From IMG/VR virus record IMGVR_UViG_3300042301_003774, positions 7,518 to 71,517 of that record: a stretch of DNA of 64,000 bases; one strand, given 5' to 3'. Positions 1-64,000 of this stretch are shown in pieces (positions within the stretch are counted from its first letter, which is position 1; the number at the start of each line of letters is the position of its first letter). A program made the translations under genes and the position numbers. Source of the stretch: a virus. Below the pieces are notes generated by a model. That model was not told where the DNA came from and searched no databases. It was given only the letters and a program-made list of their open reading frames with translations.

Positions 1-104
1 TGAAAGCAATAATTTAATTGGATCGTCGCTTGATATTAATACAAGAACAGAATCCGTTGCAAGAAACAAATATGGTAGCAATAAAAACTACCCAGACTTT
101 TAAT

Positions 105-1112
105 ATGAAATTAGAAAATTTTCTAGAAGATATTATTGAAGAACAGAATTATCCAATATTAAAGATAAGTCGTAATAGACCTTTGGTTGACGCAATTGTT
201 AATAGACACCCAATTACTTTTTATTATACTGGCCCAAGAAAACCAAAAAAGAAAAGTGTAAAAGCTGGGTACAGAGTTAAAGCTGAACCAGTTGCAATGG
301 GGTCACACAAAACTACCGGTAATTTATTAGTTAGGGCTTATATTGACGATCCATCCGCATCAAAAAGAGGTACTCCTGGTAGAGTTGGTAAAGAAAAATC
401 TAATTACGGTTGGAGAACATTTTTAGCATCTAGAATGTCTAGAGTTGAAGTGTTAAAAGACGAAACATTCGATACTCCTAGAGAAAAGTTTAATGGGGGT
501 GGTGATGATAAAACGATGGGTGTAACGTATGTTAGCACAGATTTTTCGACAACACCACCAAAACCAAGAATAGGCGACACGAAAAAACCAGAATCAAAAG
601 CTGGGGTAGAACCAAAGCCAATTGAACCTAAAAAACCGACAATCACTAAGCAAGCTAGAAATGTTGATGCTGAATTAAAACAATTTGATAAAGAATTAGA
701 ACAAATTGAAAAAGATATAAAGACTAGTTTAGAAAATTATAAAAAATCAAAAAATAGTCCAAAAGAAATTGAATATGTTAATCAGTTAAAAGATTTTAAC
801 AAAAAGAAAAACGAATTATTAAATAGAATTTCTGATACAATTACCAATATTGGTACAGATGTTAGCTCAGACGATAAATCTAAAATAAATAGGTTTACCA
901 GTAGGGTATCTAGTAAAAAACCTAGTCTTGATGTAATTGTACCGGAACCAACTAAAAAACCAACTAAGGAGCCAAATAAACCCGATGAGCCCGATGAAAA
1001 GGGAGACTTACCTAAAATTCCAACTAAAGAAAAACCAAAGACGGATATGAATTCATATGATTTAAATGAATCATATATTCAAAGAATAAAAAAATTAATA
1101 TCCTACATTTAG
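105..1112 (+). CDS. WYL-like domain protein with Pro/Lys-rich and coiled-coil C-terminus
   Basis: AI..RHPITFYY...R..EPVAMG...LVRAY...GWRTF..SRM pattern resembles WYL domains; ATG at 105 follows the stop (101-103) of an upstream partial ORF. Confidence 0.5.
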   Translation: MKLENFLEDIIEEQNYPILKISRNRPLVDAIVNRHPITFYYTGPRKPKKKSVKAGYRVKAEPVAMGSHKTTGNLLVRAYIDDPSASKRGTPGRVGKEKSNYGWRTFLASRMSRVEVLKDETFDTPREKFNGGGDDKTMGVTYVSTDFSTTPPKPRIGDTKKPESKAGVEPKPIEPKKPTITKQARNVDAELKQFDKELEQIEKDIKTSLENYKKSKNSPKEIEYVNQLKDFNKKKNELLNRISDTITNIGTDVSSDDKSKINRFTSRVSSKKPSLDVIVPEPTKKPTKEPNKPDEPDEKGDLPKIPTKEKPKTDMNSYDLNESYIQRIKKLISYI

Positions 1113-1150
1113 TTTATTATTTAATATTAAAATAATATATTTATCATATT

Positions 1151-1717
1151 ATGGCAAACGGATCAATATCAGAAAACGACTTAATGCGTAAATTAGTAAA
1201 CGCTAAAAAGGTAATGAATAAAGTAGACGGCGGTGATTACCAAAAAGGTAACATTGACCAAGAAACACTTTTTTCAGACCCATCACAATTAATGGAATCA
1301 AATTTACCTAAACAACCTAACACAAGACCTGTGGGTGGTAATGTTAATGTAGATAAAATACAAAACTCTAAACTACCAGACGCTATTAAACAAGCGATGA
1401 TTAATCATCCTATTGAACAAATGCAATCAATTTCATTAAATGAGACACTTGACATGGATTTTGTTAAAGGTGCTAAGAAATTAATGGAAAAAGAAGGTTT
1501 AGCTAAAAAACCAGAAACTAAATCATTTTCATCACACTCTATGGATATGAATACTATTGCGGTATTGATTGAAAATACTGTTAGAAAGGTTATGGATGAA
1601 AAGTTAAATCAAATCTTAACAGCACAACAAACTTCAACAATAAATGAAAATTTAGTATTGAAAGTTGGTGATTCAATTTTTAAAGGAAAAATTACTGGGG
1701 TAAATAAAGCTAAATAA
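1151..1717 (+). CDS. hypothetical phage protein
   Basis: 188-aa ORF preceded by TATTTAT motif (1138-1144). Confidence 0.6.
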   Translation: MANGSISENDLMRKLVNAKKVMNKVDGGDYQKGNIDQETLFSDPSQLMESNLPKQPNTRPVGGNVNVDKIQNSKLPDAIKQAMINHPIEQMQSISLNETLDMDFVKGAKKLMEKEGLAKKPETKSFSSHSMDMNTIAVLIENTVRKVMDEKLNQILTAQQTSTINENLVLKVGDSIFKGKITGVNKAK

Positions 1718-1768
1718 GCTTTCCATTTAAATATTTTTTTCTTATTATTTTGACATAATATATTATAT

Positions 1769-2995
1769 ATGTCAAAAATCAAACTATTAGCAATTCCTTC
1801 CGATAACCATGGTGTTGGTAAGTACAGAATCCTAGATCCCTATAAATTTATCGGTAATCACTTTTCTGATGATGTACACGTAGACATTTCATTTAATGTT
1901 GAAGATAACGATTCAGTTTTTCTTGACTACGACGTTGTTGTTTTCCACAGCTTTATACATAAACTAAGCGCAGAAAAAAATCTAGAAAGAATTAGTTGGT
2001 TACGAAGTAAGGGAATAAAGGTCATTATGGATATTGATGACTTTTGGAATGTAGATCAACGACACCCAATGTTTGGTCAATTAAAAGCGAATAAAGTTCC
2101 AGAAACAAAAGTTAGCTTCATGCGATCAGTTGACTACATCACATGTACAACAGAATTATTCGCAACAGAAATCAAGAATAAATTAGGTGTTAAAAATGTG
2201 ATTGTTTTCCCAAATGCTATTGATGAAAATGAACCACAATTTAAACCAGAAAAAACTAAATCAGATAGAGTTCGATTTGGTTGGTTAGGCGGTTCTAGTC
2301 ACTTACATGACCTTGAATTACTAAAACAAGGTATTGATGGGGTTTTAAATCAATTTAAAGATAAAACACAATTTGTTTTATGCGGGTTTGATCTTAGGGG
2401 TACGGTTAATGAAATTAACAAACAAACAAATGAGGTTAGACAACGACCAGTTAGACCAGAAGAAACTGTTTGGAGTAAATACGAACAATTTTTTACCTCA
2501 AACTACAAGTATATTGATGAGGAATATAAACAATACTTACTAACATATAATCAAACTGATTATCCAAATAGCGATGTGTCATATCGTAGAAGATGGACTC
2601 AAGAGATAAATAAATACGCGTTTAACTACAATCACTTTGACGTGTCATTGGCCCCATTATATGAATCATATTTTAACGCTTGTAAATCTGAATTAAAAGT
2701 TATTGAGGCTGGATTTCATAAAAAAGCAATCATTTCTAGTGATGTTAAGCCATATAGCACAATCCTAACAACATCGATTAATCAAGGGGTGTATAACAAT
2801 AGTGGAAACGCATTATTGGTCGAGCCTAGAAAAAACCATAAGGATTGGACAAAACATATGAAGAGACTTATTGAGTCCCCTAGTATGATTGAAGATTTGG
2901 GTAATAAATTGTACGAAACGGTTAAAGACAAATATTCATTAAAAAATGTTTGTAAGGACAGGGTAGACTTCTTAAAAATATTTGTTGGTAAATAA
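1769..2995 (+). CDS. glycosyltransferase (GT-B fold, family 4-like)
   Basis: GVGKYRILDP N-terminus, DIDDFW, RFGWLGGSSH, DVSLAPL...FN.CKSELKVIEAG motifs. Confidence 0.8.
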   Translation: MSKIKLLAIPSDNHGVGKYRILDPYKFIGNHFSDDVHVDISFNVEDNDSVFLDYDVVVFHSFIHKLSAEKNLERISWLRSKGIKVIMDIDDFWNVDQRHPMFGQLKANKVPETKVSFMRSVDYITCTTELFATEIKNKLGVKNVIVFPNAIDENEPQFKPEKTKSDRVRFGWLGGSSHLHDLELLKQGIDGVLNQFKDKTQFVLCGFDLRGTVNEINKQTNEVRQRPVRPEETVWSKYEQFFTSNYKYIDEEYKQYLLTYNQTDYPNSDVSYRRRWTQEINKYAFNYNHFDVSLAPLYESYFNACKSELKVIEAGFHKKAIISSDVKPYSTILTTSINQGVYNNSGNALLVEPRKNHKDWTKHMKRLIESPSMIEDLGNKLYETVKDKYSLKNVCKDRVDFLKIFVGK

Positions 2996-3051
2996 TTTTT
3001 GGTTTTTCGAATTTATTTGCGTATATTAGTTTAAACTTAAAACAATTAGAT

Positions 3052-3282
3052 ATGCATTACTTAGTAACAATTGGTTATGAAACCGAACAAATGGACAGAA
3101 ATGGAAGTCCAAGATTGCAAAAATTAAAATACATCCTTGAGGCTGAGACAGTTGAGGAAGCAACTATCGTTGCGGCTAAATACCGTTCTGGCGATGTACG
3201 AGGGAGTGAAAGTATTTCTGTCGCTAAAATGCAGATTGAGTGCATTATAGATAGAAAAAACACTCCGGAATATTATAAATAA
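3052..3282 (+). CDS. hypothetical protein
   Basis: 76-aa ORF within operon. Confidence 0.55.
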   Translation: MHYLVTIGYETEQMDRNGSPRLQKLKYILEAETVEEATIVAAKYRSGDVRGSESISVAKMQIECIIDRKNTPEYYK

Positions 3283-3285
3283 CAA

Positions 3286-3852
3286 ATGATATCATTAGAT
3301 AAGTTAGAAAAAAATAAAAAAAAGTTCCTTGAAACGAACGAACAATATAAAGTTTTTTCTATTGAACTTGGGGATTTTTTGGGGGATAATTTCTACATTT
3401 CCCCCGCGTCCCCAAGTACTGACTTATATGGATGCTATCCGGGTGGACTACTAGATCATTTAATTAAGGTCTGTAAGTACACGTTATTATTAAATGATAT
3501 CCTACCAGATAAAATTAGGATACCCAAGGAAAAATTAATTAAAACAGTTTTTTTATCACAAATAGGTAAGGTTTTCATGTTTAAAGAAAACCCTAGTGAA
3601 TGGCACAGATTAAATCAAGGCAAACATTATGTTTACGCTCAAGATAATAAGGTGGCATTAAGAGTTGGTGAAAGAAGTGTTTTTTACGCAGTAACACATG
3701 GTGTTTCATTGGATGAAGATGAATACCAGGCAATAATAAATTTAGACAAAGATTCTGAAGACAAAATGGCTAAATGGCATTCGTCTATCATGGGTCAAAT
3801 TTTAAAACAAGGTTTTGAATTAGCATTAATCGAAGAAAAATATGGAAAATAA
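3286..3852 (+). CDS. HD-domain-like protein (degenerate metal motif)
   Basis: SPAS....GCYPGGLLDH resembles YhaM-type HD domain start; the HD motif position reads SQIGK. Confidence 0.5.
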   Translation: MISLDKLEKNKKKFLETNEQYKVFSIELGDFLGDNFYISPASPSTDLYGCYPGGLLDHLIKVCKYTLLLNDILPDKIRIPKEKLIKTVFLSQIGKVFMFKENPSEWHRLNQGKHYVYAQDNKVALRVGERSVFYAVTHGVSLDEDEYQAIINLDKDSEDKMAKWHSSIMGQILKQGFELALIEEKYGK

Positions 3853-4456
3853 TTTTAACGAAATTTTGAACCAATTAAAACAATATGAAAGTCTATTATC
3901 TTCCGGTGATGAAAATGAAGATATTGACGAATCGTTAGCAATGGACATAAATAAAACTTTAGAAAGTTTAAATACGGAAATTATGTCCGCTCAAGAAAAG
4001 GAGTATTCACACATCCCAATTAAATTCATAAATAAATCAACGAACGAAGACCCTAAATTTGCCTATGAAGGTGATAGTGGATTTGATTTAAGGGCTGATA
4101 TTGAAGGACCTATAACACTAAAGCCAGGTGAAAGAACACTTATCCCAACAGGATTGTATTTTGAATTAGTTAAAGGTTTAGAATTACAGGTTAGACCAAG
4201 AAGTGGTTTAGCAATAAAAAACGGCATAACTGTTTTAAATAGTCCTGGTACAGTTGATAGTCATTATCGCGGTGAAGTTAAAATACCATTAATTAATTTA
4301 GGTCAAGAACCCTTCAACATATCGAAAGGTGATAGGATTGCTCAGGCAGTTATTGCACCAGTTTATGGCGAAGGTAAAATAAAATTAAACAAAACTGATA
4401 GTATAAACAGTACCGATAGAGGTGAAGGTGGATTTAATTCAAGCGGAATTAAGTAA
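3842..4456 (+). CDS. dut: dUTP diphosphatase
   Basis: GDSGFDLRA, RPRSGLA, NSPGTVDSHYRGE, GDRIAQ, RGEGGFNSSG motifs. Confidence 0.95.
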   Translation: MENNFNEILNQLKQYESLLSSGDENEDIDESLAMDINKTLESLNTEIMSAQEKEYSHIPIKFINKSTNEDPKFAYEGDSGFDLRADIEGPITLKPGERTLIPTGLYFELVKGLELQVRPRSGLAIKNGITVLNSPGTVDSHYRGEVKIPLINLGQEPFNISKGDRIAQAVIAPVYGEGKIKLNKTDSINSTDRGEGGFNSSGIK

Positions 4457-4496
4457 TATTTACAATAAATAAACTATTAAATAAAAATTAAAAATT

Positions 4497-5210
4497 TTGA
4501 TTAAATCTAAAAGTAAAGCTCCGGTCATCGAAGATAGGAAAACTCCCCATAAACAAAGAATTAGGGAGATTATTAAAAAACCAAAAGAAAAATTTTTAAC
4601 AGCTAACCAGGAAAAATATTGGGATATTTTAGGTAATAATCAAATCACTTTATGTTTTGGCCCCGCTGGAGTTGGTAAGTCTTATATAGCAATGAAAAGA
4701 GCTATTGATTTATTATGGGATGAAGAAAATAAATATGAAAAAATTATCATAGTTAGACCCGCGGTAGAAGCTGAAGAGAAATTGGGGTCACTACCTGGTG
4801 GATTAGAAGAAAAATTGGACCCATATATCTACCCTTCTTATTATTTGTTAAATAAAATAATTGGTAAAGAGGCTAGAGAGCGTTTAAAAGACGAAGGTTA
4901 TATTGAAGTAGCCGCTTTAGCTTATATGAGAGGTTGGAATGTTGACAATACAATACTTGTTTTTGAAGAAGCACAAAACGCGTCTCCAGCTCAAATAAAA
5001 TTATTATTAACTAGAATTGGATTTAGTTCAAAATTCTTTTTATCTGGAGACTTAGAACAATCTGACAAATTTAAAGATAAAACCAAAACAGGTCTTTATG
5101 ATGCTAAGAAAAGATTAGATGGTGTTAAAGGTATTGGTGTTTTTGAATTTGGTATGGAAGATATTGTAAGAAACCCAATCATCACCGAAATTTTGCAGAG
5201 ATACGAATAA
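4497..5210 (+). CDS. phoH: PhoH-family ATPase
   Basis: GPAGVGKS Walker A, RPAVEAEEKLGSLPG, AYMRG, EEAQN, GDLEQSD, DIVRNP. Confidence 0.93.
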   Translation: MIKSKSKAPVIEDRKTPHKQRIREIIKKPKEKFLTANQEKYWDILGNNQITLCFGPAGVGKSYIAMKRAIDLLWDEENKYEKIIIVRPAVEAEEKLGSLPGGLEEKLDPYIYPSYYLLNKIIGKEARERLKDEGYIEVAALAYMRGWNVDNTILVFEEAQNASPAQIKLLLTRIGFSSKFFLSGDLEQSDKFKDKTKTGLYDAKKRLDGVKGIGVFEFGMEDIVRNPIITEILQRYE

Positions 5211-5253
5211 TTAGGTATTTACTTTTTTTATTAAAAACCCTATCTTTTGGAAT

Positions 5254-5880
5254 ATGAATATATATATTTCAATCGATGGGGTTTTACGTAATATTATAAA
5301 TCGTTTTCATTATCATTATGAAAATGCATATATAGATGTTGACGAAACGGAAGAGGGAGACTCTTTTGAATATAAAGTTATTGAACCAATAACTAACAAT
5401 AATTTATCAGACCATTTTATCTTTCAATCGAAAGAACAGCAAGATCACTTTCAATATATTGAATATCCAATGGAGCTTTATGGACATTCTCCAGTGAGTT
5501 ACATTAATGTCAATAATGATCTAAACAAAATTGTTTATCATCATAAAGATCATAAAATTTTTCTAGTAGGTTTGGATGAGTTAGGTAAATCTAGACCAGC
5601 AACACTTTTCTTTTTATCGCGCAATGGTATCATGGTAGATAATATAAAATTTATTAAAAGTGAAGATATTGCTAAAGAATGGGAAACCGTTGATTTATGG
5701 ATAAGTGACTCCGAAAAAATCTTACAACTAAAACCTGAAAATAAAGAATTTATATTATTTAGTACAAAGTATAACGAGCACTTTACTTATGAAAAAATAA
5801 TAAATAAATTAAGTGATATTGATATTGAAAATAGTCAAATAATAATAAACAACGAAAACAAAAACCTACTAGATGCCTGA
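5254..5880 (+). CDS. HAD-superfamily (5'-nucleotidase-like) protein, possibly inactive
   Basis: N-terminal IYISIDGVLRN resembles HAD motif I with first Asp replaced by Ser. Confidence 0.45.
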   Translation: MNIYISIDGVLRNIINRFHYHYENAYIDVDETEEGDSFEYKVIEPITNNNLSDHFIFQSKEQQDHFQYIEYPMELYGHSPVSYINVNNDLNKIVYHHKDHKIFLVGLDELGKSRPATLFFLSRNGIMVDNIKFIKSEDIAKEWETVDLWISDSEKILQLKPENKEFILFSTKYNEHFTYEKIINKLSDIDIENSQIIINNENKNLLDA

Positions 5881-6160
5881 TTTTAAAAACAACGAGTATT
5901 ATATAGATATTGATGGTTATATTGAAAAATGTAGAACCGGAAATACATTAAAGGATGAAGATGATAAAGATGTTATGGAGATTAACATTTTTAAATATGA
6001 ATTAATAAAAATGATGATTGAACGTATATTAGATGAATATGATGAAGAGGGTGAAGATGATGTATTGTCTTCATTAAAAGGTAAAAAAACCTCAACATCA
6101 TTTAATTTAGCGTTTAATACGTTATATCAGTACGGAATAATAAAAGAAGAAAACGATTAA
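5873..6160 (+). CDS. hypothetical protein
   Basis: 95-aa acidic ORF overlapping the upstream gene. Confidence 0.55.
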   Translation: MPDFKNNEYYIDIDGYIEKCRTGNTLKDEDDKDVMEINIFKYELIKMMIERILDEYDEEGEDDVLSSLKGKKTSTSFNLAFNTLYQYGIIKEEND

Positions 6161-6161
6161 T

Positions 6162-7229
6162 ATGAGTGAAAAACTAACAACTATCGAAAAGTTACAAGAC
6201 GCGTTATCTAGAATTGAATCAAAAGAAAATGGAATCTATTTTCTTTGTTATGATACTAGAGGTAATGCTAGAGCCGCAGTGAAACATATCTATGATATGG
6301 CGCTATTTCTAAAACAAGAAGGGTACAACGCAAAAATTCTTGCAGAAGAAAAAACATACCAAGGTGTAACATCTTGGTTAGGTGATAAATATGATTCAAT
6401 CCCAGTGGTATCGATTAAAGAAGATCGGGTAGAAATGGGTATTGATGATGTGCTTGTTATCCCAGAACAATATTCTAATGTTTTAGAACAACTAGCTAAC
6501 GTTAAATGTACTAAAGTAATGTTAATTCAACAAAAAGAATATATGTATGAAACATTACCAATCGGTAGCAAATTCTTAGACTATGGTATTGAAAAAATTA
6601 TCACAACAACTAACGCAACTAAAAAATATCTTCAAGAGTATTTTCCAGATGCTTTAACTTTTGTTATTCCACCTGTAATCGAAGATTATTTTTCACCAAC
6701 TGAAAAGATGGCTAAACCATATATTGCGATTAGCTGTAGAGATAGAATGACGCATAGAAAATTAATCTCAGAATTTTATTTAAAATATCCACAATTAAGA
6801 TGGGTAACATTTAGAGATATGGTTCAAATGTCTAATGAAGAATTTTCAGAAGGATTGAAAGAATGTTTTGTTTCGGTTTGGGTTGATGATGATAGTACAT
6901 TTGGTACATTCCCATTAGAATCAATGAAATCAGGTGTTCCAGTTATTGGTAAAATTCCTATGACTGAGCCAGATTGGTTAAGTGAAAATGGTTTCTGGAC
7001 ATATGATGAAAGTAAACTTGTTGAATTACTGGGCACGTATTGTGTTGCTTGGTTAGAGGGGGTTGAAATCAATGAAGACGTTAAAAATAAAATGAAAGAG
7101 ACGTTACAACCATATGAAAAAGAAATCACAAAAAATAATGTATTAAATATCTTTGACTCTTTTAATTCAAAAAGAAAAGATTTAATCAATAAGGGATTAG
7201 AAAAATTAAAAACAGAAGAAGCCGTATGA
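6162..7229 (+). CDS. glycosyltransferase (GT-B-like)
   Basis: DVLVIPE, STFGTFPLESMKSGVPVIG resembles the GT4 E-x7-E region. Confidence 0.7.
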   Translation: MSEKLTTIEKLQDALSRIESKENGIYFLCYDTRGNARAAVKHIYDMALFLKQEGYNAKILAEEKTYQGVTSWLGDKYDSIPVVSIKEDRVEMGIDDVLVIPEQYSNVLEQLANVKCTKVMLIQQKEYMYETLPIGSKFLDYGIEKIITTTNATKKYLQEYFPDALTFVIPPVIEDYFSPTEKMAKPYIAISCRDRMTHRKLISEFYLKYPQLRWVTFRDMVQMSNEEFSEGLKECFVSVWVDDDSTFGTFPLESMKSGVPVIGKIPMTEPDWLSENGFWTYDESKLVELLGTYCVAWLEGVEINEDVKNKMKETLQPYEKEITKNNVLNIFDSFNSKRKDLINKGLEKLKTEEAV

Positions 7230-8011
7230 AAAAAATAACTGTATTATTGCCGATTCACAAACTTAATGACAATTATGATGATATGTTATTAAATGCTGTT
7301 GAATCTGTTAAAGAGTTTTATAACGATGTAAAATTACTAATCGTTGCACCAGAAAAATTAAAAAAAGAGTTAACTAAAATTGATTTAGGTCAGAAACTAG
7401 AAATAAATTATGAGTTTCATAATTCAGAATCTGATTTTTGTTCACAAATTAATGTTGGCGCAAAATCTTGTGACACGGAATGGTTTTCAATTTTAGAAGT
7501 TGATGATGAATATCAAAAAATTTGGTTAAAATCAATTACGCAATACATGAGCGAACAACCAGATGCTGAGGTATTTTTACCAATTGTTAAAGATATTAAC
7601 CCTATGGGTGAATTAACAAATTACACAAACGAATCTGTATGGGCTTATGGATTTTCAGAAAAACAAGGTATCATTGATAATGAAGTTTTAATGGAATATC
7701 AAAACTATCAAATTTCTGGCGGTGTTTATAAAACAAAAACATTTTTAGATAATGGTGGATTAAAAAGTAATATCAAATTAACTTTTGGTTATGAGTTACT
7801 ACTTAGGTTAACACATAATGGCGTTAAAGTTGTTGTTGTTCCTAGGATTGGATATAAACACGTTAATTTAAGGGAAGACTCACTTTTTTGGGCATATAAG
7901 AATGATGAAACAATTAAGCTAAAAGGTAATGAAGCTAAGTTTTGGATTGAAACAGCAAAAAAAGAATTCTTTTTTAACAATAAACGCGATGTAATTTATA
8001 ATGAAGCTTAA
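7226..8011 (+). CDS. glycosyltransferase family 2-like
   Basis: ITVLLPIH N-terminus, N.GAK....EWFSILEVDD DxD-like motif. Confidence 0.7.
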   Translation: MKKITVLLPIHKLNDNYDDMLLNAVESVKEFYNDVKLLIVAPEKLKKELTKIDLGQKLEINYEFHNSESDFCSQINVGAKSCDTEWFSILEVDDEYQKIWLKSITQYMSEQPDAEVFLPIVKDINPMGELTNYTNESVWAYGFSEKQGIIDNEVLMEYQNYQISGGVYKTKTFLDNGGLKSNIKLTFGYELLLRLTHNGVKVVVVPRIGYKHVNLREDSLFWAYKNDETIKLKGNEAKFWIETAKKEFFFNNKRDVIYNEA

Positions 8012-8709
8012 TGCCAAGACCAAGAACCCAAAAAGTATATTTTGGGGAGGATCAAGAAAAGGCGGTAGTCAACTACTTAGAAAGTAATGATGAAGCAGAA
8101 AGAAATAAGATATTCAACGAATATTTACGTGAACCCCTAGTTATAATGGTCGAATCAATTATTCGACGTTATAAATTATATAGAAAAGATTTAGAATTTG
8201 AAGAAATTCATAACGATACTATGTCTTTTCTAATTACCAAAATTAATAAGTTTGACCACACTAAAAACTACAAAGCCTACTCATATTTTGGTACCATTTG
8301 TAAAAACTACCTTATGGGGGCCATTCAAAAGGATACTAAGGAACAAAACCGTAGTATTTCATATGAAGACATCTCAGAAGATATTGAGAGTAGGGTAGAT
8401 TTTTCCTATACAATTGATGAAAGTTTCGTTGACTATAGTAATGTTATTATTAAGTTATCCAATAAGTTAGAAGAATTTGTTGAAAATGAAGATTTAACGG
8501 ACAATGAAAAAAAATTAGGTTACGCACTTCTAGAGATTTTTAGCAATTTTGAAATGATTTTTCAAATTGGTGATGGTAACAAATTCAACAAAAATTTAAT
8601 TTTACTATCCCTTAGAGAGATGACCTCATTATCAACTAAAGAGATTAGAATCTCATTAAAAAAGTATAAAAATTTATATAATGGTGTTTTAGTTGGGTTT
8701 TTAGATTAA
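8011..8709 (+). CDS. phage RNA polymerase sigma factor (T4 gp55-like)
   Basis: LITKINKFD...KAYSYFGTICKNYL resembles sigma region 2 of gp55-like late sigma factors. Confidence 0.65.
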   Translation: MPRPRTQKVYFGEDQEKAVVNYLESNDEAERNKIFNEYLREPLVIMVESIIRRYKLYRKDLEFEEIHNDTMSFLITKINKFDHTKNYKAYSYFGTICKNYLMGAIQKDTKEQNRSISYEDISEDIESRVDFSYTIDESFVDYSNVIIKLSNKLEEFVENEDLTDNEKKLGYALLEIFSNFEMIFQIGDGNKFNKNLILLSLREMTSLSTKEIRISLKKYKNLYNGVLVGFLD

Positions 8710-8723
8710 AAATATTTATTAAC

Positions 8724-9104
8724 ATGAGAACACCTAGAAAAAATATAGGATTAGACACCGACTCGGCGTTGGCGCTAATGCAGGAGATTTATAACGATAT
8801 CGTTGAACAGAAAAGTACTGCAACGCTTATTATGAAAAAGATGCTTTCATTTATGAAAGAATCTGAAGATATGTCCGTAATAGGGCCAGTTATTAAAGAA
8901 CAACAAAAAATACTTAATGAGTGTACTGAGAAAAAACTATCCTTAGTTAAAATTCAAAATACACTTATACAAAAAGGTGCTGGATCTGGTGATAAATTCG
9001 CGCCAGGAAAAATGTCGTTAACTGATGAAGACAGAGATCTATTAGAAAAATTAATGAATGACGGTGATACACAAGAACCAGAAGGTGGAAAATACAAATT
9101 ATAA
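8724..9104 (+). CDS. hypothetical protein
   Basis: 126-aa ORF after TATTTAT (8713-8719). Confidence 0.6.
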   Translation: MRTPRKNIGLDTDSALALMQEIYNDIVEQKSTATLIMKKMLSFMKESEDMSVIGPVIKEQQKILNECTEKKLSLVKIQNTLIQKGAGSGDKFAPGKMSLTDEDRDLLEKLMNDGDTQEPEGGKYKL

Positions 9105-10984
9105 TGACAGATTTAAAAACCAAACAAAAAGAGGTTACATCTAAATTCAAAATAATTCAGCAAGCCAATGAGTTAAAAACTGGTGTGCTTAGTTCTATTG
9201 ATAAAGCCGATGGCTCAATTGAAAATTTCCAAGACCAAATAGGTTCAACACTAACATCGTACGCATCTTCTTTCAAAAAAAAAATACCCAATACCGACAA
9301 TATTTTTGATAAAATAACTAGAGATTTAGATAAAATATTACCAAAAAATTCACAAAATGGTGAAAGTATGGTAAGAAAAATAACTAGGGAATCAGTCAAA
9401 GAAACATCTGAATCAATCAAACCAATATTTCTAAGTAATGTTAGAAAACTTTTTTTTGCAAGTGATAGTGAATTGTCTTGTGGTATTGGTACTAAAATGT
9501 CAATCGATGATCTGACAATTTCACCAAAAGAGTTTGATTTATTAGACACATTACAAACAGACCCACAATCTGGTTTAGGTAAAATTATATATGAAAATTC
9601 TGCATCGACAGATAAGGTTAAAATGAATAAAGTTTTTTATGAAAATTTTAACGGGTCACCATATAATTTTACAGCTTTAGATGAGACAAATTTATTTGGT
9701 ATAAAGTGGGATAGTGGTAATCAGGTATATAATTTAAGTGGTTTAACAGCAAATAATATAACTGTAGATAGTTTTATTACAAAATATTATGAGTCTATTG
9801 AGTTTCCTAAAATATCTGACATATTAAAGAATACATTATCTTTAGTTGTTCCGGTTGGAGGTGTGAATACTGAAAATTCAAATTATGATCTTAACTTAAA
9901 TAAGTTAATGAGGGTTATAAATAAAATATGCGCAGCATGTCCAGCTCCTAGCAATGAAACATTAAAACAAAATGCTGTAGATCAGTTTAACGAAGGTGAT
10001 GTTGAAATAGGTGCATTTTTTGATTTTGATGACGTTGAAGGTATTGATATTGATGATGAAAATTTAAGGTATAATAAAGTATTAAGGTTTGTTGATTGTA
10101 ATAATTATAATTTACCAGTCAATCAAAACATTGTTGAAGAATTTGCATATTTTTCTAGTACAAAAAATGACATAACTAAAGAGTATAATGACGCAATGTC
10201 AAAAATTGCAAAAGATGCTGCAAACAATAGCTTGTCAATACCATTTCCACAATTCTTAGCTAATTTAGATTTTCAGACAATGAAGAATTTACCTAAAGCT
10301 TTATTGTCTAGTATATTTTCGCCTAAAATGTTTTTCCCTATTGTTGTATTATGGAAAATGTTAAAATCAGCGGTTTCTTCTGCTTTTATTTCCATTAAAA
10401 CCTTAATAAAAAATTTAGGTAAATTTGTATTCAATCTTTTAAAAGATATTTTTAATAAATTCTTAACTGTTTTTTGGATTAAAGTTAAACCACAGTTAGC
10501 ACTTATACTTAAAGGATTAGTAACAAGATTATTAAAGAAATCTAAAAAACGCTACCTAGTGATTATTAGAGGTTTAATTGATATCTTAACCGCATTACTA
10601 CCATTTGTTGGTATTAAATCTTGTGAAGATTTTTATAGCGCAATTTTAGCATTATTGAATACTTTGAAAGTCGGTGTATCTCAAGCAATTCCTGGTTTAT
10701 TATTACAATTATCTAAAAGACTACCAGGTTATAATGAAGATAGAGCGATCATGAATGCCGCGGAATTCCTGGAGGCTAACAACATACCAACAGGAGATAT
10801 TTTCGGTCAAGAAAATAATATTGTTCAATTTGTTTCATCAGTTATAAAGGGTCACCAACAAGAAATGGATCAAAACTCATTTGTTCAGGTAAGTTTAGAC
10901 GCGGCAACGATTCCCGTGGCACCATTAGGTGGGGCTGCAGTAATTTTACCAGGACTATTAAAAGCACATGGAAAACTAACGTAA
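9104..10984 (+). CDS. hypothetical (putative virion) protein
   Basis: 626-aa ORF in putative late operon. Confidence 0.55.
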   Translation: MTDLKTKQKEVTSKFKIIQQANELKTGVLSSIDKADGSIENFQDQIGSTLTSYASSFKKKIPNTDNIFDKITRDLDKILPKNSQNGESMVRKITRESVKETSESIKPIFLSNVRKLFFASDSELSCGIGTKMSIDDLTISPKEFDLLDTLQTDPQSGLGKIIYENSASTDKVKMNKVFYENFNGSPYNFTALDETNLFGIKWDSGNQVYNLSGLTANNITVDSFITKYYESIEFPKISDILKNTLSLVVPVGGVNTENSNYDLNLNKLMRVINKICAACPAPSNETLKQNAVDQFNEGDVEIGAFFDFDDVEGIDIDDENLRYNKVLRFVDCNNYNLPVNQNIVEEFAYFSSTKNDITKEYNDAMSKIAKDAANNSLSIPFPQFLANLDFQTMKNLPKALLSSIFSPKMFFPIVVLWKMLKSAVSSAFISIKTLIKNLGKFVFNLLKDIFNKFLTVFWIKVKPQLALILKGLVTRLLKKSKKRYLVIIRGLIDILTALLPFVGIKSCEDFYSAILALLNTLKVGVSQAIPGLLLQLSKRLPGYNEDRAIMNAAEFLEANNIPTGDIFGQENNIVQFVSSVIKGHQQEMDQNSFVQVSLDAATIPVAPLGGAAVILPGLLKAHGKLT

Positions 10985-10985
10985 T

Positions 10986-11183
10986 ATGAATAAAAATGAA
11001 GTCATCGAAATCGCAAACGACGTTGAAAATAGGAGTAATAACGTTCTTGTAAGCTCAAGAGATTTTTTAATTGAAGAGTTTCAAAAAACGAAAGAAGTTA
11101 TTATTGACTTAACTAGACACTTAGAGTCTGTTGAAGTTTTATATGATAAGATTAATAAAGAATTAGAAAAAAGAACTAAATGA
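10986..11183 (+). CDS. hypothetical coiled-coil protein
   Basis: 65-aa ORF coupled to neighbours. Confidence 0.5.
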   Translation: MNKNEVIEIANDVENRSNNVLVSSRDFLIEEFQKTKEVIIDLTRHLESVEVLYDKINKELEKRTK

Positions 11184-12658
11184 AAATAATAGAAATTGGT
11201 GTTTGTTTAGACAATCAAGATCCTAGGGGATTTGGTAGAATTAGGGCTAAAAATATTGACGAACAAGATAGCGCTAGGGAAAACGCCGTACCCAATTGGG
11301 ACAATTGGTCTAAAGACGATCCATTTATTTATACACCGTTTCTACCAAATCACATCAATATAATTCCTAAAATAGGTCAATCAGTAAAAATTATTAGATA
11401 TGACAATGAGAAAGATTTACAAAATCAGGAATATGTTGCCGGTCCATTTACAACACCACATGACTATGGTGGACAATTAAGTGAGGTACAATTAACCGAA
11501 ACCACATTTGGCCAGAGAAGTGAAAAAACTCCAGATATTAAATCTTTTATAAGTAATAAAAAAACATTTAGTGAGGGGTTTATTAGAGCTGAGTCTGTTG
11601 GTGCTATCCCAAGAATTGAAGATATAGCTATTAGTGGTAACTATGGTTCAGACGTAATACTTACTGAACATGGTGTACAATTAAGAGCTGGTAAACTTAT
11701 TGATAAATTTACCGCTAATGCGAAACAAAAGGAAGACCTATCAAAATACCCATTTTATTCTAAAAAACATTCAAAGATTTCCTTAAAAAAATTCTCAGAA
11801 ACAGTTGTTTTAGACCAAAAACTTGTAGAAAATTCTATTCTTACCAGAGCGGATATCAAACATCTTTTTGAATATAAATTGGACAACGTCGAAACGCCAA
11901 CAGAATTAACATATTATATCTATTCAATAAAACAAAGTTTTGGTGAAAAATATAAAACTGATGTTTTCGGTGCTGACACACAATTAGACGCTAACACATC
12001 TGAACTAATATATCAAGAAACCGTTACCCTTGAGGGTGATGATAAGTTTCAGGAAGCATACATTTTAGTTAGAGATTTTATTTCAAGGTTAGATAGGGAA
12101 AAATTAAAAAGTATTGAACCATCACTTAAAGACATTTATTGCCACCCATTCTATTTTAGACCAACAAGTGATTTTAGGTCTTCTAGCAATTCTGGTGAGT
12201 TTTTAAAAAAAATAACTTATTATGATAGAATATCTTATGGGTTAGTTTTCAGTGATTCGTTGATAGACGTACCAAGAAAAACCGAGATTAAAACTATACC
12301 GTATCTTAAAAAGATAAGTGATGTTGATCAAACTTTTGCGGCAATTACCGCTGACAATGTTTTATATTTATCAACAAATAATCCGGGGGTAGATGGTAAA
12401 CAAATCGATTTTTCTTCTTTAAATAGATATGAGTATACTCAAGAAGATTATTTACAGAGAATTGTGCCTAATACGTTTGCCACCGTTAGAGGTGAAAAAC
12501 TAGTAGAAATATTAGAATTAATAACCGTAATTCTATTAAATCACAAACATGGTATCTTAACCGAACCAAAATACTTTCAATCCGCAATGGACTCGTTAAA
12601 AAGGCTTATTGAGCGATCAAAGCAAGACATGTTAAATAATTCGATTAGAATAAATTAA
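11180..12658 (+). CDS. baseplate hub/spike protein, gp5 N-terminal OB-fold-like
   Basis: GVCLDNQDPRGFGRIRA and IPKIGQSV match the gp5/VgrG OB-fold pattern. Confidence 0.6.
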   Translation: MKIIEIGVCLDNQDPRGFGRIRAKNIDEQDSARENAVPNWDNWSKDDPFIYTPFLPNHINIIPKIGQSVKIIRYDNEKDLQNQEYVAGPFTTPHDYGGQLSEVQLTETTFGQRSEKTPDIKSFISNKKTFSEGFIRAESVGAIPRIEDIAISGNYGSDVILTEHGVQLRAGKLIDKFTANAKQKEDLSKYPFYSKKHSKISLKKFSETVVLDQKLVENSILTRADIKHLFEYKLDNVETPTELTYYIYSIKQSFGEKYKTDVFGADTQLDANTSELIYQETVTLEGDDKFQEAYILVRDFISRLDREKLKSIEPSLKDIYCHPFYFRPTSDFRSSSNSGEFLKKITYYDRISYGLVFSDSLIDVPRKTEIKTIPYLKKISDVDQTFAAITADNVLYLSTNNPGVDGKQIDFSSLNRYEYTQEDYLQRIVPNTFATVRGEKLVEILELITVILLNHKHGILTEPKYFQSAMDSLKRLIERSKQDMLNNSIRIN

Positions 12659-12681
12659 TGTGATATTTATTAAATAAAAAG

Positions 12682-14052
12682 ATGTCATATTTTCGTTCAT
12701 ATTTTGAAAAAAATAACACAATTCTAAAGGATTCACAGGTAAACACAGCCAAGAACCCAAATACGGAGTTAATATATGGTTCAACCTTTTCTAAATTTAT
12801 TTTTAAGGTTGATTTCACCGATTTGATAGAAAAAGTCAACAACGGTGATTATGTCTTAGATGAAAATACCAGACACTACTTAAAACTAACAAACACCATT
12901 TTTGGCGACGAAACCTTACTTAAACAAAAAAATGGTAAAGGTAGAGACAGAACTAGTTCATTTGATTTAATTGTATTTAAAATAAATGAATTCTGGGACG
13001 AGGGTGTTGGTTTTGATTATGAAGATGGGGTATTTGATTTCACAAGTGGAAATAACACTTTTGACGAAAGAGCTTCCAATTGGTTCAATAGAACAACTTT
13101 AAATACGTGGTCTAGTGATGGTATATATGCCAATACACCTGAAATTATTGAAACAATTCATTTTGATAATGGTAATGAAGACCTTGTTGCCAATATAACT
13201 GATTATGTTAATGGTATTATAAACGGAAGCCCTAACCACGGGTTAGGTGTTGCCTTTGCTGTTTTGTATCAAGATATTGAGAGTGAAGTTGATCAATCAG
13301 TTGCATTTTTCACAAAATATACCCAAACCTTTTTTGAACCATACGTTGAAACAGTTTTTGACGATAAGATTGAAGATAATAGACAGAACTTCATCGAAAA
13401 AACTGATCAAAACTTATTTTTGTATGTAACAAAGGGTACAAATTTCTATGATTTAGATACGTTACCTACTGTTGACATAAAAGACGCTTCAGGGAATGTG
13501 TTATTTGGCTTAGGAGACCTTTTAACGACCAAAATTAGAAAAGGGGTATATCGTGTCACCTTTGGATTAGACGGCGTCCTATGCGACGGAAAACGCTTCT
13601 ATTACGATGTTTGGAAAGGGTTATCCTTAGATGGTGTTGAAATATCAAATGTTACACAAAAATTCGTACCAAAACCATATTCATCTAAGTTCACAGTAGG
13701 TGAAAATCAAAAAGAATTAGAAAGATATTCCATTCAATTTTACGGGATAAAATTAAACGAAAAAATAAAAAGAGGTGAAGTAAGAAAAGTTGTTATTTCG
13801 TTTAGATCAATTGATGTACCCAAAACAGAATTATTTGAAGAGGTTTTTTATAGAATATACATTAAAGAAGGTAGAACGAATGTAAATATATTTGATTGGA
13901 CTCAGCTAGATGTTACAAATGAAAATTCATTTATGTTTGATACATCTATATTAATTCCTAGGGAATATTTCCTTGAAATCAAGGGGAAAACACATAATGA
14001 GTTTATTTATTATAATAACGAAATAAAATTCGAATTAGTATCTGAAAAATAA
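12682..14052 (+). CDS. putative virion structural protein
   Basis: 456-aa beta-rich ORF preceded by TATTTAT. Confidence 0.5.
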   Translation: MSYFRSYFEKNNTILKDSQVNTAKNPNTELIYGSTFSKFIFKVDFTDLIEKVNNGDYVLDENTRHYLKLTNTIFGDETLLKQKNGKGRDRTSSFDLIVFKINEFWDEGVGFDYEDGVFDFTSGNNTFDERASNWFNRTTLNTWSSDGIYANTPEIIETIHFDNGNEDLVANITDYVNGIINGSPNHGLGVAFAVLYQDIESEVDQSVAFFTKYTQTFFEPYVETVFDDKIEDNRQNFIEKTDQNLFLYVTKGTNFYDLDTLPTVDIKDASGNVLFGLGDLLTTKIRKGVYRVTFGLDGVLCDGKRFYYDVWKGLSLDGVEISNVTQKFVPKPYSSKFTVGENQKELERYSIQFYGIKLNEKIKRGEVRKVVISFRSIDVPKTELFEEVFYRIYIKEGRTNVNIFDWTQLDVTNENSFMFDTSILIPREYFLEIKGKTHNEFIYYNNEIKFELVSEK

Positions 14053-14057
14053 TTAAA

Positions 14058-14507
14058 ATGAAAACTTTAACTGAAATCATCAAAAAGCACATAAACACCC
14101 TAAAAGAAGAAAGTGAAAATAGTATTACCGATAACGGTACATACATGGTGTTACAAAATCTAACGCAAATTAAGGATGATATTGAAACAATCCTTTCATT
14201 TAAATTCCATCCAGAATTTCCAAAGTTAGTAACTGGAGATCATGCTTGGGCCGGAGATCATATTTCCACATCTAAAGACGATGTTGAGGAAGTGGCTAAT
14301 TTCATAAAAGGTATTATGGAAAAAGACCATATAAATGAAGCTAGCACAACATTATGTGCTAGAGGTAAATCTGCCGCAAAATCTAAATTCAAAGTCTATC
14401 CAAGCGCTTATGCTAATGGATATGCCGTACAGGTATGTAAAGGTAAAATAAAAGGGCTTGATGGTAAAAAACATTGCTCAGGGACTTATTGTAAAGGTAA
14501 AAAGTAA
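14058..14507 (+). CDS. hypothetical protein with basic Cys-containing C-terminal module
   Basis: LCARGKSAAKSKFKVYPSAYANGYAVQVCKG module follows an INE motif. Confidence 0.55.
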   Translation: MKTLTEIIKKHINTLKEESENSITDNGTYMVLQNLTQIKDDIETILSFKFHPEFPKLVTGDHAWAGDHISTSKDDVEEVANFIKGIMEKDHINEASTTLCARGKSAAKSKFKVYPSAYANGYAVQVCKGKIKGLDGKKHCSGTYCKGKK

Positions 14508-15281
14508 ATGAAAATCATAGTAAACGAAGAAGATTTAAATTATATTGAAGAATCGATCATCAATGGTGATGTTCTTAAAGAAGATTTAGGTAGATGGTTT
14601 AAAGAAAAATGGGTTGACGTTAGTAAAAAAGTTGATGGTAAACACCCACCTTGTGGTAGATCATCAGCTAATGGGGAAAAAGGTAGAAAGTCATATCCAA
14701 AATGTAGACCAACTAAAAAAGTCTCTAAAGACACACCTAAGATTGCGTCATCATATGATAAGAAAGAAAAGAAAAATATGACAGCACAAAAAAGACGTGC
14801 TGAAAAAAAGGACCCAAAAATTGGTAAAGGTAATAAACCCACTATGGTAAAATTTGATGAACATCATATTAATTTAAATCAGAAAAAAACTATTATATCA
14901 ATTACTGAAGAACAATTTAAAAGATTGTTTGAATTTAATGAAGATACTACTGTGTTGATATATGAAGATGAATTTGGATCTGTTGAAAATACGGAATTTG
15001 AATATTGTGATATACTACAAGAAGCTGAATATCAAGGACGTAAGGTTCAACTTGGAAAAATCATGCAAGGTGATATTAAAAAGTTTAAAGTGTACGTCAA
15101 GAATGAAAAGGGTAAAGTAGTTAAAGTAAATTTCGGTTTCGGAGGTAAATCTGCGAAGGGGAAAAGAATGGTTATTAAGAAAAATAATCCTAAGAGACGT
15201 AAATCGTTTAGAGCTAGACATAATTGTGCAAATCCAGGCCCACGTTGGAAACCAAGATATTGGGCTTGTAAAACTTGGTAA
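14508..15281 (+). CDS. hypothetical basic two-module protein (putative internal head protein)
   Basis: EDLGRWFKEKWVD..CGR..YPKCRP and EAEYQGRKV...SFRARHNC...YWACKTW modules, each after an L-x-E site. Confidence 0.55.
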   Translation: MKIIVNEEDLNYIEESIINGDVLKEDLGRWFKEKWVDVSKKVDGKHPPCGRSSANGEKGRKSYPKCRPTKKVSKDTPKIASSYDKKEKKNMTAQKRRAEKKDPKIGKGNKPTMVKFDEHHINLNQKKTIISITEEQFKRLFEFNEDTTVLIYEDEFGSVENTEFEYCDILQEAEYQGRKVQLGKIMQGDIKKFKVYVKNEKGKVVKVNFGFGGKSAKGKRMVIKKNNPKRRKSFRARHNCANPGPRWKPRYWACKTW

Positions 15282-15284
15282 TTA

Positions 15285-15782
15285 ATGAAATTATTAGATA
15301 TTATTGAAGGGTGGGACGACGCACCAGATTATGATAGTGGTGAGTACGGGTTTAGAGATTCTTCTTTTGACAAGCAAAAAATCTATATGGATTTATTGGT
15401 TAGTGCCGATGATTTTGCATTACTAAGAAATAAAGAAACCAATGGTTTGTATATAACCTATACTGAAGATATTGATACAGACTATCATCAAGGATATTAT
15501 ACATACGAAGTTGATTCGGATGAAGATGGTCAATATCAATATGCCGAATTTTCTGATGATATTGAAATAACTGATGAAAGTATTGAATTATTTACACAAC
15601 ATCAAATACAATCAAATTCAGTTACTGATGATATAGATAAATTTACAGGATTCAATACAAATATTGCGGTTTTATTAATTACAAAAGAAAACAAGAAAGG
15701 TGTATACGAAGAATTTATTGATTTATTTAGAGCTTATTTTGAAGAACCTAAAAAATCAAGTACTTACACAGGGAAAAAATAG
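15285..15782 (+). CDS. hypothetical acidic protein
   Basis: 165-aa ORF. Confidence 0.55.
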   Translation: MKLLDIIEGWDDAPDYDSGEYGFRDSSFDKQKIYMDLLVSADDFALLRNKETNGLYITYTEDIDTDYHQGYYTYEVDSDEDGQYQYAEFSDDIEITDESIELFTQHQIQSNSVTDDIDKFTGFNTNIAVLLITKENKKGVYEEFIDLFRAYFEEPKKSSTYTGKK

Positions 15783-15817
15783 ATCTATTTATTTTAAAAT
15801 AATCTAACATTAAAAAG

Positions 15818-16132
15818 TTATATCAATTTTTGGGGTGCCCAATACCATATACGGTTATCGGAAAATCTATGTAAACTTTTACCTTCTTTCTTTTCAATAA
15901 GTTTACTCATTTGCATAATATGATCTCTATTACGCATATCAATACCAATCACAAACCCAGAATCTTCCTTTATATGTAATGTTTCCCTAAGAGGCTCAAC
16001 ATACTTCCCCTCATCATATAATTTCAACATCCGTATCATTTCGTCCTTCTTCATTTTACATTCAATACTTCTTGAATATATCATTTTCTCAAGGACATCT
16101 AATCTTAACTTACTGTAATCTACTTCAGACAT
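15818..16132 (-). CDS. hypothetical protein
   Basis: 104-aa ORF filling the gap between operons. Confidence 0.55.
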   Translation of the reverse strand: MSEVDYSKLRLDVLEKMIYSRSIECKMKKDEMIRMLKLYDEGKYVEPLRETLHIKEDSGFVIGIDMRNRDHIMQMSKLIEKKEGKSLHRFSDNRIWYWAPQKLI

Positions 16133-16165
16133 ATTTTACAAATATAACAAAAATTAATTAAATAA

Positions 16166-16194
16166 AAAAAGCCCCCGAAAATCGGAGGCTTTTT
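16166..16194. terminator. intrinsic terminator downstream of major capsid gene
   Basis: AAAAAGCCCCCGA-AAA-TCGGAGGCTTTTT hairpin with A/T tracts on both sides. Confidence 0.75.
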
Positions 16195-16212
16195 ATTATT
16201 GATAATTTACTA

Positions 16213-17946
16213 TTATCTTAAAGTATTCATATCGAACGTTTGTAAACCACTTACGTTGATCAAACCAAAGTAACGGTTGTTAACCATTTTCTTTGCGTAT
16301 CTCGTCATGATACCTTTGATAGGTGTCATGTTAAATGGATTGTACATTGTTGGAGTTAATTGTAACGGCACGTAAGGTGCGTAGATATAACCAGCATCCA
16401 ATAATGATTTACCTTTGTGACCGATCAAAATCTTACCAGCTGGTAAATATGGATCACGGAATACTTGGTAACGTCCAGCAAGTGTACCGATTTTTTCGAT
16501 ACCCATGTTGTATTGATCTTGCTCTGGATTAGCGTTTGATACGTGGAAGTACTCTAAATCATCGAATACAGCAGAAACTTCTGAAGAAACTACGATCCAG
16601 TTAGCACCACCTCTCAAAGTAGATTTGTGGATTTGAGCAGAAACCTGGTTGATCTTAGTGATCAATGTTTGGTTCCAGTCTTTTTGAGTGTAACCCATGT
16701 ATGGAGTGTTTCCAGTAGCACCGTATTTCCACTCGTTGTAATCCCACTTAGCAGTCCAAGCAGCACCTTTTCTAAGGTCACGTAAAATTTCACGGTCAAC
16801 CTCAGCAGCGATTTGCTCAGATAATAAAGCTGTTAATTCAGCTTCAGCATCGATATTATGGAAAGCAGAAACGTCTTGTGCCAATTCTGGAGACCAAGAA
16901 GCTCTTAATTTTCTTTCAGTCACAGAAACTGTTACAGAAGCTAAATCAAATGATACTTCACCGATATTATCTTCAAATTCTAAAGTTTCGTATGCTCTAT
17001 AAGTTACTTTGAAGTTAGCTAAAGCTAAGTCGTTAGCGCTAAAGTCAGAACCAGCAAAACCGCTTGTTGTGCTATAGCTTTCTAAATCTACGTTAAGGTA
17101 GATTAAACCTTCTTCATCACAAATATCATGATATCTACTTAAACCACTACCAGATTTTCCACCGTACTCAACAATACCTTTACCATATTTTTGAGTTACA
17201 ACGTTAAAGTTTTTAACACCGTTGTTTGCTGTAGTGTTACCAGTTACTTCAATTTGAAGTGAAGCTAAGAACTCTTCAGTATCCATCATGTTACCGTTAG
17301 CACCAACCATTTTACCTTGTCCGTCTTTTGTGAATCCAGAAAGTACAACGATAACACTAGAAAGTGATGAACCACTTAGTGCTGCTGTTGTAGCTGTTGT
17401 TGCTCCGTTATCAAATGTGATAAAAGCGTGTGGATTAACTTCTTCAGTTGTGTAAGCACCTTTTGAGTAGTCAAATAAACCTTGGTCGTTTGCGTCAGAC
17501 GCTTCGTAAAAACGATCATAAAGGTTCTTTGAACTATCACTGTAACCGTCAGTAGCAGCGGCGCTGTTACCTGGCATACCAAATGGCTGATAGTGTGCAC
17601 CAGCATTTCTGTCTTGAATTTTAGGTACGAAGTAGAACAATTTACCGATTGGTAAGTTCATTGCTTGTACTGAAACGATATCGTTTGCTAATAATTTAGA
17701 AAACACACGACGAATGATAGGGAATACCACTGTCTCAAATGAACCACTAGCATCAGAAACTGCTGCTTCGTTGATTAAGTGTGACGCTTGGTTTTCATAC
17801 AATTGCGCGATGTTATCTCTTTGGTGACCGTCTAGGCCTTCTAGGAATCCTAAGTCATCCCATTTTTTGATGGTATCTTCTTTGATAACTCTAAGGTGTT
17901 TTAACCCGATGTTACCTACCATACCTGATTCTAATAATGCTCCCAT
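16213..17946 (-). CDS. major capsid protein (T4 gp23-like)
   Basis: VSVQAMNLPIGKLFY, RKLRASWSPELAQD..AFHNIDAEAELT.LLSEQIAAEVDREIL, YAPYVPL, P.KGIMTRY. Confidence 0.95.
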   Translation of the reverse strand: MGALLESGMVGNIGLKHLRVIKEDTIKKWDDLGFLEGLDGHQRDNIAQLYENQASHLINEAAVSDASGSFETVVFPIIRRVFSKLLANDIVSVQAMNLPIGKLFYFVPKIQDRNAGAHYQPFGMPGNSAAATDGYSDSSKNLYDRFYEASDANDQGLFDYSKGAYTTEEVNPHAFITFDNGATTATTAALSGSSLSSVIVVLSGFTKDGQGKMVGANGNMMDTEEFLASLQIEVTGNTTANNGVKNFNVVTQKYGKGIVEYGGKSGSGLSRYHDICDEEGLIYLNVDLESYSTTSGFAGSDFSANDLALANFKVTYRAYETLEFEDNIGEVSFDLASVTVSVTERKLRASWSPELAQDVSAFHNIDAEAELTALLSEQIAAEVDREILRDLRKGAAWTAKWDYNEWKYGATGNTPYMGYTQKDWNQTLITKINQVSAQIHKSTLRGGANWIVVSSEVSAVFDDLEYFHVSNANPEQDQYNMGIEKIGTLAGRYQVFRDPYLPAGKILIGHKGKSLLDAGYIYAPYVPLQLTPTMYNPFNMTPIKGIMTRYAKKMVNNRYFGLINVSGLQTFDMNTLR

Positions 17947-17981
17947 TTTTTAGTATTTGTTTTTTTGGTTTTTTTTATTTA

Positions 17982-19166
17982 TTATTTTAATTTACTCATT
18001 AAATCTCTCATTCTTCTAAACTGAGGTGCTTCATATGCTTTTGACTCAGATAACATCTCTTGTGAAGATGATGTAGAAGGTGATGATGAAATTTTACCCG
18101 CCATAGATTCAGTAACTGGTTTTTTAGTTTCTAATTCTGCGCGAATTGATGTAAAAAGATTTTTTGATTCATTTATAGTAGAAACGGTATCAAATCTTTT
18201 CAAAATTTCCAATTTCTCTGTTTTTGTTGTTGAATGCTCTGTGAACAATCTTGTAGCGTGAGCTAAATTAGCGTTGAATACAGCGACTTCATTTAACTTA
18301 TCTTTAAACAACACTAAAGCTTTTTTATACTCTTGGTTTTGTTTTTTCAAAGTTTCAACTTGTTCATTAATTGCACTTGATGATTTTGATTCATTTTTAG
18401 CGCCGGCAGCAAAAAGTTTTTTACTTTTTAAACCAGTTCTTACACCACCGTGTGCGTTCCATTTTGTACGAGCAGCTTCACCCATTTCTTCTTCAGGTGC
18501 TTCTTCTTCGTCATCATCATCGCCTAGGTCAATTTCGTAAACAGTTTCATCTTCTTCAGCCATTTCCTCTTCTTCATACTCTTCAGAAACCTCTTCATCA
18601 TCGGTTTCATCATAAGCATCTTCAGATTCGTCTAGCTTAATGATGTACTCGTCCCCATCATCTGATAGTTCAATGTTGTTACCGTCTTTTTTAACAACGA
18701 TACCATCTTCATCTGACATTGCTTTAAACACTTTAAGAACTTCCTCATCAGAAGCACCTGTCATGTCTAACATGTCGTCGTCACCGGTTGGCATATCCAT
18801 GCCATCCATTGATGGTAAATCATCATCCATTTCTGGTTCTTCCATTTCAGCGTCTTCATCGTCTTCCATTTCTGCAGACTCATCTTCGCCGTCAATATCT
18901 TTTGATGGTTCATCATTTATCGAGGACATTTCATCTTCATCTTCAGCCTCTTCGTCATCCAATTCTGGCTGTTCTGACATATCTTCTTCCTCTTCTGTAG
19001 GATCTACAGCATCAGCTGCTTCTTCCTCTTCTTCTGATTCTTTAAGCAAATCGTTTAGTTCTTTCTTCATTACTGATGAAAGTATACCTTTTGCATTTTG
19101 CTTCACTGCTTCTTCAAGTGTATTAACTTGAAGTAACGCTTGTTCTAAAATTGATTTTTCACTCAT
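17982..19166 (-). CDS. prohead core scaffold protein (gp22-like)
   Basis: Very acidic with C-terminal coiled coil; lies between protease and capsid genes. Confidence 0.75.
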   Translation of the reverse strand: MSEKSILEQALLQVNTLEEAVKQNAKGILSSVMKKELNDLLKESEEEEEAADAVDPTEEEEDMSEQPELDDEEAEDEDEMSSINDEPSKDIDGEDESAEMEDDEDAEMEEPEMDDDLPSMDGMDMPTGDDDMLDMTGASDEEVLKVFKAMSDEDGIVVKKDGNNIELSDDGDEYIIKLDESEDAYDETDDEEVSEEYEEEEMAEEDETVYEIDLGDDDDEEEAPEEEMGEAARTKWNAHGGVRTGLKSKKLFAAGAKNESKSSSAINEQVETLKKQNQEYKKALVLFKDKLNEVAVFNANLAHATRLFTEHSTTKTEKLEILKRFDTVSTINESKNLFTSIRAELETKKPVTESMAGKISSSPSTSSSQEMLSESKAYEAPQFRRMRDLMSKLK

Positions 19167-19257
19167 TTGTGTTATTTTATTTCTATATAAATATACGTAT
19201 AATTAAAAAAATCTCATTTATCATATACTGAAATGAGATATTTTTAATATTTTTATT

Positions 19258-19947
19258 TTATTTGTTTAAAAATTTGTCTAGTCCACCCATCAATTTCTTC
19301 ATCCTATCGTCAACAAGAGGTTTTTCTTCAATAGTTTCGTTAAATTTATCTTTATCGCCAATGTCTTGAAAAACATACGCACCAGGTGTTGATGGTGAAG
19401 AAACTAAGTCAAAACAAACTAATTCAAAATCATCTTGTACGATGTTTTGACCTTTAACTTGTTTTAACGATCCAACACCTCTAGATGAAATACCTAGAGT
19501 AACTCCGTTAATAAGTAACATAGCTGCTTGGTCTCCCTTACAACTAACGATACCCATTTTTCTAAATCCTGGTGATGTTAATAGTTTGATTTTACCCATT
19601 AAGGTTTTACCATCCCACCATGTTTCTTCAATGGTGTGAGATACCCTATCTAAGTCAATAAGTGATGACGATGGGTGATTCAGCTCGTTTAGCGCTGAAC
19701 CTTTTTTCATTATTTCTTGATACTTCTGGTCTTCCCTTTTTAATAAACTCTGAGGATAGATTCTACCGTTTTTATTTGGGGTATCATATTTCTGTAAAAC
19801 AGCGTACAAAATAAAGTCCTGATCGGTATCTTTATTTTGTATTTCTGTTATTACATTTTTGTTATTTAAATCACCGGGAGAAATATGACCAGCATCATAT
19901 TCAATTAAAATTCCCTTCCCGGTTTCATTAGGTCCTAATACTTTCAT
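19258..19947 (-). CDS. prohead protease (T4 gp21-like)
   Basis: NKNGRIYP, ELNHP, VSH, GISSRGVGS, DLVSSPSTPGA motifs. Confidence 0.92.
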   Translation of the reverse strand: MKVLGPNETGKGILIEYDAGHISPGDLNNKNVITEIQNKDTDQDFILYAVLQKYDTPNKNGRIYPQSLLKREDQKYQEIMKKGSALNELNHPSSSLIDLDRVSHTIEETWWDGKTLMGKIKLLTSPGFRKMGIVSCKGDQAAMLLINGVTLGISSRGVGSLKQVKGQNIVQDDFELVCFDLVSSPSTPGAYVFQDIGDKDKFNETIEEKPLVDDRMKKLMGGLDKFLNK

Positions 19948-19990
19948 TTAGATATATTAATATATTGTATAAATACATCTAAAATTCAAA

Positions 19991-20419
19991 TTATAACTTA
20001 GTTTTATTGAAATTAAATAAACTTTCGTTTTTTAAACACGAATCAACCATACTATTAGTTAAGGTTTTCATCATATTTTTGGTTTCAATAGATTTAACAT
20101 CAAAATGTTTTGCAACAAAAAGAGTTATTTCCAAATTCATAAATGATCTTTTATTTAACTTGATTCCTTTAGTTCTTATATCTAAATCAACAATAGATTC
20201 TTTTTTGAATAAATCATTTAGATCTGATATTCTTATTAATTCCTTTATTTCACGCCTAGACTTTGATATGATCTTATCAAAGTTACTTTCTTCTGAATCT
20301 GGTTTAACCCAAGCGTTTAATTTAATATAAACAGTTTTTAGATTTTTAAAATCTACGGTACCATAACCCACTTTAATTTCCTTGTAATCACCCAAAGGAA
20401 TAAATTTTCCAATTTTCAT
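19991..20419 (-). CDS. hypothetical protein
   Basis: 142-aa ORF in head module. Confidence 0.55.
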   Translation of the reverse strand: MKIGKFIPLGDYKEIKVGYGTVDFKNLKTVYIKLNAWVKPDSEESNFDKIISKSRREIKELIRISDLNDLFKKESIVDLDIRTKGIKLNKRSFMNLEITLFVAKHFDVKSIETKNMMKTLTNSMVDSCLKNESLFNFNKTKL

Positions 20420-20513
20420 TAACTTTTTACATAATTTTATATATATTATGGTGTAAGTATAATATACTTGTTTTTTCTTAAAAAAACAAATAATCTAAAA
20501 TAAATTTTTAATT

Positions 20514-20699
20514 ATGTTAATGATTGATGTGAATAAAGGGATCGAAATCGCTTTAAAACAATATAAGAATAAAGTACGTGATGTAAAACAAATTCAGGAG
20601 TTAAGAAAAAGACAGGAATTTGTGAAACCGTCTGTGATAAAAAGAGCGGAAATATTAAAAGCTAAGTATATTCAGGGGATAAAAGATAGTCTTGATTAA
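20514..20699 (+). CDS. rpsU: phage-encoded 30S ribosomal protein bS21
   Basis: IEIALKQYKNKV......ELRKRQEFVKPSV.KR matches bS21, Bacteroidota-like. Confidence 0.85.
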   Translation: MLMIDVNKGIEIALKQYKNKVRDVKQIQELRKRQEFVKPSVIKRAEILKAKYIQGIKDSLD

Positions 20700-21433
20700 T
20701 CAAGACCATCCTTTAACTGCTTTAATCTATAATAGTTGTATTTTGATGTTTCCATAGAGTTAACCTCTAGAACAACGTTGTTTAACTTACCGGATAAGTC
20801 ACTATCAGTTTCTTCACTAAGAATATTATTAACCTTAGATAAAACTGTTTCTTTTAAATCAGAAATACTACCATTTAAGTCGTCATCAGACATAGATAAA
20901 ATGGTTTTCAATTCTTCTTTTTGTTCTTCATTTAGATTCTGTGAATAAAGGGCGTTAAAATTATTTGCTAAAACGGAATACAATAAATTTTCGTTATTTG
21001 TATAATCAACACCTTCTTCTAATTTAACATCTTTCTTTTTTGTTAAATGTTCAACTAATTTTTTCTTAGCAATAACTTTTTTATCTAAATTACTTAAATT
21101 ATCATCTTCAGATAATTGGTCTAGATATGAGTATAATTCGTGCGTGTCAACATCTATTGTTTTTAGACTTTCGTTTAACTCCTTACAAAACTCGCTAATA
21201 CTTTTAGCTTTATTCTTTAAAATTAAATTCAATTCTTCAACATACAACTTCGCTGTATCCATGTTATCGAAATATTTGTTTTCAATTTCTTCATAAAACA
21301 AATACATTTCTTTAAAATCTTTATTTGAAACTATCTTACTTAGGATAGTTTTCATTTCAGATTTATCGTTTGTACTAAACGATTCTGTTAATTTTTTTAA
21401 AATCTTACTTTTTACAACCCCAATTTTATTCAT
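20696..21433 (-). CDS. hypothetical head-module protein
   Basis: 245-aa helical ORF directly downstream of portal. Confidence 0.6.
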   Translation of the reverse strand: MNKIGVVKSKILKKLTESFSTNDKSEMKTILSKIVSNKDFKEMYLFYEEIENKYFDNMDTAKLYVEELNLILKNKAKSISEFCKELNESLKTIDVDTHELYSYLDQLSEDDNLSNLDKKVIAKKKLVEHLTKKKDVKLEEGVDYTNNENLLYSVLANNFNALYSQNLNEEQKEELKTILSMSDDDLNGSISDLKETVLSKVNNILSEETDSDLSGKLNNVVLEVNSMETSKYNYYRLKQLKDGLD

Positions 21434-21435
21434 TT

Positions 21436-23244
21436 TTAGTCATTTAATATATCTTTCAATTTATTTTCTATTTCATAAATATTCTTTTGTGCCTTTTCCA
21501 TATTAAAAAGGTCCCCAATATTTTCCGTTTCACCTAAATAAGATTTAATCTTTCTAATCTTACTTTCACTTAACGGCTCACCATCAGATCCACCAGCCGA
21601 AGGTGGTGATGGTGGTGACGGTGATGACGGTGGCATTCCTCCACCTTCTGCGTCACCCTCAGCTCCCTGATCTTCAATTTTCTGTCTTTCGTCTTCTGGT
21701 ATACCATATTTACTATCAACTTCATCAAACACACCAGAACGCTTAATAATTGTCTGTGTATTCAATAACTCAAAGCCCATAGCTCTTTCAATTCGTTGTT
21801 GTTGTAAATCGAGTAATACTTCATTATCACTCATACCAAGAATGTTCTTCTTAGCCCAAGTATGTGAAACAGGAAGAATACCCACTTGAGATTGATCTGA
21901 AGTGGCATCTTTATAAAGTGTCACCTTTTCTTTCCATTGTTCAATCTTTAATAAATCTGATTGTGCTGATGGGTTTGTTAAACCTAGTGTAAAATTTTCT
22001 AATTCGTCTTCTAAACCTAATAGGTATAAATGAATTAAAGCTACTTTATTTAACTCTTGTATTAATGATTTTTGTATTCTATTAATTGTTCTAGCAAAAC
22101 GCATATCCATTAAAGCTAGATTCTTACCATCACCAACAACTTCTTCAAATCCTAAAAATGCTTTAGGAATACGCAATGCTGCTAATAATTTTTTCTGGAT
22201 GTATTCAATATCCGCGATCTCTCCTAAATTTTGCGCACCAGCTAAAGTTTCAATTGGACTAGGCGCTGCCGGATCTCTAACAGGTATGAAAAAGTCTTGA
22301 TCGACCGCCATTTGATTGTAACGCATATCAACGTTACCATTTCTTTGGTCAACCACAGTATCTCTTTTAAATTTGTTAGCAACACGTTGTACATATGGTT
22401 CAATATCTTTATCATCCATATTACCAACGAATATTTTAAATACACGTCTTTCTGGTGCTCTTGATGTTCTATAAATTAACATCGCATCTTCAGCAAGTAG
22501 AAGTTGTTTCCAAATTCTTCTAATCTTATCTAACATAGAAGTTCCATAAGGTAATTTTCTATCGTCACCCAATAATCTGAAGTGAGCAATTTCCCATGAT
22601 TGGAATTCCATGTCTTTATTTTTCCAACTAAAACGTAACTCACGGGTAGACATTTTAATGTCTGATTGGTTTGGGTTTCTATTTTGTGCTCCTTCCCATC
22701 TCTCCAATTCAATATTTGGTAATTGTTGACACCCAATAATACCTTGTTCAGGATCACTTTTTAAATAGACAAAATTATCACCATATTTACATAAATTTCT
22801 AGCCCACATTTGTAGGTTAGTATTTATGTCTAATTTGTTTTCAAAAAGATCGGTTAAGATATTTTTTACTCTATTTGATTCAGAATAAACTGTTAATATT
22901 TGTCCTTTTTCGGATAATGTTGTTGATTCTTCCGAATATATGTCCAATGCTGCCGAAATCTCTGGAGTAAACTCCATTGACTCATAGTCATAATAAGCTG
23001 ACAATCTAGTTGGTTCATAATAAACAGATTGGTTATATAATGAATTATCTAATTTAGCCCATTTATCAAAAAGATAATGGGATTGTTGTGCTTGTAACTT
23101 AGCTTTTTCAAATTCAACTGGATCGCCAGTTTTCAACAACTCATCTCTTGAAAATTTAAAAGATGGTTGTGTGTCAGCTGGTGAATTTTCAAACCCAAAA
23201 ACCTTAGTTAACTTCTGAAAAATTGTTAAATCTTTGTTTGCCAT
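21436..23244 (-). CDS. portal protein (T4 gp20-like)
   Basis: PEISAALDIY, LPYGTSML, QLLLAEDAMLIYRTSRAPERRVF, DFFIPVR, IETLAGAQNL. Confidence 0.93.
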   Translation of the reverse strand: MANKDLTIFQKLTKVFGFENSPADTQPSFKFSRDELLKTGDPVEFEKAKLQAQQSHYLFDKWAKLDNSLYNQSVYYEPTRLSAYYDYESMEFTPEISAALDIYSEESTTLSEKGQILTVYSESNRVKNILTDLFENKLDINTNLQMWARNLCKYGDNFVYLKSDPEQGIIGCQQLPNIELERWEGAQNRNPNQSDIKMSTRELRFSWKNKDMEFQSWEIAHFRLLGDDRKLPYGTSMLDKIRRIWKQLLLAEDAMLIYRTSRAPERRVFKIFVGNMDDKDIEPYVQRVANKFKRDTVVDQRNGNVDMRYNQMAVDQDFFIPVRDPAAPSPIETLAGAQNLGEIADIEYIQKKLLAALRIPKAFLGFEEVVGDGKNLALMDMRFARTINRIQKSLIQELNKVALIHLYLLGLEDELENFTLGLTNPSAQSDLLKIEQWKEKVTLYKDATSDQSQVGILPVSHTWAKKNILGMSDNEVLLDLQQQRIERAMGFELLNTQTIIKRSGVFDEVDSKYGIPEDERQKIEDQGAEGDAEGGGMPPSSPSPPSPPSAGGSDGEPLSESKIRKIKSYLGETENIGDLFNMEKAQKNIYEIENKLKDILND

Positions 23245-23292
23245 ATTGTATAAATAGTATTCTACTTAAACTAAGTAAATTTTATTACATTA

Positions 23293-25068
23293 TCAACCCT
23301 TTTTATTTGTACCAAATAACCAAGAATATTGGTTATACTGTGATTTACTCGGTGTACTCCCAAACATGTTATTTGATGACCCGTCAATTGACATAGATCC
23401 TATTTGGTCCAGAGTACCCCCATATGAGTAATGTGTTGTGTCGGCTTCATATGTCCTTTCTGACATAACCCAAGATTCCAACATCGCTTTATTCTGTTGT
23501 TCGTTTCTTTTTAATTGTGTGAAAGATATGTCACCAGCATACATTGCAATAGCAATCGCCATAATAGCGTCATCATGAGCACCTTTCATATGGTTTGGCT
23601 TACCATTTATATACACAAAAGTATTCAACTCATTTAATAATCTATTAGATCTAACAATAAAACTATGTCTAAGCTGTTCTTCAAAACAAGCAACAATTTG
23701 TGTTCTTTTATTGTTAAAATTTATTCCAGGAATCTTTTCTAATGCTTTTGAATTATACTCCCAAACGTTTTTAGTGTTAAACCCGTCAATAAATAAATCT
23801 TTATAATTCATTTCCTGTAGTTTTCTTGATGTTGCAACACCCATACCACCGGTAATATCAATAACAATAAATGCGTTATATAAAATACCCCATTTATAAG
23901 CTATTGATGCTAAGTCATCTGGTGGTATTTTACCAACATATTCAAGAACCTGTTCTCTGTCATCAAAATCTATAATACTAATAGAAGAAAAGTCATCACT
24001 ATCACCCCTACTAACATCCACTCCCATAATATATCTATGTCCCTCCTGTGGGTCTTTCCATTGCCAAAGAGTTCCCTGCATATATTTTTCTTTAGGGGTT
24101 TTAATCATAGTTTTCGCAATCCTTTCCATAGTTTCAGTTGGGATTACACTATCTCCAGATCCAAGAAAGTCGCATTCAAGTTCTTGCGCTATTTTTCTTT
24201 TATCATATTTAAATTTCTTAGACATGGACTCAAACCAAGTAGAATATGGTTGATATCCTTCGTTAAGAAGTTCTTCATAGTTTTCTAAATCAAAATCTTT
24301 TAGAATAACCTCGTCGTCATTATACTGTTCCCTATTGAGCATATAATGTACAATATCAGGGACCTTAATAAACACAAGGTCTTTTGTATAACGCGGGTCC
24401 TTAAACCATCTTAAATCTGTTATATGAAAATCATTGATACCTCTAATAGCTTGTTCGTAAACACCATAATATATTGGGTCAAAACCATTTGGTGTTGAGA
24501 TAAGTATAATCTTACCCCCGGTTGACAATGACGCCATAGACGCCGCCCAAAAGTCGTCTCCAGCCTCAATATACGCGGCCTCATCAAATACTAATATGGT
24601 TGGTGTATAACCACGTAGTGCATCCGCAGATGTTGCAACAGCTTTAACCTCACAACCATTATTTAATCGATATCTACTTTCAGAATTTTTATCTGCAGAA
24701 AACCCCACATTAATCCAGTCAGGCCATTGATCTAAAAACGTTCTAACTTTGTTAGCCATTTCAATTGCGGTATCTCGCTTGTTAGCGATGATCAAAACTC
24801 TCTCAGGATTTTCTGGTTTCGCTAATTGTAATTTTTTAGATAACCAAGCGGCTGTTACTGTTGTAACACCAGCCTGTCGATATTTTCTAGTAATATTTTC
24901 ATTATAAGATTCGTAATCTTTTAACAATTGTATTTGATCTGGAAATAACTCTAATGGTACGAATCTTTTTTGTGTGTTGTCAAACGTCTGAAGATATGTC
25001 TTAAGCGCATATGGAGTATCTTTTATGATACGTGCGTACTCTTTTAATTGTTCTATTTTTTGACTCAT
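23293..25068 (-). CDS. terminase large subunit (T4 gp17-like)
   Basis: KYRQAGVTT Walker A variant, LVFDEAAYI Walker B, ISTPNG, GVDVSRG nuclease, HDDAIMA; ATG at 25068 chosen because a TATTTATA motif lies just upstream. Confidence 0.92.
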   Translation of the reverse strand: MSQKIEQLKEYARIIKDTPYALKTYLQTFDNTQKRFVPLELFPDQIQLLKDYESYNENITRKYRQAGVTTVTAAWLSKKLQLAKPENPERVLIIANKRDTAIEMANKVRTFLDQWPDWINVGFSADKNSESRYRLNNGCEVKAVATSADALRGYTPTILVFDEAAYIEAGDDFWAASMASLSTGGKIILISTPNGFDPIYYGVYEQAIRGINDFHITDLRWFKDPRYTKDLVFIKVPDIVHYMLNREQYNDDEVILKDFDLENYEELLNEGYQPYSTWFESMSKKFKYDKRKIAQELECDFLGSGDSVIPTETMERIAKTMIKTPKEKYMQGTLWQWKDPQEGHRYIMGVDVSRGDSDDFSSISIIDFDDREQVLEYVGKIPPDDLASIAYKWGILYNAFIVIDITGGMGVATSRKLQEMNYKDLFIDGFNTKNVWEYNSKALEKIPGINFNNKRTQIVACFEEQLRHSFIVRSNRLLNELNTFVYINGKPNHMKGAHDDAIMAIAIAMYAGDISFTQLKRNEQQNKAMLESWVMSERTYEADTTHYSYGGTLDQIGSMSIDGSSNNMFGSTPSKSQYNQYSWLFGTNKKG

Positions 25069-25131
25069 ATATATAAATATTAAAAAAGTGGTCTTTGGGA
25101 CCACTTTTACTATTTTTTAAAAGATGAAAAA

Positions 25132-26430
25132 TTAGTTATCAGATAACCCTATTCCTAAACCACCCAAAAAGTCGTTAAACTCATCTGGATCTATTTCATC
25201 AGATTTTTTATTTAATTCTTCGTCAAATTCCTGCATTGCTACCTTATAATCATAATCATTAATTTCACTATTAATAATATCATATAACATCTTCATTAAT
25301 CTTTTACCAGATTGTGTATTCGATAAAACTTCTTTCATGAATACTAAAAATTGTTTAGCTGGTTTAGAAACAATTGTTTGGAAAAATATTAATTGCATTC
25401 CAGACTTATCTTCATCTGTAGTAACTTCTTCAGGAAACGAATCTCTTAAAATATCCCAAATAGCTGGGCCTAATCTTAGATCCCAAATTTCTTTTTGTAA
25501 AGTATCTTCTAATTCGATAACCTTGCTAGCCATTTCTTTATCTCTCGGTTGTCCATGTAATGCTGCGACAACTTCTAAAGTACCTTTCATTAGTTCATGA
25601 ACAAGTATTGGAAAAACAATTGCTGTGGCAACAACTCTAGGTGGGTTTTCGTTTGGAAAAACCGTTTCTTTACCACCAGCTTCTGGCGCACCGCCACCGC
25701 CACCCATTCCTAAATCTTGATTACCCATTTGCCATAACACTGCTTCTGCAGATGACATTAAGGTGCCATATAAACCAATAATATTTCTATCTCCAGTTAT
25801 TTCAATAAGTTTATCTGTGGCATAATGATACATGTAGTGACCTTTAGATGATGATCCCGCCATCATAGCGTTAATCAACCTTCTTTTAGCTCTTTCTAGA
25901 GTTAGATCTTCCAACTCATCATATAATTCTTTTTCAAGTTCAATTTCTTCTGGCTCCATATCTTCAGGTGGAGTTTCCTTAAATCCTTCAGAGTTTGGTT
26001 TTTGTAATGTTGCTTCATAAACAATATCACCCTCTTCAACACCCATCTCTTTCATAACTAATTCAATAGCTAGTTGTTCTAAGCGTCTTTTGTGTCTAGA
26101 TTCGATTTGCGCTACTCTACCATATGCCGAACCCATTGTATTCTTTAAAGTATCTATTGTCCCTTGATCTGGTGTCAATCTAGGTAGACCAGTGTAGTGT
26201 CTTATGTTGTTTACAATTTCTTGATAACGTTTTGACGCTAATAATTCCTCAAAGTTTGAGTTTGGGTTTTCAACATCTTTAGGTAAGTTAACTTTTTTAA
26301 ATGGAGTTTCCCTGGTTGATAAATCTCGTTCAATATCTGGACTTGGTCTATCTTCTGAATCATATTTTATAGGCATTTCATTAAGATTTTCTTGTAATCT
26401 CAATAATAGCTCTTTTTTAGTTATTTTCAT
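25132..26430 (-). CDS. hypothetical virion/internal protein
   Basis: 432-aa ORF with N-terminal LQENLNE motif. Confidence 0.55.
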   Translation of the reverse strand: MKITKKELLLRLQENLNEMPIKYDSEDRPSPDIERDLSTRETPFKKVNLPKDVENPNSNFEELLASKRYQEIVNNIRHYTGLPRLTPDQGTIDTLKNTMGSAYGRVAQIESRHKRRLEQLAIELVMKEMGVEEGDIVYEATLQKPNSEGFKETPPEDMEPEEIELEKELYDELEDLTLERAKRRLINAMMAGSSSKGHYMYHYATDKLIEITGDRNIIGLYGTLMSSAEAVLWQMGNQDLGMGGGGGAPEAGGKETVFPNENPPRVVATAIVFPILVHELMKGTLEVVAALHGQPRDKEMASKVIELEDTLQKEIWDLRLGPAIWDILRDSFPEEVTTDEDKSGMQLIFFQTIVSKPAKQFLVFMKEVLSNTQSGKRLMKMLYDIINSEINDYDYKVAMQEFDEELNKKSDEIDPDEFNDFLGGLGIGLSDN

Positions 26431-26437
26431 AGTCTAA

Positions 26438-27196
26438 TTATTCTGCAGCCATTGGCATTGACGCCGGATTATTAATTTTTCTCACCTTAGCTTTTGGCTT
26501 TGGTTGAACAGCTGGCTCTTCATTTGGGTTTCTGAACGGTCTTTTTCTAGGATTTTGATCCGGAGAAATTTTAGGTTCACTAGGTCTTGAAGGTATTGTA
26601 TCGGGGCTTTTTGGATCAGGTTTGGTCTGTGGCTCCGCAGCAGAAACAATATTGTCAAACGACATAAACTCTGGTAATCTACCTTGTAATTTTTCTGTAA
26701 TATTATTTTTTGGTGCACTTACTCTTTCTTTAATTAAAGAAACAATTTCCCCCTTTGTTGCTAATGAATGATATTTTTTGTCCACAACATTTTCAACAAA
26801 CTCGTTTAAATTTTTTACATTTACAGATGTGGATGCTTTATGTTTAACGGGTTTTTTATTTCCAACATAACAATAACCAGGTGTCTTAATTCCCATTTTT
26901 GCGCATGAATCAACTGGTTCCTTTGTATTTTTTTCACACATACCAGCAAATTTTACACCAATAGATGAACAGCTCACAAATTTAGGTTCTTCCGCTTCGG
27001 GAACAATTGTAACATCTTTGTCTTTTAATTTATCGGCCAAAGCTGGGTCTGATTTAATATCATCTGCCTTAACTTTTAATCCTTCACCCAATAATTTGGT
27101 TGAAAGTTTGTGTAATTGATTGTCATTAAATTTAACTAAGGTATTTACAGAAAATCCCTCAGCAACTAATTTTTCAATAATATCTATTCTTTTCAT
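26438..27196 (-). CDS. hypothetical protein, Pro-rich C-terminus
   Basis: 252-aa ORF. Confidence 0.55.
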   Translation of the reverse strand: MKRIDIIEKLVAEGFSVNTLVKFNDNQLHKLSTKLLGEGLKVKADDIKSDPALADKLKDKDVTIVPEAEEPKFVSCSSIGVKFAGMCEKNTKEPVDSCAKMGIKTPGYCYVGNKKPVKHKASTSVNVKNLNEFVENVVDKKYHSLATKGEIVSLIKERVSAPKNNITEKLQGRLPEFMSFDNIVSAAEPQTKPDPKSPDTIPSRPSEPKISPDQNPRKRPFRNPNEEPAVQPKPKAKVRKINNPASMPMAAE

Positions 27197-27594
27197 TTTA
27201 ATTTGAATTTAATTTCTTCGTTAATTAATCTAAGCCCTTTCTTCGCCAATTTTTCGGTCACACTATCTAGTTCTTCCCCAAAATGAAAAGAGACCCTCAC
27301 AGGTCTTTCTTCAGCATTTATGTCGAAAGCTTCCCAACCTAATGCAACAATACCGTCAACCGAATCTATAACACCAAAATAATCAGAATTTTGAACCAAT
27401 TCGAGTTTTAAATCTGAGTTTTTTAATAACGCAACTAAATCAATATCTTCAATTTCTGGTGGTATTGATCTACCTGCTGACGGTATTATAAACCATTCTT
27501 CAACTAATGCGTCAGGATTCTTACCAAAGATAAATTCATATTGTCTCTGAGCTTTATAATCCTGTCCTAATTCGTTGATATAAAGAAGGTACAT
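27193..27594 (-). CDS. hypothetical protein
   Basis: 133-aa ORF overlapping the next gene. Confidence 0.55.
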   Translation of the reverse strand: MYLLYINELGQDYKAQRQYEFIFGKNPDALVEEWFIIPSAGRSIPPEIEDIDLVALLKNSDLKLELVQNSDYFGVIDSVDGIVALGWEAFDINAEERPVRVSFHFGEELDSVTEKLAKKGLRLINEEIKFKLK

Positions 27595-28908
27595 TTATTC
27601 AAAATATTTACTTAGAGTATTGTTAATACTTTCATTTATATCATCTAATTCCGGTGTGATATCTGAATCATTATTTTTTCTTAACGTTTTTACTTTAAGA
27701 GGTGTGTAGTTACCAAAAAACTTTTTATCACGTAGATCTAAAGAAGTGTCACCGTGTTTTGCCATGAAATTATCATAATCATCAAAATCTTCTTCATCAT
27801 AATCATCTAGATTAAATTGATCTTCACTGTGTTGTTTTTCATTATCATCAAACCAAGCAGAATTAGTTTTCATACTTTTCATTAATCTAGATGGTCTTTC
27901 AACTTGTTTTGACGCGTGGAAATTAGATCTTAAAGATCCTTCATCTGACATATCGTTTGATGAATTTTCTTCATCTTTGTATTCGTCGTTGTAAAAGAAA
28001 TATTCTTCAATATCTTCATATTCGTCTAAATCTTTATATTCGCCCAAATCTTGTTCTTTAGGTTCTTCAAATTTTGAATTAATCAATTCTTCTAGCTTAG
28101 CAATTCTTTCAGCTAAATCATCTTCTGGTGCAGTTTCATCATCCGATGGTGCCTCAACATCTTCGTCTGGTGTAGGCTCCCCCATTTCTGGCTCAGCCAT
28201 AGATTCCTCATCTCTTTCAAATTTCTTAGCAATATCTTCAATATCATCTTCGTCTAATATATCTAAATCAACAGCAGAAATAATCATATTAAGAACATAC
28301 TTAATATCATCACTTTCCATTTTTGGTTGTTGATCTCTCAATTCTTGGCCTAACTTCCCAGCAAACTTTTGCACTTCAGCCATATAATCAGAACGTTTGC
28401 TAGCATCAGACTGACCAGCTGACACATCGTCTACAGAAGGTTCATTCATATCTGGCGCTGGTTCACTCATTTCTGGTGAATCGGAACCCATCTCTGGAGC
28501 TGGCGCTGGAAGTTCTTCCGGCATAGCTGGCATAGATAAAGGCTCTTCAGATTTTGGTTTATTTTGTTTTAACACATATTTTGTAACGTCTTCATTTAAT
28601 TCTTGAGAGTTAATCAACTCAAGTCTCTTTAAAGCTTCCGCATATGATGAAAATTTATTTTTATTTTTCATAAAAAGACCACCAATATAATCAAGACTGC
28701 TTTCATTCAAGCCTCTTTTTACATAGTATCCATCTTTCTCTCTAACAATACCATAAACACCGTTTACGGTTTCTTTAATCAATTCCGCGTGGACTGATCT
28801 AGTGTTTTCATTTATTGTATTTTGTTTGTAGTAGGTTAATTCAAGGATTCTTTTGATTTTATCATCACCTTGAAGTTTTTCGCTACCGATAGGTTTTAAA
28901 TCTCCCAT
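27595..28908 (-). CDS. acidic hypothetical protein (putative prohead core component)
   Basis: 437-aa ORF, multiple INE/LNE motifs, TATTTATA upstream. Confidence 0.55.
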   Translation of the reverse strand: MGDLKPIGSEKLQGDDKIKRILELTYYKQNTINENTRSVHAELIKETVNGVYGIVREKDGYYVKRGLNESSLDYIGGLFMKNKNKFSSYAEALKRLELINSQELNEDVTKYVLKQNKPKSEEPLSMPAMPEELPAPAPEMGSDSPEMSEPAPDMNEPSVDDVSAGQSDASKRSDYMAEVQKFAGKLGQELRDQQPKMESDDIKYVLNMIISAVDLDILDEDDIEDIAKKFERDEESMAEPEMGEPTPDEDVEAPSDDETAPEDDLAERIAKLEELINSKFEEPKEQDLGEYKDLDEYEDIEEYFFYNDEYKDEENSSNDMSDEGSLRSNFHASKQVERPSRLMKSMKTNSAWFDDNEKQHSEDQFNLDDYDEEDFDDYDNFMAKHGDTSLDLRDKKFFGNYTPLKVKTLRKNNDSDITPELDDINESINNTLSKYFE

Positions 28909-28981
28909 TGTTTTTTAATTAAAGATAAGCTTATTCTTATTGTATAAATACTACATAAAAGGAAAAAAATAGAGATATCGA

Positions 28982-29758
28982 TTATGATACAGATAATTTT
29001 TTGTCGATCATATTGTTTTTAAGATTCATTAATTTTTCGATATACCCATTTCTCCTAAGTAATTTGAATGTTAAGTTTTCATAAGAGTACTCACCGCCAC
29101 TATCCAAACCACTTTTTCTAAATTTTTTAAGTTTATCTCTTAAATCAGTTTCAGCAGCGGTTACGTCTTTATTATTTTTATAATCGTCTAGTAATGAATC
29201 AATTTGTTTTGCAAAATACTCCCCTTTATCTAGTATTTTCTGGGTATCAATACTTTCTGGGTTCTGTGAAGGTTCTGCTACCCACTCATTATTTAATATT
29301 GAATATACCCCAGATGAAACGTATTCATCATCAACATCTTGAACATATAGCTCAACATCAAAATTCTTTATTTTAACATCATGAAATTCGTTCCACACAC
29401 GTTTTTTAGCATCAAAAAACTCTTTAACTATTTTTGTCAAAGCCTCACTATCTCCTAACTCACTCATATCAACAATAATATGTAAATCAACATCAGAGTA
29501 CTCTGACCAATTATAGTTCGCTAATGAACCAATTAAAATGATATCATGAATAAAGAAATCTACCCCCCAAAAAGTAATGAAGTCATCTGATATCTCAATC
29601 AATTTATCTCTAATTTCTTTTTTGATTTCATAACTACCATTTTCATTTTTATCAAAAATTGATAGGCATAGAGTATCCTTCATCTTAAAAGACTTAATAA
29701 TTCTTTGATCGACCTCTGGGTCCGATAACTCTAAAAGCTCATCAATTAATCCCATCAT
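28982..29758 (-). CDS. nucleotidyltransferase (Pol-beta superfamily)
   Basis: IILIGSLANYNWSEYSDVDLHI = hG[GS]x9-13DhD motif, plus VELYVQD. Confidence 0.75.
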   Translation of the reverse strand: MMGLIDELLELSDPEVDQRIIKSFKMKDTLCLSIFDKNENGSYEIKKEIRDKLIEISDDFITFWGVDFFIHDIILIGSLANYNWSEYSDVDLHIIVDMSELGDSEALTKIVKEFFDAKKRVWNEFHDVKIKNFDVELYVQDVDDEYVSSGVYSILNNEWVAEPSQNPESIDTQKILDKGEYFAKQIDSLLDDYKNNKDVTAAETDLRDKLKKFRKSGLDSGGEYSYENLTFKLLRRNGYIEKLMNLKNNMIDKKLSVS

Positions 29759-30003
29759 TATGATATTTTTTGATATTGGTAGTTTTTCTTTATTGTTGAA
29801 TTTAAATAAGCTCCTTGTGAATCACTAAGTCTAAACTTTGTAAATATTTCCCACGGAACCTTTTCATATCCATAAATAGTCCCATTATTAAATGTGACAG
29901 TTAGCAACTCTGATTCGGTATCGTATAAAGCCGATTTTATATTACTAGATTTAATGTCGACGGATATTTTTTTACCTTCAATCCTTTCCGATGTTATAGC
30001 CAT
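29758..30003 (-). CDS. KTSC domain protein
   Basis: SSNIKSALYD....LTVTFNNG.IYGYEKVP...F....S.G.YLN..IK matches KTSC. Confidence 0.85.
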   Translation of the reverse strand: MAITSERIEGKKISVDIKSSNIKSALYDTESELLTVTFNNGTIYGYEKVPWEIFTKFRLSDSQGAYLNSTIKKNYQYQKIS

Positions 30004-30069
30004 ATTTTTTTTTATATAATATAAATAATTCGTATTAAAAAATAAAGCCCCAATTAAGGGGCTTTAATA

Positions 30070-30438
30070 CTAATTTAAACTAATAAATCTTTCGACGGGT
30101 TTCTTTTTACCTATTGGTAAGGTTATTTCCAATAAACCATTTTCCACTTTACCAACAATCTCTTTTTCATTCACATTGTCTGGAATGGTATATGATTTAT
30201 TGAATTTAGTAACAAAATGGTTGGTATCAGTTTTAGTTTCATTGTCATAAGATATTTTTAAAATACCTTCTTTTAATGTGATTTTTAAATCATCTTTTGT
30301 TAATCCTGGCACCGATACAAAAACCTTGTATCCATCTTCAGTTTTATTAATTTTTGTTTTGGGCTCAAATATATTATGACTTGAGCTAGATAGTTCATCA
30401 AGAACATCGAAAAATGGGTCTTTAAATAATCTAATCAT
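30070..30438 (-). CDS. small heat shock protein Hsp20
   Basis: VPGLTKDDLKI...GILKIS...FNKSYTIP...ENGLLEITLP alpha-crystallin domain. Confidence 0.9.
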   Translation of the reverse strand: MIRLFKDPFFDVLDELSSSSHNIFEPKTKINKTEDGYKVFVSVPGLTKDDLKITLKEGILKISYDNETKTDTNHFVTKFNKSYTIPDNVNEKEIVGKVENGLLEITLPIGKKKPVERFISLN

Positions 30439-30492
30439 AATTTTATGTTTTTATTTTTTATTATTAATCAATATTATACAAATCATTTACCA

Positions 30493-30549
30493 AATGTCTA
30501 AAAATGACATTTAGACATTCGTTAGACATTTTTTTAGACATTTTGACAC
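30493..30549. promoter_or_regulatory. repeated operator-like motif between divergent hsp20 and clpC
   Basis: TTAGACATT x3 (30511, 30522, 30534), an inverted copy AATGTCTAA (30493) and TGACA half-sites. Confidence 0.55.
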
Positions 30550-30605
30550 ATTCTTAATTTGTTTTTATCGAAAATATTATTTATGTTTGTAAAAAAAACA
30601 AAGAT

Positions 30606-32624
30606 ATGTCTGTAGATTTTAGTTACGAAGATTCCCCAAAACCAAACACAAAAGCTAGAAAAAATCTTTCTAATACACCAATATTAGATAACTTTTCTAG
30701 AGATTTAAATAAATTGGCTAAGGAAGGTAGGATAGACCCTATTATTGGTAGGGACAAAGAGGTTAAAAGAATCGCACAAATTTTATCAAGAAAAAAGAAA
30801 AATAATGCGGTTATTGTCGGTGAAGCTGGTGTTGGTAAATCAGCGCTTGTTGAAAAATTGGCATTAATGATAGTTAACGGGGAATGCCCGCCTAGTTTAG
30901 TGGATAAACGAATTGTCTCGTTAGATTTAACATCGCTCGTTGCTGGAACAAAATATCGTGGTCAATTTGAAGAAAGAATCAAAGCTATTCTACATGAATT
31001 GCAAGAAAATACTGATGTTGTTATTTTTATAGACGAATTGCATACGATGGTTGGAGCTGGTAATGCTAGTGGATCTATGGACGCGGCTAATATCTTAAAG
31101 CCAGCGTTAGCTAGAGGTGAAATACAATGTATTGGCGCAACAACTTTTGATGAATTTAAAAAACATATCGAAAAAGATGGGGCACTAGTTAGAAGGTTTC
31201 AAAAAATTATCCTAACTGAACCTACGGAAGAAGAAACAGTTGAAATTTTAAATAATTTAAAAGATTCATATCAAAACTTCCATAAGGTTAGTTATGAACA
31301 AGATGTGGTTGAAACTATTGTTAAATTATCTGGTAGATATATGAGTGATAAACAATTTCCAGATAAAGCAATTGATGTCCTAGATGAATTAGGGTCCGAG
31401 AAAAGGGTCGCGGTAAAAATACCGGAATCAATAGAAAGGTTAAACACTGAAATTGAGATTTTGAAAACTAAAAAAATTGAAGTTGTTAAATCTCAAGACT
31501 ACGAACATGCCGCAAAACTAAGAGATGAAGAAAAGAAGTTACAAACCAAGTTAGAAGATGAAAAAGATAAATGGTTAAACAAACAAAAAAATAATTTAAT
31601 AAGTGTTTCAACAGAAGATGTTTACGCCATAGTATCATCAATGACCGGAGTCCCAATTTTTAAAATAGATGGTAAAGAAACTAAAGACTTATTAAATCTT
31701 GAAACCAACTTATCTACTAGAGTTATTGGGCAAGAAGATGCTATTGCGTCCATTTCTAAAGCCATTCGTAGAAATCGAGTTGGCATTAAAGATGGTGCCA
31801 AACCAATTGGATCATTTATATTTCTAGGATCAACCGGTGTTGGTAAAACTTATTTAGCCAAGACATTAGCGGAACAAATTTTTGGTTCACAAGACAAAGT
31901 AATCAGGGTTGATATGAGTGAATTTATGGAAAAACATTCAGTATCAAGACTTATTGGTTCGCCTCCTGGTTATGTTGGTTATGATGAAGGTGGTCAGTTA
32001 ACCGAAAAAGTTAAAAACAACCCATTTAGTGTTATTTTATTTGATGAAATTGAAAAAGCACATAAAGATGTATTCAATTTATTATTACAAATTTTAGACG
32101 AAGGTCATCTAACAGATTCTTTTGGTAGAAAAGTTGATTTTGCTAATACCTTAATCATTATGACTTCAAACGTTGGCGCTAAGAAAGTTTCCGAATTTGG
32201 TGGAGGCGTTGGCTTTTCAACTAATAGTAGTAATGAACAAAAAGAATTTGTTAAAAAAACAATGATTCAAAAAGCTTTAAAACAGCAATTTAATCCGGAA
32301 TTTTTAAATAGAATTGATGATATTATTTTATTTAATCCATTAAATGAAGAATCGCTAAAAAGGATTATAAAATTAGAGTTAGACAAGTTGGTTAAAAGAT
32401 TAAAAGATAAAAAGTATCTTATTTCATTTGATCAAAGCGTTACCAATGAAATCCTTTCTAAGAATAAAGAGATTGAATTTGGCGCCAGACCAATAAAACG
32501 AATTATACAATCACTATGTGAAGATTTTATTAGTGATGAGATACTAAAAGATGTCATAAAAGAAAATGAGTCAATAAAATTGGTATATAAAGATAAATTA
32601 CTGATTAAAAGTAAAATTATTTAG
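30606..32624 (+). CDS. clpC: ClpC/ClpB-like AAA+ ATPase lacking the N-terminal Clp repeat domain
   Basis: GEAGVGKS, FIDELH, UVR-like QDYEHAAKLRDEE, GSTGVGKT, RLIGSPPGYVGY, FGARP. Confidence 0.9.
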   Translation: MSVDFSYEDSPKPNTKARKNLSNTPILDNFSRDLNKLAKEGRIDPIIGRDKEVKRIAQILSRKKKNNAVIVGEAGVGKSALVEKLALMIVNGECPPSLVDKRIVSLDLTSLVAGTKYRGQFEERIKAILHELQENTDVVIFIDELHTMVGAGNASGSMDAANILKPALARGEIQCIGATTFDEFKKHIEKDGALVRRFQKIILTEPTEEETVEILNNLKDSYQNFHKVSYEQDVVETIVKLSGRYMSDKQFPDKAIDVLDELGSEKRVAVKIPESIERLNTEIEILKTKKIEVVKSQDYEHAAKLRDEEKKLQTKLEDEKDKWLNKQKNNLISVSTEDVYAIVSSMTGVPIFKIDGKETKDLLNLETNLSTRVIGQEDAIASISKAIRRNRVGIKDGAKPIGSFIFLGSTGVGKTYLAKTLAEQIFGSQDKVIRVDMSEFMEKHSVSRLIGSPPGYVGYDEGGQLTEKVKNNPFSVILFDEIEKAHKDVFNLLLQILDEGHLTDSFGRKVDFANTLIIMTSNVGAKKVSEFGGGVGFSTNSSNEQKEFVKKTMIQKALKQQFNPEFLNRIDDIILFNPLNEESLKRIIKLELDKLVKRLKDKKYLISFDQSVTNEILSKNKEIEFGARPIKRIIQSLCEDFISDEILKDVIKENESIKLVYKDKLLIKSKII

Positions 32625-32674
32625 TTTTTTTTGCTAAATACTTGACTTTTCATCAAAAGTGTATATATTTATAT

Positions 32675-32779
32675 CTCTGAAGGTTATCTTTGCCGACTAC
32701 CTTTTCGTTTTTTATCATAAGTAAGTGAGGTTGAACTCACTGAAAGACCTTAAACCCCAACATCTAGTTGGGGTTTTTT
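32675..32779 (+). ncRNA. putative small RNA (sRNA-A)
   Basis: TATTTATA at 32666-32673, no ORF, hairpin AGTGAG-GTTGAA-CTCACT, terminator AAACCCCAAC/GTTGGGGTTTTTT. Confidence 0.45.
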
Positions 32780-32827
32780 ATTACATTATTTTTTTATTTC
32801 AAATTATTTGTGTATATTTAATGTAGT

Positions 32828-33001
32828 ATGAAAAAATATAGCTTTATTTTGTTTGTTAGTGTAATGTTTACATTGACAGCATGTGGTTCGAAATCTACCA
32901 CAAATGAAACAACAGATTCTACAGCTACACAGGTTGATACAGCAAGTGTACAATTAAGTGACACAACCAATGTGGTTGATTCGGTTACTGCGGTACAATA
33001 G
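32828..33001 (+). CDS. small lipoprotein (57 aa, not in ORF track)
   Basis: MKKYSFILFVSVMFTLTACGSKSTTNETTDSTATQVDTASVQLSDTTNVVDSVTAVQ with lipobox LTAC. Confidence 0.7.
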   Translation: MKKYSFILFVSVMFTLTACGSKSTTNETTDSTATQVDTASVQLSDTTNVVDSVTAVQ

Positions 33002-33094
33002 AACGCAACTATTCGTAAATAAATTTGGGGGATAATACCCCCATTTTTGTTTTTTAGAAAAAAAATCTTTATCTTTAATTATAATCATTATAAA

Positions 33095-33244
33095 ATGAAA
33101 AAAGACACATATACATTATCATTATTGGTTATAACCATAATAATGATTTCTTTTGTTTTTTTAATCGCTAAACATTATAAAACCGAGGTAAAAAAACTAG
33201 ACGAAAGGGTAAAAAAACTAGAAATATTTATAAAAAAAGAATAA
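33095..33244 (+). CDS. small membrane protein
   Basis: One TM helix plus short coiled coil; stop overlaps next start. Confidence 0.5.
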   Translation: MKKDTYTLSLLVITIIMISFVFLIAKHYKTEVKKLDERVKKLEIFIKKE

Positions 33245-33666
33245 TGGAAAAAGATTTTATTGGTGACCTAATACTATTAAGAGGTATTCCTGGATCAGGT
33301 AAAAGTACGCTAGGTGATGCTATTTTAAATAGTCCACAATTAACAACTAACACAGTTTTATCTGCGGATGATTTATTTGTTGATTCAAATGGTGTGTATA
33401 ATTTTGAACCAGATAGAATTAAAGAAGCGCATAATATGTGTCAACAGAAATGCGCGGAAAAAATGAAACTAGGAATTTATAAAATAGTTGTTGCAAACAC
33501 ATTTACCCAAGAATGGGAAATGAAACCATATTACGAAATGGCTGAAAGATATAACTATAGAATCCATTCAGTTATAGTTGAAAATAGACACGATGGGGTT
33601 AATGTACACAACGTACCAGAAGAAAAAATCCATCAAATGAAAGATAGATTTGAAGTATCATTATAA
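33244..33666 (+). CDS. polynucleotide kinase-like P-loop protein (AAA_33)
   Basis: LILLRGIPGSGKST, SADD.F, VVANTF, NVHNVP; adjacent to RNA ligase. Confidence 0.8.
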   Translation: MEKDFIGDLILLRGIPGSGKSTLGDAILNSPQLTTNTVLSADDLFVDSNGVYNFEPDRIKEAHNMCQQKCAEKMKLGIYKIVVANTFTQEWEMKPYYEMAERYNYRIHSVIVENRHDGVNVHNVPEEKIHQMKDRFEVSL

Positions 33667-33675
33667 ACACAACAA

Positions 33676-34866
33676 ATGTTAAACATATTAGAAAAATATT
33701 TTCAAGATGGTTTATTACATAAACAAACTCACCCAACTTTAGATTTAACTATTTGGAATTATACACCAAAGGTTCAATACGAAAAATTATGGGATGAAAT
33801 TACAATACAGTGCCGTGGTTTAGTGACTAATTCAAATGGTGATATTGTTGCAAGACCATTTAATAAATTTTTTAATTACGAAGAACATAAACCAGAAGAT
33901 TTACCAAATGAATTTTTTGAGGTATATGAAAAAATGGATGGATCGCTAGGTATTCTTTTTTATTATGAAGAAGAGTTAAGTGATGAACGAAGATATAACA
34001 TATGGTTTAATAATAATTACGAAACCGGTATGGAAAGATTTTTTGATCCAAACAATCTCCCTGACTTTGATAATTCATACTACGAACCAACACCAAAAAC
34101 TAAGGGTGAGTGGATTTTAGCTACTCGTGGATCATTCACATCACCACAGTCTATAAAAGGTCGTGAGATCCTTGAAAAGTATGATTACAAGCGTTTACCA
34201 AAGGAATACACATATTTGTTTGAGATAATTTATCCAGAAAATAGAATTGTCTGTGAATATGATTATGAAGATTTGATCTTACTTGGAGTAATTAATATTA
34301 AAAATGGTTCCGAGGTCAATATTCATAATGATTCAAATGAAGATATTCGATTAAATAATTTATTTAAAAATTTAGGATTTAAACTTGTTGTCACATATAA
34401 AACCTGGGGTGAAGGTTTTGATTTACTAAAAGAAGAAATTAGTAAGCATAAAGAAGGTTATGTAATTCGTTTTAAAAACGGATTTAGAATGAAGATTAAA
34501 GGTGATGAATATGTTCGATTACATCGAATATTAACTAATATATCAAATAGAGACATATGGGAATATTTGAAAGATAATAAACCATTTGATGAATTACTTG
34601 AAAAAGTTCCAGACGAATTTAATGATTGGGTTAAGAAAACAGTAAGAGATTTAACGATTAGATTTGATAATATCAATAAGGATTATATTGAGATTTATGA
34701 AAATTTAAAATTACAAAATTTAGATAGAAAAGAGTTTGCTTTTAAAGCAAAACATTATAGGCACTCTAACATTTTATTTAACATGTTAGACGGAAAAGAT
34801 CATAAACAAAATATTTGGAAAATCATATATCCAAATTATTCAAAACCATTTAAAAAAGATGAATAA
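33676..34866 (+). CDS. RNA ligase (T4 Rnl1/RnlA-like)
   Basis: QCRGLV, ARPFNKFFN, motif I EKMDGSLG, ATRGSF, FEII, EGYV, KIKG. Confidence 0.88.
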   Translation: MLNILEKYFQDGLLHKQTHPTLDLTIWNYTPKVQYEKLWDEITIQCRGLVTNSNGDIVARPFNKFFNYEEHKPEDLPNEFFEVYEKMDGSLGILFYYEEELSDERRYNIWFNNNYETGMERFFDPNNLPDFDNSYYEPTPKTKGEWILATRGSFTSPQSIKGREILEKYDYKRLPKEYTYLFEIIYPENRIVCEYDYEDLILLGVINIKNGSEVNIHNDSNEDIRLNNLFKNLGFKLVVTYKTWGEGFDLLKEEISKHKEGYVIRFKNGFRMKIKGDEYVRLHRILTNISNRDIWEYLKDNKPFDELLEKVPDEFNDWVKKTVRDLTIRFDNINKDYIEIYENLKLQNLDRKEFAFKAKHYRHSNILFNMLDGKDHKQNIWKIIYPNYSKPFKKDE

Positions 34867-35230
34867 TAAAATACCTAAAGTTATTGAAGTAGTTATAACC
34901 GGAAAATATAATGGTTATACCGATTTTTTTGAAAAGAATAAAACAAGAATTTACCAAGGTATTTTTGATTGTTTTAATTTGCTTAGCAATAGTAATAGAA
35001 AAACAATTAAATATCTTGTTCAGTCAACAACCGTTTCAGAATTAGTTGGGCCCGTTGATTTTAGCACAGAATTTGTTTTTAGAAAAAATGAGGCGGACAT
35101 TCTTATTGATTTCATTTTAACTCATTTTGAAGAAATTGAAGAATATGAAAAATGTCAAGATATTTTAAATTTACATAAAAAGTTGACAAATTCAGAAAAC
35201 ATGTCTATATTAGAATTAACAAACGCATAA
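34859..35230 (+). CDS. hypothetical protein
   Basis: 123-aa ORF with C-terminal FEEIEEYEKC UVR-like motif. Confidence 0.55.
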   Translation: MNNKIPKVIEVVITGKYNGYTDFFEKNKTRIYQGIFDCFNLLSNSNRKTIKYLVQSTTVSELVGPVDFSTEFVFRKNEADILIDFILTHFEEIEEYEKCQDILNLHKKLTNSENMSILELTNA

Positions 35231-35286
35231 AAATACGTTTAGTTATTTCTTGCCAAACTAACCCCTCGTTTCTACGTGGGGTTTTT

Positions 35287-36705
35287 TTATAAAATCATTC
35301 TTGATCCAATCAAGACATTACTTAATAATGGTGACCCATCTGCAGTATTACCACTTAGTTTATAATTGATACTAAGCCCAAATCTTTTACTTAGTTTGTA
35401 ATCAAATGATGAACCAATAAGATATCCCATATTTTTGTTTATTGTGGACGTGCCCGCCACACTATTCCAAGATATTGGAGCAAACATTGTGAATATCTGT
35501 GGCGATATGGTTAATTTTTTACTGTATTGATATGGTTTGGTCCAAAACGCCACAACTGATGTTGAAGTGTTGTAGTCATACCCACTTTTTGAATTTTTTA
35601 ATAATAGATTTATTAATCCCAAATTATATCCAAACACACCTTTCTTCTGTGTTGGTTTTATCCAGGTATAACCTAATAAATTCATGTAATTACCATTCAA
35701 ATAAGCAAAAGATGATGAATATGAATGTATTGCGTTTAATTTACCATTCGAAAAATCCATTTTAGTGAATCCACCAGTAACAATAAAAGTTTTCAGATCG
35801 CTCATTATAACAGTATTTGCGGAATAACTCTTATCACCCATTAATGATGATTTGGATACACCAATAGTTGCGGATTGTAACCACCTACCCTCTGGTGTCT
35901 CAATTGTTGACAAATCAGACGATAACAACATAGGATTCGACACCGCAGCTTTTTCTTTTTTCTTTTCTTCCTTTTTTTCTTCCTTTTTTTCTTCTTTAGA
36001 TTCTTCCTTTTTTTCCTCTGTTTTTGATTCTTCCTTTTTTTCTTCGCTTTTACTTTCGGTTTTTGATTCTTCTTTTGTCTCTGATTTACTTTCTGTTTTA
36101 CTTTCTGTTTTACTTTCTGTTTTACTTTCTGTTTTAGCTTCAGTTTTTGTGCTTGACGATGATGAACTACTAGAACCGCCAGAACCACTTGAACTCGATG
36201 ACGCCGGCGGTGGTGAGCTAGCGGCGCCACTTGCTGATGAACCCGCTGCACTACCTGCCGATGAACTAGCCGCGCTACTTGCGGATGAACTAGCAGCACT
36301 ACTTGCTGACGAGCTTGCCGCTGTTGCAGCAGAACTTGAGGCAGCACTAGATGCAGCAGAACTAGCCGCTTGAGCTGCGGCATTACTAGCTGCTTGTGCG
36401 GCCGCGTTTGTTACCGCTTGCTGTACTATTGGATTATTGATTACAGGACACGTAATAGCCTCGTAGGTAGCTTTAGTTGTAAGTAACCAACTCTGAACTA
36501 CACCGGTTTGAACTTCGATAGGGCTAAACGTTCTAACTTGATTATAGAAAGATACGGTAGCATTCCCATTAATCATTGTGGTTGTCGCAACTTTACGTTC
36601 TCCGGTACACCTATCTACAAATGTTTGGGTATAAGTTTGGCCTATCGCTTTATTAACGAATAACGACAGAAGAATTATTGATAAACTTATTAACCATTTT
36701 TTCAT
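35287..36705 (-). CDS. secreted/outer-membrane protein with Ala/Ser- and Glu/Lys-rich linker and C-terminal beta-barrel-like region
   Basis: Signal peptide, low-complexity linker, amphipathic beta strands at the C-terminus. Confidence 0.6.
   Translation of the reverse strand: MKKWLISLSIILLSLFVNKAIGQTYTQTFVDRCTGERKVATTTMINGNATVSFYNQVRTFSPIEVQTGVVQSWLLTTKATYEAITCPVINNPIVQQAVTNAAAQAASNAAAQAASSAASSAASSSAATAASSSASSAASSSASSAASSSAGSAAGSSASGAASSPPPASSSSSGSGGSSSSSSSSTKTEAKTESKTESKTESKTESKSETKEESKTESKSEEKKEESKTEEKKEESKEEKKEEKKEEKKKEKAAVSNPMLLSSDLSTIETPEGRWLQSATIGVSKSSLMGDKSYSANTVIMSDLKTFIVTGGFTKMDFSNGKLNAIHSYSSSFAYLNGNYMNLLGYTWIKPTQKKGVFGYNLGLINLLLKNSKSGYDYNTSTSVVAFWTKPYQYSKKLTISPQIFTMFAPISWNSVAGTSTINKNMGYLIGSSFDYKLSKRFGLSINYKLSGNTADGSPLLSNVLIGSRMIL
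36085..36132. repeat. 12-bp tandem repeat TTTACTTTCTGT x4 (coding TESK repeats)
   Basis: Visible in sequence inside 35287..36705. Confidence 0.8.
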
Positions 36706-37007
36706 TATCTATTTTTCGGCACTCTTGGCGGAATCGGTCTACTTAGTCTTGGTTGTGATCTACTTGGTCTATTAGGGGTAACAACGGGTGCTTGCCTTAA
36801 GACAGGTCTTTGTCTTTGTATTATTATTGGTGTATAAAACGGTGGCCCCCAATTATAATTAAAAAAAAATGGTGATGGAACATACATGTTATCATACACC
36901 ACTCTTTGTTTTCTTATCACTGAATCTTTTTGATCAACATAAACATACCTAACCGGTGCACAACCAAACGTCAGCAATAGTAGTGTAGTTAAAATTACGT
37001 TTTTCAT
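36705..37007 (-). CDS. small lipoprotein
   Basis: Lipobox TFGC, Pro/Arg-rich tail. Confidence 0.6.
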   Translation of the reverse strand: MKNVILTTLLLLTFGCAPVRYVYVDQKDSVIRKQRVVYDNMYVPSPFFFNYNWGPPFYTPIIIQRQRPVLRQAPVVTPNRPSRSQPRLSRPIPPRVPKNR

Positions 37008-37726
37008 TATTTTTCAAAAATTCCTTTTTTAATCATTCTGTCTAATATTCTAGCACACGCAATGTCTAAAGCTTTTTTTGTTGCTATTGAAATAGTTGAT
37101 TGGTTAAACTTAACTTCATCAACGGTTGCGTCTGATAATAATGTTAACTCTCTAGTTGTTTTTGCTTCACCAAGACCAGATCCTGAAAAAACAACACCAG
37201 TCTCAGCGTTAGTAAATCTAACTTGTAAACCGATACGAGTCACCATTAGATTTTTAACACCGTCTTTTAAGTTTACAGTCTCATCTTCTGATACAGAATA
37301 ATCATAACATTCAATTGTCACAAAATATTCAGCTAAGTTGATCTTACCTCTACCATCTAATTTATTTTCAGAAATACCAGCTTGAGATGCTTGGAATTGT
37401 TTAACCATTCGGTTTTTAATTTCCGTTTTATCTTCTGTAAACTTAAAACGATTTAAGTTTTCTAAATATTCCATTGAAATATTTGCAACGCCTAAACCTA
37501 CTCTTTTTTCTTTAAGTTCGGGATACATCTCGTACATTTCATCACTAATTCCAGCTTTTAAGATCTGAATTGGAATTTGTTTACCGTCATAATCTAAGAA
37601 ACGCGAAATATCAATTGCAGTCTCAAACGATGCTTTATATTGTTCTGTTTGCGTTTTACCAATAGTTTGGGCAAATAACGATGTGCTAAAAAGTGTGATG
37701 AATAATAATAAAAATATTTTTTTCAT
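37007..37726 (-). CDS. CsgG/HfaB-like secreted protein
   Basis: Signal peptide; LGVANI...L...NRF...AEYFV....YDYS...GLQVRFTNAETG.V..GSGLG pattern. Confidence 0.6.
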   Translation of the reverse strand: MKKIFLLLFITLFSTSLFAQTIGKTQTEQYKASFETAIDISRFLDYDGKQIPIQILKAGISDEMYEMYPELKEKRVGLGVANISMEYLENLNRFKFTEDKTEIKNRMVKQFQASQAGISENKLDGRGKINLAEYFVTIECYDYSVSEDETVNLKDGVKNLMVTRIGLQVRFTNAETGVVFSGSGLGEAKTTRELTLLSDATVDEVKFNQSTISIATKKALDIACARILDRMIKKGIFEK

Positions 37727-37727
37727 A

Positions 37728-37949
37728 TTACTTTCCATTATAGAACACATTTTTAGGATTGTCTACAAATCGGCCATCTATTCTGATCGTCAACTCATTG
37801 GTGATTCTACTTATCTCTTCGTTATTATCTGTTACGTGTAAGAAAAGAAAGTATACTTGAAATGATAACGCAAATATTACCCAAGCCATCGCCATCATTA
37901 ACATGGTTGAAGCCATTGCTTCTTTTATTTTTTCTAAATTAATAGTCAT
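37728..37949 (-). CDS. small membrane protein
   Basis: Single TM helix. Confidence 0.5.
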   Translation of the reverse strand: MTINLEKIKEAMASTMLMMAMAWVIFALSFQVYFLFLHVTDNNEEISRITNELTIRIDGRFVDNPKNVFYNGK

Positions 37950-37959
37950 ATATTTAATT

Positions 37960-38229
37960 TTAACCTTCGATAACATCTTGGCTATCGTCTTTTTTATTTG
38001 AATTTTTGTTATTTATCCATTTATCAACGGATGCAATACCAAATGAACCAAGAGTAATAACTAAAAACCCATCGAAAATAAATTCATTGATAAGTAACTC
38101 TTTCCCCAACCAACCTGTCACCAAGTCTACAACCAATGATATTACCATCATAATGAATGACGCGAATCCAACAACTGATTTTTCATTAATTGTGTTGTTG
38201 TCGTTAAATAAATCTTTTAAAAATCCCAT
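37960..38229 (-). CDS. two-TM membrane protein (holin-like)
   Basis: Two hydrophobic helices, charged tail. Confidence 0.5.
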   Translation of the reverse strand: MGFLKDLFNDNNTINEKSVVGFASFIMMVISLVVDLVTGWLGKELLINEFIFDGFLVITLGSFGIASVDKWINNKNSNKKDDSQDVIEG

Positions 38230-38260
38230 AATTTTTGTTTTTTGTTTTTTTTTGTGTTTA

Positions 38261-38869
38261 TTATCCTTCCATATGCATCTCAGCATATTCGTCTTTAACT
38301 TTACCACACTTTAGACATTCTTCAGTTCCATCACCGTCTAAGTCACCCCAAACGTGTTCACATTGCCTGTGTGCAAAATATTCATCGATTTTACCGTCAC
38401 CATCGAAATCTAAACCATCCATTACACCGTCACCATCTTCATCCACTTCAACACCTACTTTAGGTTGGACAGTTGCTTGGACAGTTTGTCCAACTTCCCC
38501 ACTAACTTCCTCACTTGTTGGTAAAACTAATGGAAATACATTGGTTGGAACTATTGGATTATTTGGTAAATCGGCAGTATTACTTAATGATGTGCCATCT
38601 TCCTCATCCATTTTCTGAACTAACATTTTATCCTTATCGGTATCACTAAACCAATAGTCAATGATTTTACCATAAGAACCAATGAAAGCACCCAATAACA
38701 ATAGTAGAAGTTCTTTCCATTCTCCTTCAATTGCGGATTTATTTAGGATTGCCCCAAATATCCCCATAATGATTATCATAAATCCACCTAATACGATGGC
38801 AGTGATGAACCATCTACGTTTCATCATATTACCTAATAGCTCCTTAAAACCACCTGCTTCTTCTTTCAT
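38261..38869 (-). CDS. membrane protein with DxDGDG Ca-binding-like repeats
   Basis: Two TM helices; DEDGDG, DFDGDG, DLDGDG; C-terminal Cys/His cluster. Confidence 0.6.
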   Translation of the reverse strand: MKEEAGGFKELLGNMMKRRWFITAIVLGGFMIIIMGIFGAILNKSAIEGEWKELLLLLLGAFIGSYGKIIDYWFSDTDKDKMLVQKMDEEDGTSLSNTADLPNNPIVPTNVFPLVLPTSEEVSGEVGQTVQATVQPKVGVEVDEDGDGVMDGLDFDGDGKIDEYFAHRQCEHVWGDLDGDGTEECLKCGKVKDEYAEMHMEG

Positions 38870-38897
38870 TTTAATATTCTAGTTTAACTTTAAATTA

Positions 38898-39224
38898 TTA
38901 CCACTTTGGTGCTTCTTCTTTAAACTCATCACCTTCTTTTTTCTTAGGCTTAGCGGCTGGTTGAGCTGCTGGTTGGGCTGACCCGGCCTTTTCTTTAATA
39001 ATCACCGTTTTACCCCCTCCAGCTGATTGTTGTTGCTGATTAGAGTTAGTGATATTAATTACTGGTGCGGCTTGCTGTACTGGTGCTGGATCATCACCAC
39101 CACCTGTTATTTGAGTTATACCCCAGGTACCTAATCCCATTACAGCTGTTGTTATTACACCGATAATAGTCTTTTTTAATCCGGATAAAGTTCCGTCATT
39201 TGCATTTTCTACTTCTTCTGACAT
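38898..39224 (-). CDS. membrane-anchored hypothetical protein
   Basis: One TM helix, Gln/Ala/Pro-rich tail. Confidence 0.55.
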   Translation of the reverse strand: MSEEVENANDGTLSGLKKTIIGVITTAVMGLGTWGITQITGGGDDPAPVQQAAPVINITNSNQQQQSAGGGKTVIIKEKAGSAQPAAQPAAKPKKKEGDEFKEEAPKW

Positions 39225-39285
39225 TTTATTTGTTTTTAATTTTTAGTTTATTTAATTACCACCCAAATACCTCAAATGTTTAATA

Positions 39286-40005
39286 TTATACACCAAACGC
39301 TTTAGTAAATCCTTCAGGACAAGTTTTTGTACATATCAAATCTGCAATAACTGGTGCAAATGCCGCTCCAATTGCAATACCAACTCCAGCCGGTGTTGCC
39401 CATAACTCTGCAGAATCTAAACTTTTACCTAAACAATTTGAAATTATATTTTTTAATAGTGTATGGTCAATACTATCACTAACGTATGGTATTGCTAAAA
39501 ATCCTTCTGTTATAATTTCAGTCATTGCCATTACTACAACCACTTTAGCTGCTTTATCTGCAGTATAAAGAATTGGTTGTGCCATAAATGATAATGTGGT
39601 TGATGCTACTGCACCTTCAGGTTGTTCTGGTGCAAATGCTGCTGCACAACCCAATCCAATAGCTGCGGTTACCGCTATATTACAAGCATTTTTATCTGCC
39701 CATTGGTATGCATCTATTACACCTTCTTTTACTTCTTCATACCCTTCTTTAATTTCAGATACTATTTGTTTTTCAACCAAATCAATTATTGGCGCAACTT
39801 CTTCATTCCACTCTCTACCAGTTACATCTTCAATTCTATGATTTATTTCAGGATGAGCGTGAATATATGCTATTGCTCTAGAACTAAGTCCCCATGTTTC
39901 ACATATTGAACCATCCCAATCTCCACCATTACCATACATTCTTACATAATTGTCACCGCAATCTGAGCGATGATATACTATTCCGTCTCCGTTTTTGTCT
40001 GCCAT
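39286..40005 (-). CDS. hypothetical protein with hydrophobic Cys-containing helical domain
   Basis: 239-aa ORF with its own TATTTAT-type motif upstream. Confidence 0.55.
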   Translation of the reverse strand: MADKNGDGIVYHRSDCGDNYVRMYGNGGDWDGSICETWGLSSRAIAYIHAHPEINHRIEDVTGREWNEEVAPIIDLVEKQIVSEIKEGYEEVKEGVIDAYQWADKNACNIAVTAAIGLGCAAAFAPEQPEGAVASTTLSFMAQPILYTADKAAKVVVVMAMTEIITEGFLAIPYVSDSIDHTLLKNIISNCLGKSLDSAELWATPAGVGIAIGAAFAPVIADLICTKTCPEGFTKAFGV

Positions 40006-40022
40006 AATATTTATATTTTTAT

Positions 40023-40394
40023 TTATAGTTTATTAAAATCTGTAATTCCTAATTGGTTGTTTTTAGAATCAAATAATCCGATTCTATATGCTGATGATGG
40101 TAATGCTGAAGTATATACTTTTAGTATATTATCACCAGCTTTAACCGTTACAACCTCCTTAGAGACAACTTTATTGGAAATATCAAAAATCTTTATTGTT
40201 ACTGGTTGCTCAACATCAATCTTTACGTTCATTGCAACCTCATTAGTTACAAAGGCAGTTTCTAGCTTAATACCAACCGAATTTTTTATTTGTAGGGCTG
40301 GAGTAACTTGCTGAGTTGGTAGTTCAAAAATATCATCCTTTGAACAACCTACTAACCCAACCACAATTAACGCGAATATTACCGTTTTTTTCAT
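40023..40394 (-). CDS. lipoprotein with Ig-like (T9SS-CTD/FlgD-like) domain
   Basis: LVGC lipobox; VTIKIFDISNKVV...GDN....SALPSSAY. Confidence 0.55.
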   Translation of the reverse strand: MKKTVIFALIVVGLVGCSKDDIFELPTQQVTPALQIKNSVGIKLETAFVTNEVAMNVKIDVEQPVTIKIFDISNKVVSKEVVTVKAGDNILKVYTSALPSSAYRIGLFDSKNNQLGITDFNKL

Positions 40395-40395
40395 T

Positions 40396-40740
40396 TTACT
40401 TAATTATTAATGTTGTTTTATTTAGTTCTTTTTTATCAATATCTTCTAGTAATAAATATAAATACTTGCCCGAAATACTTTTGGTATAAATTTTCTTAAC
40501 ATTTTCACCATTTTGGCCCGTAAATCTTTCTCGGCTAATGACTTGCCCGGTTGTTTTATCTATTAATGTCAATGTATATATCCCGGCAACCGGTAAATTA
40601 AAATATATCGATTGGCCATTAATCACAGTACTTTCATTAATGGCAAATATGTCATCCTTTGCTATAACGTCAGGTAACGGTAATTCTGGTTTTGTACACC
40701 CAACCAATAAAATAAATGATATTAATAATAATTTTTTCAT
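40396..40740 (-). CDS. lipoprotein with Ig-like domain
   Basis: LVGC lipobox; resembles its neighbour. Confidence 0.55.
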   Translation of the reverse strand: MKKLLLISFILLVGCTKPELPLPDVIAKDDIFAINESTVINGQSIYFNLPVAGIYTLTLIDKTTGQVISRERFTGQNGENVKKIYTKSISGKYLYLLLEDIDKKELNKTTLIIK

Positions 40741-41633
40741 TAGAATTTAAAGTTTGTTCCTATCATAAATAGGATTGGATTTGCCTTTTTATATCCTACG
40801 GATTCTGATAACTTATCCCAAGTTGTGTTGTATCTAAGATTAGTATTCAATACAAATCTTTTAGTTATTTTCCAGTTCATAGATAGCCCATAATACAAGT
40901 CCAAATTGAAGTCATCTACATATGCCAAATCTGATTCGGTGCCATCTTTAAATACTTTGTATATATCGCTCATAGCAAATACCTGTGGCGAAATGTCTAC
41001 CCTCTTTGTTTTTAGTGTGTACGTATACATCACCATACCTCTATAAGTAAGTTCGGATGATGCTGGCATTTGTGGATATATTAAATCTAAAAAATCTCCA
41101 TTCACATCCACCGTGTACCTTCCTTTCCATTCACCTTGGTATGTTCCCCAAAATGATTTTGATGCTGTTAAACTATAACCAAATGTCCCCCATTTTTCGG
41201 TTCTAAACACATCAATAAATGATAGGTTAATATCTTTTTGAAAGTCAAAGTCCGTAGAATAAAATGTTTGTATTGTGGTAGTTCTTTTTTCTGTGTTTCT
41301 ACTTAGGCCATAACCAACACCATAATAGTCCCATATAGGATTTATAGATGCTGCAAATGAGTGTCCCCATTGCCCGTTTTTTGATGATTTCTGATACCCT
41401 AAATTAAGTGTTGTGGAAACCTGCCTACCAATTATACCAACCGAAAGGTTTGATGATGATAAGACATCCTTTGAAAAATTAACATAGGATTGTAATATAC
41501 CCACATCATTCCAATCATCACTTTCCCCAAATAATTCTTTTGCGGATAGTTGCAACGTGTCGGGTTTTTGTATCTGTGCATTTGTAACAAATGTTATCGA
41601 AATTAGTGACAGAATTATTAATAGTTTTTTCAT
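40740..41633 (-). CDS. outer-membrane beta-barrel-like protein
   Basis: Signal peptide, alternating beta strands, C-terminal Phe (GTNFKF). Confidence 0.6.
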   Translation of the reverse strand: MKKLLIILSLISITFVTNAQIQKPDTLQLSAKELFGESDDWNDVGILQSYVNFSKDVLSSSNLSVGIIGRQVSTTLNLGYQKSSKNGQWGHSFAASINPIWDYYGVGYGLSRNTEKRTTTIQTFYSTDFDFQKDINLSFIDVFRTEKWGTFGYSLTASKSFWGTYQGEWKGRYTVDVNGDFLDLIYPQMPASSELTYRGMVMYTYTLKTKRVDISPQVFAMSDIYKVFKDGTESDLAYVDDFNLDLYYGLSMNWKITKRFVLNTNLRYNTTWDKLSESVGYKKANPILFMIGTNFKF

Positions 41634-43930
41634 TAGTTAACTTTTACTTTTAATTGACCACCGGCTTTATTTACCGCATCAGTAGCAGATAATGACGTCA
41701 AACCTAATACCCCCTCAATACCAACCTGAGGAATAAATGTTAATTTATATTCTGTTGTTTTGTCTAATAATGTCGATCCGTCTGTAATTAATGAACCTAA
41801 ATTAATATAAGTGCCCCCGTCAACACCAAAATTTGTTGGGTTGCCTTTTGTTTTAAAATCAACTTTTTCAAATTTTAACGCGGTATTGTCATAATTTATT
41901 TGAAATTGTGTTCCAACTAACTCTTGCTGTAATGGATCTATCGATATTGTTATAATGACTTTACCACCAATATTTTCACCCATTAGGTAAGCATTTATTT
42001 GATTTGAAACTGAGTTAGTTGATAAACTCATAGTTCTCATAGAATTACTAGCAACAGAGCTAACAGTTTGTTGTGCCGAATGGGATAAATTCACATCCCC
42101 AATCCAAGTCACGCTAACGTTATAGGTATTATTAAGTGTACCACTATTCAAGTTAAACGGTAATAAACTTCTTGTTGAATTTAATTGTGTTTTCCAATTA
42201 GATTTAGTGACCGCATCGTAATCCGATTTATTATAAAGTTTCATCAAATAGGTTAACGCGGAATATTGTGTTAGTGTTGTTACCCCTGTTAAATGTTGTA
42301 ACAATTTATATGTATCAGATTCGTTAAACACACCATTACCGTCCACATCTGCATTCATAAACTGAATACCATTTGTAAATTCATTCCCGCTTTGATCGCC
42401 AAATATGCCACCATTTGATAATTCCTTAAATGCTATAAACACATCTGAAACAGTTACAATGCTATTATACAACGTGTTTAAATCCGTTTGATTTGTGTAT
42501 GATAAATCAATTCCATGTTGTTTAAAAGATTGAATTAGTGTAAATGCAAATTCAGCTCTTAAACCGTAAAATCCGTTTCCGGCCCTAATAAACGAAGCAA
42601 ATGACGAACCAGAAAAATTAAATTGAGTTGATGTGTAAACATAAACTTCAGTCCATCCATTTGGATCATATGAATTAAATGTTACAGGGCCATTCCATAA
42701 ATCAAATAACTGTAAACTAGTGATTGTAGATGGTGTTGAAACTACCCCATTAACCTCTCTACTATCAATACCAATTCTATACCTTTGGTTAATTGCGTCA
42801 TAATCATATATCACACACCATTCTACATCCCCAGTGGTTGTTGTTGCTCTAGTACCGCCATTATTAACTTTTACAGCATCCAAATCGTTTGTAATATCAA
42901 CTTTACCCAATCCACTTATTGCTCTAGACGTATTTGTTGTTGTACCCCATGTATTATTTACAAATGTGTTTGCTTTTGCTGAAAATTTAGTCTCATCAAC
43001 ATTAGGTCCAAAATCAAAATTGAATCTTGCAGTTAAAACATCTCCGTTTGTGTGTGTTACCGAATTTGTGTAAAATTCAGTAAATGTTGCATCATCGGGA
43101 TTAGTCCAAGTTCCATATTCAATTATATAGGGATTATTCCAATTGTTTGATAAATCATTCCACGTTGATTGACCATTCCAATTTGTTACCGCATAATTCT
43201 CACTACCATTATTACCATTTGGTTCACCAGGTGCCCAGTTGTTATACACACCTGGAATATTACCCGCCGTTTGTCCGTTTGAGGTTTTCATTACCGTCCC
43301 CTTTTCAGGTCCAGCATCTATTACCCAAGTTCCATCTCTAACCTCATCGGTTGCCGCAAACCATATATTAGCTTGTGGTACATTAGCAAATATAAAAGCA
43401 TTTTCCGATGCCGATGTTATTGTTACTAAATACCCTGTCTGTCCTTTGAATGTTGTTAATAACGATGCGGCTCTTGCTCCAGTGTATGTTGTACCTGTTG
43501 ATATTGGTCTATAAAAGTGTCCATTTACACCATTGTAGAAAAATCCAACAGGATTAACAGTTGCTGCTACCGATATTTGAACATTACCGACTACCGAGCC
43601 TGTGGTTATTTTTAAAGATGCTAATGCATTATTGATATTAGCCATTGTACCTGTTACCACTAAACGAGTTTTATTACCTGTTAAAGTAAATCCACTTGCT
43701 GCGGTTAAACCCGTTGTTGTATTAAGATAGAACGTAGTATTTGTTGGTGGATTAACTAAACTGATTGACGCTAATAAAGTTGATGTTGAGCTAAATCCAC
43801 TCAATACAAACCCACTTGCATCTTGTCCGTTTGTGGAGGGTATAAATGACTTAGAGTCCGGAGCAGATACACTCTGTCCGAACCCTAAAAATGAGATTAG
43901 TAAAAAACATATTACTAATAATTTCTTCAT
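41633..43930 (-). CDS. secreted protein with C-type lectin, dockerin-like and cohesin-like domains
   Basis: GYLVTITSASEN..WAPGEPN...ENY...WNDL (C-type lectin); ADVDGNGVFNESD (dockerin-like); GTQFQINYDNTALKF (cohesin-like). Confidence 0.65.
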   Translation of the reverse strand: MKKLLVICFLLISFLGFGQSVSAPDSKSFIPSTNGQDASGFVLSGFSSTSTLLASISLVNPPTNTTFYLNTTTGLTAASGFTLTGNKTRLVVTGTMANINNALASLKITTGSVVGNVQISVAATVNPVGFFYNGVNGHFYRPISTGTTYTGARAASLLTTFKGQTGYLVTITSASENAFIFANVPQANIWFAATDEVRDGTWVIDAGPEKGTVMKTSNGQTAGNIPGVYNNWAPGEPNGNNGSENYAVTNWNGQSTWNDLSNNWNNPYIIEYGTWTNPDDATFTEFYTNSVTHTNGDVLTARFNFDFGPNVDETKFSAKANTFVNNTWGTTTNTSRAISGLGKVDITNDLDAVKVNNGGTRATTTTGDVEWCVIYDYDAINQRYRIGIDSREVNGVVSTPSTITSLQLFDLWNGPVTFNSYDPNGWTEVYVYTSTQFNFSGSSFASFIRAGNGFYGLRAEFAFTLIQSFKQHGIDLSYTNQTDLNTLYNSIVTVSDVFIAFKELSNGGIFGDQSGNEFTNGIQFMNADVDGNGVFNESDTYKLLQHLTGVTTLTQYSALTYLMKLYNKSDYDAVTKSNWKTQLNSTRSLLPFNLNSGTLNNTYNVSVTWIGDVNLSHSAQQTVSSVASNSMRTMSLSTNSVSNQINAYLMGENIGGKVIITISIDPLQQELVGTQFQINYDNTALKFEKVDFKTKGNPTNFGVDGGTYINLGSLITDGSTLLDKTTEYKLTFIPQVGIEGVLGLTSLSATDAVNKAGGQLKVKVN

Positions 43931-43931
43931 A

Positions 43932-45572
43932 TTATTCTATTACTAAGTTTATTTTCTTACCACTAGCATCAACAGCATCGGATAAAACAAAATAGAATAA
44001 ACCTGCAGTATTTGTAAGTGCCACCTTAGGTGTGAATATTAATTTATATGGTGTCCCAGTTTTAATTCTAGATGTTTTTAATTGATCCATAGAGCCAAAT
44101 GTTAATCTACCATCTTTATGTGTAGAAAAATTGGTTATAGTTGAACCGCTATCAAAAACAACGTTATCTAATTGTAATTTAGATTCATCATACTCCATAA
44201 TAACTTCTAAACCAGCTAATCCTTCTTTTGTTAGGTTTGTTGTTAATACAACCTTACCATTTTCCAAAGCGGAAACAACCGATAATTTCGCGGTCTCTAA
44301 TGCTGCTGGAACATAAGACATCACCTGCGTTGACATTGATGTTTTATTGTTTATCGAATTTGTATATAATCCACTACTAATTCTTGTAGCAATTACTGAT
44401 GGATCAGATGAATGTGACCAGTTTAAATCACCACCCCAAGCAAAAACAGCATGAACTTCTTTTACTGGTGAATCGATAATAACTTTATTTTTAACAACAC
44501 CGTCTAACCAGCTTTGATTTAATAAACCACTATACCATCTTACCGATGTTGAAGTCGATGTAGGTATCATAGCTGGACTATCAACATTAATACCCATTAC
44601 ATGCGCGAATAGATAGTAAGAATCCGATTCACTAAATTCAGTTTTGTTTTTTGTAATTAAACCAACTTTCTTTTCTAAATTTGGATAAGTAAAGAAGTTT
44701 GCGGTACCACCAATATCAGTTTGTGAATGACCTAGGAAAGCTTTATATGCGTCAGATACTGTAACAATATTATTCATCCATGATTTTTGCATTGCTGGCC
44801 CAACAAACACACCAACTGAGTCGCCCACTTTAACTTGCGTTGTAAAAAGAGCCTCCCCACTAGCGTCTAATGGTAATTGTGCAATAGGTTGTTTTGACCA
44901 ATCAATATCACCACTACCATCTGTTTTTAATTTCATTAATTGAACATTGTGGTCAGAAATACCGTAACCTTGTGGGAATAATACTTTTACTTTAAATTGC
45001 GAGGTATTACCACTAACGCCAGTTAATGATAAATTAGTTGCGTTGCGAGTTATTGGTGAAATGTTTGCCGAAGCGTCATTAATAGCGTATGCTAAATCTA
45101 ATTTATGAATATCATTATATTGATTTTGGTCTTTAATCACATATTTTTGTGTTGCAATATCACCATTAATTGCGGCATCAGTCCTTTGGATTGTTATTTG
45201 TCCAACATTCCAATCATTATTTGCGGTATAAGCCCATGGTGTTGCAAGATATTGCGCGTACAAACTGGTTGCAGCAATATTTGCTGCTGGGGTGAATATA
45301 AAGTTATTCCAACCAGTGAAAAATGTCTGAGTAGAACTACCTTGTGAAAACACAGTACTATTTGATACCATTGTTAACGCTTTATTGTTAAATGAATATC
45401 TTAACCAGAAATAACGAGGTAATGTGACCCCCCTATCAACAGTATATTTTACGGTTAACGTATCACCAACCATATATGGTCCACCTGGGGTTACCGTTTG
45501 ATTAACGGTTAATTGACTGAATGATGGTAGAGATATTAAAAATACCCCAATAAATAAAATTAAATTTTTCAT
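43932..45572 (-). CDS. secreted protein with cohesin-like C-terminus, paralog of neighbour
   Basis: Signal peptide; shares IVTVSD..AF, GD.N.SHS and DAV...G..L motifs with 41633..43930. Confidence 0.6.
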   Translation of the reverse strand: MKNLILFIGVFLISLPSFSQLTVNQTVTPGGPYMVGDTLTVKYTVDRGVTLPRYFWLRYSFNNKALTMVSNSTVFSQGSSTQTFFTGWNNFIFTPAANIAATSLYAQYLATPWAYTANNDWNVGQITIQRTDAAINGDIATQKYVIKDQNQYNDIHKLDLAYAINDASANISPITRNATNLSLTGVSGNTSQFKVKVLFPQGYGISDHNVQLMKLKTDGSGDIDWSKQPIAQLPLDASGEALFTTQVKVGDSVGVFVGPAMQKSWMNNIVTVSDAYKAFLGHSQTDIGGTANFFTYPNLEKKVGLITKNKTEFSESDSYYLFAHVMGINVDSPAMIPTSTSTSVRWYSGLLNQSWLDGVVKNKVIIDSPVKEVHAVFAWGGDLNWSHSSDPSVIATRISSGLYTNSINNKTSMSTQVMSYVPAALETAKLSVVSALENGKVVLTTNLTKEGLAGLEVIMEYDESKLQLDNVVFDSGSTITNFSTHKDGRLTFGSMDQLKTSRIKTGTPYKLIFTPKVALTNTAGLFYFVLSDAVDASGKKINLVIE

Positions 45573-45573
45573 A

Positions 45574-46116
45574 TTATTTTTTATTAAAAAATGCTTTATT
45601 AATTAAAGACTCGCAGGTCTTCTTTATTGCTGACGATAGTGCTTGTTGATTTACTTTATCACTACCTTCGTCTGTTATTAATGTCGATGTTGAAATCTCT
45701 GAGCTAGATTCTTCGGCAACAACTTCCTTAAGTTTTTTACCAGACTTATCACTCAACTTACCCCTCATTACCACCAACGTTTCTTCAACATCAGAATGGA
45801 ATACGGAGATATTTCGTTTAGTTTTATTTACATCAAAGTATAGTATTTCCGCACTAAAGATTAAATCAGCTGATTTTGCGTCTTCAACAATTATAAAATC
45901 TTTATCTTGTAATATTTCCTGGAAAATGTTTTTAGCACCAAAAGCTAAACTTCTATTATTAGTTAGTTTACCAATTTTGATGTTATTTTCTACCCCAGAA
46001 ATGTATACCGCCTTTGTTTCCTGTAAAGGATCTACGATGTAAGAATACATCCCAAAAAACCCTAATACCACAAAAATGGGTATCAGAGACACATTTAGTC
46101 TATTATTATTTGCCAT
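45574..46116 (-). CDS. membrane-anchored CsgG/LptE-like protein
   Basis: N-terminal TM; LAFGAKNI.QEIL and NQQALSSAIKK parallel to 37007..37726. Confidence 0.45.
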   Translation of the reverse strand: MANNNRLNVSLIPIFVVLGFFGMYSYIVDPLQETKAVYISGVENNIKIGKLTNNRSLAFGAKNIFQEILQDKDFIIVEDAKSADLIFSAEILYFDVNKTKRNISVFHSDVEETLVVMRGKLSDKSGKKLKEVVAEESSSEISTSTLITDEGSDKVNQQALSSAIKKTCESLINKAFFNKK

Positions 46117-46241
46117 AACAATAAATATCGTCAAGGCAATTTGAAGGCCAATATTTACTAAAATATAAGGTAAATCATTAATTTATTAAAAAAAAATAAT
46201 TTTATTTTTTAAGTTTTCTTGATTATATACATATTTATTGG

Positions 46242-46249
46242 TATCTTTG
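46242..46249 (+). promoter_or_regulatory. Bacteroidota-type -7 promoter element for leader 1 / tRNA array 1
   Basis: TATCTTTG = TAnnTTTG consensus. Confidence 0.6.
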
Positions 46250-46277
46250 TAAAAGAAAAAAGATAAAACTAAATTCA

Positions 46278-46376
46278 ATGAGACAATTTACACATACAAT
46301 GTCGTTTACAATCTGTTCAAAATGGGCGGATGAGCGCGCTATGCATAATAGTCTCGGAGATGTTGTATTAAGTTAA
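46278..46376 (+). CDS. attenuator leader peptide 1 (32 aa)
   Basis: MRQFTHTMSFTICSKWADERAMHNSLGDVVLS; codons match array-1 tRNAs; 3' part overlaps an antiterminator strand. Confidence 0.75.
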   Translation: MRQFTHTMSFTICSKWADERAMHNSLGDVVLS

Positions 46377-46400
46377 AAGTAGATTTTAACTAAAAATATT

Positions 46401-46438
46401 AAAACCCTGAGACTTAAAAATCTCGGGGTTTTTTGTTT
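46401..46438 (+). terminator. conditional intrinsic terminator before tRNA array 1
   Basis: AAAACCCTGAGA/TCTCGGGGTTTT stem plus U-tract; 5' arm CTGAGACT can instead pair with AGTCTCGG (46350-46357). Confidence 0.8.
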
Positions 46439-46440
46439 AT

Positions 46441-46510
46441 GGGCCGGATGTCAATGGCAGACCACCTGATTTGCAATCAGAGTGAATGGGTTCGATTCCC
46501 AACGTGTCCA
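46441..46510 (+). tRNA. tRNA-Ala(TGC), imperfect acceptor stem
   Basis: Loop TTTGCAA, G3:U70, T-loop TTCGATT. Confidence 0.7.
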
Positions 46511-46516
46511 CAGAAT

Positions 46517-46590
46517 TGGAATATAGCTCAGTTGGTTAGAGCGTCATCCTGATACGGTGAATGTCGATGGTTCGAGTCCATCTATTCCAA
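46517..46590 (+). tRNA. tRNA-Ile(GAT)
   Basis: Cloverleaf, loop CTGATAC. Confidence 0.9.
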
Positions 46591-46595
46591 CATAA

Positions 46596-46668
46596 GGAAT
46601 TTTTGTATAGCTGGTGCGTACGTCGGACTGAAAATCCGAAGGAACAAGTTCGATTCTTGTAGATTCCA
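46596..46668 (+). tRNA. tRNA-Phe(GAA)
   Basis: Cloverleaf, loop CTGAAAA. Confidence 0.88.
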
Positions 46669-46674
46669 CATAAT

Positions 46675-46748
46675 GATCTCGTAGCTCAGCTGGATAGAGC
46701 ACCTCACTTTTAATGAGGGAGTCAATGGTTCGAGTCCATTCGGGATCA
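46675..46748 (+). tRNA. tRNA-Lys(TTT)
   Basis: Cloverleaf, loop CTTTTAA. Confidence 0.92.
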
Positions 46749-46754
46749 CAACAC

Positions 46755-46825
46755 ACGGGTATGGTGCAACGGTAGCATACGGGTCTCCAAAACCTTTGAT
46801 GGAAGTTCGAATCTTTCTATCCGTG
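46755..46825 (+). tRNA. tRNA-Trp(CCA)
   Basis: Cloverleaf, loop CTCCAAA. Confidence 0.88.
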
Positions 46826-46846
46826 CAAAATTTTAAAAATAAAAAA

Positions 46847-47272
46847 ATGGAAAATAATGAATTAGGGTATAAGTTAAAAATAGATGCTCAACTTATACAA
46901 GTCCGAGAGGAAAGAAAAAAAAGGATAAAAGAATATTGGGAAAATTTACCCAAAATCAATACGCCTGTGGATGTACCTGAATTACCTCAAGTAGATATTC
47001 AAGAATGGAAAGAGTATTATGTCCCAAAACTAATTGAAGCTGGTGCTATTCCTAAAAAAGATTTGGTTGTTGGTCAAATTTATATTGGTGAACATAGGAG
47101 AGCTAGGGTTGCTAAATGGAATGGAGAACAATTTGTTTATAACAGGGAAAAATTTGGAAATGTCTTTGAAGATAAATGCAACCATTTTGAAGATGATGAT
47201 GGGTTCGCATTATTTGTTCCAATAAGAATTGGCACCGAAGAAGAGTTTAATAAAAATGGTCTCATAGTTTAA
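46847..47272 (+). CDS. hypothetical protein inside tRNA array 1
   Basis: 141-aa ORF from ATG 46847; stop lies within tRNA-Arg. Confidence 0.6.
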   Translation: MENNELGYKLKIDAQLIQVREERKKRIKEYWENLPKINTPVDVPELPQVDIQEWKEYYVPKLIEAGAIPKKDLVVGQIYIGEHRRARVAKWNGEQFVYNREKFGNVFEDKCNHFEDDDGFALFVPIRIGTEEEFNKNGLIV

Positions 47273-47328
47273 TGGAAAAACGTCTCGCTACGGACGAGAT
47301 GATTGAGGTTCGAATCCTTGTGAGATCT
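47258..47328 (+). tRNA. tRNA-Arg(ACG)
   Basis: Cloverleaf, loop CTACGGA. Confidence 0.88.
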
Positions 47329-47335
47329 CTTATTA

Positions 47336-47405
47336 GGTCAGTTTGGTCGTGGAGGCCAGTTAGTCTGCAAAACTAACGGAGTTGGTTCGATTCCAACATT
47401 GACCT
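47336..47405 (+). tRNA. tRNA-Cys(GCA)
   Basis: Cloverleaf, loop CTGCAAA, U73. Confidence 0.85.
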
Positions 47406-47407
47406 CT

Positions 47408-47483
47408 GTGTTTATGGTGTTAATGGTTAGCATGACAGATTGTGGTTCTGTTGGTATGGGTTCAAATCCCATTAAACACCCCA
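47408..47483 (+). tRNA. tRNA-His(GTG)
   Basis: Loop TTGTGGT, C73, encoded CCA. Confidence 0.88.
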
Positions 47484-47488
47484 TATAT

Positions 47489-47563
47489 TGCGGGATGCGT
47501 AGAAAATGGTTATCTCATCGGTCTCATAAGCCGAGGTTCTGGGTTCGAGTCCCAGTCCCGCAA
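47489..47563 (+). tRNA. tRNA-Met(CAT)
   Basis: Loop CTCATAA, paired U1-A72, atypical D arm. Confidence 0.75.
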
Positions 47564-47626
47564 CAAAAAATATGTCTGAATAATTTTTTTATTCGATTTA
47601 TTTATTTATTTTTGTTGAAGATATAT

Positions 47627-47698
47627 CGCGAGATAGAGCAGCGGTAGCTCGGAAGGCTCATAACCTTTAGGTCGGGGGTTCGATTCCCTCTCTCGCAA
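47627..47698 (+). tRNA. initiator-type tRNA-fMet(CAT)
   Basis: C1xA72 mismatch, loop CTCATAA. Confidence 0.82.
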
Positions 47699-47700
47699 CA

Positions 47701-47883
47701 ATAGGTGAAGACTGTGGTGGAAGCCCACGGTATATGAGTCCCTAAAAGCTGTCTTGATTCGCGGTATCAAAGCGGTGCGGGTAGAGTAACATATAAGTCG
47801 GGAGTAATTAACCAATTGACGAAAATGTAACCGCCGGTTAGAGATAATCGGTTATGATGTTCAAATGCGAACGAAAAACCTAT
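47701..47883 (+). ncRNA. unknown structured RNA
   Basis: ATAGGT/ACCTAT closing stem, several hairpins, GGAGTAATTAACC motif. Confidence 0.45.
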
Positions 47884-47887
47884 AAAC

Positions 47888-47959
47888 GGTCCTGTAGTTA
47901 ATCGGCTATAACGCCGCCCTGTCACGGCGGTATGCCGGGTTCGATTCCCGGTGGGACCG
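47888..47959 (+). tRNA. tRNA-Asp(GTC)
   Basis: Cloverleaf, loop CTGTCAC, G73. Confidence 0.92.
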
Positions 47960-47960
47960 C

Positions 47961-48174
47961 AATGAGTAAGAGATACTCGGTAGTCTTTCATCCAAGACTC
48001 ATTTAACAATGGATGGGGATAAAAAATTTCCACCTACGGAATTTCGATTTGGAATAATGGTAGCAAGGTTCAGCACCACCAACGTATTGAACTGACTTTT
48101 TAATCGGGGATGCCCAGCAGGTTTTTCAAACAGTAAAAACCGATATAACTACTCACAGACAATCTCGCTGTGGG
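47961..48174 (+). ncRNA. unknown structured RNA with possible pseudoknot
   Basis: Multiple hairpins; loop TCATCC complementary to GGATGG. Confidence 0.4.
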
Positions 48175-48180
48175 ACAATT

Positions 48181-48266
48181 GGAAGGATGGCAGAGTTGGT
48201 CTATCGCGCTGGTCTTGAAAACCAGAGCTCTGAAAGGGGCCGTGGGTTCGAATCCTACTCCTTCCG
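48181..48266 (+). tRNA. tRNA-Ser(TGA)
   Basis: Long variable arm, loop CTTGAAA, G73. Confidence 0.92.
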
Positions 48267-48267
48267 C

Positions 48268-48406
48268 TAATCACAAATAAAAATGTGAGTTATAATAAAA
48301 TAGCCAATTATAAGCCAACATAAAGTTGTTGGGTACAGACGGAGTAATTAACCGGAGTATAACGCAACAATTGTGATATTATAACAAATACCCATTTGAG
48401 TGATTA
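48268..48406 (+). ncRNA. unknown structured RNA
   Basis: TAATCAC/GTGATTA closing stem, second GGAGTAATTAACC motif. Confidence 0.4.
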
Positions 48407-48409
48407 TTT

Positions 48410-48481
48410 GGCCCGTTCGACTATCGGTTAGGTCGTCAGGTTTTCATCCTGGAAAGAGGGGTTCGATTCCCCTACGGGCTA
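48410..48481 (+). tRNA. tRNA-Glu(TTC)
   Basis: Cloverleaf, loop TTTTCAT. Confidence 0.92.
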
Positions 48482-48496
48482 CTAAACATTATTAGT

Positions 48497-48703
48497 ATGA
48501 AGAAGATTGTTTTATTATTAATTGTTGCGATCTCAATGTGTGGTTGTATTGTGATGCCAAGTAGGTTATCAATTCATGAAAAAAGATTATGGATACACCA
48601 AAATCAACCAAGACAATATTACTATAAAACACATCCAAGATTTCAAGAAAGAATAAAAAGAGGTAAAATTTACACACCTTATTTTAGACCTGGTAGATAT
48701 TAA
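48497..48703 (+). CDS. small putative lipoprotein
   Basis: MKKIVLLLIVAISMCGC signal/lipobox. Confidence 0.55.
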   Translation: MKKIVLLLIVAISMCGCIVMPSRLSIHEKRLWIHQNQPRQYYYKTHPRFQERIKRGKIYTPYFRPGRY

Positions 48704-48764
48704 AATAAAAAAATATTTACAATTAAAATAAACTTTTGTAAATTTACGTATACTTATTACAACG

Positions 48765-48875
48765 ATGACGAATATAAATAACATATTAACGCTTAGTACT
48801 AGACCCCTTAACAATGGTAATGGGTATGGTGTGCAACCGTTATATTGCTTATGTTCGGATCTTATAGAGATGTAA
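48765..48875 (+). CDS. attenuator leader peptide 2 (36 aa)
   Basis: MTNINNILTLSTRPLNNGNGYGVQPLYCLCSDLIEM; codons 2-27 all belong to array-2 tRNA codon families. Confidence 0.78.
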   Translation: MTNINNILTLSTRPLNNGNGYGVQPLYCLCSDLIEM

Positions 48876-48897
48876 AAAATTTTTACGATTATAAATG

Positions 48898-48938
48898 AAG
48901 CCCGAACAAATTAAAAAAATGTTCGGGCTTTTTGTTTT
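48898..48938 (+). terminator. conditional intrinsic terminator before tRNA array 2
   Basis: AAGCCCGAACA/TGTTCGGGCTT stem plus U-tract; CCGAACA can instead pair with TGTTCGG (48852-48858). Confidence 0.8.
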
Positions 48939-48968
48939 CTAATATTTTATCTCTATATTTGAAACATA

Positions 48969-48979
48969 GTTCTTTGACA
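48969..48979 (+). promoter_or_regulatory. boxA-like antitermination element
   Basis: GTTCTTTGACA resembles rrn boxA; similar elements at 54482 and 56941. Confidence 0.5.
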
Positions 48980-48995
48980 TGATGAAAAGCCAAAT

Positions 48996-49079
48996 GCCTG
49001 GGTGATGGAATGGTAGACATGACAGACTTAAAATCTGTTGGGCAAATCGCTCGTGCGGGTTCGACTCCCGCCCTAGGTA
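48996..49079 (+). tRNA. tRNA-Leu(TAA)
   Basis: Long variable arm, loop CTTAAAA. Confidence 0.92.
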
Positions 49080-49083
49080 CAAT

Positions 49084-49157
49084 GGTTCCATAGCTCAATT
49101 GGATAGAGCAACACACTTCTAATGTGTAGGTTTCAGGTTCGACTCCTGATGGAATCA
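49084..49157 (+). tRNA. tRNA-Arg(TCT)
   Basis: Cloverleaf, loop CTTCTAA. Confidence 0.92.
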
Positions 49158-49158
49158 C

Positions 49159-49298
49159 AAAGATAATGGTCTGATGTTATTATGATTGTCGACAAATCAT
49201 GGTAGCTCTTAAACAGACAGCACCCTCTGCCGATGCATCGTAAAACTATTACTAAGCAGTTAAGATTGGAACGAGACGGGTATTCCAACATTATCTTT
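49159..49298 (+). ncRNA. unknown structured RNA
   Basis: 10-bp closing stem AAAGATAATG/CATTATCTTT, multi-way junction, possible TCTTAA/TTAAGA pseudoknot. Confidence 0.5.
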
Positions 49299-49303
49299 AT
49301 TTT

Positions 49304-49377
49304 CGGGATATAGCGTAGTCCGGTATCGCGCTTGGTTTGGGACCAAGAGGTCGTAGGTTCGAATCCTGCTATCCCGA
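49304..49377 (+). tRNA. tRNA-Pro(TGG)
   Basis: Cloverleaf, loop TTTGGGA. Confidence 0.92.
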
Positions 49378-49384
49378 CATTATT

Positions 49385-49458
49385 GCCTTCTTAGCTCAGT
49401 TGGTTAGAGCAACGCACTGTTAATGCGTGGGTTCCTGGTTCGAGTCCAGGAGAGGGCG
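49385..49458 (+). tRNA. tRNA-Asn(GTT)
   Basis: Cloverleaf, loop CTGTTAA. Confidence 0.92.
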
Positions 49459-49465
49459 CAACAAT

Positions 49466-49546
49466 GCCCTGGTGGTGGAATTGGTAGACACACTAGATTT
49501 AGGATCTAGCGCGAAAGTATTGAGGGTTCGAGTCCCTCCTAGGGTA
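49466..49546 (+). tRNA. tRNA-Leu(TAG)
   Basis: Loop TTTAGGA, long variable arm. Confidence 0.92.
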
Positions 49547-49555
49547 CAATAAATT

Positions 49556-49636
49556 GGGAGTATCGCATAGTGGCAATTGCAGAAGACTGTAAATCTTCCC
49601 TCATCGAGTTCAGTGGTTCGAGTCCACTTACTCCCA
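49556..49636 (+). tRNA. tRNA-Tyr(GTA)
   Basis: Loop CTGTAAA, long variable arm. Confidence 0.92.
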
Positions 49637-49642
49637 CAATTT

Positions 49643-49719
49643 GGACTTGTAGCTCAGTTGGTTAGAGCACTTCACTCATAATGAATAGGTCCCTGGTTCG
49701 AGCCCAGGCTGGTCCACCA
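49643..49719 (+). tRNA. tRNA(CAT), probably Ile2 (lysidine; reads AUA)
   Basis: Ile-like body (GGACTTG-TAGCTCAGTTGGTTAGAGC), loop CTCATAA, encoded CCA; ATA codons in leader 2 are consistent. Confidence 0.75.
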
Positions 49720-49722
49720 AAT

Positions 49723-49795
49723 AGAAGATTAGCTCAGTTGGGAGAGCGCTTGTCTTACATGCAAGATGTCACTGGTTCGATTCCAGTATCTTCTA
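49723..49795 (+). tRNA. tRNA-Val(TAC)
   Basis: Cloverleaf, loop CTTACAT. Confidence 0.92.
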
Positions 49796-49800
49796 CAATT

Positions 49801-49873
49801 GCCTCCATAGCTCAGTTGGTAGAGCAGCTGATTTGTAATCAGCAGGTCGTTGGTTCGAGCCCGACTGGAGGCT
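49801..49873 (+). tRNA. tRNA-Thr(TGT)
   Basis: Cloverleaf, loop TTTGTAA. Confidence 0.93.
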
Positions 49874-49925
49874 CGATGGGTCTGAGGGAGTCCCGAAAAG
49901 GTATAAATAACCTGTCCCTCTCCAA

Positions 49926-49998
49926 GCGAAAGTAGCTCAGTCGGTAGAGCATTACCTTGCCAAGGTAAGGGTCGCGAGTTCGAATCTCGTCTTTCGCT
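49926..49998 (+). tRNA. tRNA-Gly(GCC)
   Basis: Cloverleaf, loop TTGCCAA, U73. Confidence 0.93.
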
Positions 49999-50046
49999 CT
50001 TAGAGGTACTTCCAAGTTTTTTTAATATTTGGAAGTATTTATAGAT

Positions 50047-50478
50047 ATGAAAACAAAAATATGCCCTAAATGTGAAATTGAATTACCGTTAAATGACGAA
50101 CATTTCGCATCAAGATATGATAGAAAAGAAAAAATGTTTCAACATATCTGTAGAAAATGTCAGAGTGAATATAGAAAAACTCATTATGAAAAAAATAAAC
50201 AAAAATATATTGATAAAGCTAAAGTCTTTACTAAATCAATGGTTGAATGGTTTATTGAATATAAAAAAACATTAAAATGTGTCGAATGTGGTGAAGATAG
50301 ATATTGGGTTTTAGATTTTCACCATAGAGACCCTAAAGAAAAAGATATCGAGGTTTCTACTTTAATTAGAAGGGGTAGTAAAAGTAAAATATTAAATGAA
50401 ATTGAAAAATGTGACGTTCTATGTTCTAATTGTCATAGGGATTTACATTTTAAAGAAAATAATGCGGATTTCGCCTAG
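50047..50478 (+). CDS. HNH endonuclease (putative homing endonuclease)
   Basis: CxxC pairs, LDFHHRDP..K...EIEKCDVLCSNCHR HNH motif; lies between two tRNA-Gly genes. Confidence 0.85.
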   Translation: MKTKICPKCEIELPLNDEHFASRYDRKEKMFQHICRKCQSEYRKTHYEKNKQKYIDKAKVFTKSMVEWFIEYKKTLKCVECGEDRYWVLDFHHRDPKEKDIEVSTLIRRGSKSKILNEIEKCDVLCSNCHRDLHFKENNADFA

Positions 50479-50537
50479 TTGGTATGGCATCACACTTCCA
50501 ATGTGAAATAGGATCGGTTCGAGCCCGATAATCCGCT
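50464..50537 (+). tRNA. tRNA-Gly(TCC)
   Basis: Cloverleaf, loop CTTCCAA. Confidence 0.9.
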
Positions 50538-50542
50538 CATTA

Positions 50543-50613
50543 TGTCCTTTGGTGTAACGGTAGCACAACTGTTTTTGGTGCAGTTTGTTTAGGTTCGAAT
50601 CCTAAAGGGACAA
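50543..50613 (+). tRNA. tRNA-Gln(TTG)
   Basis: U1-A72, loop TTTTGGT. Confidence 0.9.
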
Positions 50614-50617
50614 CAAT

Positions 50618-50707
50618 AGAGAGTTACCCAAGTTGGTGAAGGGGTCTGTTTGCTAAACAGATAGGTCGGGTTAAACCGGCGCAAGGGTTCGAGCCCCTTA
50701 CTCTCTA
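50618..50707 (+). tRNA. tRNA-Ser(GCT)
   Basis: Loop TTGCTAA, long variable arm. Confidence 0.9.
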
Positions 50708-50711
50708 CATA

Positions 50712-50860
50712 CTGTAGTGTGACGAAATTGGCAAACGTGCCCTCCTGTCTCGGGGGCGGTGACAAAGAAATAGATTAGTAATATGGGGTAGACCACCAGC
50801 CGGCCGGCGTAATGTTACTAATTGAATCTCACCTTGGTGGTTCGAATCCATCCGCTACAG
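50712..50860 (+). ncRNA. tRNA-like RNA (GTC anticodon position) with ~80-nt variable arm
   Basis: 8-bp acceptor CTGTAGTG/CGCTACAG, D and T arms intact, loop CTGTCTC, very large structured variable region. Confidence 0.7.
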
Positions 50861-50894
50861 CATTTATAAAATAAACTAAGTAAAATGAAATGAA

Positions 50895-51356
50895 ATGAAA
50901 CAATTTAAAACACTTCACGGAATTGTGATTCCGAACTTGATTGAATATGTTAGGGAATACATATCAACAAGGGAGAACGTAGAAATTCTTATTGGTTCTG
51001 ACTCACAATGTTATAGCCATAAAAAAACCGTGTATGGTGTTGTAATTGCTTTATACACTCCTGGAAAGGGGGCACACGTTTTATGTAATCGTGAAACATT
51101 ACCGATGGAATATAATACACCGTCTAGATTATTAAATGAAGTTTGGAGATCGATTGAAATTGCTGAATGGATGAAAGAAAACGGTTTACCAAAAGCAACA
51201 TATATTGATATTGATTTAAATCCAGATCCAAAGTACAAATCAAACGCTGTATTAAGACAAGCTGTTGGTTTAGTTGAAGGTATGGGGTATAAAGTTAGAT
51301 ATAAACATTTCGGTGCTTTAACAACATACGCAGCTAATCAACTAGTTCGAATTTAA
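50895..51356 (+). CDS. RNase H-like YkuK family protein
   Basis: ILIGSDSQ, RLLNEVWRSIEIA, IDIDLN motifs. Confidence 0.75.
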   Translation: MKQFKTLHGIVIPNLIEYVREYISTRENVEILIGSDSQCYSHKKTVYGVVIALYTPGKGAHVLCNRETLPMEYNTPSRLLNEVWRSIEIAEWMKENGLPKATYIDIDLNPDPKYKSNAVLRQAVGLVEGMGYKVRYKHFGALTTYAANQLVRI

Positions 51357-51375
51357 AGGTATTTATAGTTAACAT

Positions 51376-52230
51376 ATGCATATAAACATACCCGAATATA
51401 AATTAAGTATTATTGTACCACATAAATCTGGTAATACTATAATATACTCAACTATAGTAGAAATTCTGGAATTAAATTCAATTGAATTTAATAACACATC
51501 TAATAATGATGAGTTAGAAGAAAATTGTTTTTTATTTGTAAGAAACCCTATAGATAGATTTTTCTCATCATATAATTGGTATGCAAAGGTTAAAAGATTA
51601 TTTGATGTTGATAGATTGGACAGTCTAACAGCAGATCAATTATCCCTGATGGACGAATCGTTAAAAATATTTGGTGATTTAGAAATTGATTCATTACAAA
51701 AATTTATTGAAAAGTATAGGATTTTTATAAATAATTCAACTGATACCCATTTTTTACCGCAAAGTTCTTTTTTTTTAAAAAGAAATGGTGATAAAGGAAT
51801 GAGAGCAAATTTAAATCTTAATATTAGAAAAGAGTACGACGCTAGGTTTGAAAATCGAAACTATAAATTTTTTAGAGTTGAGGACATTAGCGATACCATA
51901 AAATTAAATAAAAGTTTATTAATGAGTCGGGGTATAACAAACTTTGGTATACATAAAAAAGATAATGTTAGTAAGGTCGACCTAAAAACATTTCCCTTTC
52001 TAAAAGATTTTCCAAAAAACACTGACCATTTATTTATGGTTTTTCATGCTTATTTTAATGATTTTTTATCTGAATATCATCATTCAAAAAACCCTAATTA
52101 CTATTATAATGAAATTACTGTTAATGATTATATAACGGTATGTAACATGTTTAAAAAAGAATGTGTTTTTTTTGGCTATGATGACGAGCCGAATTTAAAC
52201 AATATTGAATTCAAAAGAAACACGATTTAA
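51376..52230 (+). CDS. sulfotransferase family 2-like protein
   Basis: PHKSGNT, FVRNPIDRFFSSY, HFLPQ motifs. Confidence 0.65.
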   Translation: MHINIPEYKLSIIVPHKSGNTIIYSTIVEILELNSIEFNNTSNNDELEENCFLFVRNPIDRFFSSYNWYAKVKRLFDVDRLDSLTADQLSLMDESLKIFGDLEIDSLQKFIEKYRIFINNSTDTHFLPQSSFFLKRNGDKGMRANLNLNIRKEYDARFENRNYKFFRVEDISDTIKLNKSLLMSRGITNFGIHKKDNVSKVDLKTFPFLKDFPKNTDHLFMVFHAYFNDFLSEYHHSKNPNYYYNEITVNDYITVCNMFKKECVFFGYDDEPNLNNIEFKRNTI

Positions 52231-52313
52231 TTTTTTTTTCATAAACTCTTTGTTTTTTAAAAAAAGTATTGTACATTTGTCCTCACAACAATAATAACAA
52301 CAATTTTTACGAC

Positions 52314-54386
52314 ATGGATTTGAAAAGAAATATCGTCGCACTAAAAAAGGGGTTCATAGCACCATCTAACGACGGGATGGATAATAGAATTGCTACAGCA
52401 ACCGTACAAGCTCATTTAATGAGTTGGGGTTACATGTTAGATCAAGACGCTTTCGAAGCGTTATCAAAATCAGATCTTTCATATATTACAAATTTTAATA
52501 ATGAAGTTCTTTCTTATTTGAAAGACATTACTGGTGGTAATAGGAATTACGAACCATTGTACAAAAACTTCCCACAAGAGGTTATGTCAATGTCCGATTT
52601 CGAATTATACTTTAATGCTATATGTCATTATTGGTCTAATGGTAATTGGGAACCATCTACTGTTACATACGAAAAACCAATTGCATTTGAAAATGTCAAA
52701 TACAATATGATTAAGTTTGCAACGCAAGAAAGATTTTCACAAATTTTTACTGATTTGGTATCAATCAATACATCAATATCTCCACAAGACATGGAGATTG
52801 TTAAATGGTTTGTTGAAAGCGGTGAAAAACTTATTTTCCCTAATGTCATTCCATTTAAAGAAAATCTTTGCACATTAGCTGCAATGGGTATTGAGGGTTT
52901 ACCAGTTAAAACACCAACAGATGTATTGCGTATTGCTGTACATATGTCAGGTGGTGATATTAGTTTACCTAGAGTACCAGAAAAAGAAGTTCGCGCTAGT
53001 CTTTGGACAACACAACGAATTTTAAATCCTGAAAGAGTTAAATTTAAATTTAAAAAGTTTACTCGTAAGGATCGTAAGTATCTTTTAGGTTTATTAGAGC
53101 AAACTAATTGTGATCCAAAAGAAATGGCGTTGAAAGATCAAAGATGGGTTCGTCTTGGTGAAATTCTTCATCCAATGGAGTACAAGAAATTATTTCCAAA
53201 AGCGGCTAATAGTTTTAATATTATTCGTAATGAAAAAGTTAAGACTTGGTATGGTGTTTTAAATGAGGCGTTCAATAATGGTTTAGAAGAAGGATTAAAA
53301 GTTCTTTCACAAAAACCTGGTGAATTTTCAAGAAAATTAGATTGGTTAATCCGTTCTAATCCAAAAGATACCAATCTTATTATGAGATATTTTAGTGAAG
53401 CGGTTAAAACAACATCAAATAAAGTATTGTTTGAGATGTATGGTCACTTTGAAAATCGTTTGGAAGATAATAACGATCGTTCAATTATGATCAAAGGTGC
53501 TAGGAAAAAAACACTGTTACCGTCATTGAAAGCATTAGATAATAATGTTGTTGAAAATATTCATTCAAAACTTTTTGAAACACTTAGAGATAAGTTTTCA
53601 ACATTGGATAAATTAGGTGATTGTTGGATCGATGAGGAATTGAAAAAAATCCCATTACCAACAAACATGCGAAGCATGAGCTTTTCATCTAAACCAATTT
53701 TAAGAGGCCAAAGAGTACCACTTGATAACCTTGATGCTAAAGTTATTAGACCATTTATACATTGGTATGATAAAGTTGGTCGTGAAGATTTAGATTTAAG
53801 TGTTACCTTTGTTGGAGATAAAACAGATGTTCTTTCTTTCAGTAATATGAAAGTTGGTAATTCGGTTCACTCTGGTGATGTTAGACATCGTCAAGGCGCT
53901 TGTGCTGAGTATATTGACATTGATATTGCTGACGCAAAATCACGTGGGTTTAAGTATGTTGTTATTGATGTTAGAAATTATAACGGTCGTGGGTTAAACA
54001 CACTTGAGAGTTCATTTGGAATAATGGAAAGAGAGTTTCCGGAATCAAATAAAACATGGTTGCCAGAAACGATATCAAGTTGTTCTAAATTAGAGTCAAC
54101 ATCAGCAAGTACATTGGTCGCTATCATTGATTTATATACCAAAGAATACATTATGTTGGATATAGATTCGGATGGTTGGTTTACAGCTAGTGGGGATGTT
54201 AAAAACACATTGAAACTTGTTGAACAATATTCTAAGTTACCAAAAGTTAGTGTGTATGATCTGGCTCTATTACATGTAGAGGCTAGAGGTCGTCAAGTAA
54301 CTTTGGATTCGAATGTTGACACATATTTCAAAATGGAAGACTTTATGACTTCTTATGAAGAAATTGGAAAACTGATGGGGGTGTAA
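52314..54386 (+). CDS. ROT/TROVE-like helical repeat protein with C-terminal TerD-like domain
   Basis: PLYKNFP, IPFKENL, TPTDVLR, KPGEFSRKLDWL, DLDLS...HSGD....GACAEYIDID; architecture as described for Prok-RING_4-associated proteins but without the RING; TACATTTG promoter upstream. Confidence 0.7.
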   Translation: MDLKRNIVALKKGFIAPSNDGMDNRIATATVQAHLMSWGYMLDQDAFEALSKSDLSYITNFNNEVLSYLKDITGGNRNYEPLYKNFPQEVMSMSDFELYFNAICHYWSNGNWEPSTVTYEKPIAFENVKYNMIKFATQERFSQIFTDLVSINTSISPQDMEIVKWFVESGEKLIFPNVIPFKENLCTLAAMGIEGLPVKTPTDVLRIAVHMSGGDISLPRVPEKEVRASLWTTQRILNPERVKFKFKKFTRKDRKYLLGLLEQTNCDPKEMALKDQRWVRLGEILHPMEYKKLFPKAANSFNIIRNEKVKTWYGVLNEAFNNGLEEGLKVLSQKPGEFSRKLDWLIRSNPKDTNLIMRYFSEAVKTTSNKVLFEMYGHFENRLEDNNDRSIMIKGARKKTLLPSLKALDNNVVENIHSKLFETLRDKFSTLDKLGDCWIDEELKKIPLPTNMRSMSFSSKPILRGQRVPLDNLDAKVIRPFIHWYDKVGREDLDLSVTFVGDKTDVLSFSNMKVGNSVHSGDVRHRQGACAEYIDIDIADAKSRGFKYVVIDVRNYNGRGLNTLESSFGIMEREFPESNKTWLPETISSCSKLESTSASTLVAIIDLYTKEYIMLDIDSDGWFTASGDVKNTLKLVEQYSKLPKVSVYDLALLHVEARGRQVTLDSNVDTYFKMEDFMTSYEEIGKLMGV

Positions 54387-54409
54387 GATCCCTATCTTTT
54401 AAAAATATT

Positions 54410-54474
54410 GTGGCTATGGGTGGAGTTACTTCTAAAACTTCAATTTGGTGAAAACACACTCGCCCGCTTTCCAC
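54410..54474 (+). ncRNA. repeat structured RNA unit 1
   Basis: GTGG-CTAT-GGGTGGAGT-TACTTCTAA...ACTCGCCC-GCTTT-CCAC. Confidence 0.7.
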
Positions 54475-54500
54475 TAATTTAGTTCTTTAAAATAATATTA

Positions 54501-54659
54501 TTGCGGCTATGTGAGATTCCAAGAGGATAGTCTACTGCCAATTACCCGAGACATTAGATGGCTCCGCTAGTTGGCCCTAGAATAGACAAAAGTATTGGAA
54601 CAAGGGTCTTACTTCTAACTTACAACTATGATAACACGTTAGACACACTCTTTCCGCAA
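54501..54659 (+). ncRNA. repeat structured RNA unit 2 (with ~90-nt insert)
   Basis: TTGCGG-CTAT-GTG..GTCT-TACTTCTAA...AGAC-ACAC-TCTTT-CCGCAA. Confidence 0.65.
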
Positions 54660-54666
54660 AACATAA

Positions 54667-54794
54667 TGATGGCTATGTGGGCACGAATTGTTATAACATA
54701 TACATAACAACCGTGATCTGGTTACTTCTAAATCATCGTCAGGGGCTCAGTCCCCTGATATCAACCAAAGCAACCACCAGCACAATTTCCATCA
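54667..54794 (+). ncRNA. repeat structured RNA unit 3
   Basis: TGATGG-CTAT-GTG..CTGGT-TACTTCTAA...ACCAG-CAC-AATTT-CCATCA. Confidence 0.68.
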
Positions 54795-54819
54795 AAACTT
54801 ACTGTTCCTTGAGAACGGC

Positions 54820-54888
54820 GTTGGCTATGAATTGAGTTACTTCTAACTTTAAACTGTAAATTAAAAACTTACTCATTCAGTTTCCAAC
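54820..54888 (+). ncRNA. repeat structured RNA unit 4
   Basis: GTTGG-CTAT-GAATTGAGT-TACTTCTAA...ACTCATTC-AGTTT-CCAAC. Confidence 0.7.
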
Positions 54889-54921
54889 ATTATTAATAAA
54901 CGACATTTTAAACAACAAGAA

Positions 54922-55368
54922 ATGACAACAAAACAAACAACAGATGAAAAAGTAAAAACGCTTTTTGAATCGGTACAAGAAAAAAAATTAGCAATTGAAA
55001 AAGCAGAAAGACCATGTTGGTTAACCGCGGGTAACTTTGGTTATTCCGCAAATTCAGCACATGATCGCATAAACATTCAGACATTAACTGATGTTAGAAA
55101 GGTAGTAGAAATGTTCGCATTTCTTATTGATCGAAAAGAAAAATCTGAAAACGCAGCAAAAGAATTGGGTGTTGATTATAAATTCACCTGGTTAGGCTTT
55201 TCAGTCGATGAGTGGAAAAATGATTTTCAAACAAGAGTTAATCAAATTTCTATTCAGGAAAAACGTAAAGAGTTAGCAGAAATTGAATCTCGTTTAAACG
55301 CTATCATCTCCCCAGAGTTGAAAGCACAAATGGAACTTGAAGCGATTTCTAAGTTACTCGATGCATAG
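54922..55368 (+). CDS. hypothetical coiled-coil protein following the RNA array
   Basis: 148-aa ORF followed by a terminator near 55429-55458. Confidence 0.65.
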   Translation: MTTKQTTDEKVKTLFESVQEKKLAIEKAERPCWLTAGNFGYSANSAHDRINIQTLTDVRKVVEMFAFLIDRKEKSENAAKELGVDYKFTWLGFSVDEWKNDFQTRVNQISIQEKRKELAEIESRLNAIISPELKAQMELEAISKLLDA

Positions 55369-55491
55369 TTTTCTTAGTTTCTAAAAACTAAGTGGTGGAT
55401 TCGTCGGCATTAACCTGTTGGCCCCAATAAGGGACTAAAGAAATTTAGTCCTTTTTTTGTTTTTTAAAATAATTTTACATATATTAATGCT

Positions 55492-56241
55492 ATGAGGATA
55501 GTTTGCATATCGGACACACATACATTGCAAGATGGTATGGTTCACAAAATCCCTCCAGGTGATGTTCTGATACACGCTGGAGACATATCTAATCGTGGTG
55601 GTCAAGGTGATGTTACTGAATTTGTTCATTGGTTTCAAAACATAAAAGGATTTGACACCAAAATATTTATTTCCGGAAATCACGATCATTGTTTCGAAGA
55701 GGTGAACAAACCACATCATAGTCGTGATTATGATTGGTTACGTCATTTAATGTTTGAAGAAAATTTAGCTCAATCAAATATTGTTTATTTAGAAGATAGT
55801 GAGTTCACAATTGAAGATCCGAAATTTTCTAGACCAATTAAATTCTACGGTACTCCGTGGCAACCATGGTTTTATGATTGGGCTTTTAATCTACCTAGAC
55901 AAGGTGATGAATTAGAACAGAAATGGAGTATGATACCTGACGATACGGATGTATTAATTACTCATGGGCCACCTAACGGAATATTAGATTTGGTGAATAA
56001 TTTTAGACAACCAAATAGAAATGTTGGATGTGAATTATTACGGTTCCACATGGAACGTATTAAACCTTCTTTAAATGTTTTTGGACATATTCATGAGGGG
56101 TATGGTTATAAACAGATTGATGAAACATTATATGTTAACGCATCCATTTGTACTGATAGATATCAACCAATAAATAAACCAATCATTGTTGACCTAACTG
56201 AGGTTGACGGTAAAATAATTGCAACATATGTCGAAAATTAA
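55492..56241 (+). CDS. calcineurin-like metallophosphoesterase
   Basis: SDTH, HAGD, GNHD, THGPP, FGHIHE motifs. Confidence 0.9.
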   Translation: MRIVCISDTHTLQDGMVHKIPPGDVLIHAGDISNRGGQGDVTEFVHWFQNIKGFDTKIFISGNHDHCFEEVNKPHHSRDYDWLRHLMFEENLAQSNIVYLEDSEFTIEDPKFSRPIKFYGTPWQPWFYDWAFNLPRQGDELEQKWSMIPDDTDVLITHGPPNGILDLVNNFRQPNRNVGCELLRFHMERIKPSLNVFGHIHEGYGYKQIDETLYVNASICTDRYQPINKPIIVDLTEVDGKIIATYVEN

Positions 56242-56911
56242 TCAACCAATTAGTGTGGTAATATCAACACGTAAAATAGATGACACATATCTAAAGCATG
56301 TTGAAAAAATGTTTTCACACCCTAAAACTCAAATACTGGTTTACGAAAATGATGGTGTTTCATCATTACCAGAAATATATAACGAAGGATTGAATGAAGC
56401 AACGAATGATATTATTGTTTTTATGCATGATGATCTTGTTTTGGAAACAAAGAACATTACCCCCAAAGTAATTAAATTATTTGAAACCAATCCAGAGTAT
56501 GGTATAATTGGTTTAGCTGGTACCGATAACTTATTGAGTGGTATGTGGTGGCAAGACAGAACATCTATGTATGGGGTTGTTGGGCATGAGCATGAAGGTA
56601 AACGACATGTTAACCATTACTCTAAAGAATCTTACTCAGAAAAACTGAAAGAGGTTGTTGTTGTAGATGGTTTATTCATTATGGTACATAGGGGTAGAAT
56701 TAAACATAAATTCAATGAACAGTTTGAAGGGTTTCATTTTTATGATTTACCAATCTGTGTTGAAAACCATTTAGATGGCGTTAAGATCGGAGTTACAACT
56801 AAGATCATGGTAACACATAAATCAATTGGTATGGTTAACAAAAAATGGGAAAAGAATAAATTTTTATTTGAAGCATTGTATGAAAAAAACTTTCCGTTGA
56901 AAGTTTCGTAA
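56228..56911 (+). CDS. glycosyltransferase-like protein (GT-A)
   Basis: YNEGL..A..DIIVFMHDD, VDGLF, GFHFYD motifs. Confidence 0.75.
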   Translation: MSKINQPISVVISTRKIDDTYLKHVEKMFSHPKTQILVYENDGVSSLPEIYNEGLNEATNDIIVFMHDDLVLETKNITPKVIKLFETNPEYGIIGLAGTDNLLSGMWWQDRTSMYGVVGHEHEGKRHVNHYSKESYSEKLKEVVVVDGLFIMVHRGRIKHKFNEQFEGFHFYDLPICVENHLDGVKIGVTTKIMVTHKSIGMVNKKWEKNKFLFEALYEKNFPLKVS

Positions 56912-56955
56912 TTTGTGTTTATATTTATATCTTTGCAAGAGTTCTTTAAAATAAT

Positions 56956-57361
56956 GGGGGTGTCTGGTATTGATTGGCGTTGATATGGTAAATGGGCACG
57001 TAGTCAGACTTCATCTATGACTTAAATCTATGGTGGAAAATTTTTAGACGGCAACGTTTACAACAACATGGAAGTAGCTGGTTTACTAGCAACTACCAAA
57101 GTAGCAGCCTAACCAAGTTAGGTTCTACAACGGGTCGACTGGCGTATAACCTTGGAACAGAAGCCTTCAAAGTGTGATACCACTCTAGAGTGTCAGGAGT
57201 CTCGTTAGAGGTGCTACTTCAATAAAAGTGAACCTCCCACAGTTATAGGTAATGATGGAAAAATTAGAACCTTTTATTTGTCTATTGTGAATAATAGAAT
57301 AAACGTGTAGGCCATCTACGATATGGCGAGCAAGACACGGGTTCGACTCCCGTCACCTCCA
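56956..57361 (+). ncRNA. ssrA: tmRNA
   Basis: GGGGGTG/CACCTCC-A acceptor with G3:U70, T-arm ACGGGTTCGACTCCCGT, tag ORF ending VAA-stop (57050-57112), TATCTTTG promoter and downstream terminator. Confidence 0.88.
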
Positions 57362-57414
57362 CTCTAACCCTTACAGAAATGTAGGGGTTTTTTGTTTGGT
57401 AACTATCTAAACGA

Positions 57415-57508
57415 ACAAAGGAGCCGTTAAAGCTCCTTTGCCGAGATCGAATACCTCCTTTTCGTTTAATTTATTTTATCAACTCACGGTGACCAAACCA
57501 TGACTATC
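57415..57508 (-). ncRNA. putative small RNA (sRNA-B) with SD-like core
   Basis: TATTTATA on minus strand at 57512-57519, 5' hairpin, AAAAGGAGGT, terminal hairpin AAAGGAGC/GCTCCTTT. Confidence 0.4.
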
Positions 57509-57528
57509 AATTATAAATATTTGTATTT

Positions 57529-58110
57529 TTAATAAATGATCGCGTCAGATCCAGAAACATTTGGATTTTGTGGACTTTTTGTGACAATTTTTGCTCTGTT
57601 TGGTGTTGGCGTTGTTTTATCTGGTGTTGTTGGTGTTGTTTTACCTGGAGTTGTTGGCACTGGTGTTGGTGCCGGTGTTGGTGCTGGTGTTGACGTTGGA
57701 ATTGGTGTCCATTTACCTTCTTTTGAAGAATATGTTTGCCCGTTTTTTAAAGTCATTTTATACCCTGAAGCACCATCACAAACCCATGACCCAACATGTT
57801 TTGTTATTGCCCCACCTAAAAATACAAATGTTTTGTTATTGAAGAATACGTGTTTAGAACCATTTTTTTCAATATGTAATTGACCTTTATCTGCAGTATA
57901 TCTTCTACCAGTAGGGTGTATTGCTTCAATACAAGCAAAAACACCTGACCCAGGAGTTGTCGTTGCCGACCCCCCACTACCTGTGGGTGGTAAAACCCCA
58001 AGACCAGTCCCAGTACCAGTTACAGGTGGTGTAATACCGCCTGTATTTGTGTTGGTAGAACTTGGGGAGGCTACCTGCTCGTTTATTTTTTTATTATTTA
58101 TGATGGACAT
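57529..58110 (-). CDS. Thr/Pro/Gly-rich hypothetical protein
   Basis: INEQ motif, PT repeats. Confidence 0.55.
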   Translation of the reverse strand: MSIINNKKINEQVASPSSTNTNTGGITPPVTGTGTGLGVLPPTGSGGSATTTPGSGVFACIEAIHPTGRRYTADKGQLHIEKNGSKHVFFNNKTFVFLGGAITKHVGSWVCDGASGYKMTLKNGQTYSSKEGKWTPIPTSTPAPTPAPTPVPTTPGKTTPTTPDKTTPTPNRAKIVTKSPQNPNVSGSDAIIY

Positions 58111-59183
58111 GATACTGGTTCAGTTATTTTTTTTGTTTTCTTGTCGATATAATATAACACGTCTTCTTTCCAAATTGTTGGGTAACTGTTTCCAGCCCCA
58201 TCTTTCACGATATATTCACCAGCGGTATCACCCGGCACAACAAACTTAGGATTTCCATTTTTATCACCTAAACAAGAATATTTCTCAACGATTTTTGTTA
58301 AATCTTTTTTAAATGCTGACCAATTTTTATTTGTACCCATTTCTTCAATTCCTTTATAGGCAACATAAAGTACAACCCCAAGCGTAGCAAGTCCAGCTGT
58401 TTTACCTAAAGGTATTTTTTTGCCAAGTTCAACAGCAAACATTGCAAATTGACCAGCTTTTTCTGTAGAATAATCAAACGCCTTGCCTGCAACTTTCAAA
58501 ATAAATTCTGGAGTCCAAGTTTTTTGTGGGCAAGTTTCTAGTATTTTTTTTATTAAATCAGTTGTGCCTAAAGTTGGGTGTTCATTTCTAAGTGTTGCAA
58601 TCGCTTCACTCGTTACTTTATTGTAATCTTTAAGTTTTGAACCATCTATCGTTTTAACTAATTTTAAAAAATTTTCTTGTGTTAAGTCCACTGGTTTAAT
58701 TGGTCTAACAATTTTGTTTACTTCCGCTTTAATATTTTTATCTAAGAGTTGTGCGTCAGTATCTTTTAAAATTGTATTAAATGTCGCTTTAAATTCTTGA
58801 TATTGTGCTTCAGCTACAGCGTCATCAGTAATTGCTTTTAAATCATTGACAAATGTTTTGGCGATAGTGTTTAACACACTTTTTGATGCATCTTTAGCAA
58901 TAGCCCTACTAGTGGCTTCTTTTACAACAGCAATTTCATTGGTGCTTAAAGATCTCAAACCAACTTTATTAAGAATTACTCTAACTTCAGCTTTAGTGTA
59001 GCTTTTAGCCCCAATCGTAATAACATCAGATACTAATATTTTAGCAAGATATTTAGCGAATTGTGATGTCCCTGGAATGCCAGATTCTTCTACCGATTCT
59101 GAGTTTTCTGAAATAATATTTGGTTTAATACCAATAATTTCATGCATTCTTTTTATTTCTTCTAATAGTGCTTTATTTTCCAT
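58098..59183 (-). CDS. hypothetical (putative internal/ejection) protein
   Basis: LLEEIKRM..I...ISE N-terminus, one TM-like segment. Confidence 0.55.
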   Translation of the reverse strand: MENKALLEEIKRMHEIIGIKPNIISENSESVEESGIPGTSQFAKYLAKILVSDVITIGAKSYTKAEVRVILNKVGLRSLSTNEIAVVKEATSRAIAKDASKSVLNTIAKTFVNDLKAITDDAVAEAQYQEFKATFNTILKDTDAQLLDKNIKAEVNKIVRPIKPVDLTQENFLKLVKTIDGSKLKDYNKVTSEAIATLRNEHPTLGTTDLIKKILETCPQKTWTPEFILKVAGKAFDYSTEKAGQFAMFAVELGKKIPLGKTAGLATLGVVLYVAYKGIEEMGTNKNWSAFKKDLTKIVEKYSCLGDKNGNPKFVVPGDTAGEYIVKDGAGNSYPTIWKEDVLYYIDKKTKKITEPVSCPS

Positions 59184-59219
59184 TTTTTTATTTTAATCTT
59201 TTTTATATAAATATTTAAA

Positions 59220-60551
59220 TTAGCATTTAAATTCTTGATTTGTGTCAACTTGAAAAATACCAAATCTAGTTGTATAATATTCCTTCCCGTTTATAATATA
59301 AACATCCCCAAGATTTGTGGTTGCTTTTACTTTAAATAAACCCTTATTGTAAAAGTTTATTAGACAGGGTCTACTGCTCTTATTCATTTCCGCAATTTTC
59401 TTTGCTACGGCCGCAAAATTACCAGATTTTCTATAACTTTCTATATCAGCCTGGGTTTTAACCAAATACTCCTTTTTTTCTTGTGTTAATTTAAGCCCAG
59501 ATAAAACTTCTTCTGGATTTTCTTGAATTTTATTTGAATTCGCGTCAAGACCAAGTAAACGATTCAACGCTTTTATTCCAACTAAACCAATAAATCCCGC
59601 CGCAACACCTTTTGAAATTTTTACAACTACTTTAGCTGTTGTCGAAGGATTATTTTTTATTAGATCATCAACATAACCGTATACCTTTTCAAGAAGCCCG
59701 ATTGTTTTTTGAATAAATTTTTGTAAAGCTTGTGGTACCTTAAGTCCTGATAATAATTTTTTAACATAATCTATTATTGGTTTTACTTTACCCCTTAAAA
59801 TAACCAACTTCCTCAAATTATCACGGTTTGCCAACCATTTTTTAATACCACCTTGACCTAATCTAATTGCACCCATAGAACCAAGAACAAGAAGATCTTG
59901 AATTACTCTACCAACAGCATCTTCATCTTCTTGACCTTGATAATCTAAAAGATATAAATCGTTCAATAAAACAATAGCATTTAATGCCGCAACAGCAATT
60001 GGTACAACAACTGTTTCTGAAAAAATAACACTTATCGCTATTTCAGCCGCAATCGCAGCATCGGTCATTAAAAGCTCTCTCAAATCTAATAGCGCCCCTG
60101 GAATATCCCCACTAATGAGATTAATAAATAAATTATCTCCATCGTCAGAACGATATAAGTGTTTTGTCCCCGTAACAGGAATCATTCTAGCTTCTATATT
60201 TCTTTTATTTTGTGCGTTAACTGACGCAAAATAATCAGAACCAGCTGTCGGTTGTTGAAATTGAAACGTTCGTAATCTTGAACTTTTAGGTGGCGTAATT
60301 TGCTCACTCAATGGATTCGCTCTACCTCTTGTTATTTTGTATGAGTCAGCCCACTTGGTTACACCAATTTGATTTGCGGCGCCTCTAGTAACACCACTCT
60401 CCCATTTAGAAGCACCGGTTTTTTGTTCACCATCGCTAGACGTACCAGCTTCTGGAGCACCTTCACCTTCACCCTGCTCAGTTATTTCCTTATTCAGGGT
60501 TAACTGGGTCACTAGTTCATTCAATTGTTTTTCCGAAATAACTAACTTCAT
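59220..60551 (-). CDS. hypothetical (putative internal/ejection) protein
   Basis: MKLVISEKQL N-terminus, ITEQ/LSEQ sites, hydrophobic helices. Confidence 0.55.
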   Translation of the reverse strand: MKLVISEKQLNELVTQLTLNKEITEQGEGEGAPEAGTSSDGEQKTGASKWESGVTRGAANQIGVTKWADSYKITRGRANPLSEQITPPKSSRLRTFQFQQPTAGSDYFASVNAQNKRNIEARMIPVTGTKHLYRSDDGDNLFINLISGDIPGALLDLRELLMTDAAIAAEIAISVIFSETVVVPIAVAALNAIVLLNDLYLLDYQGQEDEDAVGRVIQDLLVLGSMGAIRLGQGGIKKWLANRDNLRKLVILRGKVKPIIDYVKKLLSGLKVPQALQKFIQKTIGLLEKVYGYVDDLIKNNPSTTAKVVVKISKGVAAGFIGLVGIKALNRLLGLDANSNKIQENPEEVLSGLKLTQEKKEYLVKTQADIESYRKSGNFAAVAKKIAEMNKSSRPCLINFYNKGLFKVKATTNLGDVYIINGKEYYTTRFGIFQVDTNQEFKC

Positions 60552-60646
60552 GTATTATAAATATAAAAAAAATCCGTTTTCTTTTATTTGGATCAATAAA
60601 ATATACGGAATTTAGAGTTTAAAATAAATAGACCTTGAAAGGTTTA

Positions 60647-61015
60647 TTATTCGTCATATATGGTTTGGTCTTCTTGGGCATACAATTTAATGATTTGACC
60701 AGCAACCGCATTAGCCTCATCTTCTATCTCACCACCAATATCCGGCGGTTTAACACCTAACCTACCTTGTTCAAACTGTCTATGATGTACCAACTCATGA
60801 GCAATACTACGCATCACATCAACAAGCATCCTGTTTTTAGCGTTTATTTTAACAACCTTTTCTGGTTTAGTATAATCATAATTTGCGGTAGTTTTTAGGT
60901 CTTTTCTACCATTTTGCAAAACAACTTTAGGGGCGTTTTTAAGCCCTAAGTGATTTTTAGCAAAAATTACAAAATCTTTAAGTTTATCTTTTTGGTCTTC
61001 TGTTAGAAATGTCAT
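60647..61015 (-). CDS. zincin-like metallopeptidase domain protein
   Basis: RSIAHELVHHRQ HExxH plus downstream EDEANA. Confidence 0.65.
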   Translation of the reverse strand: MTFLTEDQKDKLKDFVIFAKNHLGLKNAPKVVLQNGRKDLKTTANYDYTKPEKVVKINAKNRMLVDVMRSIAHELVHHRQFEQGRLGVKPPDIGGEIEDEANAVAGQIIKLYAQEDQTIYDE

Positions 61016-61027
61016 ATAATATAAATA

Positions 61028-61261
61028 TCACAAATTTATTTCTTCTGGTAATTCATTATGCTTTGAATACTCTGTTATAAGTTCAATAATAAATTCATCA
61101 TCAACCTCTGAAAGATCTTCAACAATTGTTGGTGAATAAAATATAATATCATCATAACTTAAGTCCAGTATCCTGTAATAGTCTTCACCATCTTTTTTTG
61201 TTGAAAACTCAATGTAGAGGCCCTCGGTCTCGTCATTCAAATAAAACTCACGTATCTTCAT
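61028..61261 (-). CDS. hypothetical acidic protein
   Basis: 77-aa ORF. Confidence 0.5.
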   Translation of the reverse strand: MKIREFYLNDETEGLYIEFSTKKDGEDYYRILDLSYDDIIFYSPTIVEDLSEVDDEFIIELITEYSKHNELPEEINL

Positions 61262-61354
61262 TCTTAATCGTTAATAACCAATAATTATATCTTTTTTTTT
61301 CAAAATCACTTATTTATAATACAAAAGTTAACATCACTTAATTATATTGATATT

Positions 61355-61678
61355 ATGTTAGATTGGTATTGTATTGAATATTTGTATCCAAATGCGTTTA
61401 AGAAGTTTAACGAATCAATGTTTCCTAATATTGGTGTGTTAAGCATTTCTACATTAGACACATATGATATTAAAAAATTATATAGATTCTTTGATAAGCA
61501 AGAGGTATTTCTTACACTGGAAATGTATAACCCTAATCACTGGGTTTACACCATTTCTTTAACGAATGGTAATATAATTGGCCCAACTCAATTTTCAAAG
61601 GAGTCTAGGGATGATATTGAAAAAGAAGGGTTTTTTGAATGCTTCAAGATATTAGACAAAAAGCTTAGTAACACTTAA
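61355..61678 (+). CDS. hypothetical protein
   Basis: 107-aa ORF. Confidence 0.55.
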   Translation: MLDWYCIEYLYPNAFKKFNESMFPNIGVLSISTLDTYDIKKLYRFFDKQEVFLTLEMYNPNHWVYTISLTNGNIIGPTQFSKESRDDIEKEGFFECFKILDKKLSNT

Positions 61679-61694
61679 GTCACTATTTATCAGT

Positions 61695-61985
61695 ATGTCA
61701 GTTTCTTTTTTATTACAAGCTACAAGAATTTTACACGTAGGTAACTATGATGATAATGACGTCTATATGATATATGATTTCGTAAAGACCATTGACAATG
61801 AAGGAATTTTTGTTTACCATTCTAGTAGTAGTGTATTAAGCTATAATACGGACCTAGATTTATTTATAGAGATAATTGATAGGTTACTAGAAGTGTTTGA
61901 ACTTGTTGAAGACTATGAAAAATGCTTGGTATTAAAAACTAAGAAAGAAGAATGCATTAAAATAAAAAATAAAAAAACAATTTAA
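61695..61985 (+). CDS. hypothetical protein
   Basis: 96-aa ORF with FELVEDYEKC UVR-like motif. Confidence 0.55.
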   Translation: MSVSFLLQATRILHVGNYDDNDVYMIYDFVKTIDNEGIFVYHSSSSVLSYNTDLDLFIEIIDRLLEVFELVEDYEKCLVLKTKKEECIKIKNKKTI

Positions 61986-61986
61986 T

Positions 61987-62133
61987 ATGAGCAATTTATT
62001 TGATTTATCTGAAGAAGAAAAAAAGAAAATCTTAGACAAACATAAAGACGCAACTAAGAGTCATTATGTTAAAAAAGATGAACTTAAAAAAGGTTTACAA
62101 AAACCGGAAGAAAAAAAGAAAACCTCCAAATAG
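61987..62133 (+). CDS. small basic hypothetical protein (48 aa)
   Basis: MSNLFDLSEEEKKKILDKH...; ends in a bidirectional terminator. Confidence 0.5.
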   Translation: MSNLFDLSEEEKKKILDKHKDATKSHYVKKDELKKGLQKPEEKKKTSK

Positions 62134-62145
62134 GAGGTTTTTTTA

Positions 62146-63246
62146 TTAGATAAAAGTTTTGTTCGTTTTAATTTCTTCTTGAACTCTTTTTAATGCAGAT
62201 GCTATTACTTGATGCATATCGTAATATTTGTAGTCAGCTAACCTACCACCGAATATAACATTTTGATCTTTTTTCATTAATTCTTTGTATTGATCATATC
62301 TTGTGTTATTTGCGGAATCGTTTATTGGGTAATAAGGTTCACCTTCGTTTCTTGGATATTCTTCAGTTATAACAGTCTTATTTTGTTTACCAAATTCAAA
62401 ATGTTTATGTTCAATAATTCTAGTATACTCTGTTTCAATATCAGTATAATTAACCACGGCGTTTCCTTGAAAATCATCACAATCTTCTATTTTTGTTTTA
62501 AACTCTAAACTTCTGTAATCCAACTTACCAAAAAGATAATTATAATATCTGTCGATAGGGCCGGTATAAACCACCTTAGTTGATTGATTATCCCAATAAT
62601 TTTTATCTTCAAAATAATCTACATTTAGTTTTACATCAATATTGTGTAATAATTTATCAAAAATTTGTGTATAGCCACCTATTGGAATTCCTTGGTATTT
62701 GTCAAAAAAATAATTATCATCATAGTTTAACCTTATCGGTAACCTCTTAATAATACTTGTTGGTAAAAGCTTTGGCTCCATACCCCATTGTTTGGTTGTA
62801 TAACCCTTAATGAATATTTCATACATATCTTTACCAACTTGAGATAACACCCAATCCTCCAAGTTTCTAGGGTTAGTTATATCATGTTTAACGTCATCTA
62901 ATTTGTCTTTAGCCTCTTGCGGTGTTGTAACATTAAAGATTTGATATAACGTCATTAAATTTATAGGGAATGAATATATCTTACCTTTATAATTTACTTT
63001 AGGTCTATTAACAAAATGATTAAATTCACAAAATTTATTTATATAGTTCCATACTTTATCGTCTGACGTATGGAAAATATGTGGGCCGTATTTGTGTACG
63101 TTTATACCCTCTATTGTCTCAGTATAACAATTACCACCAATGTGATTTCTTTTATCTATAACAAGACATTTAAATCCTTTATCAGTCAGTTCCCTGGCAA
63201 ATATTGATCCAAATAACCCAGCACCAACAATTAAATAGTCATACAT
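62146..63246 (-). CDS. glf: UDP-galactopyranose mutase
   Basis: IVGAGLFG FAD motif, HIGGNCY, HKYGPHIFHT, YQGIP, EPYYP, GRLADYKYYDM. Confidence 0.95.
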   Translation of the reverse strand: MYDYLIVGAGLFGSIFARELTDKGFKCLVIDKRNHIGGNCYTETIEGINVHKYGPHIFHTSDDKVWNYINKFCEFNHFVNRPKVNYKGKIYSFPINLMTLYQIFNVTTPQEAKDKLDDVKHDITNPRNLEDWVLSQVGKDMYEIFIKGYTTKQWGMEPKLLPTSIIKRLPIRLNYDDNYFFDKYQGIPIGGYTQIFDKLLHNIDVKLNVDYFEDKNYWDNQSTKVVYTGPIDRYYNYLFGKLDYRSLEFKTKIEDCDDFQGNAVVNYTDIETEYTRIIEHKHFEFGKQNKTVITEEYPRNEGEPYYPINDSANNTRYDQYKELMKKDQNVIFGGRLADYKYYDMHQVIASALKRVQEEIKTNKTFI

Positions 63247-63869
63247 GGTCTAGAATATACATTTGTAAAAATACTATCATAACCAATAAATCCGCCTACG
63301 TTATCACTAACGCTATCGATTTGTGAAATCATTAATGGATATCCACCCATTTTACTAAATGGTTGCTGCGTCATCCAGGCATCAATTGGTGGGTCAACAT
63401 CTGGATTGTAAGCTAACATTTTATCATAAGCCCTAGATGGTATAATATATGCGTGAACACAATAACAACCGTGAATACGCATTAAGTTGTCATCAATTAA
63501 ATTCAATGGATTATCAAATAGATTCGCGTTAACATAATATATGTCCCAATCATCTCTTTTAAAGAGACTTTCTAACGACTTTTCAAGATGAGTGATTGTC
63601 CCATCTTTAAAAAAAATATCATCTTCTAAAATTAAAATATTTTCTAAATTATTATCTTTAGCATATTGTATTAGATTTCGATGTGATGTACCACTTGCTT
63701 TAACACAATTTTGTGGCGTTCTATTCTCAGCCTTTATTGCACTATATCTTTGTACAAAATTTTCTAACCCATATTTTGACAATTCATTATCCATGTGTTG
63801 TTTTCTATCTGGTCTATCATCTAAATTTATGTACCAAGCTTCACTAACGTAATTTTGTAAAAAACTCAT
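63231..63869 (-). CDS. glycosyltransferase family 25-like
   Basis: YINLDDRPDRK, SH, LILEDD motifs. Confidence 0.8.
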   Translation of the reverse strand: MSFLQNYVSEAWYINLDDRPDRKQHMDNELSKYGLENFVQRYSAIKAENRTPQNCVKASGTSHRNLIQYAKDNNLENILILEDDIFFKDGTITHLEKSLESLFKRDDWDIYYVNANLFDNPLNLIDDNLMRIHGCYCVHAYIIPSRAYDKMLAYNPDVDPPIDAWMTQQPFSKMGGYPLMISQIDSVSDNVGGFIGYDSIFTNVYSRPCMTI

Positions 63870-64000
63870 ATTTGTTTTGTTTTGTTTTATATTATTAAAT
63901 ATTAAAGTAAGATTGTGTTTTCCATTCAAAATCGTTTGAATATGGCCAAATTAATAATTGGGTTGGTATCTGTCTATTTTTAGATCTTTCAAACTTAAAG

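What the first reader, a model, noticed from the sequence alone, without database searches (positions are those of the whole stretch)
46242..50860. Two tRNA arrays, each gated by a leader-peptide attenuator whose codons match that array's own tRNAs
Seen in sequence: each array is preceded by a short ORF and then an intrinsic terminator, and the 3' part of each ORF can pair with the terminator's 5' arm. Codon content splits with the tRNA inventory at isoacceptor level. The leader-1 sensing block has Ile ATC, Arg CGC and Ser TCA/TCG, and array 1 has Ile-GAT, Arg-ACG and Ser-TGA. Leader 2 has Ile ATA, Arg AGA and Ser AGT, and array 2 has Ile2-CAT, Arg-TCT and Ser-GCT. Established: trp/his-type attenuators use ribosome stalling to favour an antiterminator, but they sense one or a few amino acids and control biosynthetic genes. 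Inference: each leader is a multiplexed sensor, so loss of any of about 12-13 host tRNA species (for example by anticodon-nuclease defences or tRNA decay during infection) stalls the ribosome and induces the phage array that resupplies it. I am not aware of such a system having been described.
Basis: partly seen in the sequence, partly recalled or inferred. Interest (0 to 1): 0.97.

Follow-up and report, generated by a model that had tools for sequence, protein, structure and literature searches.

The report
Codon-matched leader attenuators before phage tRNA arrays
In this uncultured phage, each of two blocks of tRNA genes sits behind a tiny gene spelled in the codons those tRNAs read, followed by a switchable transcription stop, so the phage probably makes a tRNA block when those codons are read slowly.

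Summary
Two promoter / short ORF / intrinsic terminator units (46242-46438 and 48739-48933) precede 13 tRNA genes each. Leader 1 holds a codon for 12 of 12 decoding classes of array 1. Leader 2 opens with 26 consecutive array-2 codons covering 13 of 13 species, and both are the top loci of their kind in the 71.5-kb genome.

Relatives give the main support. Eighty-three IMG/VR contigs carry one or both attenuator types. In 32 distinct units, 337 of 351 array tRNA species have a cognate codon in their own leader, and the match is specific to the reading frame and to the isoacceptor. Where tRNAs were exchanged, gained or moved between arrays, the leader changed to match.

Covariation supports the terminator and the antiterminator, and more weakly an upstream 1:2 helix. 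I read this as ribosome-mediated attenuation of tRNA genes.

Caveats:
- Nothing has been tested experimentally.
- Array 2 probably also has its own promoter behind the terminator.
- Some small-array relatives lack leaders.
- Three Thr codons in leader 1 have no Thr tRNA in array 1.

My literature searches found no published account. This scan noted the same kind before on other phage DNA.

The parts
46219..46249 (+). Promoter of leader 1: TTG (46219-21), 20-nt spacer, -7 box TATCTTTG (46242-49), Bacteroidota sigma-A type
   Evidence: Read. TAnnTTTG lies upstream of 32 of 35 unique type-1 leaders, 29 of them with TTG 17-21 nt before it. The consensus and its position (-12 to -5) come from passages of PMC9723704.
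46278..46376 (+). Leader ORF 1 (32 codons, MRQFTHTMSFTICSKWADERAMHNSLGDVVLS). Codons 4-20 (46287-46337) hold a codon for every array-1 decoding class.
   Evidence: Conserved as an ORF in relatives, with indels in multiples of three. No Pfam or PHROG match.
46280..46284 (+). Region 1 of attenuator 1 (GAGAC in ATGAGACAA), which can pair with GTCTC of region 2
   Evidence: Full-length minimum-free-energy fold. The start-region:arm duplex is stronger than shuffles, mean z = -2.6, with 26 of 36 below -2. Suggestive only.
46350..46357 (+). Region 2 of attenuator 1 (AGTCTCGG), inside the ORF, 17 nt before the stop codon; 5' arm of the antiterminator
   Evidence: The two bases after GTCTC, which the search pattern left free, pair with the Y bases of the terminator 5' arm: n1-Y2 in all unique sequences and n2-Y1 in 34 of 36, as A-T or G-C.
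46401..46438 (+). Intrinsic terminator 1 (stem AAAACCCTGAGA / TCTCGGGGTTTT, T-run). Region 3 is CTGAGACT, 46407-14. tRNA-Ala starts 3 nt after 46438.
   Evidence: The first tRNA lies 8-28 nt after the end of the search pattern (which includes the first four T of the T-run) in 14 of 18 unique type-1 spacers, leaving no room for a promoter.
46441..48482 (+). Array 1: Ala-TGC, Ile-GAT, Phe, Lys-TTT, Trp | ORF 46847-47272 | Arg-ACG, Cys, His, CAT (47496), CAT (47627, initiator-like), Asp, Ser-TGA, Glu-TTC, with three unassigned spacers
48739..48746 (+). -7-like box of leader 2 (TAAATTTA, one mismatch to TAnnTTTG), 18 nt before the ATG
   Evidence: Read. 21 of 25 unique type-2 leaders have an exact TAnnTTTG, mostly 17-18 nt before the ATG; the window's copy is one of the 4 without an exact box.
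48765..48875 (+). Leader ORF 2 (36 codons, MTNINNILTLSTRPLNNGNGYGVQPLYCLCSDLIEM). Codons 2-27 (48768-48845) are all array-2 codons and cover 13 of 13 species.
48769..48777 (+). Region 1 of attenuator 2 (CGAATATAA), which pairs with TTATGTTCG (48849-57)
   Evidence: Compensatory changes are seen in L078/L121, L134 and L163, and the register is shifted in the KTT family. 62% of cells pair in the fixed register, and the -1 slide control scores as well, so the formal support is weak.
48852..48858 (+). Region 2 of attenuator 2 (TGTTCGG), inside the ORF, 15 nt before the stop codon
   Evidence: The only pair not fixed by the search pattern reads AU 12, UA 7, UG 1, unpaired 1, gap 3 (0 of 500 shuffles reach the covariation score).
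48900..48938 (+). Intrinsic terminator 2 (GCCCGAACA / TGTTCGGGC, 11-nt loop, T-run TTTTTGTTTT)
   Evidence: 100% of cells pair, and the two free pairs covary (AU 14 / CG 9 / GC 1; AU 7 / UA 6 / UG 6 / GU 2).
48932..48980 (+). Probable internal promoter and conserved box: TTG (48932-34, inside the T-run), 19 nt, TATATTTG (48954-61), GTTCTTTGACAT (48969-80); tRNA-Leu starts at 48996
   Evidence: TAnnTTTG occurs in 19 of 23 unique type-2 spacers. The same promoter-box-tRNA layout, without ORF or terminator, is seen in L019, L066 and L069.
48996..50708 (+). Array 2: Leu-TAA, Arg-TCT, Pro-TGG, Asn, Leu-TAG, Tyr, CAT (49643, probable Ile2), Val-TAC, Thr-TGT, Gly-GCC | HNH endonuclease ORF 50047-50478 | Gly-TCC, Gln-TTG, Ser-GCT

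Best explanation
Each unit is a ribosome-mediated (leader-peptide) transcription attenuator that controls tRNA genes, and its regulatory codons are the codons read by the tRNAs behind it.

Proposed mechanism. A host sigma-A-type promoter starts a short transcript. A ribosome translates the leader while RNA polymerase moves on.
- If every codon of the block is decoded quickly, the ribosome runs over region 2 to the stop codon and comes to sit between regions 2 and 3. Region 2 cannot then pair forward, though it can pair back with region 1 at the start codon. The 3:4 terminator forms and transcription stops before the tRNAs.
- If any one of the 12-13 tRNA species is scarce or uncharged, the ribosome stalls upstream of region 2. 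Region 2 pairs with region 3 (the antiterminator), and the polymerase reads into the array.
- RNase P and 3' processing then release the tRNAs, which relieve the stall. This closes a feedback loop on tRNA supply.

Shown here: the anatomy; a non-random codon match that is specific to frame and isoacceptor; its co-variation with array content across relatives; and covariation in helices 2:3 and 3:4.

Inferred: that the leaders are translated; the direction of the switch; the wedge role of the ribosome; the physiological trigger; and a Bacteroidota host.

For array 1 the terminator must be read through for at least the first tRNAs to be made. For array 2 the attenuator probably adds to a basal internal promoter.
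For: Window. Full coverage of 12 of 12 and 13 of 13 classes, unique in the genome. All classes lie at least 13 nt upstream of region 2 (codons 4-20 and 2-25, read).

Relatives found without using the leader. 72 IMG/VR loci came from a neighbouring protein. 23 of them have at least 4 tRNAs on the array strand, and 16 of those have the leader unit.
- Loci whose first array is Pro, Asn, Trp, Leu-TAG, Gln, CAT, Thr ... keep the same promoter, start, tail and terminator. Their block reads LTNMTSFSNQLNWNEQPM instead of FTHTMSFTICSKWADERAM.
- In L045/L046, Asp and Ser-TGA sit in array 2. Leader 1 has lost GAT and TCN from its block, and leader 2 has gained GAT, TCG and TCA.
- Thr-TGT sits in array 1 in L035 and L046, which have 4 Thr codons in leader 1. 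L040, L062 and L071 have 1.

Signature scans. 45 and 52 viral loci matched, on 83 distinct contigs by my comparison of the names. 117 of 124 matches have a 20-60-codon ORF over the arm. New designs appear, for example MKTTIKHMVFSTQQKSICWYERM before Glu, Val, Phe, Lys, Cys, Trp, Tyr, CAT, Gln, Arg-ACG, His, Ser-TGA, Ile, Ser-GCT, covering 14 of 14.

Statistics on 32 distinct non-truncated units:
- The cognate fraction is 0.74 with the unit's own array against 0.48 with other arrays (0 of 100,000 permutations).
- 337 of 351 array species are represented in their own leader, with a Mantel-Haenszel odds ratio of 72.
- Shifting the frame by +1 or +2 gives 217 and 172 of 351.
- Nearest-neighbour contrasts give 54 in the right direction, 50 ties and 8 in the wrong direction.
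- At isoacceptor level (Ser, Arg, Leu, Gly) there are 84 codons of the isoacceptor present against 20 of the one absent. Skipping the first three block codons gives 79 against 10.
- ATA codons are present in 23 of 23 units whose array has the 49643-type CAT tRNA, against 9 of 18 units with only the other CAT types.

Structure.

Host plausibility. Passages of PMC9723704 give the -7 box consensus and report clues for leader-peptide attenuation at amino-acid operons in a Flavobacterium.
Against: - There are no expression data. Translation, termination and read-through are all untested.
- Each tRNA has only 1-3 scattered codons, not the tandem runs of classical attenuators (recalled), so sensitivity is uncertain.
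- The terminators are far more stable than the antiterminators at equilibrium. The full-length fold always shows the terminator, so the switch has to be kinetic.
- A ribosome at the stop codon would not cover region 2, by my geometry from a recalled mRNA path. The wedge argument is inference.
- A promoter-like element lies behind terminator 2.
- 7 of 23 related loci with at least 4 tRNAs have no leader before the first tRNA.
- Mismatches exist. Leader 1 has three ACA codons while Thr-TGT is in array 2. Thr codons occur in 17 units without a Thr tRNA. Small arrays keep unchanged leaders, which accounts for many of the 50 ties. 14 array species have no codon in their leader.
- The units are related, so the p-values overstate independence.
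- The inner stem pairs were fixed by my own search patterns.
- Support for the 1:2 helix is weak (where the -1 slide does as well).
Confidence: 0.75

Rival explanations
1. The units are translation-coupled attenuators that report general translation capacity (ribosome availability, global slowing after host shut-off or ribosome-targeting defence) and not the supply of particular tRNAs. On this view the codon content is secondary.
For: The architecture would also respond to any global slowing of elongation. The nearest published case, the Anabaena trn array, responds to general translational stress (passages of PMC8421152; abstract of PMC10272220). Each tRNA has only 1-3 codons in the leader.
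Against: A general sensor needs no codon match. The match is frame-specific and isoacceptor-specific, and it is rewritten when arrays change.
Confidence: 0.1
2. The logic is inverse. Efficient translation of the leader, which proves the array's tRNAs are present, promotes read-through, and stalling promotes termination. That would be a feed-forward or checkpoint circuit.
For: With the ribosome parked at the stop codon, region 2 lies just outside the expected footprint and could in principle pair with region 3 (my geometry). Nothing here fixes the sign of the switch experimentally.
Against: A 1:2 helix competing for region 2 and the position of all sensing codons upstream of region 2 fit the classical sign. 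A positive loop on tRNA genes would have no obvious use and could never start from zero for array 1, which has no other promoter before its first tRNAs.
Confidence: 0.06
3. The short ORFs are ordinary small protein genes with their own terminators, or are untranslated RNA elements. On this view the codon match with the arrays has no regulatory meaning.
For: The peptide sequence is conserved. An internal promoter may drive array 2 independently. Some relatives lack leaders.
Against: - No family match was found.
- Substitutions follow the array content and not residue chemistry, for example K to N, C to Q and R to P.
- Synonymous codon choice follows the isoacceptor present. The Arg tally is 21 to 1 in favour of it, mostly CGN codons, although AGR dominates the genome 519 to 133.
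- Array 1 has no room for another promoter.
- The antiterminator covaries.
Confidence: 0.04

Closest known systems
Leader-peptide transcription attenuators of amino-acid operons (trpL, hisL, leuL, pheL; multivalent thrL and the ilvGMEDA leader). Recalled from textbook knowledge, not fetched.
   Same: Promoter, short ORF rich in regulatory codons, mutually exclusive antiterminator and terminator hairpins, and a probable 1:2 helix. Ribosome position decides which hairpin forms. The multivalent leaders already sense 2-3 amino acids.
   Different: The regulated genes are tRNAs, the sensed molecules themselves, so the loop closes directly on tRNA supply. There are 12-13 tRNA species with 1-3 scattered codons each, not runs of one codon. 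Discrimination is at isoacceptor level. Region 2 lies inside the ORF upstream of the stop codon. The element is phage-borne with a Bacteroidota-type promoter. The codon set is rewritten as the array changes.
pheST (pheM leader) attenuation of phenylalanyl-tRNA synthetase in E. coli. Recalled, not fetched.
   Same: A gene of the translation apparatus is controlled by a leader whose codons report the availability of the cognate charged tRNA.
   Different: It has one amino acid, a protein-coding target and a bacterial chromosome setting.
Anabaena sp. PCC 7120 trn operon, a long tRNA array induced under translational stress (PMC8421152, passages read; PMC10272220, abstract read)
   Same: An accessory array of about 26 tRNA genes is kept low and switched on when translation is impaired.
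   Different: Control is at the promoter, through direct repeats bound by the repressor TrcR. The words attenuat-, leader peptide and terminator occur 0 times in the main text of PMC8421152. There is no codon-level sensing, and the array lies on a megaplasmid, not in a phage.
T-box riboswitches. Recalled.
   Same: Transcription attenuation that reads tRNA status by anticodon identity.
   Different: T-boxes bind uncharged tRNA directly with a specifier codon and need no translation. They sense one tRNA and control synthetase or amino-acid genes. The permissive Rfam search of 45800-51400 gave no T-box match.

Membership tests
Ribosome-mediated (leader-peptide) transcription attenuator | A short ORF lies in the transcript between the promoter and the regulated genes | tested here: met
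   ORFs 46278-46376 and 48765-48875. The ORF is kept in 117 of 124 signature matches. Indels are in multiples of three. -7 boxes lie upstream.
Ribosome-mediated (leader-peptide) transcription attenuator | An intrinsic terminator lies between the leader ORF and the regulated genes | tested here: met
   The first tRNA lies 8-28 nt after the end of the search pattern in 14 of 18 unique type-1 spacers.
Ribosome-mediated (leader-peptide) transcription attenuator | An alternative antiterminator helix, mutually exclusive with the terminator, has its 5' strand within reach of the translating ribosome | tested here: met
   It forms in the truncated transcripts. Covariation at positions not fixed by the search: 24 of 26 and 34 of 36 unique sequences; AU 12 / UA 7 / UG 1.
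Ribosome-mediated (leader-peptide) transcription attenuator | The regulatory codons are cognate to the product of the regulated genes | tested here: met
Ribosome-mediated (leader-peptide) transcription attenuator | Read-through depends on translation of the leader and rises when the cognate charged tRNA is scarce | not testable with these tools
T-box riboswitch | Stem I with a specifier loop and the conserved T-box sequence in the antiterminator bulge | tested here: not met
   No T-box family appears among the 39 matches with E up to 1 in 45800-51400 or at gathering score in the whole window.
Repressor-controlled stress-induced tRNA array (Anabaena trn / TrcR type) | [quoted passage not shown] | not tested
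   I did not search for the cyanobacterial repeat motif or for a TrcR homologue. The promoters here are of the Bacteroidota type.

The most novel reading that the evidence does not exclude
Phage tRNA arrays are operons under codon-resolved, closed-loop control. The leader works as a checksum of the array's contents and as an AND gate. Transcription stops only if all 12-13 species are decoded quickly. Depletion of any single tRNA (host tRNA decay after shut-off, anticodon-nuclease defence, or a mismatch between phage codon usage and host supply) therefore switches on the whole block until supply is restored. The sensor is evolvable: codons are added, dropped or moved between leaders as tRNA genes move. 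It also recurs in unrelated phage lineages, as this scan's earlier notes suggest. That would make it a general and so far undescribed principle of viral tRNA gene regulation.
Probability: 0.6. Interest if true: 0.95.

Novelty: new variant of a known kind. Interest (0 to 1): 0.9.

Why it matters
Why phages carry tRNA genes, and how they express them, is an open question. Current ideas are codon-usage compensation, replacement of decaying host tRNAs, and escape from tRNA-cleaving defences.

A leader that spells out the array's own codons would show that the phage measures decoding of exactly those codons and supplies tRNAs on demand. That turns the question into a testable one: which depletion induces which array.

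It would also extend leader-peptide attenuation from 1-3 amino acids and enzyme genes to a 12-13-channel sensor that controls the sensed molecules themselves.

In practice:
- Leaders can be used to annotate doubtful tRNAs. Here the 49643-type CAT tRNA goes with ATA codons.
- Leaders indicate operon boundaries of tRNA arrays in metagenomic phages.
- They offer compact parts for reporters of tRNA availability.

Tried and rejected
Searches for relatives that gave little or nothing:
- DNA search of the phage collection with the whole region returned only tRNA-level hits. The leader-1 region alone gave 5 short chance-like hits.
- tblastn with the neighbouring 546-aa protein gave no match. The 705-aa protein gave 9 distant hits at or below 29% identity. 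No cultured relative was found.
- The search for related loci with the 705-aa protein gave one 6.9-kb contig that holds only the end of array 2.
- The genome-contig scan with the type-2 signature gave 69 hits. None has a tRNA array behind it, and only 2 loci have any tRNAs, on the other strand. I read them as chance matches, so they give no host clue.

Read data:
- Sequencing runs: 8 runs hold 5-9% of the sampled words, all kept as contigs.
There is therefore no expression evidence either way.

Structure and tRNA identity:
- Equilibrium folding with a masked ribosome footprint always kept the terminator. It cannot show the switch, which has to be kinetic.
- The fixed-register count for the 1:2 helix was not clearly better than the -1 slide. 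I keep that helix as suggestive only.
- Alignment A1 put the arms of L062 and L045 out of register. I used per-sequence motif tables instead.
- Classing the three CAT tRNAs from acceptor and D-stem features was done by eye and from recalled identity rules. It is not decisive, so CAT was treated as one class (ATG or ATA) in all statistics.

Rows dropped before counts:
- Searches used only units whose array was not cut by the locus end and had at least 4 tRNAs. That left 32 distinct units from 117 ORF-bearing matches.
- Searches also dropped L112 and L113, where two arrays were merged because no type-2 pattern was found between them.
- tRNA calls came from ARAGORN at 90% thresholds plus BLAST for Ala-TGC. 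A few of these calls are doubtful, for example doubled calls in L162 and '???' anticodons.

Literature. Five searches found no account of leader-peptide attenuation of tRNA genes. The library lacks most subscription journals.

Rejected readings: a RiPP or bacteriocin precursor, or another functional peptide (no family match, and codon choice follows the isoacceptor), and a T-box (no Rfam match).

Full report
WHAT IS THERE

The window belongs to a 71.5-kb contig of a tailed phage. Major head protein, portal and large terminase lie at 16-25 kb. The G+C content is 32%.

ARAGORN finds 24 tRNA genes and a tmRNA. Rfam adds two tRNAs above its gathering score, 46441-46510 (Ala-TGC by ARAGORN at lowered thresholds) and 47496-47563 (CAT). 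The tRNAs form two blocks of 13:
- Array 1 (46441-48482): Ala-TGC, Ile-GAT, Phe, Lys, Trp, Arg-ACG, Cys, His, two CAT, Asp, Ser-TGA, Glu.
- Array 2 (48996-50708): Leu-TAA, Arg-TCT, Pro, Asn, Leu-TAG, Tyr, CAT, Val, Thr, Gly-GCC, Gly-TCC, Gln, Ser-GCT.

Array 2 is split by an HNH endonuclease gene. Each block is preceded by a short ORF (46278-46376, 32 codons; 48765-48875, 36 codons) and a hairpin with a T-run.

Upstream of leader 1 lies TTG-N20-TATCTTTG. This fits the sigma-A -7 box TAnnTTTG of flavobacteria (passages of PMC9723704). Leader 2 has TAAATTTA at the homologous place.

IS THE CODON MATCH MORE THAN CHANCE?

I assigned every sense codon to the tRNA species that reads its box.
- Leader 1 has 18 array-1 and 13 array-2 codons, and leader 2 has 6 and 29. 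Only 73 of 200,000 random partitions of the tRNAs do as well.
- Under the phage's own codon usage, the chance of covering all 12 array-1 classes in 31 codons is 2.3e-4. For all 13 array-2 species in 35 codons it is 5.4e-3, and a run of 26 array-2 codons has probability 3.7e-8.
- Empirically, among all stop-free six-frame windows of the genome, full array-1 coverage within 20 codons occurs 10 times in 48,478, always in leader 1.
- Full array-2 coverage within 26 codons occurs 15 times in 39,584, 12 of them in leader 2. The longest array-2 run in the genome is leader 2.

The exceptions are three ACA (Thr) codons in the leader-1 block, the first two codons AGA CAA, and the tails after the block.

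RELATIVES FOUND WITHOUT USING THE LEADER

A neighbouring 546-aa protein recovered 72 IMG/VR loci at 61-82% identity. Of these, 23 have at least 4 tRNAs on the array strand, and 16 of the 23 carry the leader unit before the first tRNA. The ORFs are conserved in frame, and indels are multiples of three. Three natural experiments stand out.

1. Exchanged first array. In L029, L030, L031, L037 and L039 the first array is Pro, Asn, Trp, Leu-TAG, Gln, CAT, Thr, (Asp), Ser-TGA, (Glu). The homologous leader keeps the same promoter, the same MRQ start, the same ICLDDTDVG tail and the same terminator. Its block, however, reads LTNMTSFSNQLNWNEQPM instead of FTHTMSFTICSKWADERAM. The codons for Ile, Cys, Lys, Ala, Arg-ACG and His are gone, and codons for Leu, Asn, Gln, Pro and Thr have come in.

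2. tRNAs moved between arrays. In L045/L046, Asp and Ser-TGA lie in array 2. Leader 1 has no GAT or TCN in its block (20 of 21 codons are cognate, and 11 of 11 species are covered). Leader 2 has gained GAT, TCG and TCA.

3. Thr-TGT. It lies in array 1 in L035 and L046, which have four Thr codons in leader 1. It lies in array 2 in L040, L062 and L071, which have one. The window, with three, looks like a recent mover whose leader has not caught up.

THE WIDER FAMILY

Two signature patterns, each consisting of the arm in the ORF plus the two terminator arms, found 45 and 52 viral loci. These lie on 83 distinct contigs, 14 with both types, by my comparison of the names. An ORF of 20-60 codons runs over the arm in 117 of 124 matches.

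Quite different designs share the same stems:
- MKTTIKHMVFSTQQKSICWYERM stands before Glu, Val, Phe, Lys, Cys, Trp, Tyr, CAT, Gln, Arg-ACG, His, Ser-TGA, Ile-GAT, Ser-GCT. It covers 14 of 14 species, with both TCG and AGT present.
- MRTTSHNIISNNQQENCCYEP stands before Glu, His, Cys, Tyr, Gln, Ser-GCT, Ile.
- A leader rich in W, S and D stands before Trp, CAT, Asp, Ser-TGA.

Statistics on the 32 distinct units whose arrays are not cut off and have at least 4 tRNAs:
- The block codons are cognate to the unit's own array at 0.74 on average, against 0.48 with other units' arrays (0 of 100,000 permutations).
- 337 of 351 array species have a cognate codon in their own leader. The Mantel-Haenszel odds ratio across species is 72.
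- Reading the same DNA one or two bases out of frame gives 217 and 172 of 351.
- Along a minimum spanning tree of leader similarity, a tRNA present in one neighbour and absent in the other goes with more codons 54 times, equal numbers 50 times and fewer 8 times.
- For Ser, Arg, Leu and Gly, in units whose array has only one of the two isoacceptors, the block holds 84 codons of the isoacceptor present and 20 of the one absent. Without the first three block codons this is 79 to 10. The Arg part of this tally is 21 to 1, mostly CGN codons in units whose array holds only Arg-ACG, although AGR outnumbers CGN 519 to 133 in the phage's genes.

These units are related, so the p-values are optimistic. 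Even so, several independent rewritings are visible, and the frame-shift and isoacceptor controls do not depend on independence.

THE RNA SWITCH

In both leaders the transcript cut before the terminator's 3' arm folds with the ORF arm paired to the terminator's 5' arm. The full-length transcript folds into the terminator.

At positions my search patterns left free, the antiterminator covaries:
- In type 2, the base before GTTCGG pairs with the base after CCCGAAC in 24 of 26 unique sequences, as T-A, A-T, G-C or T-G. On alignment A3 this reads AU 12, UA 7, UG 1, unpaired 1.
- In type 1, the second base after GTCTC is A where the arm has T and G where it has C, in 34 of 36 sequences.

The terminator's free pairs covary too. 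The six or seven inner pairs were fixed by the search and say nothing.

A third helix joins the start-codon region to the ORF arm: GAGAC with GTCTC in type 1, and CGAATATAA with TTATGTTCG in type 2. It is stronger than shuffles (mean z = -2.6 and -2.3). Its partners change together in several families, for example GAATTTGA with TCAAGTTC, GAACTTGG with CCAAGTTC, and AACTACA with TGTAGTT. The fixed-register count, however, is no better than a one-column slide, so I call this helix suggestive.

If it is real, it explains why the first few codons (AGA CAA, AAG AAT, AAA ACT ACA) escape the codon rule: they are region 1.

In terms of geometry, all 12 and all 13 classes occur at codons whose A-site lies at least 13 nt upstream of region 2. 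A ribosome stalled there would leave region 2 free. The stop codons lie 15-17 nt after region 2, inside the loop that the antiterminator would have to close.

WHAT LIMITS THE CLAIM

- Nothing shows that the leaders are translated or that termination is conditional.
- In 14 of 18 unique type-1 spacers the first tRNA lies 8-28 nt after the end of the search pattern, too close for a promoter, so array 1 needs read-through.
- Behind terminator 2, however, lies TTG-N19-TATATTTG followed by a conserved GTTCTTTGACAT box. TAnnTTTG is present in 19 of 23 unique spacers.
- In relatives with only 6-7 tRNAs (L019, L066, L069), the same promoter-box layout leads straight into the tRNAs with no ORF and no terminator. 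Array 2 therefore probably has a basal promoter, and attenuator 2 adds to it.
- Loci of the Pro/Asn/Trp class keep terminator 2 directly after the upstream gene, without leader 2.
- Small arrays often keep an unchanged, over-complete leader.

COMPARISON WITH WHAT IS KNOWN

The anatomy meets every sequence-level criterion of a leader-peptide attenuator. It differs in its target (tRNA genes), in multiplexing (12-13 species with single scattered codons), and in isoacceptor-level matching.

No T-box or other known cis-regulator matches. The peptides match no family.

The nearest published case I could read is the Anabaena trn array. It is induced by translational stress, but through promoter repeats and the repressor TrcR. 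The words attenuat-, leader peptide and terminator occur 0 times in that paper's main text.

Five literature searches found no description of attenuation of tRNA genes. Facts about trp, his, ilv, thr, pheST, T-boxes, the ribosomal mRNA path and anticodon nucleases are recalled, not fetched.

This scan has noted the same kind of element before on other phage DNA, including a marine Bacteroidota phage, phiCbK-like phages and giant phages. I did not check those notes, except for the pointer to the Anabaena paper.

VERDICT

This is a new variant of a known kind of switch, with high interest.

Noticed in passing
window 48932-48980; L019, L066, L069 upstream of their first tRNA: A conserved 12-nt box, GTTCTTTGA(C/A)AT, lies 7-12 nt after a -7-type box and about 15 nt before the first tRNA. 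It occurs both behind terminator 2 and in leaderless arrays. Its function is unknown; it could be the 5' leader of the pre-tRNA or a binding site.
   Followed up: partly
L030, L039, L040, L046, L062, L071 (for example L062:2866-3273, minus strand): GOLLD RNA (RF02032, 275-322 bits) lies a few kb from the tRNA arrays and the tmRNA in 6 of 7 relatives scanned. It is absent from the window at gathering score.
   Followed up: no
window 50712-50860: A stretch with tRNA-like ends directly after Ser-GCT is scored by neither ARAGORN (default thresholds) nor Rfam. At 85% thresholds ARAGORN calls a doubtful Asn-GTT at about 50782-50861.
   Followed up: no
window 47700-47887, 47961-48180, 48268-48409, 49160-49303; L013 upstream of Asp: Long unassigned spacers between tRNAs have no Rfam match. 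Two share GGAGTAATTAACC, and a similar motif precedes the array in L013. They would be released by tRNA processing.
   Followed up: no
window 50047-50478; L045/L046 between terminator 2 and Leu-TAA; L017 upstream of Thr: HNH homing-endonuclease genes are inserted at different places in or before the arrays. In L045/L046 the insertion separates attenuator 2 from its array by about 615 nt.
   Followed up: no
leader blocks of 32 units (window 46287-46346, 48768-48845 and relatives): For tRNAs with U34, G-ending codons are over-used in the leader blocks (107 G to 194 A, against 1728 to 7310 in the phage's genes; GAG 17 to GAA 4, GGG 8 to GGA 1, GCG 12 to GCA 4). C- and T-ending codons show no bias. 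This could raise sensitivity through wobble decoding or reflect stem composition. The units are not independent.
   Followed up: partly
window 47627-47699: This CAT tRNA has a C1:A72 mismatch and an A11:U24 pair, read by eye. By recalled identity rules these are marks of an initiator tRNA, so the phage seems to carry its own initiator tRNA in array 1.
   Followed up: no
window 56956-57364: A phage-encoded tmRNA with tag peptide GNVYNNMEVAGLLATTKVAA. It rescues stalled ribosomes and so may interact with a stall-based sensor.
   Followed up: no

What the first reader, a model, noticed from the sequence alone, without database searches (positions are those of the whole stretch)
46278..46438. Attenuator 1: twelve consecutive codons all read by array-1 tRNAs
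The ORF is MRQFTHTMSFTICSKWADERAMHNSLGDVVLS. Codons 12-23 (ATC TGT TCA AAA TGG GCG GAT GAG CGC GCT ATG CAT), plus TTT at 4 and 10, cover all 12 amino acids of array 1 (Ala, Ile, Phe, Lys, Trp, Arg, Cys, His, Met, Asp, Ser, Glu). Right after this block, AGTCTCGG (46350-57) can pair with CTGAGACT (46407-14). The pairing is extended by GATGTT/AATATT and AGTTAAAA/TTTTAACT into a long hairpin over the stop codon, which excludes the terminator. A ribosome reaching the stop would melt it and allow termination; one stalled in the block would not. Caveat: 5 of codons 2-11 (AGA, CAA, ACA x3) belong to array 2.
Basis: partly seen in the sequence, partly recalled or inferred. Interest (0 to 1): 0.88.

Follow-up and report, generated by a model that had tools for sequence, protein, structure and literature searches.

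The report
Codon-matched attenuator before phage tRNA genes
A giant lake-water phage places a tiny translated "test" gene, spelled with the codons read by the twelve kinds of tRNA encoded just behind it, in front of a switchable transcription stop, so it probably makes those tRNAs only when ribosomes read their codons slowly.

Summary
ORF 46278-46376 is followed by an intrinsic terminator (46401-46434) 8 nt before tRNA array 1. Codons 12-23 are all read by array-1 tRNAs; codons 4-20 cover all 12 elongator species. Among 31,427 array-1-only codon runs in six frames of the window, this one covers the most tRNA species (11; next best 9).

A second leader before array 2 covers 13 of 13 of its tRNAs.

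Ninety-seven related jumbo-phage loci keep the design, and leader codons follow the tRNA genes when these move between arrays, down to isoacceptors.

The proposed antiterminator pairing (46350-57 with 46407-14) is kept in 98% of 148 cells, with compensatory changes at 3 of 8 pairs.

Best reading: a trp-type leader-peptide attenuator that acts on tRNA genes. A ribosome slowed in the block leaves segment 2 free and transcription reads through. A fast ribosome covers segment 2 and transcription stops.

At equilibrium the terminator fold wins (-46.0 vs -37.1 kcal/mol), so the switch must be kinetic.

Four literature searches found no published case. This scan has already reported the same system on other phage DNA and for attenuator 2 of this window.

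The parts
46219..46249 (+). Promoter-like element: TTG, 20 nt, TATCTTTG (TAnnTTTG type).
   Evidence: It is the only full motif upstream of the leader. The TA..TTTG columns are invariant and TTCTTG nearly invariant in 21 homologues. That TAnnTTTG is the Bacteroidota -7 consensus is recalled, not tested.
46278..46376 (+). Leader ORF of 32 codons plus stop.
   Evidence: The ATG is invariant in 21 of 21 homologues. There is no Pfam or PHROG match.
46279..46284 (+). Segment 1 (UGAGAC, codons 1-3), which can pair with 46351-46356.
   Evidence: The 1:2 fold of 46275-46360 is -21.0 kcal/mol. Segment 2 pairs with ORF nt 3-7 in 8 of the 9 window-like homologues (L005 in a shifted register) but not in the others; 73.9% of cells are paired over all 21.
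46287..46346 (+). Sensing block, codons 4-23. Codons 12-23 are all array-1 codons. Codons 4-20 cover all 12 elongator tRNA species of array 1.
46350..46357 (+). Segment 2 (AGTCTCGG), the 5' arm of the antiterminator, inside codons 25-27.
   Evidence: In all homologues it lies within the last codons of the ORF.
46371..46391 (+). Inner hairpin AGTTAAAA/TTTTAACT, which spans the stop codon.
46407..46414 (+). Segment 3 (CTGAGACT), shared by the antiterminator and the terminator's 5' arm.
46401..46434 (+). Intrinsic terminator: stem CCCTGAGA/TCTCGGGG extended by AAAA/UUUU, an 8-nt loop, then a T-run.
   Evidence: 12 pairs, 5 G-C. Stem energy -11.6 kcal/mol, or -16.0 with the A/U tracts. 100% of cells are paired in 21 homologues.
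46441..48482 (+). tRNA array 1, the controlled genes: Ala, Ile, Phe, Lys, Trp, Arg-ACG, Cys, His, CAT x2, Asp, Ser-TGA, Glu. ORF 46847-47272 lies inside the array.

Best explanation
This is a ribosome-mediated (leader-peptide) transcription attenuator that controls tRNA array 1 of a jumbo phage.

Proposed steps (inferred):
1. Transcription starts at the conserved promoter-like element, and the 32-codon leader is translated while RNA polymerase moves on.
2. The leader holds one or two codons for each tRNA species encoded downstream. The time a ribosome needs to cross it therefore reflects how well exactly those codons are decoded.
3. If the ribosome is slowed anywhere in about codons 2-21, segment 2 (46350-57) stays free. 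It pairs with segment 3 (46407-14) as soon as segment 3 is made. The terminator cannot form, and polymerase reads into tRNA-Ala 8 nt further on and through the array.
4. If decoding is fast, the ribosome covers segment 2 and the hairpin interior up to the stop codon. Segment 3 then pairs with segment 4, and transcription stops at the T-run.

The net effect is negative feedback. The phage makes this tRNA set when the pool of charged tRNAs for these codons is low, for example after host tRNA decay or cleavage, or through a mismatch with host codon usage.

Shown here: the anatomy, its statistical non-randomness, its conservation, pairing covariation, and co-variation of leader codons with array content. 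Inferred: translation of the ORF, terminator function, and the direction and trigger of the response.
For: (1) Codon match in the window. The block 46311-46346 ranks first of 31,427 array-1-only runs, and 0 of 2,000,000 random ORFs match it.

(2) An independent second instance. Leader 2 (48765-48875) has 26 consecutive array-2 codons that cover 13 of 13 array-2 tRNAs. It ranks first of 31,845 runs (next best 10) and is followed by its own terminator. Its ATA codons match a CAT tRNA (49643) whose best E. coli match is tRNA-Ile(CAT).

(3) Family-wide conservation. 97 related loci from viral contigs were examined.
- In 14 two-leader loci, 561 of 649 block codons are cognate to the home array only.
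- Of 335 combinations of tRNA species and phage, 263 have a codon only in the home leader, 64 in both leaders, 8 in neither and 0 only in the other leader.
- In 51 of 63 leader/array rows, no other stop-free window of the same length in the locus covers more of the home array.

(4) Co-variation when tRNA genes move.
- L037 has Asp-GTC and Ser-TGA in array 2. Its leader 2 gains Asp and TCN codons, and the block of its leader 1 has none.
- L025 lacks Glu and Asp in the array-1-like block, and its leader reads KWTAIRHI. Its close relative L026 has both, and its leader reads KWAEIRDI.
- The lineage with Val and Thr in array 1 has AEVAD in leader 1 and no Thr codons in leader 2.

(5) Isoacceptor resolution, from 21 L1-type and 22 L2-type leaders (counts given as L1 vs L2):
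- Ser TCN 48 vs 13; Ser AGY 1 vs 21.
- Arg CGN 21 vs 0; Arg AGR 11 vs 24.
- Ile ATY 37 vs 3; Ile ATA 2 vs 37.
- Synonymous variants within one tRNA's codon set are common (TCA/TCG/TCT, AAA/AAG, GCG/GCA, CGT/CGC).

(6) Structure.
- Antiterminator pairing is kept in 98.0% of 148 cells. Three pairs change on both sides. 0 of 500 shuffles reach this, and slid controls reach at most 51%.
- The terminator is paired in 100% of cells.
- The local antiterminator hairpin is -17.5 kcal/mol (z = -4.16), against -11.6 or -16.0 for the terminator hairpin.
- 43 of 62 distinct leaders across all clades have a segment in the last ORF codons that is complementary to the terminator's 5' arm at z < -2.

(7) No bypass. 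The upstream neighbour gene is on the minus strand, so the terminator ends only the leader transcript. None of 21 L1-type loci has TAnnTTTG between terminator and first tRNA; the gap is mostly 5-14 nt.
Against: There are no expression data.

For the whole transcript, the terminator-containing fold is more stable than any fold with the antiterminator (-46.0 vs -37.1 kcal/mol). This stays true with a modelled ribosome at every codon, so regulation must rest on co-transcriptional kinetics.

The core 2:3 duplex of this window is the weakest in the family (-7.5 kcal/mol, z = -1.1 against shuffles when only the stem arm is scored).

The 1:2 helix is not conserved outside the window-like clade. In the ribosome-free nascent RNA the minimum-energy fold already has 2:3, so termination without translation is not assured.

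Each tRNA is represented by only one or two codons, unlike the codon runs of classical attenuators. Sensitivity to loss of a single tRNA is therefore uncertain.

Five of codons 2-11 belong to array 2.

A TAnnTTTG at 47607, 12 nt before the initiator-like tRNA, could be an internal promoter.

Two array-1 tRNAs are weak calls.

The related loci are kin, so counts of cells are not counts of independent events.
Confidence: 0.8

Rival explanations
1. The leader is an independent small-peptide gene with its own promoter and terminator. The tRNAs are made by unregulated leak-through or from other promoters, and the codon composition is incidental or reflects a function of the peptide.
For: The peptide core FTICSKWA is conserved. 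The terminator fold is favoured at equilibrium. There is a possible internal TAnnTTTG at 47607.
Against: - It does not explain why leader codons follow tRNA genes between arrays, or the split at isoacceptor level.
- It does not explain the compensatory changes that keep segment 2 complementary to the terminator arm.
- There is no promoter motif and only 5-14 nt between the terminator and the first tRNA.
- The peptide matches no family.
- Distant clades have unrelated peptides with the same property.
Confidence: 0.04
2. The RNA switch is the same, but the signal is amino-acid supply or overall translation capacity (starvation, antibiotics, ribosome shortage) rather than the abundance of particular tRNAs.
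For: A stalled ribosome cannot tell an absent tRNA from an uncharged one. One codon per species suits a summed measure of elongation speed. A bacterial tRNA array is known to be induced by general translational stress (PMC8421152, passages read).
Against: A sensor of general translation or of amino acids would not need to partition Ser, Arg and Ile codons by isoacceptor between two leaders. It would also not need to drop codons when a tRNA gene leaves the array. This is a variant of the best explanation rather than a contradiction of it.
Confidence: 0.1
3. Antitermination is independent of translation: a phage or host protein, or a small RNA, binds the leader and prevents terminator formation. 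The ORF is not translated.
For: There is no Shine-Dalgarno sequence and no direct evidence of translation. The 2:3 pairing already forms in the ribosome-free nascent RNA model.
Against: - The ATG is invariant and the frame is kept.
- Synonymous substitutions stay within one tRNA's codon set, and codon content tracks tRNA content.
- Segment 2 always sits within the last codons of the ORF.
- No Rfam family matches the leader.
Confidence: 0.04
4. It is chance: an AT-rich ORF that happens to precede a terminator.
For: None, beyond the post-hoc choice of block boundaries.
Confidence: 0.01

Closest known systems
Classical leader-peptide transcription attenuators of amino-acid operons (trpL, hisL, leuL, pheL; multivalent thrL and the ilvGMEDA leader). 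Recalled from established knowledge.
   Same: A short ORF close to the promoter. Mutually exclusive 2:3 and 3:4 hairpins. An intrinsic terminator before the controlled genes. Segment 2 placed so that a ribosome finishing the ORF covers it. A terminator more stable than the antiterminator, so the choice is kinetic.
   Different: - The controlled genes are tRNAs, not enzymes.
- The regulatory codons are one or two for each of 12 tRNA species, not runs of one codon.
- Matching is at isoacceptor level.
- The element is phage-encoded and appears to use a Bacteroidota-type promoter.
- The 1:2 helix is not conserved across the family.
- It matches no Rfam leader family.
Attenuator of the E. coli pheST operon (Phe-rich leader before phenylalanyl-tRNA synthetase). 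Recalled.
   Same: A component of the translation apparatus is controlled by ribosome stalling at its own cognate codons.
   Different: That case concerns one amino acid and a synthetase. This one concerns twelve tRNA species, and the products are the tRNAs themselves.
T-box riboswitches. Recalled.
   Same: Antitermination that reports tRNA status upstream of translation-related genes.
   Different: A T-box binds one uncharged tRNA directly through a specifier codon and is not translated. Here there is an ORF with many codons, and no T-box match in Rfam at E <= 1.
Inducible long tRNA array of Anabaena sp. PCC 7120 (PMC8421152; abstract and passages read).
   Same: A supernumerary tRNA array that is switched on when translation is impaired.
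   Different: [quoted passage not shown] The words attenuat-, leader and terminator occur 0 times in the main text.

Membership tests
Leader-peptide (ribosome-mediated) transcription attenuator | A short ORF with a start codon in the 5' leader, directly downstream of a promoter. | tested here: met
   ORF 46278-46376. ATG invariant in 21 of 21 homologues. A conserved TTG...TAnnTTTG lies 29 nt upstream. Promoter activity itself was not tested.
Leader-peptide (ribosome-mediated) transcription attenuator | Regulatory codons in the ORF that correspond to the product of the controlled genes. | tested here: met
   12 of 12 elongator tRNA species of array 1 have codons in the leader. The block ranks first of 31,427 runs. 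The codons co-vary with array content in relatives.
Leader-peptide (ribosome-mediated) transcription attenuator | An intrinsic terminator between the ORF and the controlled genes. | tested here: met
   46401-46434: 12-pair stem plus T-run. 100% of cells paired in 21 homologues. The first tRNA starts 8 nt after the T-run region.
Leader-peptide (ribosome-mediated) transcription attenuator | An antiterminator that shares a strand with the terminator (2:3 against 3:4). | tested here: met
   46350-57 pairs with 46407-14. 98.0% of 148 cells are paired, 3 pairs carry compensatory changes, and 0 of 500 shuffles reach this. The local hairpin is -17.5 kcal/mol, z = -4.16.
Leader-peptide (ribosome-mediated) transcription attenuator | Segment 2 placed so that a ribosome reaching the end of the ORF masks it, while one stalled at regulatory codons does not. 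| tested here: met
   In the footprint model, 2:3 forms 8/8 at the modelled A-site codons 5-20 and 0/8 from codon 22 on. Segment 2 lies 7-28 nt before the stop in the homologues. The footprint size was assumed.
Leader-peptide (ribosome-mediated) transcription attenuator | A 1:2 anti-antiterminator or pause hairpin. | tested here: inconclusive
   Predicted in the window (-21.0 kcal/mol). Segment 2 pairs with ORF nt 3-7 in 8 of the 9 window-like homologues (L005 in a shifted register), but the helix is not conserved in the others: 73.9% of cells paired.
Leader-peptide (ribosome-mediated) transcription attenuator | Read-through that rises when charged cognate tRNA is scarce. | not testable with these tools
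T-box riboswitch | Conserved T-box sequence and structure (specifier loop, T-box bulge). | tested here: not met
   No T-box or other cis-regulatory leader family matched in Rfam at E <= 1 over 46000-51500.

The most novel reading that the evidence does not exclude
Jumbo phages carry modular decoding sensors with isoacceptor resolution. Each tRNA sub-array sits behind a translated checklist of exactly the codons it serves. The phage therefore measures the host's usable tRNA pool codon by codon, and switches on only the matching tRNA genes when that pool fails, for example after host anticodon nucleases or tRNA decay.

This would be the first case of tRNA genes governed by ribosome-mediated attenuation. 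It would also be a new 'one codon per species' integrator design.
Probability: 0.55. Interest if true: 0.9.

Novelty: new variant of a known kind. Interest (0 to 1): 0.85.

Why it matters
Why phages carry tRNA genes is still debated. The abstracts listed discuss codon compensation and evasion of host defences that target tRNAs (PMC10264068, PMC11555353, PMC12409363).

A built-in sensor that links tRNA gene expression to the decoding speed of the same codons would show that these phages treat tRNA supply as a regulated quantity that they monitor. It would also make the question testable: deplete one isoacceptor and see which array turns on.

It would extend leader-peptide attenuation from metabolic operons to the translation machinery's own RNAs, and to a design with one codon per tRNA species. 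It would also offer a compact natural reporter of codon-specific translation speed.

Tried and rejected
- RNA evidence. The look-up of sequencing runs listed 18 DNA runs that hold at least half of the sampled words (all lake-water metagenomes). Six possible RNA runs hold only 5-10% of the words, as contigs.
- Phage record search by DNA. It found only tRNA-to-tRNA similarity, plus a match of the ORF inside array 1 to a 735-kb uncultured phage (LR756501.1). That locus (L002) has no tRNAs and was not used further.
- Equilibrium folding with ribosome masks on the complete transcript always gives the terminator. I do not count this as support. It only shows that any switch must be kinetic.
- The third CAT tRNA (47496) has no E. 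coli match, so its identity as elongator Met rests on exclusion. The C1xA72 initiator mark of the 47627 tRNA was read from the sequence, and its meaning is recalled.
- Rows L034 and L048 merge two arrays because their second leader was not detected by my terminator filter. Their poor coverage (16 of 24, 15 of 25) is an artefact of that filter, and I did not count them as tests.
- Four two-leader loci (L088, L089, L093, L099) were dropped because fewer than 9 array-2 tRNAs lay in the locus.
- The rule 'block = ORF minus the last 9 codons' was derived from the window. It cuts the Asp codon from the shorter leaders of the Val/Thr lineage, so their Asp count of 0 is a rule artefact.
- Leader 2 covariation. 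Its core segments are nearly invariant in 23 homologues, so it gives no covariation test.
- Literature. Searches returned no paper that describes a leader-peptide attenuator before tRNA genes.

Full report
**Setting**

The window is part of a 71.5-kb IMG/VR virus record that CheckV estimates as 21% complete, so it is a fragment of a jumbo phage. DNA runs that hold it are lake-water metagenomes.

On the + strand lie 26 tRNA genes in two arrays:
- 24 are called by ARAGORN.
- An atypical Ala-TGC lies at 46441-46511, and a third CAT tRNA at 47496-47563. Both pass the Rfam cut-off (30.1 and 33.4 bits against 29) and are found by ARAGORN at a relaxed threshold.

Array 1 (46441-48482) holds Ala, Ile-GAT, Phe, Lys, Trp, Arg-ACG, Cys, His, two CAT tRNAs, Asp, Ser-TGA and Glu. 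Array 2 (48996-50708) holds Leu-TAA, Arg-TCT, Pro, Asn, Leu-TAG, Tyr, a CAT tRNA, Val, Thr, Gly-GCC, Gly-TCC, Gln and Ser-GCT. The best E. coli match of the array-2 CAT tRNA is tRNA-Ile(CAT) (76.6% over its full length), so it probably reads ATA. Together the two arrays read all 61 sense codons.

**The observation**

ORF 46278-46376 encodes MRQFTHTMSFTICSKWADERAMHNSLGDVVLS.
- Codons 12-23 are all read by array-1 tRNAs, 11 distinct species.
- With Phe at codons 4 and 10, all 12 elongator species are covered.

I enumerated every run of array-1-only codons in all six frames of the window (31,427 runs). This block ranks first by number of distinct tRNAs (11; next best 9). None of 2,000,000 random 31-codon ORFs drawn from the phage's codon usage contains such a block.

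The terminator is CCCTGAGA-8 nt-TCTCGGGG, flanked by AAAA and a T-run, at 46401-46434. tRNA-Ala starts at 46441.

**A second instance on the same DNA**

ORF 48765-48875 (MTNINNILTLSTRPLNNGNGYGVQPLYCLCSDLIEM) has 26 consecutive array-2 codons that cover 13 of 13 array-2 tRNAs. It ranks first of 31,845 runs (next best 10), and a terminator follows it. An earlier report of this scan dealt with it. I use it only as corroboration.

**Relatives**

Two protein-anchored scans of viral contigs gave 97 loci (80 of 129 confirmed relatives kept, and 17). They come from contigs of up to 333 kb. All were scanned for tRNAs, terminators and ORFs ending near terminators.

The leaders recur in every clade:
- Window-like clade: ...FTICSKWADERAM...
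- A lineage with Val-TAC and Thr-TGT moved into array 1: ...FTICSKWAEVADI... Its leader 2 has lost its Thr codons.
- L037, with Asp-GTC and Ser-TGA in array 2: leader 2 has gained ...YNDNG... and TCN codons, and leader 1 reads ...KWCAMGEI...
- L025, with Glu and Asp in the other array: KWTAIRHI. Its close relative L026 has both tRNAs downstream and reads KWAEIRDI.
- Distant clades with a single large array: single leaders of 30-53 codons whose peptides are unrelated in sequence but cover 18-23 of 19-23 tRNA species.

Counts:
- In 14 two-leader loci, 561 of 649 block codons are cognate to the home array only.
- Of 335 combinations of tRNA species and phage, 263 have codons only in the home leader, 64 in both, 8 in neither and 0 only in the other.
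- In 51 of 63 leader/array rows, no other stop-free window of the same length in the locus covers more of the home array. The exceptions are two merged-array artefacts and long leaders where coverage saturates.

The split is at isoacceptor level. In 21 L1-type against 22 L2-type leaders:

| Codon family | L1-type | L2-type |
|---|---|---|
| Ser TCN | 48 | 13 |
| Ser AGY | 1 | 21 |
| Arg CGN | 21 | 0 |
| Arg AGR | 11 | 24 |
| Ile ATY | 37 | 3 |
| Ile ATA | 2 | 37 |

Synonymous variants within one tRNA's codon set are frequent. This pattern fits selection on which tRNA reads each codon. It does not fit selection on the peptide or on amino-acid identity alone.

These loci are kin, so the cell counts overstate the number of independent events. 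The relocations of Asp/Ser, Glu/Asp and Val/Thr are the more independent evidence.

**RNA structure**

An alignment of 21 distinct leader-1 regions shows three things: an invariant ATG, a conserved TTCTTG...TA..TTTG upstream, and conserved segments 2, 3 and 4.

- It forms standard pairs in 98.0% of 148 cells.
- Changes on both sides occur at 3 of 8 pairs (13 cells).
- 0 of 500 shuffles reach the observed pairing or covariation score.
- Sliding the partner by 1-3 columns drops pairing to 51% or less.
- For example, TCTCGAGGT/ACCTCGAGA in L089 becomes TCCCGAGGT/ACCTCGGGA in L046.

The terminator is paired in 100% of cells.

The 1:2 helix seen in the window (UGAGAC at codons 1-3 with GUCUCG; -21.0 kcal/mol) pairs ORF nt 3-7 in 8 of the 9 window-like homologues (L005 uses a shifted register), but not elsewhere (73.9% of cells).

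Energies (kcal/mol):
- The antiterminator hairpin 46347-46417 folds at -17.5 (z = -4.16; 0 of 200 shuffles as good). The terminator stem is -11.6, or -16.0 with its A/U tracts.
- For the complete transcript, the terminator-containing fold wins (-46.0 vs -37.1), with or without a modelled ribosome. The decision must therefore be kinetic, as I recall it is for trp.

In nascent RNA that ends before segment 4, I modelled a ribosome covering A-site -18 to +12 (an assumed footprint). The antiterminator forms 8/8 for the modelled A-site codons 5-20, 7/8 at codon 21, and 0/8 from codon 22 to the stop.

Codons 4-20 already include all 12 species. The ATG and CAT at codons 22-23 repeat codons 8 and 6.

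Across all clades, 43 of 62 distinct leaders have a segment in their last codons that is complementary to the terminator's 5' arm at z < -2. The window's own core duplex is the weakest (-7.5, z = -1.1 when only the stem arm is scored).

**No bypass**

The upstream neighbour gene is on the minus strand. None of 21 L1-type loci has a TAnnTTTG motif between terminator and first tRNA, and the gap is mostly 5-14 nt.

Caveats:
- A TAnnTTTG lies at 47607, just before the initiator-like tRNA inside array 1.
- For leader 2, 17 of 22 loci carry a TAnnTTTG plus a conserved GTTCTTTGACAT between terminator 2 and tRNA-Leu. This may give array 2 a second, unattenuated promoter.

**Mechanism**

The anatomy fits a trp-type attenuator whose output is the tRNAs themselves. 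Slow decoding of codons served by the array leaves segment 2 free, which gives read-through. Fast decoding brings the ribosome over segment 2 and the stop-codon hairpin, which gives termination.

With one or two codons per species, the leader probably sums delays over the set rather than responding sharply to one tRNA.

The stray Thr codons fit the relatives in which tRNA-Thr lies in array 1: those have 3-5 Thr codons in leader 1, against 1-3 where tRNA-Thr lies in array 2. AGA at codon 2 is part of segment 1.

Translation, termination, and the sign and trigger of the response are inferred.

**What is known**

- No Rfam family matches the leader, and the peptide matches no Pfam or PHROG family.
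- Four full-text searches found no account of a leader-peptide attenuator before tRNA genes.
- The nearest functional analogue I could read is the Anabaena tRNA array, which is induced by translational stress. It is regulated through promoter repeats, and the paper's text does not mention attenuation (PMC8421152).
- Papers on phage tRNAs as a counter to tRNA-targeting defences were seen as listings and abstracts only.
- This scan has reported the same kind of system on other phage genomes and for attenuator 2 of this window. Those are unchecked AI notes and not independent support.

**Verdict**

It is a new variant of a known kind: leader-peptide attenuation applied to tRNA arrays, with a codon checklist at isoacceptor resolution. 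Experiments are still needed.

Noticed in passing
window 48765-48985: The second leader and terminator sit before array 2. Between terminator 2 and tRNA-Leu there is a TTG...TATATTTG promoter-like motif (48932-48961) and a conserved GTTCTTTGACAT (48969-48980). TAnnTTTG occurs in this spacer in 17 of 22 L2-type loci. The same GTTCTTTGAC word precedes the first tRNA in other clades. It may be a bypass promoter or a processing signal.
   Followed up: partly
window 47496-47563, 47627-47699, 49643-49719: There are three CAT-anticodon tRNAs. The one at 49643 resembles E. coli tRNA-Ile(CAT). The one at 47627 has a C1xA72 mismatch (initiator-like). The one at 47496 is a weak call with no E. coli match.
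   Followed up: partly
window 46441-46511: tRNA-Ala(TGC) has a 3-bp D stem and two non-Watson-Crick acceptor pairs but keeps G3-U70. The same odd form is conserved in L005 and L010, while other relatives have a canonical tRNA-Ala.
   Followed up: partly
L032, L033, L038, L040, L048, L053, L085, L098, L100: Relatives carry a tRNA with anticodon CTA, which ARAGORN labels 'Pyl'. It is amber-suppressor-like and lies near or within the arrays. None was seen in the part of the window scanned (40001-56000).
   Followed up: no
window 46847-47272 and 50029-50478: Protein genes lie inside the tRNA arrays. One is a 141-aa ORF (phrog_18490, unknown function) with a relative in the 735-kb uncultured phage LR756501.1. 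The other is an HNH endonuclease (phrog_2255).
   Followed up: partly
window 47607-47614: A TATTTTTG (TAnnTTTG) motif lies 12 nt upstream of the initiator-like tRNA. It is a possible internal promoter within array 1.
   Followed up: no
window 48497-48703: A 68-aa ORF with a lipoprotein-like signal (MKKIVLLLIVAISMCGC) lies between array 1 and leader 2. It matches no family.
   Followed up: no
window 56956-57362: A phage-encoded tmRNA with tag peptide GNVYNNMEVAGLLATTKVAA (ARAGORN).
   Followed up: no
window 50895-51356: The 153-aa protein just after array 2 is a PF04308 RNase H-like protein. It is conserved at 52-90% identity next to the tRNA arrays in the 80 loci kept (129 relatives confirmed).
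   Followed up: partly

What the first reader, a model, noticed from the sequence alone, without database searches (positions are those of the whole stretch)
48765..48961. Attenuator 2: all 26 codons after the start belong to array-2 tRNA families
The ORF is MTNINNILTLSTRPLNNGNGYGVQPLYCLCSDLIEM. Codons 2-27 use only Thr, Asn, Ile(ATA), Leu(TTA, CTT), Ser(AGT), Arg(AGA), Pro, Gly(GGT, GGG), Tyr, Val and Gln. That is every one of the 13 canonical array-2 tRNAs, with no array-1 codon until codon 28, next to the structural segment. TGTTCGG (48852-58) pairs with CCGAACA (48902-08), extended by TTATA/TATAA and TGTAAAA/TTTTACG over the stop codon. The architecture is the same as attenuator 1 with unrelated sequence. 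Caveat: a TATATTTG host-type -7 element (48954-61) downstream of the terminator could give leader-independent basal transcription.
Basis: partly seen in the sequence, partly recalled or inferred. Interest (0 to 1): 0.9.

Follow-up and report, generated by a model that had tools for sequence, protein, structure and literature searches.

The report
Codon-checklist attenuator before phage tRNA genes
A giant lake-water phage puts a tiny translated "checklist" gene, written in the codons read by the 13 tRNA genes behind it, in front of a switchable transcription stop, so it probably makes more of those tRNAs when ribosomes read their codons slowly.

Summary
No expression data could be obtained.

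- **The ORF.** ORF 48765-48875 carries 26 consecutive codons (2-27) from the 13 codon families served by the tRNA array at 48996-50708. This is the longest such run in all six frames of the window.
- **Conservation.** The ORF, its ATG, the terminator (48897-48937) and the competing strand GTTCGG are conserved in 23 distinct relatives of an uncultured family of very large phages.
- **Structure.** A third pairing is supported by compensatory changes. The ORF start (48769-77) pairs with the competing strand (48849-57). This completes a trp-type 1:2 / 2:3 / 3:4 switch.
- **Codon content follows the tRNA genes.**
  - Across 15 genomes the two leaders split Ile ATA/ATY 29:1 versus 3:31. They split Arg AGR/CGN 15:0 versus 8:17.
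  - Where Asp, Glu, Ser(UGA) or Gln tRNA genes sit in the other array, the leaders change accordingly.
  - Distant relatives with a single array have a single leader covering 22-24 families.

Caveats:
- A conserved motif (GTTCTTTGACAT, 48969-80) and a TATATTTG box lie after the terminator. They may give leader-independent transcription.
- Matching is imperfect for Thr, Val and Ser TCN codons.
- The Ile2 identity of the CAU tRNA is inferred.

I found no published account. This scan has noted the same device before on other phage DNA.

The parts
48739..48746 (+). Promoter-like -7 box of leader 2. It reads TAAATTTA, one mismatch from TAnnTTTG.
   Evidence: At the same place 21 of 24 relatives' rows have an exact TAnnTTTG, 17-25 nt before the ATG. 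That this box is a Bacteroidota promoter element is recalled knowledge, not tested here.
48765..48875 (+). Leader ORF 2 (36 codons plus stop)
   Evidence: The ATG is invariant in 24 of 24 aligned sequences. Indels are in threes, and third-position entropy is 0.54 against 0.29-0.31 bits.
48768..48845 (+). Sensing block, codons 2-27: 26 codons covering 13 of 13 array-2 families
48769..48777 (+). Region 1 (CGAATATAA), which pairs with region 2 as the anti-antiterminator
   Evidence: Seen in the minimum-energy folds. On 24 sequences 76.6% of cells are paired, against 21-47% when the partner is slid. Three pairs show double changes in 26 cells, and 0 of 500 shuffles reach this.
48849..48858 (+). 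Region 2 (TTATGTTCGG). It pairs with region 1 through 48849-57, or with region 3 through 48852-58.
   Evidence: GTTCGG is invariant in 24 of 24 sequences, including L019 and L023 where it is read in another frame.
48862..48894 (+). Inner helices of the antiterminator, spanning the stop codon at 48873-75
   Evidence: Folds. Conservation was not tested.
48897..48908 (+). Region 3, the 5' arm of the terminator (GAAGCCCGAACA)
   Evidence: 12-bp hairpin, -17.5 kcal/mol. CCCG(A/G)AC is found in all 23 relatives.
48920..48937 (+). Region 4, the 3' arm of the terminator (TGTTCGGGCTTT) with its T-rich tail
48954..48961 (+). TATATTTG box after the terminator, a possible leader-independent promoter
   Evidence: An exact TAnnTTTG is present between terminator and first tRNA in 17 of 24 rows and absent in 7.
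48969..48980 (+). GTTCTTTGACAT motif, 15 nt before tRNA-Leu(taa): a promoter variant for stable RNAs or a processing signal
48996..50708 (+). tRNA array 2 (13 tRNAs), interrupted by an HNH-like ORF at 50029-50478
46278..46432 (+). Companion leader 1 and terminator 1. tRNA-Ala of array 1 follows at 46441.

Best explanation
This is a ribosome-mediated (leader-peptide) transcription attenuator placed in front of a phage tRNA array. Its regulatory codons form a one-of-each checklist of the isoacceptor families encoded downstream.

Proposed working (inferred):
1. Transcription starts at the box near 48739-46 and the 36-codon ORF is translated at once.
2. If every codon of the block 48768-48845 is decoded promptly, the ribosome runs over region 2 (48849-58) to the stop at 48873. 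Region 3 is then left to pair with region 4, and transcription ends at the T-run (48929-37).
3. If the ribosome waits at any checklist codon for want of its tRNA, region 1 stays covered and region 2 is free. Regions 2 and 3 pair before region 4 is made, and the polymerase reads on into tRNA-Leu(taa) and the rest of array 2.
4. Without translation, regions 1 and 2 pair and the terminator forms.

The product of read-through is the very set of tRNAs whose shortage caused the stall, so the loop closes on itself.

Shown by sequence and comparison: the ORF, its codon match, the conservation, and the three alternative pairings. Inferred: translation, the direction of the switch, and how much of array-2 transcription passes through it.
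For: **Codon match in the window.** 26 of 26 codons and 13 of 13 families.

**Companion leader 1.** It covers all 12 array-1 families within codons 10-23, with an exact probability of 1e-8. Only 6 nt separate its terminator from tRNA-Ala in the window, and 5-7 nt in 11 of 16 rows. That array can therefore only be reached by read-through.

**Conservation.** Leader 2 plus its terminator occur in 35 of 80 related loci, as 23 distinct sequences.

**Own-array codons in 15 genomes with both leaders.** Codons that depend on CAU tRNAs were set aside.
- Leader 2: own array 302, other array 47, no tRNA found 14, both arrays 3.
- Leader 1: 271, 39, 7 and 1.

**Isoacceptor split.**

| Codon pair | Leader 2 | Leader 1 |
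|---|---|---|
| Ile ATA:ATY | 29:1 | 3:31 |
| Arg AGR:CGN | 15:0 | 8:17 |
| Ser AGY:TCN | 15:12 | 1:34 |

**Changes that follow tRNA relocation.**
- The Asp tRNA lies in array 2 in L023, L032 and L035. There GAT appears in leader 2 and no Asp codon in leader 1.
- In L023 the Glu tRNA has moved likewise, and GAA/GAG appear in its leader 2.
- In L032 and L035 Ser(tga) lies in array 2. Leader 2 has 2 TCN codons and leader 1 has 0, against 2-4 in the other 13 genomes.
- In L019 the Gln tRNA lies in array 1, and leader 2 reads CTA where the window has CAA.
- In L038 and L044-47 the Thr and Val tRNAs lie in array 1. Leader 2 has no Thr codon and leader 1 gains a Val codon.

**Other partitions.**
- The L059 clade's leader covers 18-20 of its 19-20 downstream families. 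Codons for the upstream Gly and Leu-TTR tRNAs occur only in its structural tail.
- Single-array relatives L057, L073, L076 and L081 have one leader covering 22/22, 22/23, 22/22 and 24/24 families.

**Structure.**. The nascent RNA up to 48912 has near-equal energies for the two states: -27.0 with 2:3, against about -25.8 with 1:2. The second figure is my subtraction.

**Stop codon.** It lies 0-6 codons after region 2 in 24 of 24 sequences (read).
Against: - No RNA or ribosome data exist.
- Between terminator 2 and array 2 lie TATATTTG and the conserved TCTTTGACAT motif. In relatives that motif sits at a fixed 14 nt before tRNAs and 3-5 nt before tmRNA, and it looks like a promoter for stable RNAs. 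Array 2 may be transcribed without the leader.
- In L006 the terminator and motif remain but the leader ORF is gone.
- Matching is imperfect:
  - Most relatives have Lys AAG or AAA at codon 2.
  - L007, L032 and L035 keep Thr codons in leader 2 although Thr(tgt) was found only in array 1.
  - The L038 clade keeps one Val codon in leader 2.
  - Seven genomes have 1-2 TCN codons in leader 2 with Ser(tga) in array 1.
  - The window's leader 1 keeps 3 Thr codons plus AGA and CAA.
- L039-43 and L029 keep a full leader before arrays reduced to 4-5 tRNAs.
- The 2:3 core never varies, so it shows no covariation.
- At equilibrium the terminator (-17.5) beats the antiterminator (-12.9), so the switch must be kinetic.
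- The counts over relatives are not phylogenetically independent.
Confidence: 0.75

Rival explanations
1. The cassette is real and translated, but array 2 is mainly driven by the promoter-like elements after the terminator (TATATTTG, GTTCTTTGACAT). The leader and terminator then give only a supplementary, stress-induced boost. Alternatively their main job is to end the array-1 transcript, with a regulated leak.
For: - The motif is conserved in 23-24 of 24 rows between terminator 2 and the first tRNA.
- 59 of 99 + strand hits lie within 40 nt upstream of a tRNA or tmRNA, at fixed distances.
- L006 keeps the terminator and motif without the ORF.
Against: - A supplementary role does not explain why the checklist is kept so exactly or why it changes with the array.
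- Leader 1 has no room for such an element: only 6 nt separate its terminator from tRNA-Ala.
- The motif could equally be an RNA processing signal.
Confidence: 0.12
2. The leader is a general gauge of translation rather than a tRNA-by-tRNA sensor. Any slowing of ribosomes (antibiotics, damage, amino-acid starvation) opens the terminator, and the codon variety only broadens the inputs. The polarity could even be reversed.
For: - The mechanism cannot tell an absent tRNA from an uncharged one.
- Single codons are weak sensors of mild starvation. This rests on my knowledge of the trp and his leaders, which use runs of codons.
- In Anabaena a tRNA array is induced by general translational stress (PMC8421152, passages read).
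Against: - The split between isoacceptors of one amino acid cannot come from sensing amino acids or overall speed: Ile ATA against ATY, Arg AGR against CGN, Ser AGY against TCN.
- The partition into two leaders, and its re-partition in relatives, points the same way.
Confidence: 0.08
3. The finding is a chance ORF beside an ordinary terminator that ends the upstream unit (array 1 and the 68-aa ORF). Alternatively the ORF encodes a small conserved peptide with a function of its own.
For: - The terminator is a plain intrinsic terminator.
- The 7-base complement alone is reached by 8 of 200 shuffles.
- The peptide is conserved among relatives.
Against: - The probabilities are 2e-8 to 1e-8 for the two leaders.
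- This is the longest run in the window.
- A peptide function would not fix ATA over ATY or AGR over CGN. It would not keep GTTCGG across reading frames. It would not give compensatory changes in the 1:2 helix.
Confidence: 0.04

Closest known systems
Leader-peptide transcription attenuators of amino-acid operons (trpL, hisL, leuL, pheL; multivalent thrL and the ilvGMEDA leader). Recalled knowledge, plus abstracts seen in the listings, for example PMC1183508.
   Same: Both have a promoter, a short translated ORF with regulatory codons, an intrinsic terminator, and mutually exclusive 1:2, 2:3 and 3:4 pairings. The stop codon lies close to region 2, and the product relieves the stall.
   Different: - The regulated genes are tRNAs, not enzymes.
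- The regulatory codons are one of each of 13 families (up to 24 in relatives), not runs of one to three amino acids.
- The codons discriminate isoacceptors of one amino acid.
- The element is on a phage.
- A further promoter-like motif follows the terminator.
T-box riboswitches of aminoacyl-tRNA synthetase and amino-acid genes
   Same: Both read the state of a tRNA and decide between a terminator and an antiterminator.
   Different: A T-box binds one uncharged tRNA directly through a specifier codon, without translation. No T-box match appeared in 45800-51500 at E <= 1. Here a translated ORF does the reading.
The silent tRNA L-array (trn operon) of Anabaena sp. PCC 7120 (PMC8421152, passages read; PMC10272220, abstract and outline read)
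   Same: An accessory array of some 23-26 tRNA genes is kept off and switched on when translation is impaired.
   Different: Control there works by a protein repressor (TrcR) at direct repeats over the promoter. The words attenuat-, leader and terminator occur 0 times in the main text of PMC8421152.
The same device noted earlier by this scan on other phage DNA (e1-5382313, e1-5699920, e1-3450868, e1-4045671 and others)
   Same: Codon-matched mini-ORF plus terminator before phage tRNA blocks. Two notes describe the same TGTTCGG/CCGAACA geometry in relatives.
   Different: These are unpublished AI notes on other genomes. I did not check them, and they are not independent evidence.

Membership tests
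Leader-peptide (ribosome-mediated) transcription attenuator | A short ORF in the 5' leader, downstream of its own promoter | tested here: met
   ORF 48765-48875. An exact TAnnTTTG lies 17-25 nt before the ATG in 21 of 24 rows, and the window has TAAATTTA. Promoter activity itself was not tested.
Leader-peptide (ribosome-mediated) transcription attenuator | Regulatory codons cognate to what the operon supplies | tested here: met
   26 of 26 codons and 13 of 13 families. Codon content changes with tRNA content across relatives.
Leader-peptide (ribosome-mediated) transcription attenuator | An intrinsic terminator between the leader ORF and the regulated genes | tested here: met
   12-bp GC-rich hairpin with a T-run, -17.5 kcal/mol. 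It is conserved in all 23 relatives.
Leader-peptide (ribosome-mediated) transcription attenuator | An antiterminator (2:3) that excludes the terminator | tested here: inconclusive
   The 7-bp pairing is 95.8% paired on 24 sequences, against 7-57% when the partner is slid. But 5 of 7 pairs never vary, so they give no covariation. The invariance of GTTCGG across reading frames supports an RNA role.
Leader-peptide (ribosome-mediated) transcription attenuator | An anti-antiterminator (1:2) that overlaps the translated region | tested here: met
   9-bp helix 48769-77 with 48849-57. Three pairs show changes on both sides, in 26 cells, and 0 of 500 shuffles reach this. The slid controls score far lower.
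Leader-peptide (ribosome-mediated) transcription attenuator | The ORF is translated | tested here: inconclusive
   Indirect evidence only. The ATG is invariant. 26 of 28 gap runs are multiples of 3, and the third codon position is the most variable. There are no ribosome or peptide data.
Leader-peptide (ribosome-mediated) transcription attenuator | Read-through rises when the cognate charged tRNA is scarce | not testable with these tools
   This needs reporter, in vitro or transcript-end data.
Leader-peptide (ribosome-mediated) transcription attenuator | The regulated genes depend on read-through, with no promoter after the terminator | tested here: inconclusive
   For this attenuator, TATATTTG (48954-61) and GTTCTTTGACAT (48969-80) lie after the terminator. 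For leader 1 the feature is met: 6 nt separate the terminator from tRNA-Ala.
T-box riboswitch | Match to the T-box leader model (specifier loop, T-box sequence) | tested here: not met
   Rfam scan of 45800-51500 at E <= 1. Apart from tRNA matches it gave only weak chance-level hits, and no T-box.

The most novel reading that the evidence does not exclude
Large phages run their tRNA genes under closed-loop control. A checklist leader peptide tests the cell's decoding capacity isoacceptor by isoacceptor, and it opens a terminator as soon as any one tRNA is missing. Such loss could follow cleavage by host anticodon nucleases or phage-induced decay of host tRNAs. The leaders are then sensors of tRNA-targeting defence. 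Their codon lists co-evolve with the arrays they gate, splitting in two when an array splits.
Probability: 0.45. Interest if true: 0.95.

Novelty: new variant of a known kind. Interest (0 to 1): 0.85.

Why it matters
It is largely unknown how phages regulate the tRNA genes they carry. That question bears on why phages carry tRNAs at all: to match codon usage, or to replace host tRNAs that are degraded or cleaved by defence systems.

A leader that lists one codon per downstream isoacceptor would be:
- the first attenuator known to control tRNA genes;
- the most multivalent attenuator known, with 13 families here and up to 24 in relatives;
- a natural read-out of the tRNA pool that separates isoacceptors of one amino acid.

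The idea is directly testable with reporters or a defined translation system. The family also shows how a regulatory peptide and its gene array co-evolve. The logic could be reused as a compact sensor of decoding capacity.

Tried and rejected
**RNA evidence.** One run search found 15 lake-water DNA runs holding at least half of the sampled words. It found only small shares (0.05-0.08) in five RNA or possibly-RNA runs. I therefore make no statement on expression.

**Simple consensus scan.** It did not list the terminator at 48897-48937, because the loop is longer than the scan allows. It found no more sigma-70-like sites than shuffles do (18 against 21.6). The host type uses other promoters.

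**DNA search of cultured phages.** The query 48400-49100 matched only tRNA genes. A protein search with the neighbouring RNase H-like gene found nothing above 36% identity, so no cultured close relative is at hand.

**Identity of the CAU tRNA at 49643.**
- Records with similar genes are annotated tRNA-Met. That is what annotators write for any CAU, so it does not decide the matter.
- I rely instead on 75% identity to the phage's own tRNA-Ile(gat), against 60-61% to the other two CAU tRNAs.
- One of those two has a C1-A72 mismatch, and its homologues have a GGG/CCC anticodon stem. The rules used to interpret these features are recalled.

**Rejected readings.**
- Chance ORF: see the probabilities above.
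- Functional micro-peptide: ruled against by the isoacceptor split, by GTTCGG being kept across reading frames, and by the covariation.
- T-box: no match.

**Literature.** Seven searches found no paper on leader-peptide control of tRNA genes. Subscription journals and supplementary files were not searchable.

**Limits of the pairing and tRNA calls.** The per-sequence test of the 2:3 complement is weak for single sequences. It failed to find a perfect stem in L046. ARAGORN at its default threshold misses tRNA-Ala (46441) and a third CAU tRNA. I used the union of default and -ps90 calls after checking that -ps90 adds only these two and one tmRNA artefact in the window. Some 'no tRNA found' cells may still be missed genes.
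Full report
**What the window is.** The window is 64 kb of a 71.5-kb IMG/VR virus record that CheckV rates 21% complete. Its G+C content is 32%. It carries 24 tRNA genes found by ARAGORN, plus a tmRNA. Rfam adds two weak tRNAs. One is a tRNA-Ala(UGC) with G3:U70 at 46441-46510. The other is a third CAU tRNA at 47496-47563.

The tRNAs form two co-oriented arrays:
- **Array 1 (46441-48482):** Ala, Ile-gat, Phe, Lys, Trp, Arg-acg, Cys, His, two CAU, Asp, Ser-tga, Glu.
- **Array 2 (48996-50708):** Leu-taa, Arg-tct, Pro, Asn, Leu-tag, Tyr, CAU, Val, Thr, Gly-gcc, Gly-tcc, Gln, Ser-gct.

Between them lie a 68-aa lipoprotein-like ORF and the finding.

**The observation.** Codons 2-27 of ORF 48765-48875 all belong to the 13 families that array 2 serves, and all 13 are present by codon 24.
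- These families make up 0.509 of 17,911 codons in 61 long ORFs, which gives 2.3e-8 for 26 in a row.
- The run is the longest in all six frames of the window, with the next at 21. None of 100 Markov-2 simulations reached it.
- Only 12 of 35,271 stop-free 26-codon windows hold all 13 families. The 8 printed all lie in this ORF.

Two assumptions sit under these numbers.
- The CAU tRNA at 49643 is taken to be Ile2, reading ATA. It is 75% identical to the phage's tRNA-Ile(gat), against 60-61% to the other CAU tRNAs. One of those has the C1-A72 mismatch of initiators. Without ATA the run is 20 codons, giving 5.3e-7.
- CTT, ACT and CCC require four-way reading by U34 tRNAs.

**The companion leader.** Leader 1 (46278-46376) is the mirror image. 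Codons 10-23 hold all 12 array-1 families, with an exact probability of 1e-8. All 8 printed windows of the 10 that reach 12 families in 20 codons lie in that ORF. Its terminator (46401-46432) ends 6 nt before tRNA-Ala, so array 1 can only be reached by reading through it.

**Relatives.** The RNase H-like gene next to array 2 (Pfam PF04308) retrieved 80 loci from very large uncultured phages, on contigs of up to 334 kb, at 52-90% identity.
- Leader 2 with its CCCG(A/G)AC...TTCGGG terminator is present in 35 of these loci, as 23 distinct sequences.
- Leader 1 is present as 15 distinct relatives.
- In the alignment of 24 leader-2 regions the ATG is invariant.
- 26 of 28 gap runs inside the ORF are multiples of three. 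The two single-base gaps are in L019 and L023, next to region 2.
- In the close clade, third codon positions carry 0.54 bits of entropy, against 0.29-0.31 for the first two positions.

This is the pattern of a translated frame.

**Codon content follows the tRNA genes.** I compared 15 genomes that have both leaders. tRNA sets were the union of ARAGORN default and -ps90 calls, and codons that depend on CAU tRNAs were set aside.
- Leader 2's pre-region-2 codons: own array 302, other array 47, no tRNA found 14, both arrays 3.
- Leader 1: 271, 39, 7 and 1.

The split holds between isoacceptors of one amino acid:

| Codon pair | Leader 2 | Leader 1 |
|---|---|---|
| Ile ATA:ATY | 29:1 | 3:31 |
| Arg AGR:CGN | 15:0 | 8:17 |
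| Ser AGY:TCN | 15:12 | 1:34 |

All eight AGR codons in leader 1 are at codon 2 (my reading of the leader-1 sequences). In the phage's genes ATA is about 31% of Ile codons and CGN about 21% of Arg codons. A peptide function, or sensing of amino acids, would not produce this split.

**Rearrangements act as natural experiments.**
- **Asp.** In L023, L032 and L035 the Asp tRNA lies in array 2. These three have GAT in leader 2 and no Asp codon in leader 1. The other 12 have the reverse, except that L044 has an Asp codon two codons before region 2.
- **Glu.** In L023 the Glu tRNA has also moved, and GAA/GAG appear in its leader 2 only.
- **Ser(tga).** In L032 and L035 Ser(tga) lies in array 2. Leader 2 has two TCN codons and leader 1 has none, against 2-4 in the other 13 genomes.
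- **Gln.** In L019 the Gln tRNA lies in array 1, and leader 2 reads CTA where the window has CAA.
- **Thr and Val.** In L038 and L044-47 the Thr and Val tRNAs lie in array 1. Leader 2 has no Thr codon and leader 1 has gained a Val codon.

More distant clades partition differently.
- In the L059 clade, Leu-taa, Thr and two Gly tRNAs lie upstream of the leader and 19-20 families lie downstream. The leader covers 18-20 of them. It contains Gly or Leu-TTR codons only in its last five codons, which pair with the terminator.
- Relatives with essentially one array have one leader covering 22 of 22 (L057), 22 of 23 (L073), 22 of 22 (L076) and 24 of 24 (L081) families.

**Results against strict matching.**
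- Most relatives have Lys at codon 2 of leader 2.
- L007, L032 and L035 keep 1-3 Thr codons in leader 2 although Thr(tgt) was found only in array 1.
- The L038 clade keeps one Val codon.
- Seven genomes have 1-2 TCN codons in leader 2 with Ser(tga) in array 1.
- The window's own leader 1 has three Thr codons, AGA and CAA.
- L039-43 and L029 keep a full leader before arrays of only 4-5 tRNAs.
- L006 keeps the terminator but has lost the ORF.
- These counts are not phylogenetically independent. I count roughly nine separate relocation or partition events, most of them concordant and two or three lagging.

**RNA structure.** The terminator is a 12-bp hairpin (-17.5 kcal/mol) followed by a T-run. 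Region 2 (TGTTCGG, 48852-58) can pair with its 5' arm, extended by two inner helices that hold the stop codon (-12.9 kcal/mol).

On 24 sequences this 2:3 helix is 95.8% paired, against 7-57% for slid controls. Five of its seven pairs never vary, so there is no covariation to count. However, GTTCGG is kept even in L019 and L023, where it is read as GTT CGG instead of xGT TCG G. That points to selection on the RNA.

The ORF start CGAAUAUAA (48769-77) pairs with UUAUGUUCG (48849-57). On the alignment it is 76.6% paired, against 21-47% slid. Three pairs change on both sides:
- UA 12 / AU 8
- AU 11 / GC 9
- AU 8 / GC 6 / CG 1 / UA 1

These changes cover 26 cells, and 0 of 500 shuffles reach this. 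It is the anti-antiterminator of a trp-type switch.

In leader 1, region 2 follows the two variants of the terminator arm (read):
- AGTCTCAG or AGTCTCGG with CTGAGACT
- TCCCGAGG or TCTCGAGG with CCTCGGGA

The contiguous complement is 8-9 nt in the 7 rows of the L032/L035 and L038 clades, and 4-7 nt in the other 9 rows, within the strict arm used.

Before region 4 is made, the two states of the nascent RNA are close in energy: -27.0 against about -25.8 kcal/mol, the latter my subtraction. The stop codon lies 0-6 codons after region 2 in all 24 sequences. A terminating ribosome therefore sits on or against region 2. The last unique checklist codon (Gln, 48834-36) lies 16 nt before the first paired base of region 2, about one ribosome half-footprint. 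The footprint size is recalled knowledge.

**Promoters.** An exact TAnnTTTG lies 17-25 nt before the ATG of leader 2 in 21 of 24 rows, and the window has TAAATTTA at 48739-46. It lies 26-34 nt before the ATG of leader 1 in 16 of 16 rows. That this is the Bacteroidota -7 element is recalled, not tested.

A different motif, (G/A)TCTTTGACAT, is present in 23-24 of 24 rows. In the window it also occurs, with one mismatch each, at 54482 and at 56941, 15 nt before the tmRNA.

Over all loci the motif has 99 distinct hits on the strand of the RNA genes, against 27 on the other strand. Of the 99, 59 have a tRNA or tmRNA starting within 40 nt, with peaks at 14 nt and at 3-5 nt. It is therefore either a promoter variant dedicated to stable RNAs or a processing signal. 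If it is a promoter, array 2 has a leader-independent route, and the attenuator adds a regulated component. This is the main open point for the finding.

**Mechanism proposed.** See Best explanation. Shown: the parts, their conservation, the alternative pairings and the codon-to-tRNA correspondence. Inferred: that the ORF is translated, that stalling gives read-through, and that the signal is shortage of particular tRNAs rather than slow translation in general. Because each family is represented by only one to a few codons, the design suits detection of outright loss of a tRNA species better than mild starvation. This is inference from how runs of codons work in the his and trp leaders, which is recalled.

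**Comparison with what is known.**
- The device works like, and by the features testable here belongs with, leader-peptide attenuators. It differs in what it controls and in its checklist of isoacceptors.
- It is not a T-box.
- The nearest thing in print by function is the Anabaena trn operon, a tRNA array induced by translational stress. That operon is controlled by the repressor TrcR at its promoter (PMC8421152, passages; PMC10272220, abstract and outline).
- Seven full-text searches found no account of leader-peptide control of tRNA genes. Subscription journals and supplements were not covered.
- This scan has noted the same device before on other phage DNA, including close relatives with the same TGTTCGG/CCGAACA geometry. 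Those are unchecked AI notes, and I did not use them as support.

**Verdict.** It is a new variant of a known kind of regulation, and I found no published account of it in the libraries searched. Interest is 0.85.

Noticed in passing
48969-48980; also 54482-54493 and 56941-56952: The motif GTTCTTT(G/A)A(C/A)AT sits at a fixed distance before stable-RNA genes: tRNA-Leu(taa), a structured-RNA array and the tmRNA. In relatives, 59 of 99 same-strand hits have a tRNA or tmRNA starting within 40 nt, with peaks at 14 nt and at 3-5 nt. It is a candidate promoter for stable RNAs or a processing signal.
   Followed up: partly
46441-46510 and 47489-47563: Two non-canonical tRNAs are missed by ARAGORN at its default threshold. 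One is tRNA-Ala(UGC) with G3:U70 and acceptor-stem mismatches. The other is a third CAU tRNA with an odd D arm. With them the phage encodes tRNAs for all 20 amino acids.
   Followed up: partly
48497-48703: A 68-aa ORF with a lipoprotein-like signal (MKKIVLLLIVAISMCGC...) lies between tRNA-Glu and leader 2. It has no Pfam match. Some relatives lack it; in L003 only 57 nt separate tRNA-Glu from the leader ATG.
   Followed up: no
47700-47887 and 48268-48409: Two spacers between tRNAs share GGAGTAATTAACC (read). They have no Rfam match. They may be small RNAs released by tRNA processing.
   Followed up: no
50029-50478: An HNH-like ORF (CxxC pairs...CSNCHRDLH) is inserted inside array 2, between Gly-gcc and Gly-tcc. 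It gives only a weak Pfam hit.
   Followed up: no
L006:3500-3595; L039:8262-8428; L029:4739-4901: These are decayed variants. L006 keeps terminator 2 and the downstream motif but has no leader ORF. L039-43 and L029 keep a full leader before arrays of only 4-5 tRNAs.
   Followed up: partly
L081:4588-4792; L073:7047-7241; L076:4241-4421; L059:7952-8103: Distant relatives carry leader-1-like ORFs that cover 20-24 codon families before nearly complete single arrays. Several end in the same ...DTDVG tail. This suggests that one all-codon leader was ancestral and was later split in two.
   Followed up: partly
56956-57362: A phage-encoded tmRNA has the tag GNVYNNMEVAGLLATTKVAA. Related tags are conserved in relatives.
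   Followed up: no
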